Counted from the stretch's first letter, positions 1-64,000 are shown. The stretch: DNA of 64,000 nucleotides from a virus (IMGVR_UViG_3300025647_000030:3941-67940), one strand, 5' to 3'. The notes: a model not told the origin generated them from the sequence alone. Made by a program: numbers and translations.

Positions 1-531
1 CAGGGTTATAGATTTATTAGTCACTTCAATGCTATTACTAATTCTATTAGTGGTGGTTTTGGTTCAACTGCTATTGTACATGATATTAAGAATAAAAATG
101 CAAAACTTCATACATATACATATTCACAAGATAATAAAAAAGATTATAGTAAAAAACCATTTACTAATATTGATGGTATGTCAAAAACAAATATCGTTTA
201 TCAACCATATTTGGATTATTCAATCGAATCTGGTAAGGATACCATATCAACAAAGTATTATAAGTGGAGAGGTTCTAGAAGATCAAATTTATTAAAATTA
301 GATACTAATAGATTAATTGTATCTATTGCAGGTCGTATAGATATATATGATCAATTAGGTAAAATGGTAACTGTAGATTTACCAAAGAATAATGATGAAG
401 ATGATGGTAAATATTATGATACACATTATAAATTTGCTTGGGTTATTTTGGCTATGAGACATGTTTGGACACAAAAATCTTTTATGACATATATTGAACT
501 TGGTAAGAAACGATTGGATAAATCAATATGA
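1..531 (+). CDS. Baseplate hub protein (gp27/VgrG-like), 3' part; runs off the left edge
   Basis: Frame is open from position 1 (QGYRFISHF...) through the track ORF 178..531. It overlaps the gp5 start (ATGA). C-terminus ...GKMVTVDLP...WVILAMRHVWTQKSFMTYIELGK resembles hub proteins found upstream of gp5. Confidence 0.55.
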   Translation, partial: QGYRFISHFNAITNSISGGFGSTAIVHDIKNKNAKLHTYTYSQDNKKDYSKKPFTNIDGMSKTNIVYQPYLDYSIESGKDTISTKYYKWRGSRRSNLLKLDTNRLIVSIAGRIDIYDQLGKMVTVDLPKNNDEDDGKYYDTHYKFAWVILAMRHVWTQKSFMTYIELGKKRLDKSI

Positions 532-1826
532 TAGATAATCAAATAGAGAATGGTGGATTTTCATTCGGTAATTTTAATTGGTGGTTTGGTGTAGTTGAAA
601 AACGAGATGATCCTGAAAAATTAGGTAGACTTCGCGTAAGAATTCTAGGATATAATTCACCTGATACATCCGATATAAAATCTGAAAAGCTAATATGGGC
701 TTATCCAATTCAACCAATTATATCATCTGCTATGAACGGAATTGGTTTATCGCCAACGGGTATTGTAGAAGGTACTTGGGTATTTGGATTTTATCGTGAT
801 GGCCATTTCGCGCAAGACCCAGTTATACTTGGAACAGCAGGTGGTATTCCTTCCGATAAGAAACAATTTAAGGGTGGTGATGGATTTATTGATCCTCTGG
901 GTACTTATCCTAGAGATGACTTCATTGGTGAATCTGATACAAATAGATTGGCTAGAAATGATCCACCAGACGATTCTGGTGATAAGCCACAAACTATATT
1001 AGAAAAACAGAAAAGCGGTGAATCTCAAAAAGTACCTATTGCATTAGAGGGTTTGTCAAAGCAAGTCGCTCAAGCTAAACAACATAAGCAGGATGTTGAA
1101 GAAAAGAAAAATTGGACTGAGAAAGTCACTACATACAATGCACTCTATCCATTCAATCATGTTAAAGAAACCGAATCTGGTCATATTGAAGAATGGGATG
1201 ATACTAGGGATGCTGAACGATTTAAACGTTGGCATCGGTGTGGTACCTTTATTGAAGAACATAATGATGGAGATGTTGTACGTAGAGTTAAAAGAAATAA
1301 TTATGAATTGATTATGGGTGAGAATTTTGTTCAGGTTATTGGCGACTGTTCAATTACTATTGGTGCTGGTGATGATTTTGGTACTATAGAATCTGATGAA
1401 ATGGATTGGACAAAAGAAGATTCTAATCCAAATATTGAACGCGGTGAAGAACCACATCTAAAAGATGTTCCTGAAATGTGGGATGAAGAATTGGATGATG
1501 ACGCATATGTTGATCCGGACTTAGATGTTAAGAAATATAAAAAAGCATGGAAAAATGAGAGAAATATTGGTAAATCATCTTTGAATCTATTGGTTAAGGG
1601 GGATGTAAACCTTGAAGTTGAAGGTGATAGATATGAGAAGGTTCATGGTAAAATGGAATTATATGTTGAGAAAGATTTGCATATAAAGAGTGGTGGAACT
1701 ATTTACGCCGATGGTGGACCCGATATACATCTGAATAAACCCGGACCCACTCTTGATGTTGAATCTATTGCTTCTCCTGATTGGAGTTCAAATAAAAAAG
1801 GTAGAATAGATCCAGATGAGCAATGA
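528..1826 (+). CDS. gp5: Baseplate central spike gp5 (OB-fold plus beta-helix, no lysozyme domain)
   Basis: WWFGVVEKRDDPEKLGRLRVRILG...GIVEGTWVFGFYRDG..AQDPVILG (gp5 OB-fold) and YPFNHVKETESGHIEEWDDT..AER (gp5 C-terminal region). Confidence 0.92.
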   Translation: MIDNQIENGGFSFGNFNWWFGVVEKRDDPEKLGRLRVRILGYNSPDTSDIKSEKLIWAYPIQPIISSAMNGIGLSPTGIVEGTWVFGFYRDGHFAQDPVILGTAGGIPSDKKQFKGGDGFIDPLGTYPRDDFIGESDTNRLARNDPPDDSGDKPQTILEKQKSGESQKVPIALEGLSKQVAQAKQHKQDVEEKKNWTEKVTTYNALYPFNHVKETESGHIEEWDDTRDAERFKRWHRCGTFIEEHNDGDVVRRVKRNNYELIMGENFVQVIGDCSITIGAGDDFGTIESDEMDWTKEDSNPNIERGEEPHLKDVPEMWDEELDDDAYVDPDLDVKKYKKAWKNERNIGKSSLNLLVKGDVNLEVEGDRYEKVHGKMELYVEKDLHIKSGGTIYADGGPDIHLNKPGPTLDVESIASPDWSSNKKGRIDPDEQ

Positions 1827-4800
1827 ATTAGTTCTACGAAATCAAGGTGAGTGGGAATTTCCCTATTATGATCCAAGCTATCAAAAAACCGATAGAATTA
1901 TCGAAATGGCGATTAACTCAAAATATATCGCCTACTCCTTTAGTGGTTATAGAGAAGATTTACTTGATTATTATGAATACATAGAAATACGTGATTTGGA
2001 AACTAATGATCTAGTTACCACATTATATACAACTCTTATGTATGATGAAACATTTGGTGGCGCTATGGCCATGAATGAAAATTATCTTGCTGTAGGTACA
2101 GGGGGCATATTTGCTGATTATGGATATCCCAATACTAGCAGAATTGAAGTCTTTAATTTAAATACGTTTGAATTTGAATATGAAATTACTGAACCAACAT
2201 TACAGCAAGTAGAAAATCATTTATCAAGCTATACTAGTAATACATTAAATGTTTATGATGGCTATATTGGATCGTTTAATTCAACCAATGGCATGAAACT
2301 ACAACTAACAAATGATGATAATTTAATATCGCTTACTGATATTAGTGTTTCTTGCATTATTGATGCACCCGTACAAATTTATACATTTAATGAGTATGGT
2401 CCACAAAATGGTTATGCAAATGTGGGTGTTACTCAGAAAAATACAGTAACAATAGATGGTCGGGATCCAGATAATTATGATAATATTTTAGAAAATTATG
2501 CTGAATATACACCATTCATAGAAACAGATTATCAATTAGTTTTTGATGGATACTATGATGATAGAGCATTTAATTTAAATTGTCCTTTTCCAGTTGTATA
2601 TTTAAATGTAGAATATGCCGCAAATGAAACATGGTTAAATGCTAACTCAATAATAACATTTGGTGATTCGACTTTTGAATATAATTTTGATTATTCTTAT
2701 CCTGAACTTCCAAAAATATTTATAGATTATAGTGATGGATCCATACATAAAATATATGAAAAAACTATCGGTGATATTGGAAATAGAACACATCATGTCG
2801 TACCACATTTTTCGTTTGAACGTGATGAATATGGTAATATTGATTTAATATATGAAATTATTTTTCATGAAGCAGAACCTTGGCGTATTGATATTTTAAT
2901 TCATCATAGAGAACCGAATCCACAGTTTTATAATAACATGAACGGTTATGATTTGAATGTGGGTGATGAACTGATTTCACTTAATTTATTATATAGTTAT
3001 GACTTAAAGAATAATAATTTTATAGATTTCTATAGAATATTTGATGCAAATATAAATTATTTAAACGAGATGGTTAGAATCTCCGGAGAAAGCTTCGCGC
3101 AGGCTTTTGGTTCCGAATTTGCTATTGAAAATGATGGTACTGTTGCTTTATCATATTTTAGATCCTATGATACAATACCACCTACTTGGGTGGATGAATC
3201 AAATGTGGGTGCTTTAATATTTGACACATATAGTCATGAATTGATTAGCGATAATATTATGATTGGTGAAAACTCAATTGAAGTTGATAGTAATTACGTT
3301 TATACCGTTGGCACAAACATTGTTAATGCTAATGATTCCACTCCATTACAACCTATAACTGGAAAATACGCATATAGGTTTGATGTTAATGCACAATTTA
3401 AAGTATATACATCATTAACTATAGATACATATAATGATAATTTTCTGAAATATTCCAGAATATATGTTGATAAATTTTATTCAGTTAATACACAAAATAT
3501 AAATGGTTCTTATGTACAACATGGAGAAATAACACCAGTAGTTGATGAAAATCATCCAGATTATAATGGGTTTGATGATACATTCGGACAAGATGTATTT
3601 TTATTGGATGATAAAATTTATATTACATCATCAAAATATCAATCAATATATGTTTTTAATGCGGAAACTTTACAATTAATAACCGAATTTAAAAATCCAA
3701 TAAGCACCAATTTATATTTCGGTGAATATGTTTCTTTTAGTGATTCTACAATTGCTTGTTCGGTTTTTGATTCCGTAGCAAATACTAATTCTGTATTGAT
3801 ATATGACATTAATACATTTGATCTACTTCTGACAATTAACGATCCTAATAATTATACGGGTAGTATGTTTGGTCGTTTATATGATACGTATTCAAAAACT
3901 ATTGCTATGACTGATACGAGAATTATAATATCGGATCCAGCATATTTAAATGATGTTGGAAATGGAATAGTTTATGTTTTTAATATTATCTATGGAAATC
4001 TAATACATCAAACAGAAAACATACATAGTGGCACAATTGATTTTGGTTTTGCCGTTGATTTGGATTCACAATATTATTATGTTTGCTGTCCAAATATAAC
4101 TTCAATATTTTCATTAGAAACGGGCAATACCATTAATTCAATATCTAATTCTGGGTATTCAATAGACGTTAGCGATAGTTATATTTATTTAATAGACAGT
4201 CCGACAGTTGATTCTATACAAACAATTACAGTTTTGGATAAAAATGATTTTTCAGTTTTTGCATTGGCACCAACAACAATTAGAGTAAATGCATCTGAAG
4301 GTTTTAAAAGAATAAAAGAATTTTCCGATAAAATTTATTTAAGTATTCCGGAGAGAAATCTATTAGATGAAAAAATATTCGATGAGCAACATGACTATAG
4401 TAAAATACTTTCATTTCCAACAAATCATTTAATTCAAGAATTTGGTTCTATTGTTGATTTTGAATTATTATCCGGAAGATCGTCGATTATTTCAAATTAT
4501 ATAACATATAGTTCCGATTCTAGACTTAATGATAATTTTGGACATGATATTGCATTATCTCCAGATGGTAAAACACTCTACGCATACGGTAGAACAAATG
4601 ATACTTTTAATGAAGATAAAGTTTATGTAATTGATACCGAAACAAAATTAGTTAAGCATATTATAGAGAATCCAAATTTGGGTACAGCCTATGGTGATTT
4701 AGCTGATCTTTTTGGAAGAAGAAGTTTTAGTCAGGATCCCGGTACTACTATCGCGGCTGTTGATAATTATATTATCATTGGCGCAATGTCCGAAGATTCA

Positions 4801-7800
4801 AATATTAATGGCGTTGATGTTTCTAATACAGGTATAGTATATGTTTTTGATGCTACAACATATGAATTGTTATATACGTGGGAAACAGATGATTACTATT
4901 GGAGTAATTTTTTTGGTAGTAAAATAAGGGCATATGGTGACCATGTATTATGTTCTGGTATAGTATCCGCTAAATTATATAGTTTATCTACTGGTTTAGA
5001 ATTGTGGGATGGCTATTCTACTTATCAAAATTCATATCTGGGTTATGATATTGCTATCTCCGATAAGTACTTTGCTATTGGTGGTGCAGAAGGCGCTACT
5101 AAATTTGTAGATGTTTATGATATTTTAACGAAAACGTTGTTAACTAGATATACGCTTCAGATTGATCGTGGTGCAGTAGATATAATTGGTGATACATTAC
5201 TTGTAGATAAAGAAAACTCAACAAATATCTATACTATTGATATTTTAACGGAAGTAATATCTGAAGTTACAATTGATCCGGCAAAAAACACAAGCAGGAT
5301 TAGAATAGAGCATAATGATTCTTATATTTTTGTAGTTGATTATGATCATAATGAACATTATGCTGTCAGCGTATTGACTCATAATTTTGCAATTGTCAAC
5401 CAGTATATTGACACATCATTAGCACGTCCGGATTTTATTCAAGATAATTTTCAAGTAGGATCTTTTGCCGGATCATTAGCATTTGCAAATGATAATAAAA
5501 TATATTTCGGTTGGCCAAATTATTGGAGTATTTATGGTGAAGAATCTGGTAGAATTGAAATATTTTCTTTTGATAATGATTTACTTGAATTTACATGGAA
5601 TGATTGGATTGAAGCAATTGAGGATTCTAATGGAACAATACCGGCTGTTGATACGAATGTAAATTATTCAATAAGTGGTTTAAAGTCAAATGATAGATGG
5701 GAAATTATTGGACATGTTAGTGGTCCTCATGTACCTGAACCTACTGTAAATAATGCTGATTGGACTGTTGAGGTTATCGACAAGTATTATGAAACAACTT
5801 TTCCTAATATAAGATTGAGGAGATATACATCACCATCATTATACTATCGTGATGATGGTTTTGGTAAAGTTGTTGAGATTTCAGATAATGGTATAATGGC
5901 TATTTCGGCTCCAGATCACTGGGATGGTTCATTAATACCTTATGCCGGTATTGTTTATTTATTTGATTTAACATCAAATCAGATGACCTATACTAATTGG
6001 ATTGAAGAACCAACTACCGCATCAAATCATTATTTTGGTTCAATTTCATCAATATCACCAAATGGCAGATATTTATCTATTGGAAATACAGTTGGTAATG
6101 TTTACGTTTATGATTTAATTTCGACTCCAACATTAGTAGCCACTTTAGATAGTACAACAGGAAATTTACAGTTTGGTCGAGGTATAGCATCATCAAACGA
6201 TTATGTTGCTATTGTGGATAATAAATTTGTTGAAATATTTTCATTAGTTGATTTTAGTCTATTAGCAACGATTGATCCATCAATCGATGCTCCTTTAGGT
6301 GTAAACTTTAACAGAATATTTGAAAAATATATTAAAATTCAAGGTAATAAATTATTTATTCCAATTGATCAAAATTCAAAATATATTTTAATATATGATT
6401 TAACAGATATAAACTCGGTATCTTTTATTAAATATATTGATGTTCAAACTACTAGTTATTTTTCTTATGATGTTTGTGGTGCTTATTTGGCTGTAGGTAC
6501 TAATAAAGTATTGGTGTATGATAATCAAGATAATGCATATCCTCTAATTAAAGAATATTCAAGTTATGCATATGCTAATCTAATGGTTTATGATACATTC
6601 GCTATTTCCAATGATGGTAGAATATTGCACCAATATAATGACTCAACAATTATTAGTTTAGATGATATAATATTTGACATGTTTGATTATTATGAAAGAA
6701 TAGGTAAGAATATACGTGATCTGAAATCAGAAAATGAAATGTTGGAAATTAAAGTATATGATAAAAATAATGGAGATTTTTTAGATTCAAATACAATAGG
6801 TGGTTCTCAAGTTTATCAAAATAATTTTAATAGTTCCGCTGGTGGTTTTTACACTACAAGGCTGGATGTTGAAGATTATGATATTAGAAACACATATTCA
6901 GTTGAAATGAAAGGAGCATGTTTGGTTATTTCTAATCCATATGAAGTTTATTATGATAACAATGGAAATTTAGTTGAAGGTGCAATTCGCGTTGTCAAAA
7001 AGAGTACATTAAATGAAATATTCTATTATAGAGAAAAAAATCTTTTTGAATCTGGATATACGAATAATATAGATCAATCAATAACTAAAAATAGATTTGT
7101 TAGTTGGACTGGAGATGAGGTTTTTAATCTTTATGATAGAGTTATAATCAACAGTAATAAAATTGTATCTTTAACAGATACATCATATGACGATATTGAT
7201 ACTCAAGGACCAAATTTTTTCTGGGGTGTTTGGGATTATTCATGTGGATGTAAAATAACTTATATAACTTCATCCACACTATACAATGATTATCTACCAT
7301 TAACTGAAACCGAACATAATGATGATTATCCTGAAGTAGCCATGGAAAATTATGAATTCTATAAAAAGATAGAATATACTGCTGATTCAGAACCAGAAAT
7401 ATTTGAAATTGTTTCGGGTGAACTACCGAATGGATTGGATATTGATTTACATACACTTGAAATTACTGGTATACCAACACTTGGCTGTAATATAGAGAAT
7501 GGAAATATTCCGTTTAATCAATGGCATATTAATGAGGATTCATATAGACAGGCGACACCATCTTTTGAATATACAATTATTATTAAAGCAGATTGTGATG
7601 AAGATTCTTTTCCATATACGATACCTGTTTATCCAAACTGGACTCCGTATAAAGATGCACTTAATAATTCTGAGCAATATTTTGAAAGACCAATTAAAAA
7701 TAAAATAATTACTGAATATGAATATACATATGAAAAAACAATCGGTTCGGAATTATGCCCATGCGGTACTGAATTAACAACCGAAATAAAAACTTCTACT

Positions 7801-7989
7801 ATTATTGAAAATAAGTATAAATACCAACATAACGATTTAATTGAACATTTCGAAACAGAATCTACATGTACGCCATTTAGGTTAACTGAAAATAACGAAC
7901 AATTAATTATAACAGAAGAAAAAATAAAACCCAAAGTAACATCAAAATTAAAACCTATAGATAAAACGGGTTTATGTTGTGAGGAATAA
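1816..7989 (+). CDS. 2057-aa virion protein with multiple FG-GAP/WD-like beta-propeller repeats and a C-terminal Ig-like domain (gp5.1 position)
   Basis: Recurrent FG-x-x-(V/I)A motifs followed by G-x-VY(V/L)FD. IVSGELPNGLDIDLHTLEITGIPT is a putative Ig-like motif. Lies between gp5 and PAAR. Confidence 0.65.
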   Translation: MSNELVLRNQGEWEFPYYDPSYQKTDRIIEMAINSKYIAYSFSGYREDLLDYYEYIEIRDLETNDLVTTLYTTLMYDETFGGAMAMNENYLAVGTGGIFADYGYPNTSRIEVFNLNTFEFEYEITEPTLQQVENHLSSYTSNTLNVYDGYIGSFNSTNGMKLQLTNDDNLISLTDISVSCIIDAPVQIYTFNEYGPQNGYANVGVTQKNTVTIDGRDPDNYDNILENYAEYTPFIETDYQLVFDGYYDDRAFNLNCPFPVVYLNVEYAANETWLNANSIITFGDSTFEYNFDYSYPELPKIFIDYSDGSIHKIYEKTIGDIGNRTHHVVPHFSFERDEYGNIDLIYEIIFHEAEPWRIDILIHHREPNPQFYNNMNGYDLNVGDELISLNLLYSYDLKNNNFIDFYRIFDANINYLNEMVRISGESFAQAFGSEFAIENDGTVALSYFRSYDTIPPTWVDESNVGALIFDTYSHELISDNIMIGENSIEVDSNYVYTVGTNIVNANDSTPLQPITGKYAYRFDVNAQFKVYTSLTIDTYNDNFLKYSRIYVDKFYSVNTQNINGSYVQHGEITPVVDENHPDYNGFDDTFGQDVFLLDDKIYITSSKYQSIYVFNAETLQLITEFKNPISTNLYFGEYVSFSDSTIACSVFDSVANTNSVLIYDINTFDLLLTINDPNNYTGSMFGRLYDTYSKTIAMTDTRIIISDPAYLNDVGNGIVYVFNIIYGNLIHQTENIHSGTIDFGFAVDLDSQYYYVCCPNITSIFSLETGNTINSISNSGYSIDVSDSYIYLIDSPTVDSIQTITVLDKNDFSVFALAPTTIRVNASEGFKRIKEFSDKIYLSIPERNLLDEKIFDEQHDYSKILSFPTNHLIQEFGSIVDFELLSGRSSIISNYITYSSDSRLNDNFGHDIALSPDGKTLYAYGRTNDTFNEDKVYVIDTETKLVKHIIENPNLGTAYGDLADLFGRRSFSQDPGTTIAAVDNYIIIGAMSEDSNINGVDVSNTGIVYVFDATTYELLYTWETDDYYWSNFFGSKIRAYGDHVLCSGIVSAKLYSLSTGLELWDGYSTYQNSYLGYDIAISDKYFAIGGAEGATKFVDVYDILTKTLLTRYTLQIDRGAVDIIGDTLLVDKENSTNIYTIDILTEVISEVTIDPAKNTSRIRIEHNDSYIFVVDYDHNEHYAVSVLTHNFAIVNQYIDTSLARPDFIQDNFQVGSFAGSLAFANDNKIYFGWPNYWSIYGEESGRIEIFSFDNDLLEFTWNDWIEAIEDSNGTIPAVDTNVNYSISGLKSNDRWEIIGHVSGPHVPEPTVNNADWTVEVIDKYYETTFPNIRLRRYTSPSLYYRDDGFGKVVEISDNGIMAISAPDHWDGSLIPYAGIVYLFDLTSNQMTYTNWIEEPTTASNHYFGSISSISPNGRYLSIGNTVGNVYVYDLISTPTLVATLDSTTGNLQFGRGIASSNDYVAIVDNKFVEIFSLVDFSLLATIDPSIDAPLGVNFNRIFEKYIKIQGNKLFIPIDQNSKYILIYDLTDINSVSFIKYIDVQTTSYFSYDVCGAYLAVGTNKVLVYDNQDNAYPLIKEYSSYAYANLMVYDTFAISNDGRILHQYNDSTIISLDDIIFDMFDYYERIGKNIRDLKSENEMLEIKVYDKNNGDFLDSNTIGGSQVYQNNFNSSAGGFYTTRLDVEDYDIRNTYSVEMKGACLVISNPYEVYYDNNGNLVEGAIRVVKKSTLNEIFYYREKNLFESGYTNNIDQSITKNRFVSWTGDEVFNLYDRVIINSNKIVSLTDTSYDDIDTQGPNFFWGVWDYSCGCKITYITSSTLYNDYLPLTETEHNDDYPEVAMENYEFYKKIEYTADSEPEIFEIVSGELPNGLDIDLHTLEITGIPTLGCNIENGNIPFNQWHINEDSYRQATPSFEYTIIIKADCDEDSFPYTIPVYPNWTPYKDALNNSEQYFERPIKNKIITEYEYTYEKTIGSELCPCGTELTTEIKTSTIIENKYKYQHNDLIEHFETESTCTPFRLTENNEQLIITEEKIKPKVTSKLKPIDKTGLCCEE

Positions 7990-8045
7990 TAAATTTAACA
8001 GAGCATATCATATGAATAATTTAGAAAAATTAATAGGAGAATATC

Positions 8046-8342
8046 ATGCCCAGTGTACACCGATTAGGTGATTTTTGCACTGGGCATGGTTAACTAGGTT
8101 GTTTCCCAACTAGAATGAATGATGAAGCAAGTGATGATGTTTTTGTCAATGACATAGGTTGGCATCGTGAAGATGATCATTGGGTTAACCATTGCTGTGC
8201 TATATCTTGTCATGATTCATATTTGCTAGCCGGTTCTTCTACTGTTTTTGTCAATGACAAACAGGCGGCTAGAGTTAATGATCCAGTTGCTTGTGGTAGT
8301 TTCTGCTTAGATGGATCGGAAAATGTATTCGCCGGAGGATAA
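8046..8342 (+). CDS. gp5.4: PAAR spike-tip protein (gp5.4-like), interrupted by an in-frame TAA at 8091-8093 (recoded gene or pseudogene)
   Basis: AGGAG RBS at 8035-8039, ATG at 8046. Translation MPSVHRLGDFCTGHG*LGCFPTR...VFVND...HCCAISCHDS.L.AGSSTVFVNDKQAARVNDPVACGS...GSENVFAGG. The track ORF 8115..8342 is the in-frame 3' part. Confidence 0.85.
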
Positions 8343-8345
8343 TAA

Positions 8346-8726
8346 ATGTCATTTTACGCTGACTTAGATTTGGATTTTTTAATGCATCCAATGAATTCAG
8401 ATATTTCTAGGAAATATGATGAACAAGCAATTGCTAGATCGATAAAAAATCTAATATTAACCAATAAATATGAAAGATTATTTAATGTGGATGTTTATGG
8501 TGGAATTTCTGCTTTACTATTTGAGCCGGCTGATATTGTTACATTACATACACTTGAAGGTAAAATTAAAAGCGTAATAAACAGATATGAACCTAGGGTT
8601 AAAGATGTTTCCGTTGAATGTTATATAAATTCAAGTGGTGATGGTGTTGATACTACTATATTTTTTACACCCATAAATAATAGAATACCCACACAAATAA
8701 CACTTTATCTAAAACGAGTAAGGTAA
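8346..8726 (+). CDS. gp25: Baseplate wedge subunit gp25
   Basis: YADLDLDF..HP...D....DEQAIARSIKNLILT.KYERLF...G.....LLFEP...INRYEPRV; lies just before gp6. Confidence 0.92.
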   Translation: MSFYADLDLDFLMHPMNSDISRKYDEQAIARSIKNLILTNKYERLFNVDVYGGISALLFEPADIVTLHTLEGKIKSVINRYEPRVKDVSVECYINSSGDGVDTTIFFTPINNRIPTQITLYLKRVR

Positions 8727-8732
8727 AAACAA

Positions 8733-10496
8733 ATGGCTAACACATTAATAAAACAAGATTTAGATTTTAAATCAATTAAGAAAAACTTAATTGAATATCT
8801 AAAAACCCAAGATGAATTTAAAGATTACGAATATCTTGGTTCTGCTATGAATATCTTAACCGATCTTCTTGCTTATAATACTCATTATATGGGGTATTAT
8901 GCTCATATGTTAGCTAATGAATCTATGATTGAATCGATTCTTAGAAAAGAAAATATGAATTCGAAAGCTAAATTCTTTAATTATTTACCTAAATCTAAGA
9001 AAGCATCTAAAGCATTAGTTACAATAACTGTACCGAATCCATCTCCAAACACAAGTGTAAAAATTGATAGAGGTGAATCTTTTAACGCAAAAAGAGATAA
9101 TCCAACACTATCAGATATTAGAACATTTATACTTACAGATGATTTATATATCTATTATAACGCCGAAACTGGAGACTATACTTCAACTGAAGTTTTATTA
9201 TATGAAGGTGAATTCATAACACAATTATTTAAATCTGGTCCGGAAAAACGATATGTTATTAATGATAATGATATTGATACTGACACATTAAAGGTAGTTG
9301 TTAAAGAAAATGAAAATTCTACAGTATCAACAACATATACATTGGCTGATGATTTTACAAATATTAATGGTGAATCTCAGGTTTATTTTTTAAACTTGAA
9401 CGAAAATGATCAGTATGAAATATCATTTGGTAATGATGTTTATGGAAAATCTGTTAATGACTATTCATATATTGAAGTAACTTTCGTATCAACTAATGGA
9501 TCATTAGGTAATAGTGTAACTGCTTTTAGTGCGCCAGAAGGAATTACTTCCGTCAATGTTATTGAAAATTCAACAGATGGAACCGATGCTGAAACGCTAG
9601 AAGATTTACGACACAATATAAAACATCATTACCGCAGACAAAACCGTTTGGTTACAGTAGATGATTTTAAAAATATAGTATTGTCTGAATATAAAAATAT
9701 TAATTCGGTGAATGTTTGGGGTGGTGAAGATAACATACCAAAAGCATATGGTAAAGTATTTGTTTCAATTAAACCACTGTTCGGTGAAGTTTTGTCAAAT
9801 GAAACAAATAAACAAATATTGAATAAACTTAAAAAATACACAATGGCAACAATTGAACCTGTTATTGTTGATCCAGAATATACCTATATTAATTTAGATG
9901 TTTATGTTAAGAATAACACGTTATTAACAAGTTTACGTCAGGGTGAACTGAAGAAATTAATAATCGATGAAATAAATTATTATAATACAGAAATTTTAAA
10001 TAAGTTTGATTCTTATTATTCCGATGTTAAATTAAATACAAGAATCATGTCGCTATCTACTAGTTTCATGTCAACTTATAATAAGATAGTATTGGAAAAA
10101 AGATTCATACCAAATTTATTATCCAGTGAAACTTATTTTATATATTTTTTGAATAAAATTGATGAAACCACTGTTACATCAAATAACTTCTATTTTAGAA
10201 ATAAAATTACAAAAATTGCCGATGATGGTTTAGGAAATGTAATAGCATTTTTCTATGATGAAAATAAAAAGGAATTTATTAAGTATTCAAATGAAACATT
10301 TGGTACTGTTGATTACGAACAGGGTATTGTGAAAATTTCTGATATTGTTTTCTCAAAACTTATTGAGGATGATATTAAGGTTTTTGCAAATCCAATCAAT
10401 CCTTTATTCTTTGCTAAACTGAACAATATTATTTCAATAGATAATGTTCAGATTTTCATTGAAGATTATCATGGTAGAGAAAGCGAAAAATCATGA
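8733..10496 (+). CDS. gp6: Baseplate wedge subunit gp6
   Basis: LDFKSIKKNL..YL..QDEFKDYEY.GSAMNILTDLLAYNTHY; QNRLVTVDDF; VWGGEDN.PKAYGKVFVSIKP. Confidence 0.95.
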   Translation: MANTLIKQDLDFKSIKKNLIEYLKTQDEFKDYEYLGSAMNILTDLLAYNTHYMGYYAHMLANESMIESILRKENMNSKAKFFNYLPKSKKASKALVTITVPNPSPNTSVKIDRGESFNAKRDNPTLSDIRTFILTDDLYIYYNAETGDYTSTEVLLYEGEFITQLFKSGPEKRYVINDNDIDTDTLKVVVKENENSTVSTTYTLADDFTNINGESQVYFLNLNENDQYEISFGNDVYGKSVNDYSYIEVTFVSTNGSLGNSVTAFSAPEGITSVNVIENSTDGTDAETLEDLRHNIKHHYRRQNRLVTVDDFKNIVLSEYKNINSVNVWGGEDNIPKAYGKVFVSIKPLFGEVLSNETNKQILNKLKKYTMATIEPVIVDPEYTYINLDVYVKNNTLLTSLRQGELKKLIIDEINYYNTEILNKFDSYYSDVKLNTRIMSLSTSFMSTYNKIVLEKRFIPNLLSSETYFIYFLNKIDETTVTSNNFYFRNKITKIADDGLGNVIAFFYDENKKEFIKYSNETFGTVDYEQGIVKISDIVFSKLIEDDIKVFANPINPLFFAKLNNIISIDNVQIFIEDYHGRESEKS

Positions 10497-12142
10497 ATAG
10501 TCTTTCTTCACTAATTAATTACCAGTTACCTCAATTTATAGTTGAAGATCATCAATTATTTGTTGCTTTTGTTCAGACTTATTTTGATAACTTGGAAATG
10601 GATGAAAATTTCATCCATTTCTTTAGAGATTTCCAAGAATCTTTGAATATTGATAACGCAAGTGATAAATTTGTTGAAGAATACTATAAAGAATTTTGCG
10701 AAACTTTCCCCGTTTCTCAATATGTAGATAAAAAAACAATTATAAAACATATAAAAGAATTTTACATATCGAAAGGTTCTGAATCATCGTTTAAGTTTAT
10801 TTTCACCATTCTTTTTAATTCTGATATTGAAATTATATATCCTAGAATATTCATGCAAGAAGCATCCGGTGGACAATATATACAAGAGAAATATTTCTAT
10901 TGTACGGCAAATAATAAAAGCGCAATTAATATACAAACAATGGTTGACGCATCGTTATCGGTATATGGTATTATCACTGGAGCAACCGCGATAATTGATA
11001 TTATAGATTCATTTACTTATTTCGGTAATGATTATTTTAAAATTAAACTTTCTTCCTATGATAAAGATTTTTCATCCGAAGAAATTATTAAAATATACAT
11101 TAACGATACTGTAATAACCGAACAAATTATTGATTCGATTAATTCAATTCAAATTCTTGATGGTGGTAAAGACTATACTATTTACGATACAATAAGCATA
11201 CGTGATGATATTGGTAACGGTAGAAATACGCAAGCAAGAATAACAAAAGTATCTAAAGGTGGATATAACGAATATGATATTGTTGATGGTGGAACTAATT
11301 ATGCTATTGGTGATATTGTATCCGCTATACCCGTATCTAATTCATCGGGACATAGTTTTTCCGGAGAAGTATCTGCTGTTGATGAAACAACAGGAGCGAT
11401 TAATGGTATAAGAATATTTGATTCTGGTTATAATTACCCAAGAAGTACATTTGCATTAATAGAATCAGTAAATGGTTCTAATGCTATTATTAGTTTAACA
11501 GGCGATGTTGGAGCAATACAAGCAATTGATGTTATCGATTCTGGTTATTTATATGATACTCCTATTCTCGATATTAATACGTCAACCGGTACTGGTTTTG
11601 ATTATAGTGTTATTTTTAATCCAATATATGAACAACCAAAAAGATATATAAATGATGACGATTGGCTATCTTCTACATCAAAAATACAAGATAGTTATTA
11701 TTACCAACAATTTTCATATGCAATAAAATCAAAAATATCTCCAGATAAATGGATAGATATTATAAAAACAAATATTCATCCTGTTGGTTCCGAGGCTTTT
11801 GCTATATTTTTAAGGGAAGATGAACGGGATGTTTCTGTTATTTTACCGGAAAATTATAAAGAATTAATAAAGATAGAAAATTTAAATTATCCGGTCACAA
11901 GTATAAATACTGAAATAGAATCGGTAGATTTATATTTTACAACAAGAAAAGATTTTTACACACCAATATCATACAGTATGGGTTTAACATATTTTGATAT
12001 TGATCAAATTAAGTTTTGGGATAATTTTGACCATACACTTAATGAATTTAAAAATGTAACATTTAATCAATTTACTTTTCCTCAAAGTAGAATATTTACG
12101 CATGAGGAAAAACAAGAATCAACAGAAATAACTATTATATAG
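10493..12142 (+). CDS. gp7: Baseplate wedge initiator, gp7-like
   Basis: IKHIKEFYISKGSESSFKFIFTILFN and KIQDSYYYQQFSYAIKS...HPVG motifs; between gp6 and gp8. Confidence 0.7.
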   Translation: MNSLSSLINYQLPQFIVEDHQLFVAFVQTYFDNLEMDENFIHFFRDFQESLNIDNASDKFVEEYYKEFCETFPVSQYVDKKTIIKHIKEFYISKGSESSFKFIFTILFNSDIEIIYPRIFMQEASGGQYIQEKYFYCTANNKSAINIQTMVDASLSVYGIITGATAIIDIIDSFTYFGNDYFKIKLSSYDKDFSSEEIIKIYINDTVITEQIIDSINSIQILDGGKDYTIYDTISIRDDIGNGRNTQARITKVSKGGYNEYDIVDGGTNYAIGDIVSAIPVSNSSGHSFSGEVSAVDETTGAINGIRIFDSGYNYPRSTFALIESVNGSNAIISLTGDVGAIQAIDVIDSGYLYDTPILDINTSTGTGFDYSVIFNPIYEQPKRYINDDDWLSSTSKIQDSYYYQQFSYAIKSKISPDKWIDIIKTNIHPVGSEAFAIFLREDERDVSVILPENYKELIKIENLNYPVTSINTEIESVDLYFTTRKDFYTPISYSMGLTYFDIDQIKFWDNFDHTLNEFKNVTFNQFTFPQSRIFTHEEKQESTEITII

Positions 12143-12152
12143 AGAGTTTAAT

Positions 12153-13916
12153 ATGCCAGCAAAAATCACAAATAATTTAAGAATCTTAAACGCAAATCAG
12201 TTTTTGAACTTATTTTCGGTTTATCCTTATAATGAATGGGCTTCAGGGGTAGCATATGCAGAAGGTCAAGTTGTTAAGTATGAGACAAATAAGTATATAG
12301 CTTTGGGTTCTGGTACTTCAGGAAATTCACCACCGACACATTCTACAGGTACGGCATCAGATGATAATATTGATTGGTTGTTTATTGAAAAAAACTTTGG
12401 TCTTAATTTCTTTAAGAATAAAATATATATTGGTATAGGTAAAACACAAGAATGGAGACCATTTCTTGTTGTATCACCACCTAACTGGGTTTCTGCGGCG
12501 TATTCTATAAATGATGTTGTAATTGACGCAACAGACTCCAATTATTATATTGCTATCACAGATCATTCCGGTGAAATTACAGTACCATCAGCCGATTCTA
12601 CAAATTGGGCATTAATGAGTTGGGTTTCCGAAGGTTCTTACATTGAAGGCGATATTATCGAATATAGTACAAACTATTATATTGCTTTACAGACACACGA
12701 TACTAGAGTGGATACACCAGATATTGATACAGATTATTGGCTTGAAATTAACTCAGAAACACCTTTAATTCCGGAAAACGATTTTGAAAATATGTATCGT
12801 TACCTTGATAATTTGGTTACAGTTAAGAAACTCTCCGGTAATGATGTTGAATATGGTATTGTACGACATGATTGGGTGTCTGGTGATGTTTATGATGCAT
12901 TTGATCCGGCTATCGATGACTTTAATTATAACAATTCTTTCTATACAATTACGGATGATTTTGGTACTAAAAGAATTTATAAATGTCTTGATAATGCGGG
13001 AGGTGCTTCTTCTACAATAATGCCAACAAGTGAATCATCAAATACAATTAGAACTGCTGATGGTTACTTATGGAAATATATGGGTCGCGCCGGTAACGAT
13101 GCATTGGAATCATTTATTTCATCTAATTATTTTCCAGTAGTATATAAAACTTTTGATGATGGCTCCGGTCAATGGTTAGCACAACAGAACGCTAAGAAAA
13201 ATTCAATCAGTAATATTAAGGTTGTAAATGGCGGTACTGGTTATGATGGTTCAACCACTATAACAATTAGCGCACCCGATATTGGTACCGATCAAGCAAC
13301 AGCATCTATAGTATTAGATAACGATTCTATTAATTATATTGAATTGTCAAACATTGGTTCTGGATATATCAATCCACCAACCGTAACAATTGGTGGAAAT
13401 ATAGGTAATGAAGATGCTGTATTGGAAGTTGTTATGGCACCTAAAGATGGAAACGGTTCAAATATTCTCAAGGAACTTAATGCTAGATATGTAATTATAC
13501 AGACAGAATTCCAGTCAGATGAAGGTTCATTTCCAGCCGGTGATAATTACTTCCCAATTACTGGTGAAAATGATTTCAGACAGATTTCTATTATGATTGA
13601 TCCATATGATTGGAATAGCGAAGTGTGTAACAATACATATTACATTGGATATGAACATAATGATTTTGTTGATCCAACATTATTTACAACATTTAATAGT
13701 GTTTCGTCATATGTTGTTGGTGATTATGTGATTTATGATAATCTTCATTGGGTTTGCTCAACTAACCATAGTGGTGTTTGGAATAGTTCAAATTTCACAC
13801 AATTAAAAGAGCAATTAGAAACTGGTTCAGGAACATTGCTATATATTGATAACTCAGATGTAGTTACAAGGGCTTCTGGACAAACAGAAGATATTAAAAT
13901 CATTTTAAAATTCTAA
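12153..13916 (+). CDS. gp8: Baseplate wedge subunit gp8 with inserted CBM5/12-like modules
   Basis: RIYKCLDN.GG..ST..P.......TADGYLWKYM, NDFRQISI..DP, and GSGTLLYIDN...VTRASGQTEDIKIILKF. Confidence 0.88.
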   Translation: MPAKITNNLRILNANQFLNLFSVYPYNEWASGVAYAEGQVVKYETNKYIALGSGTSGNSPPTHSTGTASDDNIDWLFIEKNFGLNFFKNKIYIGIGKTQEWRPFLVVSPPNWVSAAYSINDVVIDATDSNYYIAITDHSGEITVPSADSTNWALMSWVSEGSYIEGDIIEYSTNYYIALQTHDTRVDTPDIDTDYWLEINSETPLIPENDFENMYRYLDNLVTVKKLSGNDVEYGIVRHDWVSGDVYDAFDPAIDDFNYNNSFYTITDDFGTKRIYKCLDNAGGASSTIMPTSESSNTIRTADGYLWKYMGRAGNDALESFISSNYFPVVYKTFDDGSGQWLAQQNAKKNSISNIKVVNGGTGYDGSTTITISAPDIGTDQATASIVLDNDSINYIELSNIGSGYINPPTVTIGGNIGNEDAVLEVVMAPKDGNGSNILKELNARYVIIQTEFQSDEGSFPAGDNYFPITGENDFRQISIMIDPYDWNSEVCNNTYYIGYEHNDFVDPTLFTTFNSVSSYVVGDYVIYDNLHWVCSTNHSGVWNSSNFTQLKEQLETGSGTLLYIDNSDVVTRASGQTEDIKIILKF

Positions 13917-13922
13917 TAGCAT

Positions 13923-16900
13923 ATGGCAAAAATAAAATTTAGTAGTGGACCGTACTATGATGATTTCGATTCAACTAAAAATTATCAGAGGGTTCTTTTT
14001 AAACCGAAAAATTCAATTCAGGTTAGAGAATTAAACCAGTTACAATCTATTTTCTCCAACCAGATTGAAACTTTTGCAGATCATATATTTAAATTTGGAT
14101 CTAGGGTTGATGCTGGTTCTGTTAAATATTTTGATTCAGTTGATTACGTTTCTTTAGAGGAAAGTGATATTGATTTTACCAATATGATTGGTAGAAAATT
14201 TAAAGGACTTTCAACAGGTTTAACTGCTATTGTTTTGACATATGCACCTGAAGAAGAAATTGATAAAGTAAATAATATAATTGAAAATAATACTCTGTAT
14301 ATATCATATGTTGGTGGTGGTGATACATTAGAAGTTAAATTCCGCGATGGTGAAATAATAGAATCTATCGATGACTATAAAGATACATATACAATTTCTT
14401 CCGTAGGTAAGGGTACAACCTTTGCCGTATCAGAAGCAACTTATTATGTTTATGGTCATTTCGTAACTTGCTTACCTCAAACAATCGTACTTAGTAAATT
14501 CGATAAGAATCCAACTTATAAAATTGGTTTACTTATTAATCAATCTATTGTCACCAGTAAAGATGATAAAACACTACTTGATAATGCTATAGGTACATCA
14601 AATTATGGCGCTCCGGGTGCTGATCGCTATAAGATAGAATTAACACTAACTAAAAAGAATATTGATGCTGTCACCGATGAAAACTTTATTGAATTGGCAA
14701 AAGTCAGAGATGGTAAATTAACAGAAGTATTGAATAAACCACAATATTCAGAAATTTCAAAAATGATCGCCAAAAGAACATACGATGAATCTGGCGATTA
14801 TACTGTAAAACCATTTACTCTTTCATTTGAAGAAAATGAAACTGACTCAACAAAATATAATATTACAATTTCTCCCGGAAAGGCATATGTTAAGGGCTAT
14901 GAAATTGAAAAACAAACCAACACACATCTAATTGCCGATAAGTCATATGGTTCTGAAGGTATAACTAAAAACGTTAATATTGATTACAATAATAGAGTTT
15001 TATATACTTTAAATCCAATGGCAAATTTACCTAATTTTACGCCGAATGTTGATAATACATATGTTTCTACGACAAAACATGAAGTTGATATTAATACTTA
15101 TATAAATCATGTATATGATTTAACTAGTACTTACACAGATTACACACATAAAGCTTTAACCAGTAGTACTATCGGTTATATAGGAGATTTAAATGGTGAC
15201 ATTTTTGTTACCGGAGATCCATTAACCGAAGAGCCGTATTTTGCTACTAGTACTAGTACGTATTATGATAGCGGATATATAAATTATGGAGCAGTACAAA
15301 TAAAGGATATTAATACCGGAGAAAACCGTATTATATACAATCCAGAAATTGAAAATGGAAATTCAACAAAAAATATTGTCTGGCTTTTTGAACCAACTGG
15401 ATCCGATCTCAGTACTAACCTACAAGATAGATACTTCCATTTTTCATTAGAAGGAGCGTCTTGGATATATGGAGAATATTGGAATCGACCAAAAGATTCA
15501 TATTCCTATACTGTTATTGAAGGACATACTTATTATATTAATGATGTTTTTAATAATAAATTTTATAAATTAGTATTCACGACATATGATTTAGATCCTA
15601 ATGGTTATGGTACTGTAGAATATACAAGACAAGAAATTCATAGAACAACAGGACAATTAATTGGAACACCAATTAATGTTGTTATGAATGATACAAATCA
15701 ATTTGTAGATGAAATAGGCACAAATGTATCTCTCGCTATAAATTGGAATACGGCATATGGTATTCAAATGATTGGATTTATCAATCCAATTTATAACACT
15801 GAAGTCACAAACAGTTCTCTAAATATTGATCCATATAATTATTATGAAGATGCTGTTAAGTACCAACCAAATTTTGGTTTTGATGTTTCACATAATAATA
15901 ATTATTTATTCGTTTCAGCAAACAAACCCTTCGATCAAGAAACGTCATATTATTCATATCAATATTATGGAAATGTAAATAATGTTGAAGGTGATAAAGT
16001 TTACATATTTGATAAAAATAATAATTATGAATTAATACATGAAATAATTTCAGATTCACCAGTAAATGATTGGAATTCTGGCACTATATATTCAAATTTT
16101 GGTTATAGATTAGCATCATCGGATGATTATCTTGTGGTTGTTGAATTTGTAAATGTTGAAAGTGCTTACTATAATTATAGATATGATGTTCACTTCAATG
16201 TTAAGGTTTATTCAACGGTTGATTGGAGTAAAATACATGATTTCACACTACCAAATTCTTTATTAACATCACATTATTCGTTTTTTCCATCCAAATGGTC
16301 TAGAGACTATTTTGATGGTCCATTAATTAATATACATATCGATAAAAGTGATGGTAAAACTCTAGTCATTGCAATGGAGCATGGTGAACAAATAGCTTTG
16401 TTGAATTATCCAGCTGAAAAAAATTCAAGTGTAATGGCTTTTGATTTATCAACAACAATAAACACCGACACAGTACTTGATTTAGAACAATCAGCTATTT
16501 TTTTAATTGATAGAAATTATACCGATGATAATTATATAGGTGTCCATGGTGATAGAATATCAACTTTTGGTGTTGGTTCTAATGTTTTGGTTAATAATAC
16601 AACTCCAACAAGTGATTTAATAAACAATAATTATTATGATGTAAAATTTGAATTTTTAGCAAGTAGAGAAACAACTGCGATAAATGGTGATTATATATTA
16701 ATAGGTGAACCTGGTTATGATGCCGAGTATAATGGAAGTTATTATAAATCTTCAGGTGCCGCATATCTTTATGATAGAAGTGGTACATTACTACATACAT
16801 TTACACATCCAGAAGATTATAATGAACCAGACGTATTACAACTTTTTGGTTTTTCTGTAGCATTAAATGACAATTTCATATATATTTCTACAATATCCGA

Positions 16901-19900
16901 TCATGATTGGAATCATCCGGCTGCAAATAATTATACAATTAGTCCAACGGGTGCTATTTATGTTTTTTCTTTACATACATATGAACTATTAGATGTTATA
17001 AGAAGTGATCCATATACTCAGAATTACGATAATTATATGTATAAAAATTTTTATGGTGATGCTGATCAGTTCAATACTTATATGAATAACATTGATTTCC
17101 TAGGAAATTCAATTTATTTAAATAATAATCATTTTATTGCATCGGCAAATAATTCAGCAGACGTTAATTCCATATACAATTATCATAATAATCAACAGCC
17201 CTATGATAATATAGAATTAAATTATGGTAGATATAGTGTTTGGTCTGTAACCGACACATCAACCGGTAATGTTTGGGAAGGCGTACCCTATTTTGGTAAT
17301 CCAGAAGATAATAAGTTTACAACTATTGATGCAACCGGAACTTATCCACTTGATGGTACATTTATGTTCAAATCATATGAGAAGGTTGATGATGAAACAT
17401 ACTATCTAAACTATTTTGACTTTAATGGTACTATTAATGAAAACTTTACAACACCATTCTATTACTTACACGATACAGCAACAGAAAATACACTTATAAA
17501 TTCATTAGGATCCGATGTTAGCACTATTTCAAACATTGTCTTTATTGAAGGTGGAGTTGAAGTCAATGCAATATTGAAAACAAAGACATTAAAAGAAAAA
17601 ACAATAACACATACAACCAGTATATCCGATGAAACTATTAGTCTACTTCAGGCTGATTGTGTTAGAATTGTTTCAATTACAAATGTAACGCAAAGTAAAG
17701 ATTACACAAACAATTATAAGTTGAATATTAATTCTAGTGGTAATTATTATGAATATTCATCAATAGACGTTAGAAGTACATACTATGAATGGCCAACTGC
17801 TGGTGATGTTTTATCCATTACTTTTGAATATTATGAATGGGGTAATACAGCAACCGGTCATTGTTTTGTGAAAGATTCATATATTGGTGTTGACTATATT
17901 AATTTCCCATCATTTGAATCCTATAATTTAAGAGATTGCATTGATTTTAGACCTCTTAAATTACCTACTGGTGAAATACTCTATGCCAATGGTACGCCAG
18001 ATGATATGTCAATTATTTCATTTGATGCTGAATATTATAGATCAAGAATCGATGTATTATCATTGACGGACACAGGTAGATTTATTATCACAACAGGTCA
18101 ATATTCTGATAACCCTAAAGCACCTAAGATACCTGATAATGCAATGCCAATTTATACTATTGATTATCTTCCAAATACCTTAAACCTGTATAATGATATT
18201 TTTCCAAAATTCATTGAGAATAAACGTTATACAATGTCGGATATTTACCAATTAGAAAAAAATATCGAAAATCTAGAAACATATGTAACACTAAATTTAC
18301 TTGAGAGAGATTTGGATACTATGGAGATTTTTGATGCTAATGGTAATAAACGCTATAAAAATGGTTATATCACAGATAATTTTGATAGTTTAAAAAGTGC
18401 GAATGTAACATCTAAAGATTATCAGGCTGGTGTTGATGTTATTCGTAAAGAATTAAGACCATCATTCAAAAAACGCGATGTTAAATTAGCATTTGATGAA
18501 AGTAAATCCGATCATTATCAGGTAACGGGTGATGTTGTTACCTTACCCTATGCCGATGTCGAATATGTTAAACAACCATATAATACTAAAACTATTTCTA
18601 TAAATCCATATTTTGTTTTCGCATCAAAAGGAAATATGGATTTATCACCATCGAATGATGTGTGGACAGATACAGTTAATGATCCGCCTGTAAAAGTCAA
18701 TATTGATACTGGTGTTGATATGGCTAGAACTTTGGCATCTGAAGTTGGATTGACTGGAACATTCTGGAATGAACCAAAGATAACAAAGGAAGTTATTTCT
18801 AGCAGTCAGTCTGAATCTACTTCATCTGCATCAAGAACGCGCACAGTCGCGACCGCAGGTCGTTCGCAAAATGGACAGCTTGTTAGGAGAACAACCACAA
18901 CTACAACAGTGACAACTACACAAACGGATAGAATTAGAGAAACTAGAGATTTTACCGGCGATAAAGTTACTTTAGAGGGCGAAATAAATGATTATTCTGT
19001 TGGTAATGTTGTTAACAATGTGGAATTATTAACATATACACGTTCAACGGATGTATATTTCTCTGCGGCTGGATTAAAAGGAAATACACAAGTTTATTTC
19101 TTCTTTGAAGGTGTTGATGTAACGGAAGATGTTAGACCTGTTAGCGGTGTTTTTGGTACTCCGATGATAACATCCGAGACTGGTTCTATTTCCGGAATAT
19201 TCAGAATACCCAATCGTGAAGGTAAAAGATTTTATGTTGGTACCGGTACATTTAGAATCACAAATTCAAAAACAAACAGTGATGATCAGGATGAATTATT
19301 ATGTTTTGCTGAAGCGCAATATCATTCCGGTGGTTTAGTTCAGGATAAAAATGATAGAATATTAAGTGTTACTTCTCCTGTATTTGTGCATACACCTGTA
19401 ACAAAAACACTAACAAGTACATATAACGAAAGTAGAGTTGTTGGATCAACAAGTTCTGCAAGCACAAGAGATGTGGCTTTGCCGCTGCGGCCGCGGGTCG
19501 TTGTGAATAGGTTCGGTCGGGATCCAGTTGCACAATCATTTAAAATTGAAAATGAAGAAAATGGTGTATTCTTAACTAAGATCGATACATATTTCTCGGA
19601 AGTCGGAACTAAAGGAATGCCTTGTTGGCTTGAAGTGCGAGAAATGGTTAATGGTTATCCGGGACCTAAATTAATTCCATATGGTAGAATATATAAAAAC
19701 GCAGATGCAATTTCGGTTTCAGAAGATGGTTCTATACCCACAACATGGACATTTGAATCACCATTATATTTGAGTTCACAAGTTGAATATTGTTTTGTTA
19801 TTGGTGGAAATGATCCTGATTATAGAATACATATATGTAAACTTGGTGACACCGATGTTTTAACCAATACTGTAGTTGAAGAACAGCCGCATATGGGTTC

Positions 19901-21350
19901 TATGTTTAAAGGACAAAACAACCGTACTTGGAATGCTTCACAATATGAAGATATTAAGTTTATACTATATAAAGCCAAATTTGATATATCTTCTCAAATG
20001 AAAGTTTCATTTGTGCGTGATGATATTGGAACAAAAGAACCAATGTCAACAAATGCCTTTGAAACCGTAACTGATAGCTATGATATTAGAGTGCGTCATT
20101 TAAATCATGGATTTAGTGTTGGTGATAAAGTTACTATTAATTTGTTGGAAGATAATACTTTTGATTTACTTATTGTTTCTGGTGATATTACTGAAGGTCA
20201 GACTATTACTGGTGCAAATGGACAATTTAAAGTAAAAGAAGCAACCTATGTCGGTACTGATGAATTAACTGGTTATGAAAAATATTCAATACAGCCAGAA
20301 GATTTATTTGGTTATTTTTCTGATAATGAAACAGTTAATGGATTACCTTATTATCCAAAAATACCACCAAAATTAAACATTTATAGCATTGATGATATAC
20401 CAACAACAATAGATCCACTTGTTGCTATATTGCCAGATGGTATTGATAATACATTTAACGGTATATCACTTTCTGCATTATCTAAGAAAGCACACACCAT
20501 TACTGGAGTTGATTCTTTAGATACATTCACAATTACACTGAATGAGAAAGCAAGCGAAACTGGTAAAATAGGTGGACTTGGTAATTATCTATATCCTAAT
20601 ATTGTTTTTGACGCAATGAATTTAAGTGTATCTGATATTGACTTTGCTGGTACCGGCACATGGTACTATGATAGTGTTAGATATTCTGGTATAGGTTCTA
20701 TTCTACAGAATAATCTTGCTATTACAGGACAATATTTTGTGAAGAATAACTTTACTGAATTGGAAATGCCAATAAAAATGAATACTGCAACAAATGATAA
20801 ATTAAAATATATTGATGGTAGTAAATCATTTTACGCGATAGGGCAGTATGAATCTTTGGATGAAAATGTTTCACCCATTATAAATACATCAAATTGTGTT
20901 ATTAAAACATTTGGTAATAGAATTGAATGGAATGATGCCGATACACATTTAGATTGGATAGAAGAAACAAATTCTTTAGGTGAAGGTAGCGAAAAAGCAA
21001 AATACTGTACTTTACCTGTTAGAATGACAGATTCGGCAAATGATATTAGGATTATTTGTGATATAAATTGTCAAGATGAAGGTGATGTAATATTCTATTA
21101 TAGAACATTAGATGAACAGTCTTATGATGATATACTAGATGAAGATTGGATAAAAATTGACCCATCATCTTTTATTTTAACTAAGGTTGATGATAGAACT
21201 ACTTTTATTGAGCATGAGATAAATATACCGGATGTTGCTGGTTTAGAATTACCTAATTTTAAAGCATACCAGATCAAAATAGTATTAAAAACAAGAAATA
21301 CATCTAAGCCACCTAGAATAAAGAAATTGAGATGTATAGCAACCACATAG
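13923..21350 (+). CDS. Large structural protein, VrlC/DUF4815-like, paralog 1 (with beta-propeller insertion)
   Basis: PYYDDFD..KNYQRVLFKP...IQVRELNQLQS, APGADRYKI, AKRTYDESGDYTV, DPVAQSF, C-terminal PPRIKKLRCIATT. Confidence 0.8.
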   Translation: MAKIKFSSGPYYDDFDSTKNYQRVLFKPKNSIQVRELNQLQSIFSNQIETFADHIFKFGSRVDAGSVKYFDSVDYVSLEESDIDFTNMIGRKFKGLSTGLTAIVLTYAPEEEIDKVNNIIENNTLYISYVGGGDTLEVKFRDGEIIESIDDYKDTYTISSVGKGTTFAVSEATYYVYGHFVTCLPQTIVLSKFDKNPTYKIGLLINQSIVTSKDDKTLLDNAIGTSNYGAPGADRYKIELTLTKKNIDAVTDENFIELAKVRDGKLTEVLNKPQYSEISKMIAKRTYDESGDYTVKPFTLSFEENETDSTKYNITISPGKAYVKGYEIEKQTNTHLIADKSYGSEGITKNVNIDYNNRVLYTLNPMANLPNFTPNVDNTYVSTTKHEVDINTYINHVYDLTSTYTDYTHKALTSSTIGYIGDLNGDIFVTGDPLTEEPYFATSTSTYYDSGYINYGAVQIKDINTGENRIIYNPEIENGNSTKNIVWLFEPTGSDLSTNLQDRYFHFSLEGASWIYGEYWNRPKDSYSYTVIEGHTYYINDVFNNKFYKLVFTTYDLDPNGYGTVEYTRQEIHRTTGQLIGTPINVVMNDTNQFVDEIGTNVSLAINWNTAYGIQMIGFINPIYNTEVTNSSLNIDPYNYYEDAVKYQPNFGFDVSHNNNYLFVSANKPFDQETSYYSYQYYGNVNNVEGDKVYIFDKNNNYELIHEIISDSPVNDWNSGTIYSNFGYRLASSDDYLVVVEFVNVESAYYNYRYDVHFNVKVYSTVDWSKIHDFTLPNSLLTSHYSFFPSKWSRDYFDGPLINIHIDKSDGKTLVIAMEHGEQIALLNYPAEKNSSVMAFDLSTTINTDTVLDLEQSAIFLIDRNYTDDNYIGVHGDRISTFGVGSNVLVNNTTPTSDLINNNYYDVKFEFLASRETTAINGDYILIGEPGYDAEYNGSYYKSSGAAYLYDRSGTLLHTFTHPEDYNEPDVLQLFGFSVALNDNFIYISTISDHDWNHPAANNYTISPTGAIYVFSLHTYELLDVIRSDPYTQNYDNYMYKNFYGDADQFNTYMNNIDFLGNSIYLNNNHFIASANNSADVNSIYNYHNNQQPYDNIELNYGRYSVWSVTDTSTGNVWEGVPYFGNPEDNKFTTIDATGTYPLDGTFMFKSYEKVDDETYYLNYFDFNGTINENFTTPFYYLHDTATENTLINSLGSDVSTISNIVFIEGGVEVNAILKTKTLKEKTITHTTSISDETISLLQADCVRIVSITNVTQSKDYTNNYKLNINSSGNYYEYSSIDVRSTYYEWPTAGDVLSITFEYYEWGNTATGHCFVKDSYIGVDYINFPSFESYNLRDCIDFRPLKLPTGEILYANGTPDDMSIISFDAEYYRSRIDVLSLTDTGRFIITTGQYSDNPKAPKIPDNAMPIYTIDYLPNTLNLYNDIFPKFIENKRYTMSDIYQLEKNIENLETYVTLNLLERDLDTMEIFDANGNKRYKNGYITDNFDSLKSANVTSKDYQAGVDVIRKELRPSFKKRDVKLAFDESKSDHYQVTGDVVTLPYADVEYVKQPYNTKTISINPYFVFASKGNMDLSPSNDVWTDTVNDPPVKVNIDTGVDMARTLASEVGLTGTFWNEPKITKEVISSSQSESTSSASRTRTVATAGRSQNGQLVRRTTTTTTVTTTQTDRIRETRDFTGDKVTLEGEINDYSVGNVVNNVELLTYTRSTDVYFSAAGLKGNTQVYFFFEGVDVTEDVRPVSGVFGTPMITSETGSISGIFRIPNREGKRFYVGTGTFRITNSKTNSDDQDELLCFAEAQYHSGGLVQDKNDRILSVTSPVFVHTPVTKTLTSTYNESRVVGSTSSASTRDVALPLRPRVVVNRFGRDPVAQSFKIENEENGVFLTKIDTYFSEVGTKGMPCWLEVREMVNGYPGPKLIPYGRIYKNADAISVSEDGSIPTTWTFESPLYLSSQVEYCFVIGGNDPDYRIHICKLGDTDVLTNTVVEEQPHMGSMFKGQNNRTWNASQYEDIKFILYKAKFDISSQMKVSFVRDDIGTKEPMSTNAFETVTDSYDIRVRHLNHGFSVGDKVTINLLEDNTFDLLIVSGDITEGQTITGANGQFKVKEATYVGTDELTGYEKYSIQPEDLFGYFSDNETVNGLPYYPKIPPKLNIYSIDDIPTTIDPLVAILPDGIDNTFNGISLSALSKKAHTITGVDSLDTFTITLNEKASETGKIGGLGNYLYPNIVFDAMNLSVSDIDFAGTGTWYYDSVRYSGIGSILQNNLAITGQYFVKNNFTELEMPIKMNTATNDKLKYIDGSKSFYAIGQYESLDENVSPIINTSNCVIKTFGNRIEWNDADTHLDWIEETNSLGEGSEKAKYCTLPVRMTDSANDIRIICDINCQDEGDVIFYYRTLDEQSYDDILDEDWIKIDPSSFILTKVDDRTTFIEHEINIPDVAGLELPNFKAYQIKIVLKTRNTSKPPRIKKLRCIATT
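19883..19939 (+). repeat. 57-bp exact repeat, copy 1 (copy 2 at 25587-25643)
   Basis: ACAGCCGCATATGGGTTCTATGTTTAAAGGACAAAACAACCGTACTTGGAATGCTTC is present in both VrlC-like paralogs. Confidence 0.9.
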
Positions 21351-21360
21351 GATAACTTAA

Positions 21361-24300
21361 ATGCCAAAACAAACGTTTTCTAAACAACCTTATTTTGATG
21401 ATTTTAATATTCAAAAGAACTTCATGCGGGTTCTTTTTCAACCGAATAGATCAATTCAGGTTCGTGAGTTAAATCAAATTCAATCTATTTTTAATAATCA
21501 GATTGAACAGTTTGCCGATCATATATTTAAATTTGGTTCTAGGGTTGATGCTGGTTCTGTACGTTATGAACAATATTCTGACTATGTTAGATTAAAGGAT
21601 TTAGATACGCTTGGTGAAAAAGTTAATATTGGATATTTACATAATAAAACCATTAAAGGTAGAAATTCTGGTGTTAAAGCAGTAGTAAAACATGTTGAAG
21701 ATAAAACACAAGATGATCCATATACATTATATGTTAATTATATCGGTGCTGGTACTGATGGTGAAACTTTTGTTTTTCTTGATGGTGAAACTCTTGATAT
21801 TTTAGATGAAAATAATAATACAGTTTATAGTGTAATTGTTCGCTGTATCACTTGCGATACAAACTCAGATGAAGATGTTATTAATCCAACAGGTAAAGGT
21901 TCTTTATTCCATGTCGGTGAAGCCACTTATTATGTTTATGGATATTTTGTTGAATGTCCACAGCAAGTTATAGTATTAAGTAAATATACCACAACAGCAA
22001 CAATAAAAGTTGGTCTTAATGTAGATCAGAGAATTGTAACCGAAGTTATGGATGAAACTCTGTTTGACAATGCTCTTGGTCAGGCAAACTATGCATCAGC
22101 CGGTGCAGATAGATACCAGATTAATTTAGATTTAGTTACTATAGGTTTTGATGAAGATATTGGAGAAAACTTCATTAAACTTGGTTCAATTCAAAGTGGT
22201 GTTCTACAAGAAATTGTAAATAAGCCACAATATGCTGATATAATGGATATGATTGCCAGAAGAACATACGATGAATCTGGAAATTATACTGTAACACCTT
22301 TCCTAATTACACCAGTTGAACATTTAAAAGAATCTGCGACAGATACAAGTGGTTTCTTAACAGCAGAAGAGGGCGGCCGTGAAGATATGATAGCGGCGTA
22401 TATCTCAGCAGGTAAGGCATATGTTAAAGGTTATGAAGTTGAGAAAATAGAAACTTTTGTTCTGCCTATTGAAAAGGCTAGAGATACAGCAAAGAAAACT
22501 GGTGCTATAACCAGAAAGGAATATGGAAACTTTATATTAGTACAACTAAATGCTGTTTCTAATTTTATTCCTTCTGGTTCAGCAACTACAGGTTCAGGTA
22601 GAAAACGCAGAGTATTTGATTTCACTGAAGTTGATTTATATGATGCTCCAGTTGATAATCTATCATCGGCTGGTAATGTTATAGGAACAATGAAAGTTAA
22701 AGGTATGCAGTTGTTTGATTCGGCTACACCCTTTACCGATTCCGTTTGGAAATTAAATGTCTTTGATATGCAATTAGATCCAGGATCTTCATTTACTGAT
22801 GTTCAGGGACTTTTAGCCACTGGTATGGATGGTGGAACTTCATTTGGTGCAAATGTTGTTGCTGATACGTATATTTTTAATGATTCATTAACTAGAATAT
22901 ATAACACCGTTGAAAATTCTTTGCTTTTTCAATTGCCCTATGAATTCATTAAATCAACTAGGGATATATACAATCCAACAGAATCCAGAACAACATATTC
23001 AACGCCTATTAAATATTATGCTCAAGCAGACGACACAGGTACGGCTACTTTTGTTACAAGAGGCGATGAGTCAATAACAACATACAACCAAGCCACATGG
23101 TTCATGGGTAAATATGATGGATCCGCCAATTTCACACCATTTGAAATTGTTTCCACCGATATAACTGTAAGTGATACTTCAATTACTGTTGCTAATTTAA
23201 CAGCATTTAATGATTATTTTATTGTTGCTGAATGTTCTATTTCAAGTAGACCAGAAAAAACAAAACAATTAACAAATTTAGATTTGGATGTTGCGGCTGA
23301 TTCTTCAACAATAGATTTAACTAAAGCAGATGTTTTTGAAATATTTACAATTGAACAGTGGAGTGATTCATACACCACATATGAAAATGCATTGTCAAAT
23401 AATGCCGTGACAGATGTTACAGCAAATTATACATTACAGAGAAATATAAAAGACAACTTTTATGGTATTTCATATTTACAGTTGAACGTGGGTGTAACTA
23501 CTCCATCGGCTGGTGAAATGATCAGAATTAATTTTGATTATTTCGAACATGGTAACACAACAAATGGTTCTTATTTTTCTGTTGATTCTTATACACCAAC
23601 TATTAATGATCCGGACAGAACATTCACATATGAAAATATTCCATCTTATAGAACAAAAGATGGCGCAGGTTATAACTTAACAGACTGTCTTGATTTTAGA
23701 CCTATTAAACAGTCCGATGGTACATTTATCGGAACAGAATATATTCCTTCAGAAAATAAAAATATTTTTGTTGATATTGAATATTATTTACCTAGACGAG
23801 ATTTATTATGTGTAACAGATAATGGTGACTTCATTCAAGTAAAGGGGAAATCTTCATTAGAACCAAAATATCCAAAACAACCAGAAAATTCAATGTCGAT
23901 TTATTCAATTGACATGAAACCATATACTTTTGATCCATTAAAAGATGCTAGATTTAAGTATCTTGAAAATAGACGTTATACTATGCGAGATATTGGTGAA
24001 TTCGAAAAGAGACTTGAAAAACTTAGATATTATATTTCATTAAACTTACTAGATCAAGAACTTGAAACAATGCAGGTTGTTGATGGCGCAGGTAATGACC
24101 GATATAAAAATGGTTTCTTAACTGATGGATTTAATAATTTAAGAGGTGGTGATGTATCCTCTAAAGAATATCGTTGTGCTATTGATCCAGAGAAGGGAGA
24201 ATTAAGACCACAATTCTTTAAGAAAGTTATTGATCTTGAGATTGATGAGAATGCTTGTGATCATTATAGTTTACAGGCTGATATGATTACATTACCATAC

Positions 24301-27105
24301 GAACATGAATTACTTGTTGAACAGCCATATGCATCAAAAACAATTTCTGCGGCTCCTTTTTTCTTTATTAGTACAGTTGGTAGAATGACATTAAATCCGG
24401 CTAATGACGTTTGGAACGACACAGAAATGTTACCGGATTTGATTGTTGATATTGATACAGGTTTTGATGCACTAAAAGAAATTGCCGATGCGGCTGGAGT
24501 TAGTGGTACAGTTTGGACTAATGTGAGTAGTTCTGAACAATTAATTTCTTCTAGAATCGAAAGAACGACTATTGGGGGTGGCTTCAGTGCATTTTTAACT
24601 AATGGAGCAAACAACACTGTTGCGGGTGTTGACGCTCAGGATGGATCAACCGTTACTTCGCGGGTTGATACAGTTAGAGTAACAACCGATCAAACTGGAG
24701 TAAAAACTACATTAGAAAAAGATATATCAAATAATAGTCTTGGCACTTCTGTAACGGATGTTCAATTACTAACTTATATGAGACCAGCTTCAACAAAAGT
24801 TGTTATTGATGGTCTACCAGCAAATATGCCATTATATTTCTTCTTTGATGGTGTTGATGTAACGGAAGATGTTAGATATTTAAATGAACCAAGTACAGAA
24901 ATAAAAGGTAGTCTTAGAACAGATGATGCCGGTGTTTTTGTGGGTGTTTTTACTATACCCAATACACCTACAAAAAGATTTTATGTTGGCACTAAAAAAC
25001 TTGTTGTAACAAATTCAAAAACAAATTCTATGGATCCAGATGAAATCATAGGAACAGCAAATTGTGATTATCATGCCGGTGGTCTAAAGCAAACAAAACA
25101 AGAAACCGTTATTTCTACTGCTATACCCGAAGTTAAAAAAGAAAATGTAGAACGTACAATTACAACAACAGAAACAAGAAGAACGGTAGTGAGTATTGCT
25201 CCACCGGTCGATACTGGTGGTGGTGGTGGTGAGCCACTTGCACAATCATTTTTTGTGCAAGAACAGGAAGGTATTTTCTTATCTAAGATTGATCTTTATT
25301 TCCAATCTAGAGGTACATTTGATGGTATATGGCTTGAAGTTAGAGAAATGGTTAATGGATATCCGGGTCCAAACTTAATGCCATATTCTAGAATTGTTAA
25401 AAAACCCGAAAGTCTGAATTTATCCGAAGATGGTTCTATACCAACTACTTTTGAATTCGAAGCACCAGTTTACTTACAAGGAGCTACAGAATATTGTTTT
25501 GTTTTCGGTACTGATGATACAGCCAATAGAACATTCATATCAAAATTGGGTGGTAAAGATATATTGACTGGTTCTGTAATTGCAGTACAGCCGCATATGG
25601 GTTCTATGTTTAAAGGACAAAACAACCGTACTTGGAATGCTTCTCAGTATGAAGATATTAAGTTTAAATTATACAGAGCAAAATTTGACATATCACAAAA
25701 TTTAACCTTTATTGCTAATTCAAATCAAAATAATTTATTGAAGTATCTTGGTACAAATCCTTTGGAAACAGAAATAGGTTCAACTTCTGTACGTGTACAC
25801 CATAGAGATCATGCATTTTCTGCCGGTGATAAAGTTAAATTGAATATGCTTGCCGATAACTCATTTGTATTTTTATTACAATCCGGCGATTTGGTTGAGG
25901 GGCAAACCTTAACCTCAGCCAACGGCTCTGGTATAATTAAAAAAGTTACATCGAAGGGTATTGATACTTCAACTGGCTATAAGAAATATGAAATTAAATT
26001 ATTAGATATTACAGGATACTTTGCTGATGGTGAGTCTGTAACTGGTCAAATATTCTATGAACAAATTGACCAATATCTATTAGACAAATATGATATTACT
26101 ATTGATCAAACTGGTAAATTAGCACCGGTTGGATATTTTCCAGATGGTATTGATAATACATTCAATGGAATTCCATTAGTTGATTTAAGTAAAGAAATTG
26201 TAATTGATTATGTAGACACAATGGACTCATACATTATTACAGTTGATACCCCAGCAACAGAAAAAGGAAGAATAGGTGGTTCTGGAATATATGCTTATTC
26301 ACACGCTCAAATAGATGCATTTAATGTTATATGTAATTATATTGATTTTGATGGAACTGCAACTTGGGAATATGATGGTATAAGACATCAAACAATAGGT
26401 TCATCATTTACTAATTATGCAACAGTACCAAACATACCAACAAATGTAAATAAAGTTATTGAATTAACCGCACCACTTAAAATAGGTAATGACATAAATA
26501 AAGCACTGAACAATGGTGGTAATGAATTCTTCACTATTACTGGTACATTGAATTCATACATCGATACACTATCTCCGGTTATTAACTATAAAACATTTAG
26601 TTTAGAAACTTTTGCTAATAGAATAGATTGGAATGATTGTACAAATGCTTCTGTTTCTCCAAACGCAACCATAGATGGATTAACATTAGTTTGTGGCACA
26701 AATGGTAGATTCTATACAGAAGATCATCCAGTATTTGGTTCACAAAATGCAAAATATATTACTAATGTTGCTAATTTAACCAATCCAGCCAATCTATTAA
26801 CCATTATGGCTGATGTTGTTGATTATGATCATTCTGAAATTGTTTTCTATTATAGAATAGTTGAAACTGGTTCTGAAACACTAATTGGTGATGTTGCATG
26901 GACTGAATTATCATATACAAAAACAATTTCAGAAACTTCAACAGATTTCAAAGAAATTGAGATAAATATACCTACAAACAATCCATTAACTCCACAAGAT
27001 GAGTTACCAGATTTCAGCGCATTTCAGGTTAAGATTGTAATGCGATCAAAGAATTCTGCCGGAATACCTAAGGTCAGTCGTTTGCGCTGTATGGCAACAA
27101 CATAA
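21361..27105 (+). CDS. Large structural protein, VrlC/DUF4815-like, paralog 2
   Basis: PYFDDF...KNFMRVLFQP.RSIQVRELNQIQS, ARRTYDESGNYTV, EPLAQSF, C-terminal PKVSRLRCMATT. Confidence 0.82.
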   Translation: MPKQTFSKQPYFDDFNIQKNFMRVLFQPNRSIQVRELNQIQSIFNNQIEQFADHIFKFGSRVDAGSVRYEQYSDYVRLKDLDTLGEKVNIGYLHNKTIKGRNSGVKAVVKHVEDKTQDDPYTLYVNYIGAGTDGETFVFLDGETLDILDENNNTVYSVIVRCITCDTNSDEDVINPTGKGSLFHVGEATYYVYGYFVECPQQVIVLSKYTTTATIKVGLNVDQRIVTEVMDETLFDNALGQANYASAGADRYQINLDLVTIGFDEDIGENFIKLGSIQSGVLQEIVNKPQYADIMDMIARRTYDESGNYTVTPFLITPVEHLKESATDTSGFLTAEEGGREDMIAAYISAGKAYVKGYEVEKIETFVLPIEKARDTAKKTGAITRKEYGNFILVQLNAVSNFIPSGSATTGSGRKRRVFDFTEVDLYDAPVDNLSSAGNVIGTMKVKGMQLFDSATPFTDSVWKLNVFDMQLDPGSSFTDVQGLLATGMDGGTSFGANVVADTYIFNDSLTRIYNTVENSLLFQLPYEFIKSTRDIYNPTESRTTYSTPIKYYAQADDTGTATFVTRGDESITTYNQATWFMGKYDGSANFTPFEIVSTDITVSDTSITVANLTAFNDYFIVAECSISSRPEKTKQLTNLDLDVAADSSTIDLTKADVFEIFTIEQWSDSYTTYENALSNNAVTDVTANYTLQRNIKDNFYGISYLQLNVGVTTPSAGEMIRINFDYFEHGNTTNGSYFSVDSYTPTINDPDRTFTYENIPSYRTKDGAGYNLTDCLDFRPIKQSDGTFIGTEYIPSENKNIFVDIEYYLPRRDLLCVTDNGDFIQVKGKSSLEPKYPKQPENSMSIYSIDMKPYTFDPLKDARFKYLENRRYTMRDIGEFEKRLEKLRYYISLNLLDQELETMQVVDGAGNDRYKNGFLTDGFNNLRGGDVSSKEYRCAIDPEKGELRPQFFKKVIDLEIDENACDHYSLQADMITLPYEHELLVEQPYASKTISAAPFFFISTVGRMTLNPANDVWNDTEMLPDLIVDIDTGFDALKEIADAAGVSGTVWTNVSSSEQLISSRIERTTIGGGFSAFLTNGANNTVAGVDAQDGSTVTSRVDTVRVTTDQTGVKTTLEKDISNNSLGTSVTDVQLLTYMRPASTKVVIDGLPANMPLYFFFDGVDVTEDVRYLNEPSTEIKGSLRTDDAGVFVGVFTIPNTPTKRFYVGTKKLVVTNSKTNSMDPDEIIGTANCDYHAGGLKQTKQETVISTAIPEVKKENVERTITTTETRRTVVSIAPPVDTGGGGGEPLAQSFFVQEQEGIFLSKIDLYFQSRGTFDGIWLEVREMVNGYPGPNLMPYSRIVKKPESLNLSEDGSIPTTFEFEAPVYLQGATEYCFVFGTDDTANRTFISKLGGKDILTGSVIAVQPHMGSMFKGQNNRTWNASQYEDIKFKLYRAKFDISQNLTFIANSNQNNLLKYLGTNPLETEIGSTSVRVHHRDHAFSAGDKVKLNMLADNSFVFLLQSGDLVEGQTLTSANGSGIIKKVTSKGIDTSTGYKKYEIKLLDITGYFADGESVTGQIFYEQIDQYLLDKYDITIDQTGKLAPVGYFPDGIDNTFNGIPLVDLSKEIVIDYVDTMDSYIITVDTPATEKGRIGGSGIYAYSHAQIDAFNVICNYIDFDGTATWEYDGIRHQTIGSSFTNYATVPNIPTNVNKVIELTAPLKIGNDINKALNNGGNEFFTITGTLNSYIDTLSPVINYKTFSLETFANRIDWNDCTNASVSPNATIDGLTLVCGTNGRFYTEDHPVFGSQNAKYITNVANLTNPANLLTIMADVVDYDHSEIVFYYRIVETGSETLIGDVAWTELSYTKTISETSTDFKEIEINIPTNNPLTPQDELPDFSAFQVKIVMRSKNSAGIPKVSRLRCMATT
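25587..25643 (+). repeat. 57-bp exact repeat, copy 2
   Basis: Identical to 19883-19939. Confidence 0.9.
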
Positions 27106-27115
27106 GGAATATAAT

Positions 27116-27319
27116 ATGTCATTTCAAAAAGTAAAAGAAAATAAAGATTTAATTAAAAACCCAAATACAAACATCGTTATAAATACGAATAAAGCAAATT
27201 ATATTGCCAGAAGGGCTAAGAAATCTAGAGAGAAAATGAAGGATCAAGAAATTCAAAATCTTAGATCGGAATTAGATGAAATGAAAAATTTAGTACAACA
27301 ACTATTAAAAGAGAAATAA
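27116..27319 (+). CDS. Small hypothetical protein with coiled-coil C-terminus, of the type found downstream of VrlC-like genes
   Basis: AAGGA RBS; KVKENKDLIKNPNTNIVINTN...EIQNLRSELDEMKNLVQQLL. Confidence 0.8.
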   Translation: MSFQKVKENKDLIKNPNTNIVINTNKANYIARRAKKSREKMKDQEIQNLRSELDEMKNLVQQLLKEK

Positions 27320-27322
27320 TAA

Positions 27323-28333
27323 ATGGCTATAAACAATGTAACATTATCAACTAAATTTTTACAATGGAAAGATATAACAAATGATATTATTACTTCTGTT
27401 GGTGATACCGATTTATTAACAACAACAGCTACCGATCTAACCAGTGGTATTAACGAACTTGATGCTTTACAGGGTAACGATTCATTTGTTGGTTTAACGT
27501 CAACAACATTAACCGGTGCCGTTAATGAACTTAGAGCGGAATTGGGTGATATTACTGCATTAACTTCTCCGGTAACAACAGATTCCGTATTAGCGATTAA
27601 TAGTGTTGATGATCTACTGGATAATGTAATTTCAGGTACACAAGATATTACATACGATAATGCTACATCTGGATTAACCTCAATTACAGTACAGGATGCT
27701 ATAGATGAAGTATCAGATAGCGCAAATATAGCATATGATAATGTAGCATCCGGTTTAACAGCCACCACAGTACAGGATGCTATAGATGAAGTTGAAGGTA
27801 GAGTTGATACTTCAGAAACGGGTCTGACGGATTTAGTTAATGGTACCACAAGTATTACATATGATAATGTAGCATCCGGTTTAACAGCCACAACAATACA
27901 GGATGCTATAGATGAAGTTGAAGGTAGAGTTGATACTTTAGAAATTGATACACATTCACACGCAAATTTAACAAATCTGGACACTATAGATCAGAATCTA
28001 GCAACAACAGATACAGTATCGTTTAATTTTGTTCTTGAAAGTGTAACAACAGGTATAACTGCGTTTGATACTGGTGGACAAACCAATGCTACTGCATTAA
28101 CAACATCGATCAATGAAATATCAACCGTTGGAACAGCAGGCGATAGTGTAAAATTACCCACTGCATCAGCCGGTTTAAAAATTTACATAATAAATAATGG
28201 TGCTAATGCTTGTGATGTTTTTCCTGATGTTAGTGATGATTTGGGTGTCGGTGTTGATACTGCTATATCACTATTAGCCGGCGAAACAGTTACATATATT
28301 GCTTATGATGATACAAATTGGAGAGCATTTTAA
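27323..28333 (+). CDS. Fibrous virion protein with internal repeats
   Basis: Thr/Asp-rich; repeated L..(A/G)(I/V)NEL units and three (I)xYDN..SGLT..T(V/I)QDAIDEV units. Confidence 0.7.
   Translation: MAINNVTLSTKFLQWKDITNDIITSVGDTDLLTTTATDLTSGINELDALQGNDSFVGLTSTTLTGAVNELRAELGDITALTSPVTTDSVLAINSVDDLLDNVISGTQDITYDNATSGLTSITVQDAIDEVSDSANIAYDNVASGLTATTVQDAIDEVEGRVDTSETGLTDLVNGTTSITYDNVASGLTATTIQDAIDEVEGRVDTLEIDTHSHANLTNLDTIDQNLATTDTVSFNFVLESVTTGITAFDTGGQTNATALTTSINEISTVGTAGDSVKLPTASAGLKIYIINNGANACDVFPDVSDDLGVGVDTAISLLAGETVTYIAYDDTNWRAF
27732..27938 (+). repeat. Intragenic 81-bp direct repeat (27732-27812 and 27858-27938, 2 mismatches), with a degenerate third copy near 27650-27711
   Basis: CATATGATAATGTAGCATCCGGTTTAACAGCCAC...GGATGCTATAGATGAAGTTGAAGGTAGAGTTGATACTT occurs twice. 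Confidence 0.88.
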
Positions 28334-28674
28334 TGGCATCATATTCTAATATAAAAATAGAACAAGGAACATCATTTGATGTTGTCATAGATGTTATCAA
28401 TGATGATAATACAGCATACGATTTAACAGATTATGATGCAAAATCACAAATGAAGAAATCACATTACACATCATCATTTCATGAAATAACTGCATCGATA
28501 TATGGTGATCCTGTAAATGGTCAAGTAAAACTTGCAATGACACCGGCTCAATCCAATGCTATAAAAGCTGGTAGATACGTATATGATGTTGTTATTTACA
28601 ATAATATAACAGGTAATGTAGAACGTGTGGTGGAAGGTATAATTAATTTAACACCAGCAACAACAACCATATAA
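28333..28674 (+). CDS. Conserved phage structural protein (BppU-N-like beta-sandwich)
   Basis: ATG at 28333 overlaps the upstream TAA; NIKIEQGTSF...YDLTDY.AKSQMKKSH...GRYVYDVVI...RVVEGII..TPATT. Confidence 0.75.
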   Translation: MASYSNIKIEQGTSFDVVIDVINDDNTAYDLTDYDAKSQMKKSHYTSSFHEITASIYGDPVNGQVKLAMTPAQSNAIKAGRYVYDVVIYNNITGNVERVVEGIINLTPATTTI

Positions 28675-28677
28675 GCA

Positions 28678-29352
28678 ATGAAAGCAAAAATAACACCGCA
28701 GAAGGTAGTAGGAAAATTACAAAATTTAAATTATCCTGTTGCTAAACAAGTTGGTATACAAGGACCCGAAGGACCCGAAGGACCCATTGGTCCTAAAGGC
28801 GATGATGGAATAAATTGGCTTGGTGATTATTCAGCAATTACTACATACAATACCGATGATGCTGTTCAATTTGGTGGTAGTTCATATATAGCAATTCAAG
28901 ATAATTTTTCAGATATAGCACCAACAAATGTATTATATTGGAATCTATTGGCTTCGGCCGGTGATGACGCTGTATCTGAAAATACAATAAGTGCCATAGC
29001 AGGTGAAAATATTTCAATATATAGAGTTGTATATATTGAAAATGATAAAGTATATCTAGCAGATAAAAATACGTTGACATCAAGACATAAAATACTAGGT
29101 ATCACTATAGAAACACAAAGTATAAATAATTTGATAGATATAAAAATTGCTGGTTCTGTAACGAATGCTTCTTGGAATTGGAATCCTGGTAATGTTTATG
29201 TTGGCTCCAATGGTGCTTTAACGCAAGTGGAGCCAACTAGTGGTTATATTGTTCAAATTGGGATAGCATTAAACCAAACAACAGTTTTAATAGACATAGA
29301 CAAAGCAGATTATCTTGAAGATAACGATTTAATTAACGGGGGAACCTTTTAA
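28678..29352 (+). CDS. Decoration/fibre protein: short collagen-like stretch, CBM-like module and cement-like C-terminal domain
   Basis: GIQGPEGPEGPIGPKGDDG; WLGDYSAITTYNTDDAVQFGGSSYIA; VYVGSNGALTQVEPTSGYIVQIGIA. Confidence 0.7.
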   Translation: MKAKITPQKVVGKLQNLNYPVAKQVGIQGPEGPEGPIGPKGDDGINWLGDYSAITTYNTDDAVQFGGSSYIAIQDNFSDIAPTNVLYWNLLASAGDDAVSENTISAIAGENISIYRVVYIENDKVYLADKNTLTSRHKILGITIETQSINNLIDIKIAGSVTNASWNWNPGNVYVGSNGALTQVEPTSGYIVQIGIALNQTTVLIDIDKADYLEDNDLINGGTF

Positions 29353-31005
29353 ATGGCAAATAAAATTCAATTTCTAAGAGGCCTGGAAGCTAATAGGTTA
29401 AGTGTAACACCTGCCGCAGGTGAACCTTTATGGACTACAGATGAAAAAATATTATACGTTGGCGACGGATCAACCGCTGGTGGTATTCCAGTAGGTGGTT
29501 TTACAGTTTCCGACGGCTCAAACAATACATATATTGTTGGTGGTGGTACTGTTACATTCTCGGATGATAATAGTTTCTTACGTGTATCTGAAAGTTCGGG
29601 TACTGTTACATCAACATTATTCATTGAAACCGGTGCAACAGCTACTTCTGAAGCATTAACCGCAACAGATGAAATGATTATTAAAGATGTTTCTGATACA
29701 ACTCAGGATGCATCAGGTACTATGAAATCCACAACAATGTCTGAAATATCGACTTTTGTTCTTAGTGGTGTAACTGATAACTTTAATAGATTTCAAACAA
29801 TTGCCGGTGATTCTGGTACAGATATTGTTGCCGCAAATAATAATGAAACAGTAACATTTACTGGTGGTACAGGTATTAGTGTTGCTACAGATGATATAAC
29901 AAATACCGTAACAATTACTGGTCATAATATCTATTCTTGGGATATTTCAGATGGTACTAATACCGAAACTATCGCAACCGGTGATCAAGTAGTATTTGCT
30001 GGTACTAATACAGGTACAAATGCCGTTACAGCATTAACAGCCACATATAATACAAGTAATAATACATTAACATATGATTTAGATTTCGATCAACTTGATA
30101 CTGTTTATATGCCAATTGGTCAAGATAACTGGGTAGATACAACCGGTGACACAATGACCGGCGCTCTTACAATGTCCACAGGTTCAAGTATTGTATTAAA
30201 TGACAATATTGTACTGAACATTGGTTCCGGTAATGACGTTAAACATCATTTTAATGGCACTTCATATATAACAGAACTTGATGGTGTAAACTGGATAGTA
30301 AGAAATATCGATGATGAAGCATTAGTAACAATTACACATAATGCTGATCCTGCATTATCACAGGTTGATATTGCCGGTAATACAATCATCGCCGGTAACT
30401 TAACTGTACAGGGAACAACAACTACTGTTGAATCAACCGTTGTAACAATTTCTGATCCTGTTTTCTCATTAGCAAATCAAGATCCTCTTGCTACAGTTGA
30501 TGATGGTAAAGATCGCGGTATTGAATTCCAGTATTACGATCCAGCGGATGTTGGCAATGAAAATAAAATTGGCTTCTTTGGTTGGGACAATTCAACAGAA
30601 AAATATGTTCTGTTACTTAACGCAACCAATACAGCAGAAGTTTTCACAGGTACTAAAGCAGAACTTGATGCTAGTGTCGATGCAACAAACATACTCAATG
30701 CTCCATGGCTTGAAACTGAAACACAGACATTACAGGATGTAACTGATCTTGGCGCCACTACTTCAAACGCAATTAGTATCACTAACGCAACAGAAGCCGA
30801 TGGTGCCGGTACAGCATCATTTATTGTTTCTGGTGGTGCCGAATTTGCTAAGAAAGTATATGTTAATAGTACAACATCCGCTTCTTCATCAACAACAGGT
30901 GCATTAGTTATTGCTGGTGGTATCGGTGTTGCTGAAAATGTAGTTGGTGCTGGCGCAGGAACATCTTCTTTGGATGGATTCACCATTGATGCAGGTACTT
31001 TCTAA
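29353..31005 (+). CDS. Tail fibre-like protein with Mtd/hyaluronidase-type N-terminal anchor
   Basis: IQFLRG.......TPAAGEPLWTTDEKILYVGDGSTAGG; GDTMTGAL; IAGNLTVQGTTTTVEST; DRGIEFQY; SSTTGALVIAGGIGV; ends IDAGTF. Confidence 0.75.
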   Translation: MANKIQFLRGLEANRLSVTPAAGEPLWTTDEKILYVGDGSTAGGIPVGGFTVSDGSNNTYIVGGGTVTFSDDNSFLRVSESSGTVTSTLFIETGATATSEALTATDEMIIKDVSDTTQDASGTMKSTTMSEISTFVLSGVTDNFNRFQTIAGDSGTDIVAANNNETVTFTGGTGISVATDDITNTVTITGHNIYSWDISDGTNTETIATGDQVVFAGTNTGTNAVTALTATYNTSNNTLTYDLDFDQLDTVYMPIGQDNWVDTTGDTMTGALTMSTGSSIVLNDNIVLNIGSGNDVKHHFNGTSYITELDGVNWIVRNIDDEALVTITHNADPALSQVDIAGNTIIAGNLTVQGTTTTVESTVVTISDPVFSLANQDPLATVDDGKDRGIEFQYYDPADVGNENKIGFFGWDNSTEKYVLLLNATNTAEVFTGTKAELDASVDATNILNAPWLETETQTLQDVTDLGATTSNAISITNATEADGAGTASFIVSGGAEFAKKVYVNSTTSASSSTTGALVIAGGIGVAENVVGAGAGTSSLDGFTIDAGTF

Positions 31006-31016
31006 GATTTGACATT

Positions 31017-31610
31017 ATGTCAAATGAACTTCGCATAAAAAGAGGACTTGAGGCCAACCGCAGTGGGATAACCCCTGCGGCTGGCGAATTAATATACACG
31101 ACAGATAATAAACGTGTATTTATTGGTGATGGATCAACCGCCGGTGGTATTCCAGTAGGTGGTTTTGTAACAATATCGGATACTGCACCTGTATCACCAT
31201 CAGTAGGAGATTTATGGTGGGATTCTGAATATGGTACTTTAAACATCTTTTATCAAGATGTTGATTCTTCGCAATGGGTTGAAATTAGTGCTACGGGTGG
31301 AACAATAGAAACACCAGCAACGGCCGGCGGTGAAGCATATACGGTTATAACTACAACGTATACCGCAGTTGCCGGCGATTATATCTTAGCAAACACAACC
31401 GGCGGTGCTTTTACGATTACATTACCTGCTTCACCAACAGCAGGCGATACTATTAATATAATAGATGGTTTCACTCAATTTTCAGCAAATAACTTAACAC
31501 TAGCACGTAATGGAAGCACAATTGAAGGATTGTCATCGGATATAATAGTCGATGTTAACGATGCTAAATTAAAAATAATTTATAACGGTACTACTTGGAG
31601 AATAATGTAA
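31017..31610 (+). CDS. Short fibre protein with the same Mtd-type N-terminus
   Basis: LRIKRGLEANR...TPAAGELIYTTDNKRVFIGDGSTAGG; PSVGDLWWDS; ANTTGGAFTITLPASPTAGD. Confidence 0.75.
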   Translation: MSNELRIKRGLEANRSGITPAAGELIYTTDNKRVFIGDGSTAGGIPVGGFVTISDTAPVSPSVGDLWWDSEYGTLNIFYQDVDSSQWVEISATGGTIETPATAGGEAYTVITTTYTAVAGDYILANTTGGAFTITLPASPTAGDTINIIDGFTQFSANNLTLARNGSTIEGLSSDIIVDVNDAKLKIIYNGTTWRIM

Positions 31611-33982
31611 TGGCAATAAAATTATCAACTCTTAACGTACAGGATGTACGTTGTAAATTTGAAAATATTGCTATCGGATATAATTCTTTACCACAGGGTT
31701 CATTCGCCGGTACACCAACAATAACAAATGGTGGTTCTGGCTATACTGATGGAACATATAACAATATAACACCAATTATTATTTCTGGTGAAGAACCAAG
31801 AATTTATCCAACATATAATGTTACTGTATCGGGTGGTGTTGTAACTGGATTAACTCTTGTTAGATTAGGCTCAGAGTTAAATGAATCAACAGTTTATTCA
31901 TTTACAAATACCGATATAGGCGGTACTGGTAGTGGCGTAACATTTACAACTACAATAACTATTATAGCTGAACCAGGTTATAGCAATACAGCATTTGGTA
32001 CTTGCACACTTTATGGTAATACTTATGGTAGCCGCAATACAGCACTAGGTTATGGTTCACTTAAATGTAATACTACGGGTTGTAATAATACAGCAGTAGG
32101 TTCTCATTCACTTTATGGTAGTACTACAGGTTATGGCAATACAGCAGTGGGTTATGGTTCACTTAAATGTAATACTACGGGTTGTAATAATATAGCAGTA
32201 GGTAATAATTCACTTAGAGTTAATACTACAGGTTATGGTAATACAGCAGTTGGTTCTTGTTCACTTTATGGTAGTACTACTGGTTATGGTAATACAGCAG
32301 TAGGTTATAATTCACTTCGTTGTAACACTACAGGTTATGATAATACAGCACTAGGTTCTTATTCACTTAAATGTAATACTACAGGTTATGATAATACAGC
32401 AGTGGGTTATGGTTCACTTTATGGTAATACTACAGGTTATGGTAATACAGCAGTGGGTTATTTTTCACTTTATGGTAATATTACAGGTAATAATAATATA
32501 GCAGTAGGTATGTGTTCACTTTATGGTAATACTACAGGTTTTAGTAATACAGCACTAGGTTATGGTTCACTTCGTTGTAACACTACAGGTAGTGGTAATA
32601 TAGCAGTAGGTTATAGTTCACTTTATGGTAATACTACAGGTTACGCTAATACAGCAGTAGGTTATAATTCACTTCGTTGTAACACTACAGGTTACGCTAA
32701 TACAGCAATAGGTTATAGTTCACTTTATGGTAATACTTACGGTTATGGTAATACAGCAGTAGGATTAATGTCACTTCGTTGTAATACTACAGGTGCTCTT
32801 AACACAGCAGTAGGATATGGTTCACTTTACGGTAATACTACAGGTTTTAGAAATACATCACTAGGTTATGGTTCACTTCATTATAATACTACAGGTTTTA
32901 GAAATACAGCAGTGGGTTATAATTCACTTCGTGCTAATACTACAGGTACTAGAATTACAGCACTAGGTTATAATTCACTTCGTGCTAATACTATAGGCAT
33001 TAATAATACAGCATTAGGTACTTGTTCACTTTATGGTAATACTACAGGTAATAATAATACAGCAGTGGGTTATGGTTCACTTTATGGTAATACCACAGGC
33101 ATTAATAATACAGCAGTGGGTTATTTTTCACTTAAAGCTAATACTATAGGCATTAATAATACAGCATTAGGTGCTTGTTCACTTTGTAATAATACAGGTA
33201 ATAATAATACAGCAGTAGGTATGTGTTCACTTTATGGTAATACTACAGGTTTTAGTAATACAGCACTAGGTTATGGTTCACTTAAAGCTAATACTATAGG
33301 CATTAATAATACAGCAGTAGGATTAATGTCACTTTGTAATAATACAGGTAATAATAATACAGCACTAGGTATGTATTCACTTCGTGCTAATACTACAGGT
33401 TTTAGAAATACAGCACTAGGTTTTAATTCAAATAAAGCTAATACTACAGGTAGTTATAATACAGCACTAGGTTATGGTTCACTTTGTAATAATACTACAG
33501 GTGCTAATAATACAGCAGTGGGTTATCAAGCAGGTGATATTACTACTACTGGAACTAATAACACAAGTATTGGCTATCAAGCTGATCCATCTACAAATAC
33601 AGTATCTAATGAATTCACGTTAGGTAATGCCAGTGTTACCAATCTACGCTGTAATGATACTACAATATCCACACTATCGGATGAACGTGATAAAGATGAA
33701 ATTGAAGATATTCAATATGGTTTAGAATTCATTGAAGATTTACGACCAGTTAGTTTTAAGTGGAATAGGCGTGATGGTTCAATGAAAGATAAATACGATT
33801 TAGGATTTATTGCTCAAGAATTAGACGCAATTGAAGCCAAGTATTCTTCATATAAATACACAAGATTGGTTCATAAAGATAATCCAGAGAAATGGGAAGC
33901 CGATCCCATGAAAACATATCCAATTCTTGTCAAGGCTGTACAAGAATTGGCAAAACGAATAACTGACTTAGAGAACAAATAG
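31610..33982 (+). CDS. Repeat-rich trimeric fibre/adhesin with C-terminal peptidase S74 intramolecular chaperone
   Basis: ATG at 31610 overlaps the upstream TAA. About 32 17-aa repeats xxNTAVGxxSLxxNTTG. LSDERDKDEIEDIQYGLEFIEDLRPVSFKWN...GFIAQEL...LVKAVQEL is the S74 signature. Confidence 0.88.
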   Translation: MAIKLSTLNVQDVRCKFENIAIGYNSLPQGSFAGTPTITNGGSGYTDGTYNNITPIIISGEEPRIYPTYNVTVSGGVVTGLTLVRLGSELNESTVYSFTNTDIGGTGSGVTFTTTITIIAEPGYSNTAFGTCTLYGNTYGSRNTALGYGSLKCNTTGCNNTAVGSHSLYGSTTGYGNTAVGYGSLKCNTTGCNNIAVGNNSLRVNTTGYGNTAVGSCSLYGSTTGYGNTAVGYNSLRCNTTGYDNTALGSYSLKCNTTGYDNTAVGYGSLYGNTTGYGNTAVGYFSLYGNITGNNNIAVGMCSLYGNTTGFSNTALGYGSLRCNTTGSGNIAVGYSSLYGNTTGYANTAVGYNSLRCNTTGYANTAIGYSSLYGNTYGYGNTAVGLMSLRCNTTGALNTAVGYGSLYGNTTGFRNTSLGYGSLHYNTTGFRNTAVGYNSLRANTTGTRITALGYNSLRANTIGINNTALGTCSLYGNTTGNNNTAVGYGSLYGNTTGINNTAVGYFSLKANTIGINNTALGACSLCNNTGNNNTAVGMCSLYGNTTGFSNTALGYGSLKANTIGINNTAVGLMSLCNNTGNNNTALGMYSLRANTTGFRNTALGFNSNKANTTGSYNTALGYGSLCNNTTGANNTAVGYQAGDITTTGTNNTSIGYQADPSTNTVSNEFTLGNASVTNLRCNDTTISTLSDERDKDEIEDIQYGLEFIEDLRPVSFKWNRRDGSMKDKYDLGFIAQELDAIEAKYSSYKYTRLVHKDNPEKWEADPMKTYPILVKAVQELAKRITDLENK
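31979..33595 (+). repeat. Coding tandem repeat, ~32 x 51 bp (two units are 48 bp)
   Basis: Recurring AATACAGCAGTAGG / TCACTT / AATACTACAGGT blocks; a 73-bp exact duplicate at 32500-32572 and 33211-33283. Confidence 0.95.
33851..33858 (+). promoter_or_regulatory. Possible intragenic late promoter upstream of the modification cassette
   Basis: TATAAATA ~135 nt before ATG 33993; could be chance in AT-rich DNA. Confidence 0.35.
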
Positions 33983-33992
33983 GAGTTTTAAA

Positions 33993-34301
33993 ATGGCTAC
34001 ACATCCATATACGATAGTTTTGAAAAAAGCTACCCCAACAGTTCGATTGACTGATGGTGTTGTAAAAGAGTGGGAAATTGAAGTTCTTTGTACTTCAACC
34101 GAAAACGGTTGGAAGAAAACTTTTAATGAACGTGAAGAAGTAGAATACTTGAACAAAGTTGCTACCGATTTCACAAAATCAGAATTGATAGCAATGGTCA
34201 ACGTTAATGATCATGTCTTTGATGCTCATTGGGAAGCACACAATACCGCACCAACAACTGATCGCGTAGGTGATTTCTCTATTACTAATCTCGCCGATTA
34301 A
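33993..34301 (+). CDS. Hypothetical protein (possibly fibre-associated)
   Basis: AGGAG RBS, 102-aa ORF directly after the fibre gene. Confidence 0.75.
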   Translation: MATHPYTIVLKKATPTVRLTDGVVKEWEIEVLCTSTENGWKKTFNEREEVEYLNKVATDFTKSELIAMVNVNDHVFDAHWEAHNTAPTTDRVGDFSITNLAD

Positions 34302-34319
34302 TTAAAATAGATTTATATT

Positions 34320-35015
34320 ATGAGAAATATTATGGTCGCGGCTCCGGCGCATGATGGAGCCAATAATGTGTGGCATACTTGTGCTTTGGTAAATACAGCA
34401 AAACAGGCTATCATGCGGGATATAAACATTATTCCGATTTATATGTCATATGATAGTCTTGTTCAAAGAGCAAGAAATGATATTGTCAAACTTGCCCTTC
34501 AGATGGAAGTTGATGATTTAGTATTCATTGACACAGATCAGGATTGGGAAGTTGATGATTTCTTTAAACTCATTGAGCATGATGTTGATGTTGTTGGTGT
34601 TCCTATCCGTAAAAAATCCGACGAAGAAACATATAATGTTAAACTATTAAGAGAATATAAAGTTCTTGAAAATGGTTTGGTCGATGTTGATTCTGTTGGA
34701 ACAGGTATGCTACGTCTAACAAGAAAAGCACTATTAGCAGTATGGAATGATTCCGAAGAATACTTAGAACAAGGTAAAGGCATGGGGCGCATGGTGTTTA
34801 GCGTAGAGATTGTTGGTGGTGTTCTATGGAGTGAAGATGTAGTTCTATGTAAAAAGCTAAATGACAATGGTATTAGAGTATATATTGACCCAACATTAAA
34901 TGCCGCACATTCTGGACATAAGCGTTGGATTGGAGACTTTGATACTTGGATTGGGCTTGTTACAACAGAACCAAAACCAACTTTACAAGAAATGAAGTCT
35001 ATGAAGGAGTTTTGA
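34320..35015 (+). CDS. GT-A fold (GT2-like) glycosyltransferase
   Basis: SLVQRARN, LVFIDTD (DxD), VGTGMLRLTR, WSEDVVLC, VYIDP....H.G. Confidence 0.8.
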   Translation: MRNIMVAAPAHDGANNVWHTCALVNTAKQAIMRDINIIPIYMSYDSLVQRARNDIVKLALQMEVDDLVFIDTDQDWEVDDFFKLIEHDVDVVGVPIRKKSDEETYNVKLLREYKVLENGLVDVDSVGTGMLRLTRKALLAVWNDSEEYLEQGKGMGRMVFSVEIVGGVLWSEDVVLCKKLNDNGIRVYIDPTLNAAHSGHKRWIGDFDTWIGLVTTEPKPTLQEMKSMKEF

Positions 35016-35016
35016 T

Positions 35017-35835
35017 ATGAAGAAATACAATTTCATATCAGGATTACCCAGAGCAGGTTCTACACTTTTAAGCAGTATACTCAATCAAAATCCACACTTT
35101 TCTGCGGGTATTAGTGATTGTTTACATTCTTACACACATTCAATCATACAAGATACTGACCAATCTGTAGGTATTGGTACACTTATTCCTATTGAGAAAC
35201 GAAAGGAAATTATTAGAGGTATATTTGATTCATACTATTCAGATAAAAATGAAGTATGTTTCAATACTAATAGAGCGTGGACAGCAGATACGTACCTACT
35301 CAAAAGTTTATTTCCAGATTTTAGAATGATTGTTATGATACGCAATATTGAGTGGATATTAAACTCATTTGAACACTTACATCAGAAGAACCCATATACT
35401 ATTAAGCCACTATATCACCATAAAGATTTACCTAATTCCATGACAAGATGTGCTATGCTTATGGGTGAATTAGGTGATGCGGGCTATGTTAAAGGTCCAC
35501 TTGATTGTGTTATGTCAAGTGTTAATTCAGCAGAAGCACCGCAGATTGTATATGTTACTTACGGTAGTTTAGTCAAACAGCCAGAAAAAACTATGAGGTC
35601 AATATATGATTTTATTGGTGAAGAATATTTCGAACATGATTTTAAAAATGTGGATTGTCAATATGATGATTTTGACAATCAAGCTAAAATAGATGGGCTA
35701 CACACAGTTAGAAAAGAAGTATCGTATAAAGAGCAAAAGGTTATTATACCAGATAATCTATTCGAACATTACAGTCAATTTAACGTGCTAAATAATATTG
35801 ATACAAATTTAATTAACTTGATAAACTATAGGTAA
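35017..35835 (+). CDS. Sulfotransferase family protein
   Basis: FISGLPRAGSTLLSSILNQNP (5'-PSB loop), MIVMIRN...ILNSF (3'-PB), YGSLVKQPEKTMRSIYDFIG. Confidence 0.88.
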   Translation: MKKYNFISGLPRAGSTLLSSILNQNPHFSAGISDCLHSYTHSIIQDTDQSVGIGTLIPIEKRKEIIRGIFDSYYSDKNEVCFNTNRAWTADTYLLKSLFPDFRMIVMIRNIEWILNSFEHLHQKNPYTIKPLYHHKDLPNSMTRCAMLMGELGDAGYVKGPLDCVMSSVNSAEAPQIVYVTYGSLVKQPEKTMRSIYDFIGEEYFEHDFKNVDCQYDDFDNQAKIDGLHTVRKEVSYKEQKVIIPDNLFEHYSQFNVLNNIDTNLINLINYR

Positions 35836-35839
35836 TATA

Positions 35840-36748
35840 ATGAGTTTGAATACTTACATAATTGAAGGTGGGCTTGGTAAGCACATCATGTTTACGGCGT
35901 TGATTGATCAATTGGTTGAGAAAACAGGAGAACCAATTCAGGTACACACACCATATGTACAGGTGTTTGCGGGTAATCCGAAAGTTAAAATGGCATTTGA
36001 TTCAGTATCAATACCTTTAGATGACCCAAGAATTCTTGTATCAGATGAAATTATTTACTGTGAACCATATAAATCGAATTTCGTAAAGGGTGATGAACAC
36101 TTGCTTGAGTCATACTGTAAGCACTTGGGTATTGAATATAACCCAAAGGTTAAACCAGAAATCTTCACAGATTTTGCGAAAGCAGATGCTAAAAAATGGC
36201 TAGAGCAATTTAATATTACGGGTAAGTTCATTCTTATTCAAATGACAGGTGGGCAATCACCAATTGGCACCGATTTATCTGGACAGTATGTTTCAAGTAA
36301 TGCAGGAAGAAACTATCCACCATATTTTACAAATGGTCTATGTGAAATGATCAAGCAGAAGTACCCAGATTATACAATAATCGATTGTACATTATCAAAC
36401 GAACCTGCTTATCCATTTGCTATTAAATGTGATGCACCTTGGCAAGTTGTTAATGAACTACTGAAAATGAGTGAAGGTTTCATTGCTATTGATAGTTGCT
36501 TGCAACATATGGGTGCGGCTGAAGCAGTTCCGGGAGTTGTTGTATGGGGCAATACACGTTGGAATCAATTTGGTTGGGAACAGAATAAAAACGTATCGTT
36601 TAATATGAAGGAAATTAATGATAGAATTAAAATAGACATTAATGATCCTCGTAATATAATGGTAGGTCCTGAATTTCTATTTAACGTATATGAAATTATG
36701 AAACGTGATAAAAATGAATTTGAAACGGTGGAGTGCGCCCATTTATGA
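35840..36748 (+). CDS. GT-B fold glycosyltransferase, GT9 (heptosyltransferase)-like
   Basis: IEGGLGKHIMFTALI, VFAGNPKV, FIAIDSCLQHMGAA...PGVVVWG.T. Confidence 0.75.
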   Translation: MSLNTYIIEGGLGKHIMFTALIDQLVEKTGEPIQVHTPYVQVFAGNPKVKMAFDSVSIPLDDPRILVSDEIIYCEPYKSNFVKGDEHLLESYCKHLGIEYNPKVKPEIFTDFAKADAKKWLEQFNITGKFILIQMTGGQSPIGTDLSGQYVSSNAGRNYPPYFTNGLCEMIKQKYPDYTIIDCTLSNEPAYPFAIKCDAPWQVVNELLKMSEGFIAIDSCLQHMGAAEAVPGVVVWGNTRWNQFGWEQNKNVSFNMKEINDRIKIDINDPRNIMVGPEFLFNVYEIMKRDKNEFETVECAHL

Positions 36749-37110
36749 AACTTGAAATACCCGTAAGTATTGGCGAGTTGTGGGATAAAATAACTATTCT
36801 TGAGATAAAAAAGAATAATGCTAAGGGTGAAAAACTATTTAACATTATGAAAGAATATAATGAGTTGATTAGAATAGCACCGGAGATTAAAGAAGAGTAT
36901 TTGTTTGAGTTGAGATATGTGAATTCTCGGCTATGGGATATTGAAGATGCTATAAGAGAAAAAGAACATAATGATGAATTTGATAGTGAATTCATAGCAC
37001 TAGCACGAAATGTTTATAAAACTAATGACTTGAGATTTGAAATTAAGAAGAAAATTAATATTGAAAGTGGTTCGTATATGATTGAAGAAAAATTACATAA
37101 ATATAAATAA
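36745..37110 (+). CDS. DUF6165-like small helical protein
   Basis: IPVSIGELWDKITILEIK...VNSRLWDIEDAIR...FIALARNVYKTNDLRFEIKKKIN...EEK; ATG at 36745. Confidence 0.8.
   Translation: MKLEIPVSIGELWDKITILEIKKNNAKGEKLFNIMKEYNELIRIAPEIKEEYLFELRYVNSRLWDIEDAIREKEHNDEFDSEFIALARNVYKTNDLRFEIKKKINIESGSYMIEEKLHKYK
37102..37109 (+). promoter_or_regulatory. Late promoter for the second fibre block
   Basis: TATAAATA ~32 nt upstream of ATG 37142. Confidence 0.65.
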
Positions 37111-37141
37111 ACCGAGTTAAACACCATAGGCGAATAGAAAA

Positions 37142-39706
37142 ATGGCAATTTTTAATTTTCCATCAGCACCAAATGATTTAGATGAATATACGTTAAATAG
37201 TGTCACATATGTATATAACGCAACTAAAACTCGTTGGGAACCAAAAGATATTACTAATTCTCTGCTTGATCATATAGCATTTGATACAACAGCAGGATAC
37301 AGTGTCGGTGAAGGTGAATTAGCATGGAACGCTGATGAAGGTACTGTAGATATTGGGATACTAAATGGCTCTGTCCTTCAAGTTGGACAGGAGGTTGTTT
37401 ATCTGGTTAAGAATCAGACAGGCTCTACCATACCAAATGGAACTCCTGTCATGGCTACCGGTACACTTGGTGCTAGTGGTAGGATTACAGTTGCGCCAAT
37501 GGTTTCCGATGGATCTGTTGAGCCAAGATTTTTCTTAGGTGTTACAACCAACGAAATATTAGATGGTGAAGATGGTTATGTAACACATCTTGGTAAAGTA
37601 AGAGGTGTTGATTTAACTGCTTTTGCAAATGGCGATGTTTTGTGGCTAGATCCTACAGTTGTGGGTGGTTTAACATCGACAGAACCAACAACAGCAGGTG
37701 CTTTGAAAATAGCCGTAGCTTTTGTTATTTATGATGGCAATGGCAATGCTTCGCAAGGCGTAATGCAAGTGCGATTCACAGATGGTACACATCTGCATGA
37801 AGCACATGATGTTTCAATTACAGCACCATCCAACGGGGATGTTCTAAGTTATGATTCGGTTTCTGGTTTGTGGATTAATTCAACTGAAACCGATCCTATC
37901 TTTAGTGCATCCGCTGCATTTGGTATCACAGAAACACAGGTGACTAACTGGGACACAGCATTTGCTTGGGGAGATCATGGTGAAGCAGGATATTTAACTG
38001 CTGAAACTGATACACTTGGCTCTGTAACTACTAGAGGTGCAGTGACTACAAATAGTATAGAAACTTCCGGGTTTGTAACAACCGGCGGTACTTCAAGTGA
38101 TTTTGTGAAAGGTGATGGGTCTTTAGATAGCACAACTTACCTAAATTCCTATACAGAAACACAGACTCTACAGGATGTCACAGACCTTGGTGCTACAACA
38201 ACTGCTGATGTCACTGTAGGTACATTACATAGTGATGTCTATACCTATAAAACCGACCACCCATTATTAAGCAAGCCTTCTTATGCAGAGGGTAAAGTAT
38301 TTTACGATCCAGAATACAAAACTCTAACGCTGTATAATGAAGAGCCAGATATGGCTCTTCAATTAGGACAAGAGTTCGTTGTCAGAGTTTATAATAGCAC
38401 CGGGTCGACTATTCCCATTGGAACACCCTGTAGAGCATCTGGAACATCTGGAGAATTACAGACAGTCGAGCCTGCTGATGCAACCACACAGGGTTTAGCT
38501 AGGGTTTTTGGTGTTGCTACACATGATATACCGAGCGGCAGTACAGGTTATTTAACAAAGCACGGCTTTGTTTCGGGTATAAACACAAGCGGATTAACTC
38601 AGGGTAAGCCTGTTTTTTTAGCTCCTGATGGCTCATTAACCTCGCAAGCGGCGACGTATCCATATTACCCTACCCAAATTGGTGGGTGTGTTGTATCGGA
38701 TGCGACTGATGGTTATCTTTATGTTGAGCCTGTTTATTTTACCCAAGATCAATTGCGTGTTATTTATAATGGTCATATTGATGGTAATCTTACTGTTAAC
38801 GGCGACCTTGTTATAAATGGTACACAGTCAATCACCAATCAGCAAAATCTTGCCATCAATGACTCGTTTATCTACCTGAACTCCGGGGATAATATTGGTG
38901 AAGCAGGGACTACATTTACTGGTTCTGGATTAGATGATGCCTATTTTACGGGTTATTACGAAGGTACAAGCAACCAAACTTATTATGTGAGGATAGATAG
39001 TGTTGGTGGTGGCACTGGTGGGGTGGATACGTTTGAGTGGTCGTTAGATAATTTCTCTACAACTGAAGCTACTGGCGTAGATATTACTGGTGACAATCAG
39101 GCACTTGTTGACAACATCAATATTTATTTTAACGCTACAACTGGACATACTCTAAATGATGTGTGGTCTGGAACCGCAGTCCCGGTAAATATTGATACTG
39201 GATGGGTAACAAATAGAAATACTGGTACGTCTGGTATCGGTCATACTCATTTGGGTGTGTTTTATGATGTATCTGACGAGAAGTTTAGAATCTTTGATGA
39301 ATATGCCCCAGAACCTAATGGTGGTAATATTGATGTAAATGATGCTAGTTATAATACTGGTACTATTGTTGCCAACATAGAAGGTAACGTTACTGGTGAT
39401 GTTACTGGTAATGCTGACACAGCAACGGCACTAGCAACAGCGCAAAATATAACTCTAATGGGTGATGTTACTGGTACTGCTTCATTTGACGGAACAGCAA
39501 CCGCCTCAATAACAACTTCACTTTCTGCTACATACCTTACAGATATAACAGGACAACCGCTCGGTGATTTGAGTAATGTTTCGTTGACATCACCTACAAA
39601 CGGACAAGTTTTGAAATATAACGGTACAAACTGGGTCAATGCAACTGAAGCAGGCGGCGGAATTACAACTGGTAAAGCAATTGCAATGGCAATGATTTTT
39701 GGATAA
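37142..39706 (+). CDS. Mosaic fibre/decoration protein (two cement-like domains plus fibre repeats)
   Basis: Two (V/L)GQE.V..V.N.TGSTIP.GTP domains; ETQTLQDVTDLGATT shared with 29353..31005; GNVTGDVTGNADTAT; ends GGITTGKAIAMAMIFG. Confidence 0.72.
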   Translation: MAIFNFPSAPNDLDEYTLNSVTYVYNATKTRWEPKDITNSLLDHIAFDTTAGYSVGEGELAWNADEGTVDIGILNGSVLQVGQEVVYLVKNQTGSTIPNGTPVMATGTLGASGRITVAPMVSDGSVEPRFFLGVTTNEILDGEDGYVTHLGKVRGVDLTAFANGDVLWLDPTVVGGLTSTEPTTAGALKIAVAFVIYDGNGNASQGVMQVRFTDGTHLHEAHDVSITAPSNGDVLSYDSVSGLWINSTETDPIFSASAAFGITETQVTNWDTAFAWGDHGEAGYLTAETDTLGSVTTRGAVTTNSIETSGFVTTGGTSSDFVKGDGSLDSTTYLNSYTETQTLQDVTDLGATTTADVTVGTLHSDVYTYKTDHPLLSKPSYAEGKVFYDPEYKTLTLYNEEPDMALQLGQEFVVRVYNSTGSTIPIGTPCRASGTSGELQTVEPADATTQGLARVFGVATHDIPSGSTGYLTKHGFVSGINTSGLTQGKPVFLAPDGSLTSQAATYPYYPTQIGGCVVSDATDGYLYVEPVYFTQDQLRVIYNGHIDGNLTVNGDLVINGTQSITNQQNLAINDSFIYLNSGDNIGEAGTTFTGSGLDDAYFTGYYEGTSNQTYYVRIDSVGGGTGGVDTFEWSLDNFSTTEATGVDITGDNQALVDNINIYFNATTGHTLNDVWSGTAVPVNIDTGWVTNRNTGTSGIGHTHLGVFYDVSDEKFRIFDEYAPEPNGGNIDVNDASYNTGTIVANIEGNVTGDVTGNADTATALATAQNITLMGDVTGTASFDGTATASITTSLSATYLTDITGQPLGDLSNVSLTSPTNGQVLKYNGTNWVNATEAGGGITTGKAIAMAMIFG

Positions 39707-39720
39707 GAGGATATAGATAA

Positions 39721-40086
39721 ATGGCAGCACCAAATATAGTAGGCGTAACAACGATTACAGGAAAAACCGATGTAACGTCAATTGACGTTACAGCAACCGC
39801 AATTACTACAAACTCCGCGGCATCAAACCAAGTATATAAAATCAACTCATTGATTATTTCAAATATTGATGGAACAAATGATGCTGATGTTACTGTGGAG
39901 TTTGTGCGCGGTGGTACTGGATATGCACTTGCAAGTGTTATTACTGTTCCAGCGGCGGCCACTCTCGTCATCGTTTCAAAAGACAACGGCATTTATATGG
40001 AAGAAGGCGATTCAATTGAATGCACTGCTTCTGCCGCTGGTGACTTGCAAGCAATTTTATCTTACGATATTATAACTGATCAATAA
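39721..40086 (+). CDS. Small beta-sandwich virion protein
   Basis: GAGG RBS; MAAPNIVGVTTITGKT...YKINSLIISNIDGTNDADVTV...IYMEEGDSI; the type that follows ...AIAMAMIFG-ending genes. Confidence 0.75.
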   Translation: MAAPNIVGVTTITGKTDVTSIDVTATAITTNSAASNQVYKINSLIISNIDGTNDADVTVEFVRGGTGYALASVITVPAAATLVIVSKDNGIYMEEGDSIECTASAAGDLQAILSYDIITDQ

Positions 40087-41909
40087 TGTTTGAGTTTAGT
40101 AAAAATGGCGGTATGATCGGAGCGACTCTAGATTATACCGATACGGACACTTACTTCATTTCAACTGGAGGAATTCCTCTTGGTGAAGTTGAATTCACAA
40201 CTGCTGGCGCAACTACTTGGACTGTTCCAACTGATGTATCACTGATTTACGTTCTCTGTGTTGGTGGAGGCGGAGGTGGAGGCGGTTGTAATGGAGTAAA
40301 CAACACTGGTCCAGGTGGGGGCGGTGGCGGCGCGCTACGATACGTCAATGCTATTCCTGTAACTTCTGGAGAAACTCTAGATGTTGTAGTTGGTGCTGGT
40401 GGTACAGGCGGTAGCGTGACTCCCACGGCCGGCACCGCCGGCGGCACAAGCTCACTAGCAAGAGGCGGTACAATACTTTGCAGTGCCGCCGGTGGTCAAG
40501 GTGGTGATGCGGGTGTTGCAAACGCACAAGGCGGTGCAGGCGGTTCAACGGGAACTGGTACTGGTGGAAACGGTGGTGCTGGCGGAGTTGGTGGTGCTAA
40601 CGCCGCAGGCGGTGCTGGCGGTGGAGCAGGCGGTTATTCAGGCAATGGCGGAGTTGGTAGTGCAGGGAATAGTTCTGGCACAAGTACCGCAGGAACTGGT
40701 GGCGCTGGGGGTGGTGGTGGTTCAGTCACAGCAGGTTCAGCAGGCGGTGGTGGTGTAGGACTTCAAGGCGAAGGCGCATCTGGTCTTTCTGTTGGAGGTT
40801 CACCCGCAGGTGGTCAAGGCGGATCAGGCGGTACAAGCGCAATATCTTCACCCAACACTTCAGGTGGATTATATGGCGGCGGTGGTGGTACTATCGAAGA
40901 TGATACTACTGGCGCAGGTTCAAATGGCGGTGTTGGCGCAGTAAGAATTATTTGGGGCGGTGATAGAGCATATCCTGCAACTAATACTGCCGATGGTCAA
41001 GGAACTGGAACTGGTTTAACTCCGGGAAATAAAAAGAATTCAGGCGTATGGGATATTGTTGCACACGATGATGCAACTTATATTTCTGCTGTTGCCGCTC
41101 TTCCTGGACAAGTTGCATTCACAACACCCACAACCGGAAGTTGGACTGTTCCTTCAAATGTTACATCTATCTCTGTTGTCTGTATAGGCGGTGGGGGTGG
41201 TGCTTCTGGATGTGACGGTTCTGGCACCGCGTCCGGCGGTGGTGGCGGTGGTGGCGGCCTTGGGTATGCTACTGTAGCAGTGACTTCAGGTGAATCTCTT
41301 TCTTATACTGTTGGTGCCGGTGGAACGGGTGGCGCTGGAACCGCAAACGGTGGAAATGGCGGTGACACAACACTATCAAGAGGCGCTACTGTTCTTGTTT
41401 CAGGTCTTGGTGGAACTGGTGGTCAGTCACTTGGTGATAATTCAACAACATTTGCAGGCGGTTCTTTCACTGGAGATGGTGGCGGTAATGGCGGCTCAGG
41501 CGGTGCATCGAATAACAACCAAGGCGGCGGCGGTGGTGGCGGTGCAGGTGGTTACTCAGGAATCGGTGGTAATGGTGGTACAACAAACACAGGTGTCGGC
41601 GCAGACGGTGCTGGAGGCGCCGGCGGCGGTGGTGGTGGTCAATCGACTGGTGGTACACAAAACAATGGCGGGGGCGGTGTCGGAATTTTAGGCGAAGGTG
41701 CATCTGGAACTGGCGGTGGAGTAAACAATCCCGGAACTGGCGGTTCTGGCGGAACAACGGGTTCTACTAACGGTGGTGTTTATGGAGCTGGTGGTGGCGG
41801 AGCAGAAGATGATACTAACGCTTCTGGTGGTAACGGTGGCGATGGCGCAATAAGAATCATTTGGGGTGATGTTAGATCATATCCTTCAACTAATACGGCA
41901 GATGTATAA
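40086..41909 (+). CDS. Glycine-rich domain protein (two copies), probable adhesin/fibre tip
   Basis: Two domains each FTT....WTVP..V..I.V.C(V/I)GGGGG...YG.GGG..EDDT...G..GA(V/I)RIIWG..R.YP.TNTAD. Confidence 0.82.
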   Translation: MFEFSKNGGMIGATLDYTDTDTYFISTGGIPLGEVEFTTAGATTWTVPTDVSLIYVLCVGGGGGGGGCNGVNNTGPGGGGGGALRYVNAIPVTSGETLDVVVGAGGTGGSVTPTAGTAGGTSSLARGGTILCSAAGGQGGDAGVANAQGGAGGSTGTGTGGNGGAGGVGGANAAGGAGGGAGGYSGNGGVGSAGNSSGTSTAGTGGAGGGGGSVTAGSAGGGGVGLQGEGASGLSVGGSPAGGQGGSGGTSAISSPNTSGGLYGGGGGTIEDDTTGAGSNGGVGAVRIIWGGDRAYPATNTADGQGTGTGLTPGNKKNSGVWDIVAHDDATYISAVAALPGQVAFTTPTTGSWTVPSNVTSISVVCIGGGGGASGCDGSGTASGGGGGGGGLGYATVAVTSGESLSYTVGAGGTGGAGTANGGNGGDTTLSRGATVLVSGLGGTGGQSLGDNSTTFAGGSFTGDGGGNGGSGGASNNNQGGGGGGGAGGYSGIGGNGGTTNTGVGADGAGGAGGGGGGQSTGGTQNNGGGGVGILGEGASGTGGGVNNPGTGGSGGTTGSTNGGVYGAGGGGAEDDTNASGGNGGDGAIRIIWGDVRSYPSTNTADV

Positions 41910-42646
41910 TGACAGTAAAAAGTAGATTTGGTAGTTATTTAAGAGGTAGATATTTCATTTATGCACTTTGGAATAATATTAAGTCTCCATCATCTGTTGT
42001 GACAAGTGGATATTCTGATATTACAACATTTGATTACGGACAGGCACAAGGTCAATACGATTTGACTTCCACAACACAATTTCCACACACGAAATATGTT
42101 CCGCCCGTTTACAATCTAGGATTCACTCCTTCATTGTTAAATGTATCGGGACAACTAGATGCTTGGACTCAGCAAACTGTGGATATTTCTGGTTATGCAG
42201 GTGCGACTGTGCAATTAGTATTTCATTATGTGAACACTGGCGGAGCATATACAAGTGACATGCAACTAGATCAGATTGATTTGGATGGAAATATATATTC
42301 ATTTGAAAATACCACACACAATTTTGAAACAAGCGTTACTGGAGATAATCAGTCAGTATATGCAAACGTTACTTGGGAACCTGTGGCAATACAACAAGAT
42401 TCGAGATCACAGTGGCAAGTAGATAGTGGCGGAACACCATCTGGTGGTACTGGAAGAACTGATGCCGCAGCCGGAACATGGTACATTTACACAGAAATGT
42501 CCGGAGAAGGTGCTACTGTAAACTTTAATACTTGGTTGCGAAGTCCACAAGTAACATTGTCATCAAATCCAACACTAACATTCTTTGAAGCAAGATTAGG
42601 CGCTTCAATTGGTTCATTAAATATTCATTTAGATGTAATTGCGTAA
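41909..42646 (+). CDS. Hypothetical virion protein with MAM-like beta-sandwich
   Basis: WQVDSGGTPSGGTGRTDAAAGTWYIYTEMSG...WLRSP and WTQQTVDISGY...SDMQLDQIDL resemble MAM-domain motifs. Confidence 0.55.
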   Translation: MTVKSRFGSYLRGRYFIYALWNNIKSPSSVVTSGYSDITTFDYGQAQGQYDLTSTTQFPHTKYVPPVYNLGFTPSLLNVSGQLDAWTQQTVDISGYAGATVQLVFHYVNTGGAYTSDMQLDQIDLDGNIYSFENTTHNFETSVTGDNQSVYANVTWEPVAIQQDSRSQWQVDSGGTPSGGTGRTDAAAGTWYIYTEMSGEGATVNFNTWLRSPQVTLSSNPTLTFFEARLGASIGSLNIHLDVIA

Positions 42647-42656
42647 AGAGGATAAT

Positions 42657-43466
42657 ATGTTATATTCATTTAAGGGTGCTTACCCAACACAATTGCCAAA
42701 TAAAATTACTTTGAGTAATGGCAAAACAAGAACAGACAATACGACATTCACTGATGAAGAAATTGCTGACGCAGGATGGATTGTTGTTTCAAATCCTCCT
42801 ACTTTTTCATATCCGAATAAACTTGATTGGGATGGAACTGATTGGGTGGTTCGGTCACCAAACTCTTCTGAAACTGCAATAAAAATTCAACAGGTACGAG
42901 ATTGGTGCGGTAGAGAACTTACAAGAACTGACTATAAGATCATTAAGTCAGTCGAAACTGGTTACGTTATAGATGATGCATATCACATATTCAGAGAAGA
43001 AGTAAGAACATTATATGATCAAGCAATGCAATTAAACTTTGATCCTTGGAATGTTTCTTTTCCTAAACTTTTGATAGATGATGAAAATGAAGTCAACATG
43101 GCAATTAAACAAGTTATTGCTGATCGTTATCAGAAAGAAATCTCTGGAACAGAATGGGTGGATACAAATAACGGATATACTCTATTGCTTGATACAGACC
43201 GTGATAGTCAGAATAAATATTCAGCAATACTATCAGCAATTCAATCTGGCCTTAGAACAACTGACGAAACTTGGAAATGTAGAAAGGTTTCCGGAAATGT
43301 AACTGAAGTTTTATATCGAAACACAACAAACGCAGAGTTGATTGAGTGGTCGGGATACGTTTTGTCACATGTTCAAAGGTGTTTTGATGCAGAAGCAAAT
43401 GCTATTACTAAGATTGAAGCTGGAGATTTGACTGCTACGTTTGAAACTGAATTTGCTCTGTTATAA
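42657..43466 (+). CDS. Fibre assembly chaperone-like protein with C-terminal DUF4376-like domain
   Basis: GAGG RBS then ATG 42657; TFTDEEIADAGW; ELTRTDYKIIK; RYQKEISG...LDTDRDSQNK...HVQRCFDAE. Confidence 0.68.
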   Translation: MLYSFKGAYPTQLPNKITLSNGKTRTDNTTFTDEEIADAGWIVVSNPPTFSYPNKLDWDGTDWVVRSPNSSETAIKIQQVRDWCGRELTRTDYKIIKSVETGYVIDDAYHIFREEVRTLYDQAMQLNFDPWNVSFPKLLIDDENEVNMAIKQVIADRYQKEISGTEWVDTNNGYTLLLDTDRDSQNKYSAILSAIQSGLRTTDETWKCRKVSGNVTEVLYRNTTNAELIEWSGYVLSHVQRCFDAEANAITKIEAGDLTATFETEFALL

Positions 43467-43469
43467 ATA
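43462..43469 (+). promoter_or_regulatory. Late promoter
   Basis: TATAAATA upstream of the 43500 ORF with AAGGAG RBS. Confidence 0.7.
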
Positions 43470-43499
43470 CATAAATAATAGTTGAAAAGGAGATATATT

Positions 43500-43652
43500 A
43501 TGAACTTAAAATTAGAGCTTTCTGTTGAAAATATTAATATTATTTTAACTTCTTTGGGCAATATGCCATATAACAAAGTAGCGGAATTAATAAATAATAT
43601 AACTGTTCAATCAAAAAATCAGATTGAAAATGAAGAAAAAGTAAAAAAATAA
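43500..43652 (+). CDS. 50-aa small phage protein (not in the ORF track)
   Basis: Late promoter 43462-43469, AAGGAG RBS; MNLKLELSVENINIILTSLGNMPYNKVAELINNITVQSKNQIENEEKVKK. Confidence 0.8.
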   Translation: MNLKLELSVENINIILTSLGNMPYNKVAELINNITVQSKNQIENEEKVKK

Positions 43653-43691
43653 ATACTTATTAGAGACTCTTCTTCATTTTTAGTCTATAAA

Positions 43692-44063
43692 ATGAGATTA
43701 GAAATGCAAGAAGAAGAAAATAAAAATACATTGATATTGGGTAAACCAATGGGTGATTGGATCTATTGGTTTATTGCTTGTATGATAGCATTCTCAACTT
43801 ATTATGTGAGTAGTCAGGTTAGCCCACTTGCATCTGATATAGAAAAAATTGAGAAAAATATTTTAAGTATTGAGTCTAAAATACAAGAAGATAAAATTAA
43901 TATGGAAAGATTATTGCAAAAAATTATTGCTATTACCAATGAACATGAACGGATTAAGTCGGAATTGAAAACTAAAGTTACTAAAGAAAGATTGGAAATA
44001 GAATTACAACATATAAACCGAGATATTGATTATGTTAAATCCGAGCATCATATACAAAAATAA
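43692..44063 (+). CDS. Single-TM membrane protein with coiled coil (possible lysis component)
   Basis: Hydrophobic WIYWFIACMIAFSTYYV followed by a heptad-rich region. Confidence 0.6.
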   Translation: MRLEMQEEENKNTLILGKPMGDWIYWFIACMIAFSTYYVSSQVSPLASDIEKIEKNILSIESKIQEDKINMERLLQKIIAITNEHERIKSELKTKVTKERLEIELQHINRDIDYVKSEHHIQK

Positions 44064-44064
44064 T

Positions 44065-44484
44065 ATGTTTAAGCAGTGTAATATACATATATCAAATAAG
44101 TTAGCATATACACTTATGCTAATTGTTTTTTCTATTTTTATGGGAGAAGCATTCCATGATATAGAAAGGGCTTCTATGTTATCCGGACAATTAGTTACAA
44201 TTGTTTCATTAATAATAGGACCGAAGATTTTATGGACCGCATATAAACAAAAACAACTTATACTTGGTCTAACTGTAATCTTCATTTGGATAGCAAATAT
44301 AGCATTCTCACTACAATTAACTTTAGAACCTATTGAAGATATGTTATTTGATATTGCAACATTTCTAACTATGATCGTTTTACTTAGATATTCAACGGAA
44401 ATAGTCGATCCAAAAACAAGAAAAATAAATAGAAGAAAAAATGAAGGTAATATTTACTGTCAAAAATGCGGTAAAAAAAATTAA
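44065..44484 (+). CDS. Multi-TM membrane protein (holin candidate)
   Basis: ATG 44065; about four hydrophobic segments and a basic C-tail ending RRK...YCQKCGKKN. Confidence 0.55.
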   Translation: MFKQCNIHISNKLAYTLMLIVFSIFMGEAFHDIERASMLSGQLVTIVSLIIGPKILWTAYKQKQLILGLTVIFIWIANIAFSLQLTLEPIEDMLFDIATFLTMIVLLRYSTEIVDPKTRKINRRKNEGNIYCQKCGKKN

Positions 44485-44499
44485 ACAGGATTAAATAAA

Positions 44500-45297
44500 A
44501 TGCCAGTATCAAGTAGAAATGAGTTAATAGAATATTGTTTAAGAAAACTTGGACACCCTGTTACAGAAATAAACGTTGATGTTGATCAAATAGAAGATAG
44601 AATTGACGATGCATTTGAATTTTATCAAGATTACCATTATGACGCAACAGAGCATAATTTTTATGCACATCTATTAACAGCACAAAATATACAAGATAAA
44701 TATATTACTGTACCGGAAGAATTAATTTTTGTTAAACAAGTATTAGCAATTGAGGGCTTCAATAATATATATAAATCAATGGGCGATAATGTCGCATTGA
44801 TGAATAACCCATTTGCAGTAATCAATACAAGTGCTAAACCTGTTGGATTTGCTGGTAATAATGAACAACTTGGTAGGAATAATAGTATTTCTGATTATTT
44901 TCTAACAATGTCATCATTAGAGCAAATGCGAAATGTATTAGGTTCAACATCCGAGATACCAATAAGATTTAACAGACATACAAATAGAATATATTTTGAT
45001 AGTGAAGTTCAAGATGTAATTTCAGAAGGTCAATATATATTATTTGAAGGATGGATTATCGTTGATCCAGAAACATTTAATGATGTATATAATGATAGAT
45101 GGTTAAAAAGATACGCAACATCATTAATAAAACAACAATGGGGTATTAATTTATCCAAATATTCTGGAATACAATTGCCGGGTGGTGTTACATTGGATGG
45201 CGATAAAATTTATGAACAAGCATCAACAGAAATAGAAAAACTTGAGGAAGAAATGCAACTCAAATATGAACTACCAGTTAATTTTATTTCTGGATAA
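44500..45297 (+). CDS. gp13: Neck protein gp13
   Basis: ELIEYCLRKLGHPVTEINVD.DQIEDRIDDA; YNDRWLKRYATSLIKQQWG.NLSKY.GIQLPGGVTLDG. Confidence 0.95.
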   Translation: MPVSSRNELIEYCLRKLGHPVTEINVDVDQIEDRIDDAFEFYQDYHYDATEHNFYAHLLTAQNIQDKYITVPEELIFVKQVLAIEGFNNIYKSMGDNVALMNNPFAVINTSAKPVGFAGNNEQLGRNNSISDYFLTMSSLEQMRNVLGSTSEIPIRFNRHTNRIYFDSEVQDVISEGQYILFEGWIIVDPETFNDVYNDRWLKRYATSLIKQQWGINLSKYSGIQLPGGVTLDGDKIYEQASTEIEKLEEEMQLKYELPVNFISG

Positions 45298-45327
45298 ATA
45301 ATTAAAATAAACTATTAGGAGAAAAAA

Positions 45328-45825
45328 ATGGCAACAAATTTCTTAAATGCTACTGGTGTTGATCAGTGGGTTAATGAATTAAAAACAATTATGGCAACAG
45401 AGCCAGCCGATGATACTGCGCTTCTTGCCGCAATGGATACCTATTTTGATGGTATTTCATTCAGAAAGAAAATCTATCAGCAGGTATTGGGTTCTTTTAA
45501 AAGAGAAGTCGGTCTTGGTGGCGGTAAAATTGGCGGCACCATTACAATTACAGACGGTGGTACCGGCTATTCAGTAGGCGATATTATGTCTGTTTCTGGT
45601 GCTACTAGCGGTGTTGGTGGTACTGTTAAAGTAACTTCCGTAACAGGTGGTGTTATTGATGGTATTGAAGTTTTAACTGCCGGTAACAATTATGTTGGTG
45701 CATTGACAATTAATGTTGGTGATGCTGGTAATGCTGACGCCGTTCTTGTTATGGATGATGCAGCCACTTATGAAGATGAATCTGTTGTTGATGCTACTAT
45801 TGCTACAGTAAACGCATTAGCGTAA
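45328..45825 (+). CDS. Hypothetical, probably structural protein
   Basis: TAGGAGA RBS; helical N-terminus plus an ITDGGTGYSVGD...GGVIDGIEVLTAGNNY beta module. Confidence 0.75.
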   Translation: MATNFLNATGVDQWVNELKTIMATEPADDTALLAAMDTYFDGISFRKKIYQQVLGSFKREVGLGGGKIGGTITITDGGTGYSVGDIMSVSGATSGVGGTVKVTSVTGGVIDGIEVLTAGNNYVGALTINVGDAGNADAVLVMDDAATYEDESVVDATIATVNALA

Positions 45826-45831
45826 AAATAA

Positions 45832-46452
45832 ATGGCCGTTAATCTATATTTTGATCATAACTACAATAAATCTGAACAAAGTTTAATAGAAGATTTAACC
45901 ATAGAAGCCATAAAAATGCATGGCATGGATGTAGTTTATATTCCTAGAAGTTCAATTTCTAGGGATGATATTCTTGGTGAAGATATTATTGCAAAGTTTG
46001 AAAACTCGGAAATGATTGAAATGTATTTAGAAACGGTCGATGGCTTTGAAAATCAAGGTGATTTATTAGCCAAATTTGGACTACAAATAAAAGATAATGC
46101 TACATTTGTAGTTTCTAAAAAAAGATATGAGGAAGTTATGATCGGATCATCAAGACCTTATGAAGGCGATCTGATCTACTTCCCATTATCTTCCTCTTTA
46201 TTTGAGATTAATTTTGTTGAACATGAAAATCCTTTTTATAATTTAGGTAAATTACATACGTATAAATTAACGTGTGAATTATTTACATATAATAATGAAG
46301 AATTTAATACCGGTCATGTGGATATAGATCGCGTAGAGGATGATCATTCCAATGATGTAATACTATCTATTAATGATAATGATATTATGGAACAAGAAGC
46401 AACCAATACTGTTGTTGATTATACGGAATCCAATCCCTTTGGTGAATTTTAA
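45832..46452 (+). CDS. gp14: Neck protein gp14
   Basis: EQSLIEDL..EAIKMHG.DVVYIPR; KFGLQIKD; RPYEGDLIYFP...LFEINFVEHENPFY.LGK; NPFGEF. Confidence 0.95.
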   Translation: MAVNLYFDHNYNKSEQSLIEDLTIEAIKMHGMDVVYIPRSSISRDDILGEDIIAKFENSEMIEMYLETVDGFENQGDLLAKFGLQIKDNATFVVSKKRYEEVMIGSSRPYEGDLIYFPLSSSLFEINFVEHENPFYNLGKLHTYKLTCELFTYNNEEFNTGHVDIDRVEDDHSNDVILSINDNDIMEQEATNTVVDYTESNPFGEF

Positions 46453-47174
46453 TGTTAGTAACATCTCCATTTTATTATAATACTTTACGAAATACCAGTG
46501 TTGCGTTTGGTAATCTTTTCAATGAAATTTATATTGAACAGAATGGTGTTAATATAAAAGTACCACTACAATATCTTTCCAAAGAAAAATTTGTTACTAG
46601 AACTCTATATAGACCAGACTTGTCTGATGAATCTGTTAAGGTTGAAACAACATTACCTGCTATGGGATTCGAATTAACCGATATACAATATGATTCACAA
46701 AGAAAATTAAACAAAATGAATAAAATCCAAAATGAAGAAAATTCAATGTTTAATCGGGTTCCATATGTTGCTAATTTTGTACTATATATTGCTACAAGGA
46801 AAATGGATGAATCATTTAGAATTGTTGAACAGATATTACCTTATTTTACACCGGAGTTAATTGTTAAAGTTAAGGATAAATCCGATTTCAATATTTCCAG
46901 TAATATTCCTTTTACATTAAGTGGTACTGATATGGAAGTTATTTCTGATGGTGATTTTGAAGAAAGAAGAAGTATATTATGGACATTAAGTTTTAATTGT
47001 AAAATATACTTCTATCCAGATATAAAGAATTCCAGTGTTATTAGAAGAACCGATGTAACCATACTAAATGGAAATACCGATACTCCATTAGAACAGGTAT
47101 TAACGGAAGTTGATCCTTTTGATTCTTTATCAACAGATGATTATGGTATAAATACACAAATAAATGATTTATAA
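46452..47174 (+). CDS. gp15: Tail sheath stabilizer/terminator gp15
   Basis: FYYNTLR...VAFGNLFNEI; KVPLQY..KEKF; LPAMGFE...YDSQRKLN; IVEQILPYFTP. Confidence 0.93.
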   Translation: MLVTSPFYYNTLRNTSVAFGNLFNEIYIEQNGVNIKVPLQYLSKEKFVTRTLYRPDLSDESVKVETTLPAMGFELTDIQYDSQRKLNKMNKIQNEENSMFNRVPYVANFVLYIATRKMDESFRIVEQILPYFTPELIVKVKDKSDFNISSNIPFTLSGTDMEVISDGDFEERRSILWTLSFNCKIYFYPDIKNSSVIRRTDVTILNGNTDTPLEQVLTEVDPFDSLSTDDYGINTQINDL

Positions 47175-47240
47175 ATTCTTGCGAAGCAAGAATACTCCGT
47201 GTTCCACTCCGTTCCTAATTTATTAAGTTCCTAATAAATT
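47170..47240 (-). ncRNA. Predicted ~70-nt antisense small RNA with two hairpins and five GGA motifs
   Basis: Lies downstream of a minus-strand sigma70 promoter; the predicted +1 (47240) coincides with the first base of a 9-bp hairpin (47217-47240). Expression is unverified. Confidence 0.4.
47175..47193. other. Hairpin ATTCTTGC-GAA-GCAAGAAT (contains GCGAAGC)
   Basis: Perfect 8-bp inverted repeat immediately after the gp15 stop. Confidence 0.8.
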
Positions 47241-47246
47241 GGATTT

Positions 47247-47275
47247 ATTATACCATATTTTTATCGTTCCGTCAA
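47247..47275 (-). promoter_or_regulatory. sigma70-type promoter, minus strand
   Basis: TTGACG-17 nt-TATAAT with extended -10 TG. Confidence 0.75.
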
Positions 47276-47276
47276 G

Positions 47277-47284
47277 TATAAATA
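47277..47284 (+). promoter_or_regulatory. T4-type late promoter for gp16
   Basis: TATAAATA 21 nt upstream of the gp16 ATG. Confidence 0.8.
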
Positions 47285-47305
47285 TACATAAAAAGTGATA
47301 ATATT

Positions 47306-47734
47306 ATGGATACAGAAAAACAACTTGACCCAATTTCAGAATTTGTAGGAACCGAAACTGGTTTTGAACATTCAATTATTCCAGTAAAGAATAATACACC
47401 AATTATTCATTCCGATCAAGTAGCCGAAAACGCTAAATCCGACTACGAGCAAGCTAGAGAATCGATGAAACACACAATTGATATTGGCACCAATATTTTG
47501 GAGAATTTGGCTAAGGTTGCTGAAGAATCTGAATCACCTAGAGCATACGAGGTTCTAGCAAATACACTTAAAACAATTACTGATATGAATAAATCACTTA
47601 TGGATTTACATCGTGACGCTCAAGATATAATGAACCAGAAACCTAAAGATTCTCCGGAGACCGTCAATAATACACAATTTATATTTAATGGTTCTACTGA
47701 AGAATTACAAAAATTATTAATGGAGAAAAAATGA
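47306..47734 (+). CDS. gp16: Terminase small subunit gp16
   Basis: DYEQARES...LAKVAEESESPRAYEVLA; NNTQFIFNGSTEELQKLL. Confidence 0.93.
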   Translation: MDTEKQLDPISEFVGTETGFEHSIIPVKNNTPIIHSDQVAENAKSDYEQARESMKHTIDIGTNILENLAKVAEESESPRAYEVLANTLKTITDMNKSLMDLHRDAQDIMNQKPKDSPETVNNTQFIFNGSTEELQKLLMEKK

Positions 47735-48147
47735 ATAAAGAAGATTTTATTGAAATGTTAAAACGACATGAGGGAGTTGAATTTAAAGTGTATAAGGATT
47801 CATTAGGAATTGAAACGATTGGTGTTGGTAGAAATCTAGTTGATCGTGGTTTATCTATGGATGAGGTTGAATATCTTTTAAATAACGATATTGAATATTT
47901 TTCTTCAGTTTTAATTAATAAATTTCCTATTGCAAATGAACTCTCATCCGAAAGATATTATGTACTTTTGAACATGATTTTTAATATGGGTCCTAGTAGA
48001 CTTTCTGGTTTTAAAAAGATGTGGTCTGCTATAGAACAGCATGATTATACAAAAGCATCAATTGAAATGCTTGATTCGAAATGGGCTAAACAGGTAGGTC
48101 GTCGTGCTATTGAGTTAAGCGATATTATGAGAACCGGTAAAAAATAA
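47731..48147 (+). CDS. Lysozyme/endolysin (GH24, T4-lysozyme-like)
   Basis: HEGVEFKVYKDSLGIETIGVGRNL gives the E-x8-D-x5-T triad; NMIFNMG...FKKM...EMLDSKWAKQVGRRA. Confidence 0.9.
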   Translation: MNKEDFIEMLKRHEGVEFKVYKDSLGIETIGVGRNLVDRGLSMDEVEYLLNNDIEYFSSVLINKFPIANELSSERYYVLLNMIFNMGPSRLSGFKKMWSAIEQHDYTKASIEMLDSKWAKQVGRRAIELSDIMRTGKK

Positions 48148-48148
48148 T

Positions 48149-49738
48149 ATGGTTGATTTTTATAATGGTAATACCAATATTAAAAAAGCTGGTATAAAAA
48201 CAGGTTTTACATCTGATGAAATTAAAGAATATATTAAATGTAGGGATGATATTTTATATTTCACAAAGAACTATGTGAAAATAATTACACTTGATTATGG
48301 ATTGCAATTATTTCATCCATATGAATATCAAGAAAGAATGCTTGACGCATTTAATAATCATAGATTTGTTATCAATCTACTTCCAAGGCAGACCGGTAAA
48401 TCAACCATTGTAGCCGCTTATATTCTACACTATGCTATCTTCACTCCTGAAAAATCTATCGGTATCCTTGCAAACAAAGAAGCCACTGCTATTGAAATTC
48501 TTGATCGTATTAAAAGAATGTTTGAGAACTTGCCGCATTTTCTACAACCCGGAGTTAAAGAATACAACAAGAAAAATGTCAAGCTCGGAAATGATTCAAA
48601 TATTATGTCATTCGCAACAGGTTCCGATGCTGTACGTGGTAGATCATTTAACTTTGTTTATTTGGATGAATTTGCTTTTGTTGATAACGCCGATGAATTC
48701 TTTACATCAACCTATCCGGTAATTTCTTCGGGTAAATCTACAAAGGTTATTATTACTTCAACACCAAATGGAATGAATTTATTTTATAAAATATGGAGTG
48801 ATGCTAAAAAGGAAAGAAATTCATTTTTTCCACTAGAAGTTAAATGGAATGAACATCCCGACAGGGATGAGGAGTGGAGAGAAGAAACTATTAATAATAT
48901 TGGATTAAAAAAATTTAATCAAGAATTTAAATGTCAATTTCATGGCTCATCGGACACTTTATTGGATGGTAATGTTTTAACCTCATTAGTTTGGGAAGAT
49001 CCAATATTTCAAGATAATAATTTTTCAGTATATAGAAATATCGATAAAACACATAATTATATAATGACGGTTGATGTGTCCGAGGGAGTAGGTTTAGATT
49101 ATACTGTTATTAATATTACTGATGTTTCGGTTAATCCTTATGAACAGGTTGCTGTTTGGAGAAGTAATCAAATTGAACCGGTTATATTACCGGAAATATT
49201 AAATAATATTGCATATAAATATAATCAAGCATTTGTGTTAATAGAGACAAATTCCGTTGGTTCTCAGGTTGCCAATTTATTATATTCTGAATATGAATAT
49301 GAAAATGTCATTATAACTAAAATTGATAAATCCGATAATTTAGTTTCAGGTGGTTTTTCAAATAGAATTGATTATGGTTTAAGAATGACGAAAAAAACCA
49401 AAAATATTGGTTGCACAAATATTAAATCACTGATTGAGAACAATCTTTATAAAGTAAATGATTTTAATACTATAGAAGAATTACAATCATTCTCCAGAAA
49501 AAATAATTCTTTTCAGGCCGAAACCGGTAAACATGATGATATTGTTATGACTTTGGTTTCTTTTGGTTGGTTATCAACTCAGGACTATTTTTCGGAACTT
49601 ACACAGAATGATACTATAAAAATGCTAATTGAAAAAAGAAAGGAAGATATAGAAAATGAATTATTACCTGTTGGTTTTTATGATGATTCTATAGATTCAT
49701 TAGAAGATCGTGGATATCCTACAAATTTCATTTCTTAA
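48149..49738 (+). CDS. gp17: Terminase large subunit gp17
   Basis: Walker A PRQTGKST, Walker B VYLDEFAF, ITSTPNG, nuclease motifs VDVSEGVGLDY and HDDIVM. Confidence 0.97.
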   Translation: MVDFYNGNTNIKKAGIKTGFTSDEIKEYIKCRDDILYFTKNYVKIITLDYGLQLFHPYEYQERMLDAFNNHRFVINLLPRQTGKSTIVAAYILHYAIFTPEKSIGILANKEATAIEILDRIKRMFENLPHFLQPGVKEYNKKNVKLGNDSNIMSFATGSDAVRGRSFNFVYLDEFAFVDNADEFFTSTYPVISSGKSTKVIITSTPNGMNLFYKIWSDAKKERNSFFPLEVKWNEHPDRDEEWREETINNIGLKKFNQEFKCQFHGSSDTLLDGNVLTSLVWEDPIFQDNNFSVYRNIDKTHNYIMTVDVSEGVGLDYTVINITDVSVNPYEQVAVWRSNQIEPVILPEILNNIAYKYNQAFVLIETNSVGSQVANLLYSEYEYENVIITKIDKSDNLVSGGFSNRIDYGLRMTKKTKNIGCTNIKSLIENNLYKVNDFNTIEELQSFSRKNNSFQAETGKHDDIVMTLVSFGWLSTQDYFSELTQNDTIKMLIEKRKEDIENELLPVGFYDDSIDSLEDRGYPTNFIS

Positions 49739-49749
49739 AATTATTTATT

Positions 49750-49757
49750 TATAAATA
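49750..49757 (+). promoter_or_regulatory. Late promoter for gp18
   Basis: Intergenic TATAAATA followed by a TAGGAGA RBS. Confidence 0.85.
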
Positions 49758-49793
49758 TATGTAAAAATATACTACTATATAGGAGAAAAACAA

Positions 49794-51995
49794 ATGGGTT
49801 CAAAATTTCAACTGAGTCCGGGAGTAAATGTTTCTGAGGTAGATTTAACTGGTTACATTCCTTCTGTAGCAACAACCGGCGGTGCTGTTGTTGGTGCTTA
49901 TGAATGGGGTCCTGTTTTAGACTACACAATTGTTTCCGACTCAAAAAAATTAGAAGAAATTTTCGGAAAACCAACTGAAGATACTTATGTTGATTGGTTT
50001 ACTGCTTACAACTTTTTAGCATATTCCAATAACTGTAATGTTATTCGCGTTGTTGGTACTGGCGCATTGAATTCAAGTGACGATGGCGCTGGTGTTTTAA
50101 TTAAAAATGAAACACATTATACATCTGTTTTTGAATCAAACACTACCGTTAAATTTGCCGCAAAATATGCCGGCGAAAAAGGTGATTCTATAGAAGTTCA
50201 CATTGCTGATTCTGCAACATTTACTGGATGGACTTATGAAAATCTTTTCGACGGCGCTCCGGGCACTTCAACATTCACCAGTGGAGTTGGTGGTTCAAAT
50301 GATGAAATTCATGTTGTTGTAGTTGATGCCGGTGGTAAATTCACAGGTGTACCAAATACAGTACTTGAGAAATTTTCTTATCTGTCTAAAGCAAACGATG
50401 GTAAATCAGAAGATGGCGGTCCTAACTTCTATGGTTCTGTTCTTAACAAAGAATCAAGTTATGTTTGGTGGTTGGATACTCCTGCTGAAACCGACTATGC
50501 TTCAAATGGTGCAATTACTGCTATTGCTGTTGATTTGGCTGGTTCTGGTTATGAAACAGCTCCAACTGTAACTATTACTGGTGATGGTGCCGATGCTACT
50601 GCTACTGCTGTTTTATCTTCAACCGGTTCTGCCGTTGATATTACTGTAGATGCGGCTGGTACTGGATATGCAACGGGTGATAGTGTTAGTATTACTGGAA
50701 ATGGCGGTACTGTTACTGGTACTGTTACAGACGATGGTGCTGGCGGTATACAGAGTATTTCAATTGATGATGCCGGTTCAGGTTTTACTGGTGATTTAAC
50801 TGGTGCAACAGTTACGGCTGTTACTGGAACTGGTAATGATGATGCAACTGCTGATGTAACTATTGGTTATTCTGTTTCTTCAATAACTGTTGATACTGAT
50901 GGTGCTAACTACGTTTCAGGTACTACAACAGTAACAATTGATGATACAACATATGGTTCTGGTGCTACTGCTACTGCTACTGTTGAAGCGGATACTGGTG
51001 TTGAATGGAACAATGTTTCATTGAATAATACATTCAAATCCTTATCAAGTGATATTACATATTCATTAACTGGTGGTGATAACGGTGGTACTTTAGTTGC
51101 CGGTGATATTACAGCTGGATGGGATATGTTTAAAAACGCAGAAGTTGTTGATGTATCTTTACTCATTCTGGGTAATGCGGGTGGTGATACACTATTAGAA
51201 ACTGTTATTGAACATGTTATTTCAAATGTTGCCGAAACTCGTAAAGATTGTGTTGCATTCTTCTCACCAAAACGTTCCGATGTTGTTAATGTTGAAGAAT
51301 CGCAGGCGGCTGAAAATGCAATTACAACTAAAAATAATATTGCTCTTTCAACTTCATATGCATTTATGGATTCTGGTTGGAAATATCAGTATGATGCTTA
51401 TAATGATAAGTATCGTTGGTTGCCATTAAATGCTGATGTTGCAGGCGCAACTGCTAGATCGGACTATATGGCTGATCCTTGGTGGTCACCTGCTGGATAT
51501 ACCAGAGGTCAGATCAAAAATGTTATTAAGTTGGCTATTAATCCATCTAAAACTTACCGTGATGAACTTTATAAAAACAATATCAACCCAATCGTTTCAT
51601 TTAAGGGTGAAGGTGTTGTATTGTACGGTGATAGAACATTATTGGCTAAACCATCTGCATTCCAGAAATTGAATGTTCGTAGATTGTTTATTGTTCTTGA
51701 GAAAGCAATTGCTAAAGCATCAAAATATCTGTTGTTCGAATTCAATGATGCATTCACAAGAGCGCAGTTTGTAAATATGACAGAACCATACTTACGCGAA
51801 GTAAAAGGTCGTCGCGGTATATACGACTTCAGAGTTATTTGTGATGAATCAAATAACACCGGAGAAGTTATTGATCGTTCCGAATTTGTTGGTGATATTT
51901 ACATCAAACCTGCACAATCAATCAACTTCATACAACTTAACTTTGTTGCTGTTCGAACAGGTGTGGAATTTGAAGAAGTGGTTGGTCGTTTTTAA
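49794..51995 (+). CDS. gp18: Tail sheath protein gp18
   Basis: LSPGVNVSEVDLT, WGPV, RKDCVAFFSP, WWSPAGYTRG, NVRRLFI, FEFNDAFTR, YIKPAQSINFIQLNFVAVRTG. Confidence 0.97.
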   Translation: MGSKFQLSPGVNVSEVDLTGYIPSVATTGGAVVGAYEWGPVLDYTIVSDSKKLEEIFGKPTEDTYVDWFTAYNFLAYSNNCNVIRVVGTGALNSSDDGAGVLIKNETHYTSVFESNTTVKFAAKYAGEKGDSIEVHIADSATFTGWTYENLFDGAPGTSTFTSGVGGSNDEIHVVVVDAGGKFTGVPNTVLEKFSYLSKANDGKSEDGGPNFYGSVLNKESSYVWWLDTPAETDYASNGAITAIAVDLAGSGYETAPTVTITGDGADATATAVLSSTGSAVDITVDAAGTGYATGDSVSITGNGGTVTGTVTDDGAGGIQSISIDDAGSGFTGDLTGATVTAVTGTGNDDATADVTIGYSVSSITVDTDGANYVSGTTTVTIDDTTYGSGATATATVEADTGVEWNNVSLNNTFKSLSSDITYSLTGGDNGGTLVAGDITAGWDMFKNAEVVDVSLLILGNAGGDTLLETVIEHVISNVAETRKDCVAFFSPKRSDVVNVEESQAAENAITTKNNIALSTSYAFMDSGWKYQYDAYNDKYRWLPLNADVAGATARSDYMADPWWSPAGYTRGQIKNVIKLAINPSKTYRDELYKNNINPIVSFKGEGVVLYGDRTLLAKPSAFQKLNVRRLFIVLEKAIAKASKYLLFEFNDAFTRAQFVNMTEPYLREVKGRRGIYDFRVICDESNNTGEVIDRSEFVGDIYIKPAQSINFIQLNFVAVRTGVEFEEVVGRF

Positions 51996-52023
51996 TAAAT
52001 AAATAGAAATTTTAAAAAATAAT

Positions 52024-52051
52024 TTTAGTGGAGTGTAAAAACTCCACTAAA
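52024..52051. other. Intergenic 11-bp hairpin between gp18 and gp19 (RNA stability/processing element or weak terminator)
   Basis: TTTAGTGGAGT-GTAAAA-ACTCCACTAAA; no U-tract follows on the + strand. Confidence 0.7.
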
Positions 52052-52077
52052 TAAAAATAAAAGATTAGGAGAAAAAA

Positions 52078-52614
52078 ATGGCAGAAATAGTCAACGTAGA
52101 TAGTTTTGTAGCGCAGTTTAATGGCGGCGGCGCAAGACCTAATCTCTATAAAGTTGAATTGTTTTTCCCTCTAGGAATTGACGCAGGTGATAACTTAAAA
52201 CGCTCAATGCTTTGCAAAGCAGCCTCTTTACCTGAATCAACAATGGGTCAAACAATCGTACCATTCATGGGTAGACAGATCAAGATTGCGGGTGATAAAA
52301 CATTTGCTGATTGGACTGTAACCATGATAAATGATACCGACTTTTCAACTCGTAGAGCATTTGAACAGTGGCACCATGCAATTAACACATTTGAGGGTAA
52401 TGAGGGTTTAACTAATCCATCTGATTATTATTCCGATATTGTTGTTAAACAGTTAAATCGTAATGGTGATGTTATATACAAATATAAGTTATATAACTGT
52501 TTCCCTGTTTCGGTTGGTGATATAACTTTAGGTTATGATCAGAATGATACTGTAGAAGAATTTACAGTTACATTCTCAATGAACTATTTCACTTCAGACG
52601 GCGCGCCGGATTAA
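52078..52614 (+). CDS. gp19: Tail tube protein gp19
   Basis: GGARPNLYKV, CKAASLP, VPFMGRQIKIAGDKTFADWTVTMINDTDF, VEEFTVTF. Confidence 0.96.
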   Translation: MAEIVNVDSFVAQFNGGGARPNLYKVELFFPLGIDAGDNLKRSMLCKAASLPESTMGQTIVPFMGRQIKIAGDKTFADWTVTMINDTDFSTRRAFEQWHHAINTFEGNEGLTNPSDYYSDIVVKQLNRNGDVIYKYKLYNCFPVSVGDITLGYDQNDTVEEFTVTFSMNYFTSDGAPD

Positions 52615-52617
52615 GTG

Positions 52618-52625
52618 TATAAATA
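52618..52625 (+). promoter_or_regulatory. Late promoter for gp20, overlapping the gp19 terminator
   Basis: TATAAATA. Confidence 0.7.
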
Positions 52626-52658
52626 CTTCCATTGAAAGATGGAAGTATTTTTTCTTTT
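52621..52658 (+). terminator. Rho-independent terminator after gp19
   Basis: AAATACTTCCAT-TGAAAG-ATGGAAGTATTT followed by TTTCTTTT. Confidence 0.8.
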
Positions 52659-52690
52659 ATATTATTAATTTTACTGTCAGGAAACACTGA

Positions 52691-54307
52691 ATGGATATTT
52701 TTAGCATTTTTAAATCGAAAGACAAAAAAGATGGTGGTATAACTTTTGTTAAACCAAGTAGTGATGATGGAGCTATTGACATTGATGTTGGTGGTTTTGA
52801 TCATGCTGCTCAAATTTTACATTCTTTTGATTTAGATAGAATACCAACGAATGAATACGAATTGCTTTCTATTTATAGAAATATGTCCTTACATCAAGAA
52901 ATTGATCAGGCTATTCAGGAAATTTGTAATGATGCTATCATATCCGATAATGGTGTTTCAGTAGAAATAAGTTTATATGATGTGGACTTATCCGATAATA
53001 TAAAAGAAAAAATAATTGATGAATTTAATTATATTTTAAAATTGTTGAAATTTAAATCAAAGGGTTATAATATATTTACTCGCTGGTATATTGATGGTAA
53101 AATTATATATCATAAGGTTATTGATAAATCCGGTAAAGGTATTGTAGATTTACTTCCTATTGATCCATTGTATATTAAACTTATTAGAGAACATATTGTA
53201 CAGAAAAATTCTAGTATGTTTGAATTGGAACTTTACGATACAACTAAATCAAAAGAATATTTTATCTATTCAAAGGTTCCTTTAAATAGTAAAGATATGA
53301 GTGGTAATGAGCAATTGGTTAAAAATGGTGTTAAAATACCAAGGGATGCTATTGCTTATGTTACATCTGGAGTTACCGATGAAACCGGTAAGGCAGTATT
53401 ATCATATCTTTATAAATCAATTAAGCCTTGGAATAATTTAAAATTAATGGAAGATTCGGTTGTTATCTATAGGGTAACAAGGGCACCTGAACGTAGAGCA
53501 TTTTATATTGATGTTGGTAACTTACCAAAAGGTAAGGCTGAACAATATCTTAAAGATATTATGAATAGATTTAAGAATAAAATTGTTTATGATGCATCAA
53601 CTGGTACAGTAAATCAACAAAAGAAATTTCAGGCAATGATTGAAGATTATTGGTTGCCTCGTAGGGAAGGTGGCCGCGGTACTGAAATAGATTTACTTCA
53701 GGGCGGACAACAGCTGGGTGAAATTGATGATGTTAACTATTTTAAGGATAAACTATATCGTTCTTTGAATGTTCCATTATCACGTTTCCAACAAGATTCT
53801 TCTTCTTTCAATTTAGGTAGAACTTCTGAAATTACTAGGGATGAAGTTAAGTTTTCTAAATTTATTAATAGATTAAGAGTGCGTTTTTCTCAATTGTTTG
53901 AAGATATATTGAAAACACAACTTATACTCAAGAAAATAATTACAGAAGATGAATGGAATGAAATACGTGATGAAATTTCTTTTGATTTTACCGAAGATAA
54001 TTATTTCTCAGAATTTAAAGAAATTGAAATTTTAAGAGAAAGAATAGAAACCTTTTCGTTAATGCAACAAGCTGATATGATTGGTACATATTATTCAAAT
54101 GAATATATTAAACGAGAAATTCTTAAATTAAGTGAAGGGGAAATTGAAAAGTTAAGGGATGAAATCGACAATGAGCGCGAAGAAGATCCAGAAGGAGAAT
54201 ATTTGCCGCAAAATGTGGACTCTAATCAAGAACCACCTAAAGTCGAAGAACCTGAAGTTGAAACACCAAAACCTGAAAATAAAGATAGTGAGGAAGAAAA
54301 TGAGTGA
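52691..54307 (+). CDS. gp20: Portal protein gp20
   Basis: WYIDGK, LMEDSVVIYRVTRAPERRAFYIDVGNLPKGKAEQYL, EDYWLPRREGGRGTEI, EITRDEVKFSKFI. Confidence 0.98.
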   Translation: MDIFSIFKSKDKKDGGITFVKPSSDDGAIDIDVGGFDHAAQILHSFDLDRIPTNEYELLSIYRNMSLHQEIDQAIQEICNDAIISDNGVSVEISLYDVDLSDNIKEKIIDEFNYILKLLKFKSKGYNIFTRWYIDGKIIYHKVIDKSGKGIVDLLPIDPLYIKLIREHIVQKNSSMFELELYDTTKSKEYFIYSKVPLNSKDMSGNEQLVKNGVKIPRDAIAYVTSGVTDETGKAVLSYLYKSIKPWNNLKLMEDSVVIYRVTRAPERRAFYIDVGNLPKGKAEQYLKDIMNRFKNKIVYDASTGTVNQQKKFQAMIEDYWLPRREGGRGTEIDLLQGGQQLGEIDDVNYFKDKLYRSLNVPLSRFQQDSSSFNLGRTSEITRDEVKFSKFINRLRVRFSQLFEDILKTQLILKKIITEDEWNEIRDEISFDFTEDNYFSEFKEIEILRERIETFSLMQQADMIGTYYSNEYIKREILKLSEGEIEKLRDEIDNEREEDPEGEYLPQNVDSNQEPPKVEEPEVETPKPENKDSEEENE

Positions 54308-54482
54308 TGATAAAGAATATACTGATGTTGAAAATATTATAAGAAATTCTATTGAAGAAAATCCAAGTGCGGTTGCTGATTCATTTAAATCTGTTATTGG
54401 AGTTAAAACTATGGAATTTATAAATAATAAAAGAGATGAAATTTCTTCAAATTATTTCACTAATACTGAAAGTGAGGAATAA
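54300..54482 (+). CDS. Small prohead core protein (gp67-like)
   Basis: ATG 54300 (MSDDKEY...), 60 aa, directly after the portal; synteny with T4 gp67. Confidence 0.6.
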   Translation: MSDDKEYTDVENIIRNSIEENPSAVADSFKSVIGVKTMEFINNKRDEISSNYFTNTESEE

Positions 54483-55159
54483 TGAAATTTAATAAATTCA
54501 AAGAAGATACTTTAGAAAAATTAAATACTAAAGTAATTGAAAAAATTTTAGAGATTAGAAGTATTATAATGGAAGATTATTATGATCTTCCGGAAGATTT
54601 TTTTGAAATGATGGGTGCAATTGATTTTAATGATTTTGATGATCATTTATCTGTTGTTTTTGATAATAAAGAATCATTGGATTTATGTATTAGAAACTTA
54701 CCTGATGATATTGATTATGATGTTTTTTTCTATGATGGAAACGATGAAACCGAGTATGAAGATGTAGAACAATTTGAAAATGATCCAATAGATATTAATA
54801 ATATTGATTTTAATGAAGATGATTGGTATGAACTGGTTATTTATTTTGAAGATGAGGAAGAAGAACTTGATGAAGCTAATCAAAGTGAAAAGGGTTCTGG
54901 ATTAAAAAGACGAGTTTCCTTTTCAAAATATAAAAAAGGTGGAAAATTAGTTTCAAAAAGGCAAAGACGGCGCGCTGGTAAAATATCAAAAGGTGTCGGC
55001 AAAGGATATAAAGCAAAAGGTGCCGGTTGGAAAATTAAACAGCAACTTGCATCAAGAAAAAGAAAAATTTCTAAACGTCAAAATGTAAGAGCGCAAAATA
55101 TTGGTAAACGTTTAGCTAAAAAATCAAAACTAATAAGAAAAAGACTTGGATATAAGTAG
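54482..55159 (+). CDS. Prohead core/internal protein (gp68 position), acidic N-part and very basic C-part
   Basis: Between portal and gp21; ELDEA junction followed by a K/R-rich tail. Confidence 0.6.
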   Translation: MKFNKFKEDTLEKLNTKVIEKILEIRSIIMEDYYDLPEDFFEMMGAIDFNDFDDHLSVVFDNKESLDLCIRNLPDDIDYDVFFYDGNDETEYEDVEQFENDPIDINNIDFNEDDWYELVIYFEDEEEELDEANQSEKGSGLKRRVSFSKYKKGGKLVSKRQRRRAGKISKGVGKGYKAKGAGWKIKQQLASRKRKISKRQNVRAQNIGKRLAKKSKLIRKRLGYK

Positions 55160-55173
55160 ATAGGAGATAACCA

Positions 55174-55821
55174 ATGATATTCATTACAGAACAAGTGGAA
55201 CAGGTTGCTTCCATTATAGAAGAAGATACTAATGGTAAAAAGCAGATGTTCATTGAAGGTATCTTTTTACAGGATTCAGTTAAAAATAGAAATGGTAGAA
55301 TTTATCCTAAAGATGTTATGTCTGAAGCGGTATCTAGATATAAAACAGAATTTATAGATACAAAAAGATCAATTTCAGAATTAAATCATCCAACCACACC
55401 GCAGGTTAATCCAGAACGTGCAAGTCATATGATTACTGGACTTAAAGAAAGTGGTTCTGATTGGATAGGTAAAGCAAAGATTTTAAATACACCTATGGGT
55501 TCAATTGTTAGAAATTTAATTGAAGATGGAGTTTCAATGGGAGTTTCTTCTAGAGGTTTAGGTGCTGTTAAAGAATCAAATGGCGCTAATGTAGTTCAAA
55601 ATGGTTTCTATATTACGGCTATTGATGTTGTTTCTGATCCTTCTGCACCAGATGCATTTATAAATGGCATCATGGAAAATAAAGAATGGATTTTTGAAAA
55701 CGGTATTCTCGTTGAACGTGAAATTGAACAGGTACAAGAAATAGTTAATAAGGGTTCAATGGGTATGGATAATTCGGAACTACATAAAAAACTGTTTGAA
55801 TGTATCTTAAAAAACATTTAA
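55174..55821 (+). CDS. gp21: Prohead protease gp21
   Basis: IEGIFLQ...KNRNGRIYP, ELNHP, GVSSRGLG, DVVSDPSAPDAF. Confidence 0.97.
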   Translation: MIFITEQVEQVASIIEEDTNGKKQMFIEGIFLQDSVKNRNGRIYPKDVMSEAVSRYKTEFIDTKRSISELNHPTTPQVNPERASHMITGLKESGSDWIGKAKILNTPMGSIVRNLIEDGVSMGVSSRGLGAVKESNGANVVQNGFYITAIDVVSDPSAPDAFINGIMENKEWIFENGILVEREIEQVQEIVNKGSMGMDNSELHKKLFECILKNI

Positions 55822-55840
55822 CTTGATGAATTTATAATTT

Positions 55841-55848
55841 TATAAATA
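55841..55848 (+). promoter_or_regulatory. Late promoter for gp22
   Basis: Intergenic TATAAATA plus TAGGAGA RBS. Confidence 0.85.
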
Positions 55849-55874
55849 TACAAAAATATATTAGGAGAAAAAAA

Positions 55875-56564
55875 ATGTCTGAACTTTTAGAAGAAATTTC
55901 CGTTTTGTTTGAGGGAATGGAAGTTAGCGATGAACAAAAAGAAAAATTCCAGACTAATTTGGAAGCCGTGATTTCAGAAAAAGTTTCTGCTTATAAAGCC
56001 GAAATTAGTGCTGAAAACGAAGCGGTAATTGCCGAAGCAGTTGAGGAAAAAACTAAAGAACTTACTGAGAAAGTTGATGATTATCTGTCATATGTTGTTG
56101 AAGAATGGGCGGAAGAAAATCGTCTGGCTATCGAATTTGGTATCAAGATGGAACTGATGGAATCATTCATGGAAAGCATGAAAAACGTATTTGTTGAGCA
56201 TTACGTTGAAGTACCCGAAGGTAAAGAAGATGTTGTTTCTGCCGCTGAAACAAAGGTTGCTGAACTTACTGGCGATCTCAATGAAGCGATTGAAGAAAAC
56301 ATTAAGCTGAAGAAACAGATCCGTGAAAGCAAGAAAAATCAGATTATTGCTGATGCAACTTCCGATTTAACCGAATCTCAGAAAGAAAAATTTGCTGGTT
56401 TAGTTGAAGATTTAGATGCAAGCGATATTGGTGTTTTTGAAAAGAAAGTCAAAACCATCCGTGAATCATTTTTCAAGTCTGAAAAGTCCAATGAAGTAAA
56501 TGATGAAGAAAAGAGCGTAGAAAGTAAAAGCACTAAAATGTCTGCTTACTTAGATGCGTTATAA
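55875..56564 (+). CDS. gp22: Prohead scaffold/core protein gp22
   Basis: KVDDYLSYVVEEW.EENRLAIE.GIK.EL.ESF...FVEHYVEVPE.K.D; LTESQKEKF; ends MSAYLDAL. Confidence 0.93.
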   Translation: MSELLEEISVLFEGMEVSDEQKEKFQTNLEAVISEKVSAYKAEISAENEAVIAEAVEEKTKELTEKVDDYLSYVVEEWAEENRLAIEFGIKMELMESFMESMKNVFVEHYVEVPEGKEDVVSAAETKVAELTGDLNEAIEENIKLKKQIRESKKNQIIADATSDLTESQKEKFAGLVEDLDASDIGVFEKKVKTIRESFFKSEKSNEVNDEEKSVESKSTKMSAYLDAL

Positions 56565-56575
56565 AAACCAATTTT

Positions 56576-56583
56576 TATAAATA
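56576..56583 (+). promoter_or_regulatory. Late promoter for gp23
   Basis: Intergenic TATAAATA plus TAGGAGA RBS. Confidence 0.88.
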
Positions 56584-56611
56584 TACATAAAAATATAATA
56601 GGAGAATTAAA

Positions 56612-57847
56612 ATGAGTCAAACATTAGATGTTCTACTTGAAAAATGGGATGCTGTTTTGGAATCCGAAAAAGTAGAAAAAATTTCTGATCACTATAAGAA
56701 GAAAGTAACCGCACAGTTACTTGAAAACCAGGAAAAATTCCTGAAAGAAGCCGGCGAACCATCTACATCCGTTACTGCTGGTGGTGTTGATAACTACGAT
56801 CCGATCCTGATTTCTCTGGTTCGTCGTATGGCACCTAAAATGATCGCTTATGATGTATGTGGCGTACAGCCTATGTCAGGTCCTACCGGTCTGGTATTCG
56901 CAATGCGTTCTAAGTACAATGATAATGCCGATCCTAAGTTAGCTACAGAAGCACTTCTGGCCGCTAACGCCACTGGTGAAAACAACGTTGATACTGCTTA
57001 CTCCGGTACTGGCACTCACACATCAACCGATCCGTTTGATGTTGCTTTCTCAACTGGTCTTGGTCTTGATACTGCCGATGCAGAAGGTACAACCAACTGG
57101 AATGAAATGACATTCACAATTGATCGTACTGATGTTTCTGCTAAAGCCCGTCAGCTTAAAGCATCCTACTCAATGGAAATCGCACAGGACATGAAGGCAA
57201 TTCATGGTCTGGATGCTGAACAGGAACTTACTACTATCCTTTCAACTGAAATCATGACTGAAATCAACCGCGAAGTTGTTCGTAAAATCTACTCATCTGC
57301 TAAAGCAGGTGCTGCTTTTGCTACGAATGCGGGTGTTTTCGATCTTACTGCTGATGCTGATGGTCGTTGGTCTGTTGAAAAGTTCAAAGGTCTGATTTTT
57401 GCCATTGAACGTGATGCAAACGCAATTGCTCTGGATACAAAACGTGGTAAAGGCAACTTCATCATCTGTTCTTCAGATGTTGCTTCCGCTCTGTCTCTGG
57501 CTGGTAAACTTGATTCTGCGGCTGCATTGCAGAATAACGTTGATGTTGATCCTGCTGGTGCTACCTTTGCTGGTTCTATGATGAATGGTCGCGTAAAAGT
57601 ATATGTTGATCCATATGTAACTGTAGATTTCTACACTGTTGGTTACAAAGGTCAAAACGCATATGACGCCGGCTTCTTCTACTGCCCATACGTTCCATTG
57701 CAGTTAGTTAAAGCTGTTAATCAGGATACCTTCCAGCCAATTATCGGTTTCAAAACCCGTTATGGTATGGTTGCTAATCCATTCACTTCACTGAATGACC
57801 GTGCGAATTCTTACTACCGCATTGTTAATGTTCAGAACCTTCAGTAA
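56612..57847 (+). CDS. gp23: Major capsid protein gp23
   Basis: LLENQE, DPILISLVRR, CGVQPMSGPTGLVFAMR, AQDMKAIHGLDAEQEL, DAGFFYCPYVPL, FQPIIGFKTRYG. Confidence 0.98.
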   Translation: MSQTLDVLLEKWDAVLESEKVEKISDHYKKKVTAQLLENQEKFLKEAGEPSTSVTAGGVDNYDPILISLVRRMAPKMIAYDVCGVQPMSGPTGLVFAMRSKYNDNADPKLATEALLAANATGENNVDTAYSGTGTHTSTDPFDVAFSTGLGLDTADAEGTTNWNEMTFTIDRTDVSAKARQLKASYSMEIAQDMKAIHGLDAEQELTTILSTEIMTEINREVVRKIYSSAKAGAAFATNAGVFDLTADADGRWSVEKFKGLIFAIERDANAIALDTKRGKGNFIICSSDVASALSLAGKLDSAAALQNNVDVDPAGATFAGSMMNGRVKVYVDPYVTVDFYTVGYKGQNAYDAGFFYCPYVPLQLVKAVNQDTFQPIIGFKTRYGMVANPFTSLNDRANSYYRIVNVQNLQ

Positions 57848-57879
57848 TAATTATAATAATAATTAACTGAAAATTAATT

Positions 57880-57906
57880 GGGGACTCTTCGGAGTCCCCT
57901 TTTTTT
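57880..57906 (+). terminator. Rho-independent terminator after gp23 with C(UUCG)G loop
   Basis: GGGGACTC-TTCG-GAGTCCCC followed by T7. Confidence 0.95.
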
Positions 57907-57941
57907 ATGGGTGATAAATAATATTATGGAGGTATATCAAT

Positions 57942-58478
57942 ATGTCAACACCAACAAATCTTAATACTTTATCTACGGTACAATATAAATTTGATATTGC
58001 TAGATTACCTAATACTACATTTTTTATGCAAACTGCTATGATTCCCGGTGTAGATATTGATCAACCCATGCACGACCAACCAAGAAGAAATAATCAATTC
58101 ACAGGTTCAAAAATAACTTTTGATCCAATGATAGTTACATTTTTAATTGATGAAGATATGACAAACTATCTGGAAATCTATAGATGGATCATGGAAATAA
58201 TGAGAACCGATGATGAGAGAAGAAACAAAACAGATGCTACATTACATATTTTATCGGGACAAATGAACGCTAAAATGATTGCTAGATTTGTTGGTATATT
58301 TCCAACTTCACTTAGCGAACTTTCATTTGGTACTAATGATGATGACAATGTTATAGTTACAGCCACAGCCACATTTAATTATGCATATTTTGACTTCCCA
58401 CAACAATCCACTATTATGGGTACTGATGACCTTACGCAATTAAACATCAATGGAAATACAATAACATTTGACATATGA
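57942..58478 (+). CDS. gp3: Tail tube terminator/completion protein gp3
   Basis: YKFDIARLPNTTFFMQTAMIPG; GSKITFDPM.VTFLIDEDMTNYLEIYRW; FPTSLSEL.F. GATAAATA variant promoter at 57913. Confidence 0.88.
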   Translation: MSTPTNLNTLSTVQYKFDIARLPNTTFFMQTAMIPGVDIDQPMHDQPRRNNQFTGSKITFDPMIVTFLIDEDMTNYLEIYRWIMEIMRTDDERRNKTDATLHILSGQMNAKMIARFVGIFPTSLSELSFGTNDDDNVIVTATATFNYAYFDFPQQSTIMGTDDLTQLNINGNTITFDI

Positions 58479-58496
58479 TTAAATTTTTAGTATAAT
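58468..58496 (+). promoter_or_regulatory. Consensus sigma70 (early-type) promoter for uvsY-uvsW-gp55-gp47-gp46
   Basis: TTGACA-17 nt-TATAAT. Confidence 0.88.
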
Positions 58497-58529
58497 TAAT
58501 AATATTTAATTAAATACTAGGATTTTTAT

Positions 58530-58955
58530 ATGAAATTACGCGAATTGCAGGAAATGATAGAAATTGATGGTGAGTTACGTATTGATGTACTTGACGCACA
58601 ATCAATAGAAACCGCCAAATTACAATCTAAATATTTTGTATTATATTCGAATATTATGGGTGAAAAGAAAAATCTGGAATATGAATTATCAGATTTATTA
58701 ATGTTTAAATATAAATATTATAAAGGTCAATGTGATCCCGAAGTATATAAACAGAAACCATTTCATGAAAAATTAACAAATTCTGGTGTAGAAGCACACG
58801 TTAATGCTGATGAAGAAGTTTTAAAAATAAAAAAGAAAATTGATCTATGCGATATTAAATTAGTTTTAGTTGATGATATGAAAAAATCATTAGCTAGTAG
58901 AAACTGGAATATTAGAAATGCTATAGACTTTTTAAGGTTTAAAAATGGTATGTGA
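58530..58955 (+). CDS. uvsY: Recombination mediator UvsY
   Basis: KLQSKY; YKYYKGQCDPEVYKQKPF; ADEE; SRNWNIRNAIDFLRFKNG; upstream of uvsW. Confidence 0.9.
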   Translation: MKLRELQEMIEIDGELRIDVLDAQSIETAKLQSKYFVLYSNIMGEKKNLEYELSDLLMFKYKYYKGQCDPEVYKQKPFHEKLTNSGVEAHVNADEEVLKIKKKIDLCDIKLVLVDDMKKSLASRNWNIRNAIDFLRFKNGM

Positions 58956-60403
58956 TGAGTGATATAGAAATAAAAAGAATAAATGAAAGTTTTGTTTATG
59001 TAAATTGTGAAGATGTTGGAATTTATTATGAGTTAAATGATTCTTTCTCTTTTTATGTCGATGGATATAAATTCATGCCAAAGTATAGAAATGGACTTTG
59101 GTCGGGTAAAGTATATTTATTTAACATGAATAATAAAACAACCTATTATGGATTGATAGGCCAGTTAATTAAGTTTGCAAAATATAATGGATATTCAATA
59201 TCATTTTGTGATGATATAAATAAAAACTTTGATGAAGTCCAATATGATTTTTCTGATTTAAATTTACCATTTGAACCATATGGTTATCAAGTTAATGCTA
59301 TTAATAAAATTTTAAATAATAAAAAGAGATTGATAGTATCACCAACCGGTTCAGGTAAATCATTAATAATATATTGTTCCGTTAGGAAGATTATGGAACA
59401 AGGTAAAAAGATTTTAATTGTTGTGCCAACTGTATCATTGGTTGAGCAATTATATAAAGACTTTGTTGATTATGGTTGGAACTCATTGGATGAACACGTA
59501 CATAAGATTTATTCCGGTAAAGAAAAAAATAATTCTTATGATGTAACACTGACAACGTGGCAAAGTATTTTTAAATTAAATAAAAATTGGTTTGAAGATT
59601 TTGATGCTGTTTTTATAGATGAAGCACATTTGGCTTCCGCAAATTCATTGAAAGGAATAATGGAGAAATCTGTAAATGCTCAATATAGAGTTGGTTTAAC
59701 TGGCACCGTACAAGATGCTAAAGCAAATAAATTAACATTAATTGGGTTATTTGGTGAACCATATGACACCATTAAGTCTAAAAAATTAATGGATGATGGT
59801 GTATTATCCGATCTTAAAATTAATGCGCTTATTCTGAATCACATAGATGTTGATAAGAAAGCAGTTTCTAAAATGAAATATCAGGAAGAATTAAATGTTA
59901 TTGTTGAGGATCGTAAAAGAAACAATCTTATTCTTAACTTAGCAGTAGATCAAGAATATAATACATTAATATTATTTAATTATGTGGAAAGACATGGTGA
60001 AAAACTCTATAGCATATTATTAGAGAAATGTCAAGATAAAAAGATATTTTTTATTCATGGTAACACACCGGTTAATGATAGAGAATACGCTAGAGAGTTT
60101 ACAGAGAAAAATAATAATGTTATAATACTAGCATCATATGGAGTATTTTCAACGGGAATTAATATTAAAAATTTGAATTGTGTAATATTTGCTCATCCTT
60201 ATAAATCTAAGGTTAAGAATTTACAATCCATTGGCCGTGTTCTTAGAATTGCACCAAATGGTAAGTCAGCAGTATTATATGATATAGCAGATGATTATTC
60301 TTGGAAAAATAAAAAGAATACAACATATAAACATTTTTTAGAAAGATTAGAGCTATACGAGAAAGAAAAATTTAACTGTAAAATAAAGGTGATTGATGTA
60401 TGA
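58955..60403 (+). CDS. uvsW: SF2 RNA-DNA/DNA helicase UvsW
   Basis: GYKFMPKYRNGLWSGK, SPTGSGKS, IDEAH, GLTGT, ASYGVFSTGINIKNL, QSIGRVLR. Confidence 0.96.
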   Translation: MSDIEIKRINESFVYVNCEDVGIYYELNDSFSFYVDGYKFMPKYRNGLWSGKVYLFNMNNKTTYYGLIGQLIKFAKYNGYSISFCDDINKNFDEVQYDFSDLNLPFEPYGYQVNAINKILNNKKRLIVSPTGSGKSLIIYCSVRKIMEQGKKILIVVPTVSLVEQLYKDFVDYGWNSLDEHVHKIYSGKEKNNSYDVTLTTWQSIFKLNKNWFEDFDAVFIDEAHLASANSLKGIMEKSVNAQYRVGLTGTVQDAKANKLTLIGLFGEPYDTIKSKKLMDDGVLSDLKINALILNHIDVDKKAVSKMKYQEELNVIVEDRKRNNLILNLAVDQEYNTLILFNYVERHGEKLYSILLEKCQDKKIFFIHGNTPVNDREYAREFTEKNNNVIILASYGVFSTGINIKNLNCVIFAHPYKSKVKNLQSIGRVLRIAPNGKSAVLYDIADDYSWKNKKNTTYKHFLERLELYEKEKFNCKIKVIDV

Positions 60404-60792
60404 TTCCTAGACAACCAAAAAAAGAAGAGATTTTAAAATATATCGATAAAGTTATAACATTGGTTAATGGTTCTATATTAATTGGAAGAGTTTTAGTTGA
60501 TGAGGAATACTTAAATGAACATTCTATTACGGTTTTTAGACCAATGGAAGTAATTGATGATTCTGTAGATGTTTATTTAAGAAAATGGATTGGACCATCA
60601 AAAGACGATGTATATTACATACCTCTTGAAAAAATACTTAATGTGTCAAATCCAAATAATATGTTTTTATCTTCATTTGAAAATATTTTAAATAAAGATT
60701 ATTCCGAATATCAATCAAATGATGAAAATTCAGAAGAAATGGAAGATGCTTTTGATGAAGAAGAAGTTTATGATGAAATAGTGAAACATTGA
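60400..60792 (+). CDS. Hypothetical protein between uvsW and gp55 (small beta fold, acidic tail)
   Basis: ITLVNGSILIGRV...PMEV...LRKWI; overlaps the uvsW stop. Confidence 0.7.
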   Translation: MIPRQPKKEEILKYIDKVITLVNGSILIGRVLVDEEYLNEHSITVFRPMEVIDDSVDVYLRKWIGPSKDDVYYIPLEKILNVSNPNNMFLSSFENILNKDYSEYQSNDENSEEMEDAFDEEEVYDEIVKH

Positions 60793-60802
60793 GGATTATA
60801 TT

Positions 60803-61264
60803 ATGGGTGATAATAATTATGTTAGTAATAAAGATTTTTATTTTTTGATGCAGGAACGAAAAAAAATAATCAAAGATTGTGAACAAAAAAATTTGCCAAT
60901 ACCAAAAATAAACGATAAGATAGGTAAAATTATACTTGACATTGCTACTAATTTGGCTTATAGGTATAATTTTATTAATTATACGTATAGGGATGAAATG
61001 ATTGGCGATGCTATTGAAACGTGCATAAGATATATTGATAATTTTGATACCAACAAATCATCCAATCCATTTTCTTATTTTACGCAGATTTGTTATTTTT
61101 CTTTTGTTAGACGAATTAACAAAGAAGCAAAGCAACATGATATTAAGAAGAAGTATATTGAAAAAATGGGTGTAGATTTTGAATCTTATTCAGCGCAAAT
61201 CCATGATGATGATAAAGCATTTACTAATACATCATTGGAATTTGCCTTAGAAAATTTCGTTTAG
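60803..61264 (+). CDS. gp55: Late-transcription sigma factor gp55
   Basis: NYVSNKDF, NFINYTYRDEMIGDAIE, FD..KSSNPFSYFTQICYFSFVRRI.KE.KQ. Confidence 0.96.
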   Translation: MGDNNYVSNKDFYFLMQERKKIIKDCEQKNLPIPKINDKIGKIILDIATNLAYRYNFINYTYRDEMIGDAIETCIRYIDNFDTNKSSNPFSYFTQICYFSFVRRINKEAKQHDIKKKYIEKMGVDFESYSAQIHDDDKAFTNTSLEFALENFV

Positions 61265-61277
61265 GTTTTTTTATATT

Positions 61278-62336
61278 ATGACAAAATTAGCATTTATAAA
61301 TGACTGCCACATAGGTGTTCGTAATGACTCAACTGTATTTCTTGAAGCACATAAGAAATTCTTTACCGAATTGTTTATTCCAACATTGGAAAAAGAGCAA
61401 ATTAAAGATGTAGTTATACTTGGTGATTTATTTGATAGAAGAAAATATATTAATTTTAATACGGCACATGAATGTAAAAAATGGCTATTTGATGTTCTTT
61501 TAGAAAAAAATATAAAGGTTGATATTCTGGTTGGTAACCATGATTGTTCTTTTAAGAACACAAATCGAGTTAATTCTCCGAATCTTATATTAAAAGAATA
61601 TGGTAATGTAAAAGTACACACTTCACCAACCGAACTTATTATTGATGATGAACGTATTGGTCTTGTTCCATGGATTAATATGGAAAACGAAGATGAATCA
61701 TTCAACTTCATTAATAGTTTTAAAGGTGATATTTTACTTGGTCATTTTGAAATTTCTGGCTTTGAAATGCATAAAAATGGTGGTGTTTGTCATGATGGAA
61801 TTGACAAGAAACTGTTTAATAAGTATGAATATGTATTTTCTGGTCATTTCCATGAACCATCTATAAATGGAAATATTCAATATTTAGGTTCTCCAATGCA
61901 ATTTACATGGGCGGATTATGATTGCTCTAGAGGGTTTCATATATTTGATTTGTCAAATAGAGAATTGACAAAAGTTGAAAATAATGATAAGATGTTCCAT
62001 AAAATCTTTTATGATGAAGATATTGATATTATTGAATTTGATTATGATTCTTTAAAGGATAGAATTGTTAGAGTTATTGTTGGTGAAAAAGAAGATCAAC
62101 ATAAATTTGATCTTTTTATCGATAAAATTCAGCAGATTAATCCATTCCAATTTGATATTGTTGATAATTCAATATATCAGATGTCAGAAGATTTTGATGA
62201 AAAACTCATTAAAAATGAGGATACTATGACTATAGTTTCATCATATATTGATGATCTTGAACTTGATTTTGATGGTGATCAGATTAAGAAATTATTTAAG
62301 GAACTTTATATAGAAGCATTATCTGAAATGGATTAA
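61278..62336 (+). CDS. gp47: Recombination endonuclease subunit gp47 (Mre11-like)
   Basis: NDCHIGVR, LGDLFDRRK, VGNHD, GHFE, SGHFH, YLGSP...TWADY. Confidence 0.96.
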   Translation: MTKLAFINDCHIGVRNDSTVFLEAHKKFFTELFIPTLEKEQIKDVVILGDLFDRRKYINFNTAHECKKWLFDVLLEKNIKVDILVGNHDCSFKNTNRVNSPNLILKEYGNVKVHTSPTELIIDDERIGLVPWINMENEDESFNFINSFKGDILLGHFEISGFEMHKNGGVCHDGIDKKLFNKYEYVFSGHFHEPSINGNIQYLGSPMQFTWADYDCSRGFHIFDLSNRELTKVENNDKMFHKIFYDEDIDIIEFDYDSLKDRIVRVIVGEKEDQHKFDLFIDKIQQINPFQFDIVDNSIYQMSEDFDEKLIKNEDTMTIVSSYIDDLELDFDGDQIKKLFKELYIEALSEMD

Positions 62337-62340
62337 TATT

Positions 62341-64000
62341 ATGGTGATTTTTAAAAATATAAAATGGAAGAATTTTCTTTCATTTGGTAATCAGTTTACT
62401 GAAGTAAATTTACACTCTAACCAAACAACCGTTATTGTAGGCTCAAATGGTGCTGGTAAGTCAACAATGTTGGATGCTATTTCATTTGTTCTATATGGTA
62501 AACCCTATAGGAATATTAATAAACCGCAGTTAATTAATAGTGTTAATGGTAAAGAATGTTTAGTTGAAATTAATTTTACTGTTGGTAAAAATGAATATAA
62601 GGTTATACGTGGTATTAAACCAAATATATTTGAAATATATGAAGATGGTAAATTAATTGATCAGGAGTCACATGTCAGTGATTACCAGTTTTATTTAGAG
62701 AAAAATATTCTTAAAATGAACTATACTGCTTTTACTCAAATTGTTGTATTGGGTAAAGCAACGTATGTTCCGTTTATGAAACTTAAACCACAAGACAGAA
62801 GAAATCTCATTGAAGAACTTCTTGGATTAACAATTTTTTCTAAGATGAATGAGGTACTTAAAAATAGATTAACAATGTCTAAAAATGAAAAATATGAACT
62901 TGAAAATCATATTGAATTATATACCGATAAGATCAATTTAAAGAAAAAATATATTGATAGAGTATCACTTGATAATGATGAGAGAGTTAATAAAATTAAT
63001 TCCGATATTAATATACTTAAAGAAAAAAATGAACTACATCAAAAAGAATATGATGATATTTTACAAAGTAAGAATAATCTATTAAGTTTTCTTGTTAATC
63101 ATGAATCCACAAAAAATAAGCAAAAGAATTTAGATAAAATTGAATATGAATTTAATAATAAAATTAAACGCATAAAAAAGGATATTAAATTCTTTAATGA
63201 CAATGATGTGTGTCCAACGTGTAGTCAGGATATACACCATGTTTTTAAAAATGAAATGGTTGATAGATATACTAATACTCTTACCGAATTGGAAAATGAT
63301 TCAGAAAAATTAAATAATGAACTTAAAAAGGTTGAAGATAAAATAAAAGTTTTTGAGAACTATGTTCATGATATTTCTACTTTTGATAAAAGACTAGCTG
63401 AAATACAAACATCCATTAAATACAATGATAATTTAATAGATAAGTTATATGGTGACCTTAAACAAAATGTAAATGTCAACGTTGATGATGAAAAAAATGA
63501 ACTTATTTTAATGTATGATGAATTTGAGAAATTTAAGGACAAAAAATCAAATATAAATGTATTACTTGGATATTACCAATCAATAGGAACAATGTTAAAG
63601 GATACTGGTATTAAATCTGTAATTGTACAAAAATACTTACCTATTTTTAATAATTTTATTAATCAGTACTTGACAAAGTTTGATTTTTTTGTTAAATTCC
63701 AATTAGATGAAACATTTAATGAAACAATTTTGTCTAGAAATCGTGATCATTTTAGTTATAGTTCGTTTTCTGAAGGTGAAAAACTTCGAATTGATATGGC
63801 TATATTATTGACATGGAGAGAAATATCCAAGATGAAAAATTCTATGTCAACGAATTTATTGATTATGGATGAGATATTTGATTCATCATTAGATCAAACA
63901 GGTGTTGATGCTTTTATTGATTTAATACCGAAAATGGAGTTTGCAAATATTTTTGTAATATCACATACTCCGGATAAACTGTATAATAAGTTTAAAAATA
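62341..64000 (+). CDS. gp46: Recombination endonuclease subunit gp46 (Rad50-like), runs off the right edge
   Basis: MVIFKNIKWKNFLSFGN; Walker A GSNGAGKST; CPTC zinc hook (~63211); signature FSEGEK; Walker B LIMDEIFD; VISH. Confidence 0.96.
   Translation, partial: MVIFKNIKWKNFLSFGNQFTEVNLHSNQTTVIVGSNGAGKSTMLDAISFVLYGKPYRNINKPQLINSVNGKECLVEINFTVGKNEYKVIRGIKPNIFEIYEDGKLIDQESHVSDYQFYLEKNILKMNYTAFTQIVVLGKATYVPFMKLKPQDRRNLIEELLGLTIFSKMNEVLKNRLTMSKNEKYELENHIELYTDKINLKKKYIDRVSLDNDERVNKINSDINILKEKNELHQKEYDDILQSKNNLLSFLVNHESTKNKQKNLDKIEYEFNNKIKRIKKDIKFFNDNDVCPTCSQDIHHVFKNEMVDRYTNTLTELENDSEKLNNELKKVEDKIKVFENYVHDISTFDKRLAEIQTSIKYNDNLIDKLYGDLKQNVNVNVDDEKNELILMYDEFEKFKDKKSNINVLLGYYQSIGTMLKDTGIKSVIVQKYLPIFNNFINQYLTKFDFFVKFQLDETFNETILSRNRDHFSYSSFSEGEKLRIDMAILLTWREISKMKNSMSTNLLIMDEIFDSSLDQTGVDAFIDLIPKMEFANIFVISHTPDKLYNKFKN

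What the first reader, a model, noticed from the sequence alone, without database searches (positions are those of the whole stretch)
8046..8342. PAAR spike-tip gene split by GGT-TAA-CTA-GGT: candidate programmed ribosomal stop-hop
Seen: AGGAG RBS, then ATG...ACT GGG CAT GGT TAA CTA GGT TGT TTC CCA, all in frame with the rest of an apparently intact PAAR gene. Removing the 9 nt between the identical GGT codons (8088-8090 and 8097-8099) gives CTGHGCFP, the usual N-terminal motif of this PAAR subtype as I recall it, and a 95-aa protein. The downstream ATG (8115) has no good RBS and would lose the conserved GH histidine. An imperfect hairpin CTAG(G)TTG-TTTCC-CAACTAG (8094-8113) covers the landing codon. 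Known: T4 gene 60 bypassing uses matched Gly take-off and landing codons with a stop right after take-off. Inference: a minimal bypass could throttle a protein needed at one copy per virion. Alternatives are a recent inactivating insertion (AACTAG recurs at 8108-8113), readthrough, or an assembly error.
Basis: partly seen in the sequence, partly recalled or inferred. Interest (0 to 1): 0.85.

Follow-up and report, generated by a model that had tools for sequence, protein, structure and literature searches.

The report
Phage spike-tip gene with skippable stop
A freshwater T4-like phage carries a real nine-base insert with a stop codon inside its otherwise intact spike-tip gene, set right behind an unusually strong RNA hairpin, so the full protein can only be made if ribosomes hop over the insert, which would be the first natural case of its kind but is not yet shown.

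Summary
The PAAR spike-tip gene (8046-8342) reads ...GGG CAT GGT TAA CTA GGT TGT..., and the nine extra bases are absent from every relative examined: 26 of 26 aligned proteins, 84 of 84 complete IMG/VR loci, and the nearest relative P0122 (87% identical, 95 aa). It is not an assembly error: contigs of four runs from four studies (freshwater 2017, estuary 2025) carry it unchanged.

It is unique among 61 distinct family sequences and uses rare codons (chance about 1.4e-4).

Best reading (about 0.4): peptidyl-tRNA-Gly hops +9 from GGU to GGU over UAA-CUA, helped by the hairpin refolding behind the ribosome. This is a lineage-specific translational correction of an insert, not a conserved device. 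Main rival (about 0.33): a tolerated null allele, with the hairpin acting as an initiation throttle or a mutational hotspot. Readthrough and reinitiation are less likely. No expression data exist. A reporter assay would decide.

The parts
8035..8039 (+). Shine-Dalgarno AGGAG, 6 nt before the ATG at 8046
   Evidence: A similar AGGAGAATAT..ATG leader is seen in relatives L035/L036.
8043..8090 (+). Strong RNA hairpin. Outer stem 8043-8057 pairs with 8076-8090 (15 pairs, 2 of them G-U). Inner stem 8058-8061 pairs with 8067-8070, loop 8062-8066, internal loop 8071-8075. The start codon lies in the 5' arm and the take-off GGT closes the 3' arm.
   Evidence: 8030-8120: -33.6 kcal/mol, shuffles -17.8 +/- 2.8, z -5.6, 0 of 200 shuffles as good. 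(z -7.2; unique among 61 distinct family sequences). (rare codons CCC, GGG, AGT, TGC; P 1.4e-4). (most stable of 48 gene starts).
8046..8090 (+). PAAR coding part 1: 15 codons, MPSVHRLGDFCTGHG, ending in the proposed take-off codon GGT 8088-8090
   Evidence: It holds the family's conserved R6, G8, D9, C11, G13 and H14.
8091..8093 (+). In-frame stop TAA, followed by C. TAAC is a stop context used by 1 of 31 TAA-ending ORFs in the window.
8091..8099 (+). The 9 nt absent from all relatives. Placement is ambiguous by the GGTT repeat: any 9-nt frame between 8088 and 8100. The unique core is AACTA.
8097..8099 (+). Proposed landing codon GGT, the first triplet 3' of the take-off codon that is cognate to it. 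It lies in the 5' arm of a small, non-significant hairpin 8097-8101/8107-8111.
8100..8342 (+). PAAR coding part 2: resume codon TGT 8100, 80 codons, stop TAA 8340-8342
8115..8342 (+). The 75-aa ORF that gene callers report (P0002). There is no Shine-Dalgarno before ATG 8115. It lacks the first pseudo-repeat and His14.
   Evidence: T4 H14A result from PMC12407873, section 6.
528..1826 (+). Context: gp5-like central spike (Gp5 N-terminal OB domain)
   Evidence: E 1.2e-28
8346..10496 (+). Context: gp25-like (8346-8726) and gp6/baseplate J-like (8733-10496) wedge genes
   Evidence: (best cultured match 33.6% identity)

Best explanation
The gene is a working spike-tip (PAAR) gene that picked up a 9-nt insert in one phage lineage, and the full 95-aa protein is made by a short in-frame ribosomal hop. 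The proposed steps, all inferred, are as follows. A ribosome starts at ATG 8046 and opens the hairpin. It reaches GGU 8088-8090 in the P site with UAA in the A site, in the weak UAA-C context. Peptidyl-tRNA-Gly then lets go and re-pairs with the next GGU, 9 nt on (8097-8099), and decoding resumes at UGU 8100. The push comes from the 8043-8090 hairpin. At take-off its 3' arm is still inside the ribosome, and each base that slides out pairs with the waiting 5' arm. Because that arm holds the start codon, refolding would also block the next initiation, so the lead ribosome stays alone. Even a low yield would do, since the tip is a monomer, one per virion. Shown: the insert is real and unique, the gene is undecayed, and the hairpin is unique and non-random. 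Inferred: that hopping occurs, its efficiency, and the hairpin's role.
For: (1) Skipping exactly the 9 nt restores the family motif CTGHGCFP and the family length of 95 aa.

(2) GGT is both the codon before the stop and the first cognate triplet after it.

(3) The insert is fixed in contigs of 4 of 4 runs from four studies, 2017 to 2025, freshwater and estuary. The most distant (X6) differs by only 3 substitutions and an intergenic A over the stretch laid.

(4) There is no decay. Read without the three extra codons, the protein agrees with the family at 40 of 41 columns conserved at 90% or more. The one mismatch sits at a column where the uninterrupted relative P0122 also departs.

(5) In T4 a tip-less amber mutant is viable but loses 1.55-fold per growth cycle, so a true null should be costly (PMC12407873, section 11).

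(6) The hairpin has z -5.6 (0 of 200 shuffles) and z -7.2 against -2.3 for the best of 60 relatives. It is the most stable of 48 gene starts, -29.6 against -15.6 for the next. It is built with GGG (2.3% of Gly codons), CCC (7.8% of Pro), AGT (16.7% of Ser) and TGC (16.9% of Cys), a joint chance of 1.4e-4 given the residues. Two of its pairs are G-U, which pair in RNA but not in DNA.

(7) The energy of the emerged mRNA falls from -7.8 to about -20 to -23 kcal/mol over the 9 nt that a hop would release, assuming a 5' ribosome edge 12 nt from the P site.

(8) Precedent in print:
- Synthetic stop-hops with matched codons around a stop (Atkins et al. 2016, PMC5009743, passages).
- Pairing of exiting mRNA proposed as the forward driver in T4 gene 60 (bioRxiv 2024.12.09.627546, abstract and passages).
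- An upstream refolding hairpin that stimulates +1 and attenuates -1 frameshifting, also in a 70S system (PMC6321510, abstract start in the listing).
- A short 10-nt bypass in phage Hau3 terminase (PMC10732093, passages).

(9) TAAC is the rarest TAA context among gene ends here, 1 of 31.
Against: Nothing shows the protein or the hop. No RNA or protein data exist for this phage.

The insert is in one lineage only: 0 of 84 complete IMG/VR relatives, 0 of 26 aligned proteins, and not in the nearest relative P0122. There is therefore no evolutionary conservation of the site, and the carriers are nearly clonal, so no dN/dS can be computed.

Matched flanking bases (GGTT) are also what a microhomology or slippage insertion leaves behind, and AACTAG recurs 16 nt downstream, so the matched codons need not be selected.

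A 15-bp palindrome is itself a likely replication-error hotspot, which would explain why the insert sits at its base without any function.

The same hairpin buries the start codon and by itself predicts very low initiation, a simpler role.

Several gene 60 signals are absent: there is no nascent-peptide signal (only 15 codons upstream), no significant A-site stem-loop, and no SD-like element 6 nt before the landing site. Among gene 60 homologs the 5' stem-loop is not conserved and may be incidental (Manning and Atkins preprint, section 19).

Unstimulated stop-hops were described as low-level (passage).

T4 lacking the tip still plates normally, so a null allele can survive.
Confidence: 0.4

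Rival explanations
1. Tolerated null or near-null allele. A replication error at the base of a strong palindrome inserted 9 nt with a stop, and the phage lives without a spike tip on its current host. The hairpin is older and serves to throttle initiation (the start codon is buried), or is simply the cause of the mutation. Any hop is adventitious and irrelevant.
For: In-frame stops in single lineages are usually mutations. 0 of 84 complete relatives and the nearest relative lack the insert. T4 5.4am assembles, plates and grows normally in standard assays (PMC12407873, abstract and section 11). The insert resembles local sequence: GGTT plus AACTA are the first four and last five bases of the following 16-mer 8097-8112, which fits slippage. 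The carriers are nearly clonal, so the allele may be young and decay not yet visible. Another gene start (35017) also has a start-burying hairpin, at -15.6 kcal/mol, so such throttles may occur in this phage.
Against: A T4 tip-less mutant loses 1.55-fold per cycle in competition and cannot infect deep-rough hosts. Yet this allele is the only form seen in four studies over eight years. The insert is a multiple of three, and the reading frame, RBS and 40 of 41 conserved residues are intact on both sides. The stop has the rarest context among gene ends. A pure throttle does not explain why the hairpin's 3' arm ends exactly on the codon before the stop.
Confidence: 0.33
2. Stop-codon readthrough. 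UAA in the weak UAA-C context is read by a near-cognate or suppressor tRNA, giving a 98-aa protein with three extra residues (X-L-G) after His14-Gly15.
For: The frame is open on both sides. TAAC is rare at true gene ends here, 1 of 31. The Atkins et al. review notes that a stop-hop and readthrough differ only by a few residues in the product (PMC5009743 passage). In-frame stops with apparent readthrough are reported as widespread in bacteria (PMC7918605, abstract start in the listing only).
Against: No tRNA gene at all was found in the 67.9-kb record, though the record is only about 37% of a genome. TAA ends 31 of 46 ORFs, so it is not reassigned. None of 26 aligned homologs or 84 loci tolerates any extra residue at this point. 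The site adjoins His14, whose loss in T4 gp5.4 abolishes binding to the spike (PMC12407873, section 6). From recall, UAA is recognised by both release factors and is the least leaky stop.
Confidence: 0.1
3. Termination and reinitiation. The 15-codon leader is translated, which opens the hairpin. The ribosome terminates at UAA and restarts 22 nt on at AUG 8115, giving the 75-aa protein that gene callers predict.
For: AUG 8115 is in frame and close to the stop. Spontaneous 70S sliding and reinitiation on polycistronic mRNAs are known (PMC11194080, abstract). The 75-aa product P0002 is what public annotations hold, on 9 contigs.
Against: The 75-aa form lacks the first of the three pseudo-repeats (R-L-G-D) and the conserved C11 and H14. 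The fold of the full-length relative matches solved tips over 91-96 alignment columns for a 95-residue model, so the N-terminus is part of the cone. T4 gp5.4 H14A no longer binds gp5. There is no Shine-Dalgarno before 8115, whereas this phage's genes commonly have one. Among the 120 best database relatives, 119 cover 93% or more of the query; the only short one is this ORF.
Confidence: 0.1
4. Sequencing or assembly artefact.
For: The window is a metagenomic contig.
Against: Separate per-run assemblies of 4 of 4 runs laid, from four studies, carry the identical 9 nt. The 75-aa ORF was called on 9 contigs from three sources.
Confidence: 0.02

Closest known systems
Synthetic 'stop-hops' in E. coli (Weiss, Dunn, Atkins, Gesteland 1987, as described in Atkins et al. 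2016, PMC5009743)
   Same: Matched codons flank an in-frame stop. Peptidyl-tRNA would re-pair at the second copy, so the product lacks the bypassed codons. The hop is in frame.
   Different: Those were constructs in which 9 nt specify one residue (a +6 hop), were low-level, and had no stimulators. Here 12 nt would specify one residue (a +9 hop over a stop plus one sense codon), in a natural gene, with a strong upstream hairpin. The 2016 review states that no natural in-frame stop-hop was known (passage). My search listed 25 of 59 papers and I saw no later case among those titles and abstract starts.
Phage T4 gene 60 programmed bypass (50-nt gap)
   Same: [quoted passage not shown] It is a T4-like phage, and the bypass would neutralise an insert.
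   Different: The gap is 6 nt rather than 47 between the codons. There is no KKYK-type nascent-peptide signal, no significant A-site stem-loop, no SD-like GAG 6 nt before landing, no mobile endonuclease cassette, and a different gene. The hairpin ends on the take-off codon rather than 9 nt before it, and it also contains the start codon.
Candidate short bypass in Streptomyces phage Hau3 terminase (PMC10732093)
   Same: A short block (10 nt) is absent from counterpart phages, with flanks that adjoin in relatives. A slow A-site codon and a 5' stem-loop are proposed as the stimulator. The bypass peptide was seen by mass spectrometry in E. coli.
   Different: There the A-site codon is a rare sense codon (UUA), the insert shifts the frame, and a regulatory role tied to the host cell cycle is proposed.
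T4 gp5.4 and other PAAR spike-tip proteins (4ku0, 4jiv, 4jiw, 9vyi, 9f4b)
   Same: Pfam PAAR_motif; 95-aa single-domain cone; conserved His/Cys metal ligands; gene set among the gp5, gp25 and gp6 baseplate genes.
   Different: Only this gene is interrupted. Sequence identity to the solved tips is 22-29% (measured on the relative P0122).

Membership tests
PAAR spike-tip protein (PF05488, T4 gp5.4-like) | Match to the PAAR_motif profile above the curated cut-off | tested here: met
   55 bits against a cut-off of 27, E 9.5e-15, on the read-through translation with X at the stop
PAAR spike-tip protein (PF05488, T4 gp5.4-like) | Cone fold of three wrapped beta-hairpins over the whole ~95 aa | tested here: met
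   Tested on the uninterrupted relative P0122 (87% identical), not on the window's own product. AF2 pLDDT 98. TM 0.84-0.91 to 9vyi, 4jiw_D, 4ku0_D, 9f4b_BA and 4jiv_D.
PAAR spike-tip protein (PF05488, T4 gp5.4-like) | Conserved His/Cys metal site, including His14 | tested here: met
   C11, H14, H49, C50, C55, H56 and C83 are kept. H14 lies in part 1, before the stop, so the site is complete only if both parts are joined.
PAAR spike-tip protein (PF05488, T4 gp5.4-like) | One continuous open reading frame | tested here: not met
   TAA at 8091-8093
T4 gene 60-type programmed bypass | [quoted passage not shown] | tested here: met
   GGT 8088-8090 and GGT 8097-8099
T4 gene 60-type programmed bypass | Stop or hungry codon 3' adjacent to take-off | tested here: met
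   TAA 8091-8093
T4 gene 60-type programmed bypass | Compact stem-loop formed by the start of the gap (A-site/take-off stem-loop) | tested here: not met
   8088-8117 z 0.02; 8076-8125 z +0.57
T4 gene 60-type programmed bypass | Nascent-peptide signal (KKYK...) 14-30 residues before the P site | tested here: not met
   Only 15 residues, MPSVHRLGDFCTGHG, precede take-off. Feature as listed in the passage.
T4 gene 60-type programmed bypass | 5' stem-loop that refolds on exit | tested here: inconclusive
   A very strong hairpin is present, but at a different spacing, and no tool tests its function.
T4 gene 60-type programmed bypass | Part of the MobA mobile cassette in a topoisomerase gene; 50-nt gap | tested here: not met
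   The neighbours are baseplate genes and the gap between the codons is 6 nt. Feature as stated in the abstract of the Manning and Atkins preprint.
Stop-hop (matched codons around a stop) | Product lacks the bypassed codons and depends on codon matching | not testable with these tools
   Needs a reporter assay or mass spectrometry.
Stop-codon reassignment or suppressor-tRNA code | TAA used as sense in many genes; suppressor tRNA encoded | tested here: not met
   31 of 46 ORFs end in TAA. 0 tRNA genes in the record. 8091 is the only split gene among the 49 stops screened.

The most novel reading that the evidence does not exclude
This is the first natural in-frame 'stop-hop': a +9 ribosomal hop over UAA-CUA between matched GGU codons. 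It is powered by a hairpin that folds the start codon onto the codons just before take-off. One RNA element would then both gate initiation (keeping the mRNA a monosome) and drag the lead ribosome over the stop, setting a very low, fixed output of a protein needed once per virion.
Probability: 0.3. Interest if true: 0.85.

Novelty: new variant of a known kind. Interest (0 to 1): 0.62.

Why it matters
Short in-frame hops over stop codons were made in the laboratory in 1987, and a 2016 review of recoding says that no natural case was known. This locus is a compact candidate of about 70 nt, with every part in view: RBS, hairpin, take-off codon, stop, landing codon. It can be cloned into a standard reporter. 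If it works, it gives a minimal natural system for asking how refolding of exiting mRNA drives forward slippage, a question still argued for T4 gene 60. It would also warn annotators that some 'truncated' phage genes are whole. If it does not work, it shows that a T4-like phage can persist for years in nature without a spike tip, which bears on what the tip is for.

Tried and rejected
- Artefact: rejected.
- Code change or suppressor tRNA: rejected, within a record that is only about 37% complete.
- Intrinsic terminator: 0 terminator-like sites in 7500-8800.
- Known RNA family: 0 Rfam matches at E up to 1 in 7700-8500.
- Repeated element: GGTTAACTAGGTT occurs once exactly, and the 2 matches at up to 2 mismatches are no more than chance (expected 1.58).
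- Family-wide hairpin: rejected. Some relatives pair only AUGCC with GGCAU, a latent complementarity of the Met-Pro and Gly-His codons.
- Closer relatives with DNA: none found. Searches were by PAAR peptides in metagenome contigs (1 distant locus), in IMG/VR (best 67%), by the hairpin arms (0) and by the gp25-like neighbour (0).
- RNA evidence: no RNA holder was listed.
- T4 late-promoter motif TATAAATA (motif recalled): 23 matches against 18.3 expected, not significant. One lies at 7816-7823, 222 nt before the gene.
- Supplements of the papers were closed. Those of PMC10732093 (structures around the Hau3 sites) and PMC12407873 may bear on the comparison.

Full report
**What is there**

The window is 64,000 of the 67,940 bases of an IMG/VR virus record judged about 37% complete. 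It has about 30% G+C and nearly all long ORFs are on the + strand. Around the finding lies a T4-type baseplate module:
- a gp5-like spike, 528-1826 (Gp5_OB, E 1.2e-28);
- a 2057-aa ORF;
- the PAAR gene;
- a gp25-like gene, 8346-8726;
- a gp6/J-like gene, 8733-10496.

The gp6-like protein is at most 33.6% identical to that of any cultured phage in the collection. This is therefore a distant T4-like myovirus of unknown host.

AGGAG lies at 8035-8039 and ATG at 8046. Fifteen codons (MPSVHRLGDFCTGHG) end in GGT 8088-8090. Then come TAA 8091-8093, CTA, GGT 8097-8099 and TGT TTC CCA..., in frame to TAA 8340-8342. The read-through translation matches Pfam PAAR_motif (E 9.5e-15).

**The insert is unique to this phage**

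- In tblastn against phage genomes, 243 records match and 230 of them cover at least 80% of the query, including the part before the stop.
- Of the 120 best of 336 database proteins, 119 cover 93% or more of the query. The only short one is the window's own 75-aa ORF product P0002.
- In alignment A1 all 26 homologs read GH-GCFP with nothing at the three columns X-L-G.
- P0002's 90% cluster holds one other member, P0122. It is 95 aa and uninterrupted, and differs from the window's protein at 12 of 95 positions.
- Of 87 loci then held, 86 matched P0122 by tblastn. Leaving out the window's own L006 and L007 (cut by its contig end), 84 of 84 have a single ORF of 94-97 aa.

Skipping nine bases restores both the family motif and the family length. 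No other lineage has the insert.

**The insert is real**

Ten runs from five studies hold the region. I laid four of the ten, one from each of four studies. Their per-run Logan contigs all span 8046-8342 with no gap and no other letter:
- X1, record 1;
- X2, record 9;
- X6, record 19, an estuary sample of 2025;
- X7, record 27.

X1 and X2 are flagged as possible sources of the window; X6 and X7 are not. X6 differs from the window by three substitutions (7242, 9024, 10712) and an extra A in the intergenic A-run after 8724. The carriers are therefore nearly clonal. Contigs drop rare variants, so a minority without the insert cannot be excluded.

Folding a wider stretch showed something else. Bases 8043-8057 (AUC AUG CCC AGU GUA) pair with 8076-8090 (UGC ACU GGG CAU GGU), around a small inner hairpin. 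For 8030-8120 this gives -33.6 kcal/mol against -17.8 +/- 2.8 for shuffles (z -5.6, 0 of 200 as good). The start codon is in the 5' arm, and the take-off GGU is the last pair of the 3' arm.

Evidence that this hairpin is not chance:
- I folded the same 61 nt (-16 to +45) of every distinct relative. The window gives -29.6 kcal/mol, z -7.2, with 15 arm-to-arm pairs. The 60 relatives reach at best z -2.3 and 10 such pairs, and the A+T-rich ones fold at -3 to -14 kcal/mol. A weak pairing of AUGCC with GGCAU in a few relatives shows that the Met-Pro and Gly-His codons are latently complementary; only here has that been built into a long stem.
- The stem uses GGG (2.3% of Gly codons in 46 ORFs of the window), CCC (7.8% of Pro), AGT (16.7% of Ser) and TGC (16.9% of Cys). 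The chance that codon choice allows all these pairs, given the residues, is 1.4e-4.
- Relatives with Ser at position 3 use TCA or TCG, so AGT is a derived state.
- Two pairs are G-U, which count in RNA but not in DNA. This speaks, weakly, for selection on the transcript rather than a single templated DNA event.
- Within the window it is the most stable of 48 gene starts (next -15.6, median -6.05). It ties with a G+C-rich spot at 40391 for the most stable of 12,788 sliding 61-nt windows.
- It is not followed by a T-run (0 terminator-like sites) and matches no Rfam family.

**How it may work**

With GGU 8088-8090 in the P site, the 3' arm (positions -12 to +3) is inside the ribosome. The 5' arm and the inner hairpin have already emerged. 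The energy of the emerged RNA is -7.8 kcal/mol when it ends at 8075-8079, -19.9 at 8084, -23.1 at 8085 and -29.9 at 8090. If the 5' edge of the ribosome is about 12 nt from the P site (an assumption from general knowledge of ribosome footprints), a 9-nt forward slide frees some 12-15 kcal/mol. The steepest gain, about 3 kcal/mol per base, falls exactly in that interval.

The A site holds UAA followed by C, a context found at 1 of 31 TAA gene ends here. From recall, this is a weak terminator context in E. coli. The first triplet downstream that is cognate to the Gly tRNA is GGU at +9.

Published work gives each step a precedent:
- Stop-hops with matched codons in synthetic constructs. [quoted passage not shown]
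- The proposal that pairing of mRNA leaving the ribosome drives forward bypassing in gene 60, which works better in monosomes (bioRxiv 2024.12.09.627546, abstract and passages).
- Upstream refolding hairpins next to a shift site that stimulate +1 and attenuate -1 frameshifting, also on 70S ribosomes (PMC6321510, abstract start in the listing only).
- A 10-nt bypass in phage Hau3 terminase with a proposed 5' stem-loop (PMC10732093, passages).

Because the 5' arm carries the start codon, refolding would also close the initiation site. This would keep trailing ribosomes off the hairpin. That last point is my inference.

**Why the other products are unlikely to work**

The AF2 model of the relative P0122 (pLDDT 98) matches solved tips over 91-96 alignment columns for a 95-residue model: T4 gp5.4 at TM 0.84, and P1, KP1, c1882 and VCA0105 at 0.87-0.91. 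The N-terminus is therefore part of the cone.

The preprint on T4 gp5.4 (PMC12407873; abstract and sections 6 and 11 read) reports three relevant points. The tip is monomeric. Three His and one Cys hold a metal ion that links the hairpin tips. An H14A mutant fails to bind the spike. Here His14 lies in the 15 codons before the stop, so the 75-aa reinitiation product would lack it. A readthrough product would carry three extra residues right after it, at a point where no relative tolerates any. No tRNA gene is present in the record, and TAA ends 31 of 46 ORFs.

**Why a null allele remains a serious rival**

- The same preprint shows that T4 without gp5.4 assembles and plates normally. It loses only in competition (1.55-fold per cycle) or on deep-rough hosts.
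- The insert is confined to one nearly clonal lineage, so there is neither conservation nor a dN/dS test.
- The flanking GGTT repeat, and the recurrence of AACTAG 16 nt on, are what a slippage or microhomology event would leave.
- A 15-bp palindrome is a plausible hotspot for such an event, which would put the insert at its base for mutational reasons.
- A stem that buries the start codon has an obvious simpler role as a throttle on initiation.
- Among gene 60 homologs the 5' stem-loop is not conserved and may be incidental (Manning and Atkins preprint, section 19).

Against the null reading:
- the intact frame, RBS and 40 of 41 conserved positions;
- the rare stop context;
- the exact abutment of stem and take-off codon;
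- the persistence of the allele as the only form seen from 2017 to 2025.

**Verdict**

The locus is not a member of the gene 60 bypass family: three defining features were tested and not met, and the mobile cassette is absent. It is laid out like a minimal stop-hop with an unusually strong upstream driver.

| Reading | Confidence |
|---|---|
| Productive hop | about 0.4 |
| Tolerated null allele | about 0.33 |
| Readthrough | about 0.1 |
| Reinitiation | about 0.1 |
| Artefact | about 0.02 |

The remaining few per cent is left for something not thought of. The decisive test is a small reporter experiment with codon and stem mutants. The decisive computation is to see whether the insert-free relative P0122 has the hairpin, which I could not do because its DNA was out of reach.

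Noticed in passing
window 8012-8071 (and 7979-8071): A short ORF in another frame (ATG 8012, stop TGA 8069-8071) runs through the 5' arm and inner stem of the hairpin. The longer GTG-started form (7979) overlaps the end of the 2057-aa ORF. Its translation would open the hairpin. No clear RBS was seen.
   Followed up: no
window 35001-35061: The gene starting at 35017 also has its start codon inside a hairpin (-15.6 kcal/mol), the second most stable of 48 gene starts.
   Followed up: no
window 1816-7989, 13923-21350, 21361-27105: There are three very long ORFs (2057, 2475 and 1914 aa) in the baseplate/fibre region. The first sits between the gp5-like spike and the PAAR gene.
   Followed up: no
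window 40001-44000: A G+C-rich island (0.43 against about 0.30 elsewhere) holds several of the most stable local folds in the window, for example at 40391 and 41181, inside ORFs 40086-41909 and following.
   Followed up: no
window 8724-8732: The intergenic A-run between the gp25-like and gp6-like genes is one A longer in runs X2 and X6.
   Followed up: no
window 9926-10043: This is a microdiverse spot in the gp6-like gene. A second contig with 7 substitutions coexists in X1 and X2 at about a quarter to a third of the depth, and X6 shows small insertions at 9967 and 9973.
   Followed up: no
window, whole: TATAAATA (the T4 late-promoter consensus, recalled) is not enriched overall (23 against 18.3 expected). 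However, it lies 18 times on the + strand against 5 on the - strand, several times just before gene starts, for example at 27178, 47277, 49750, 52618, 55841 and 56576.
   Followed up: partly
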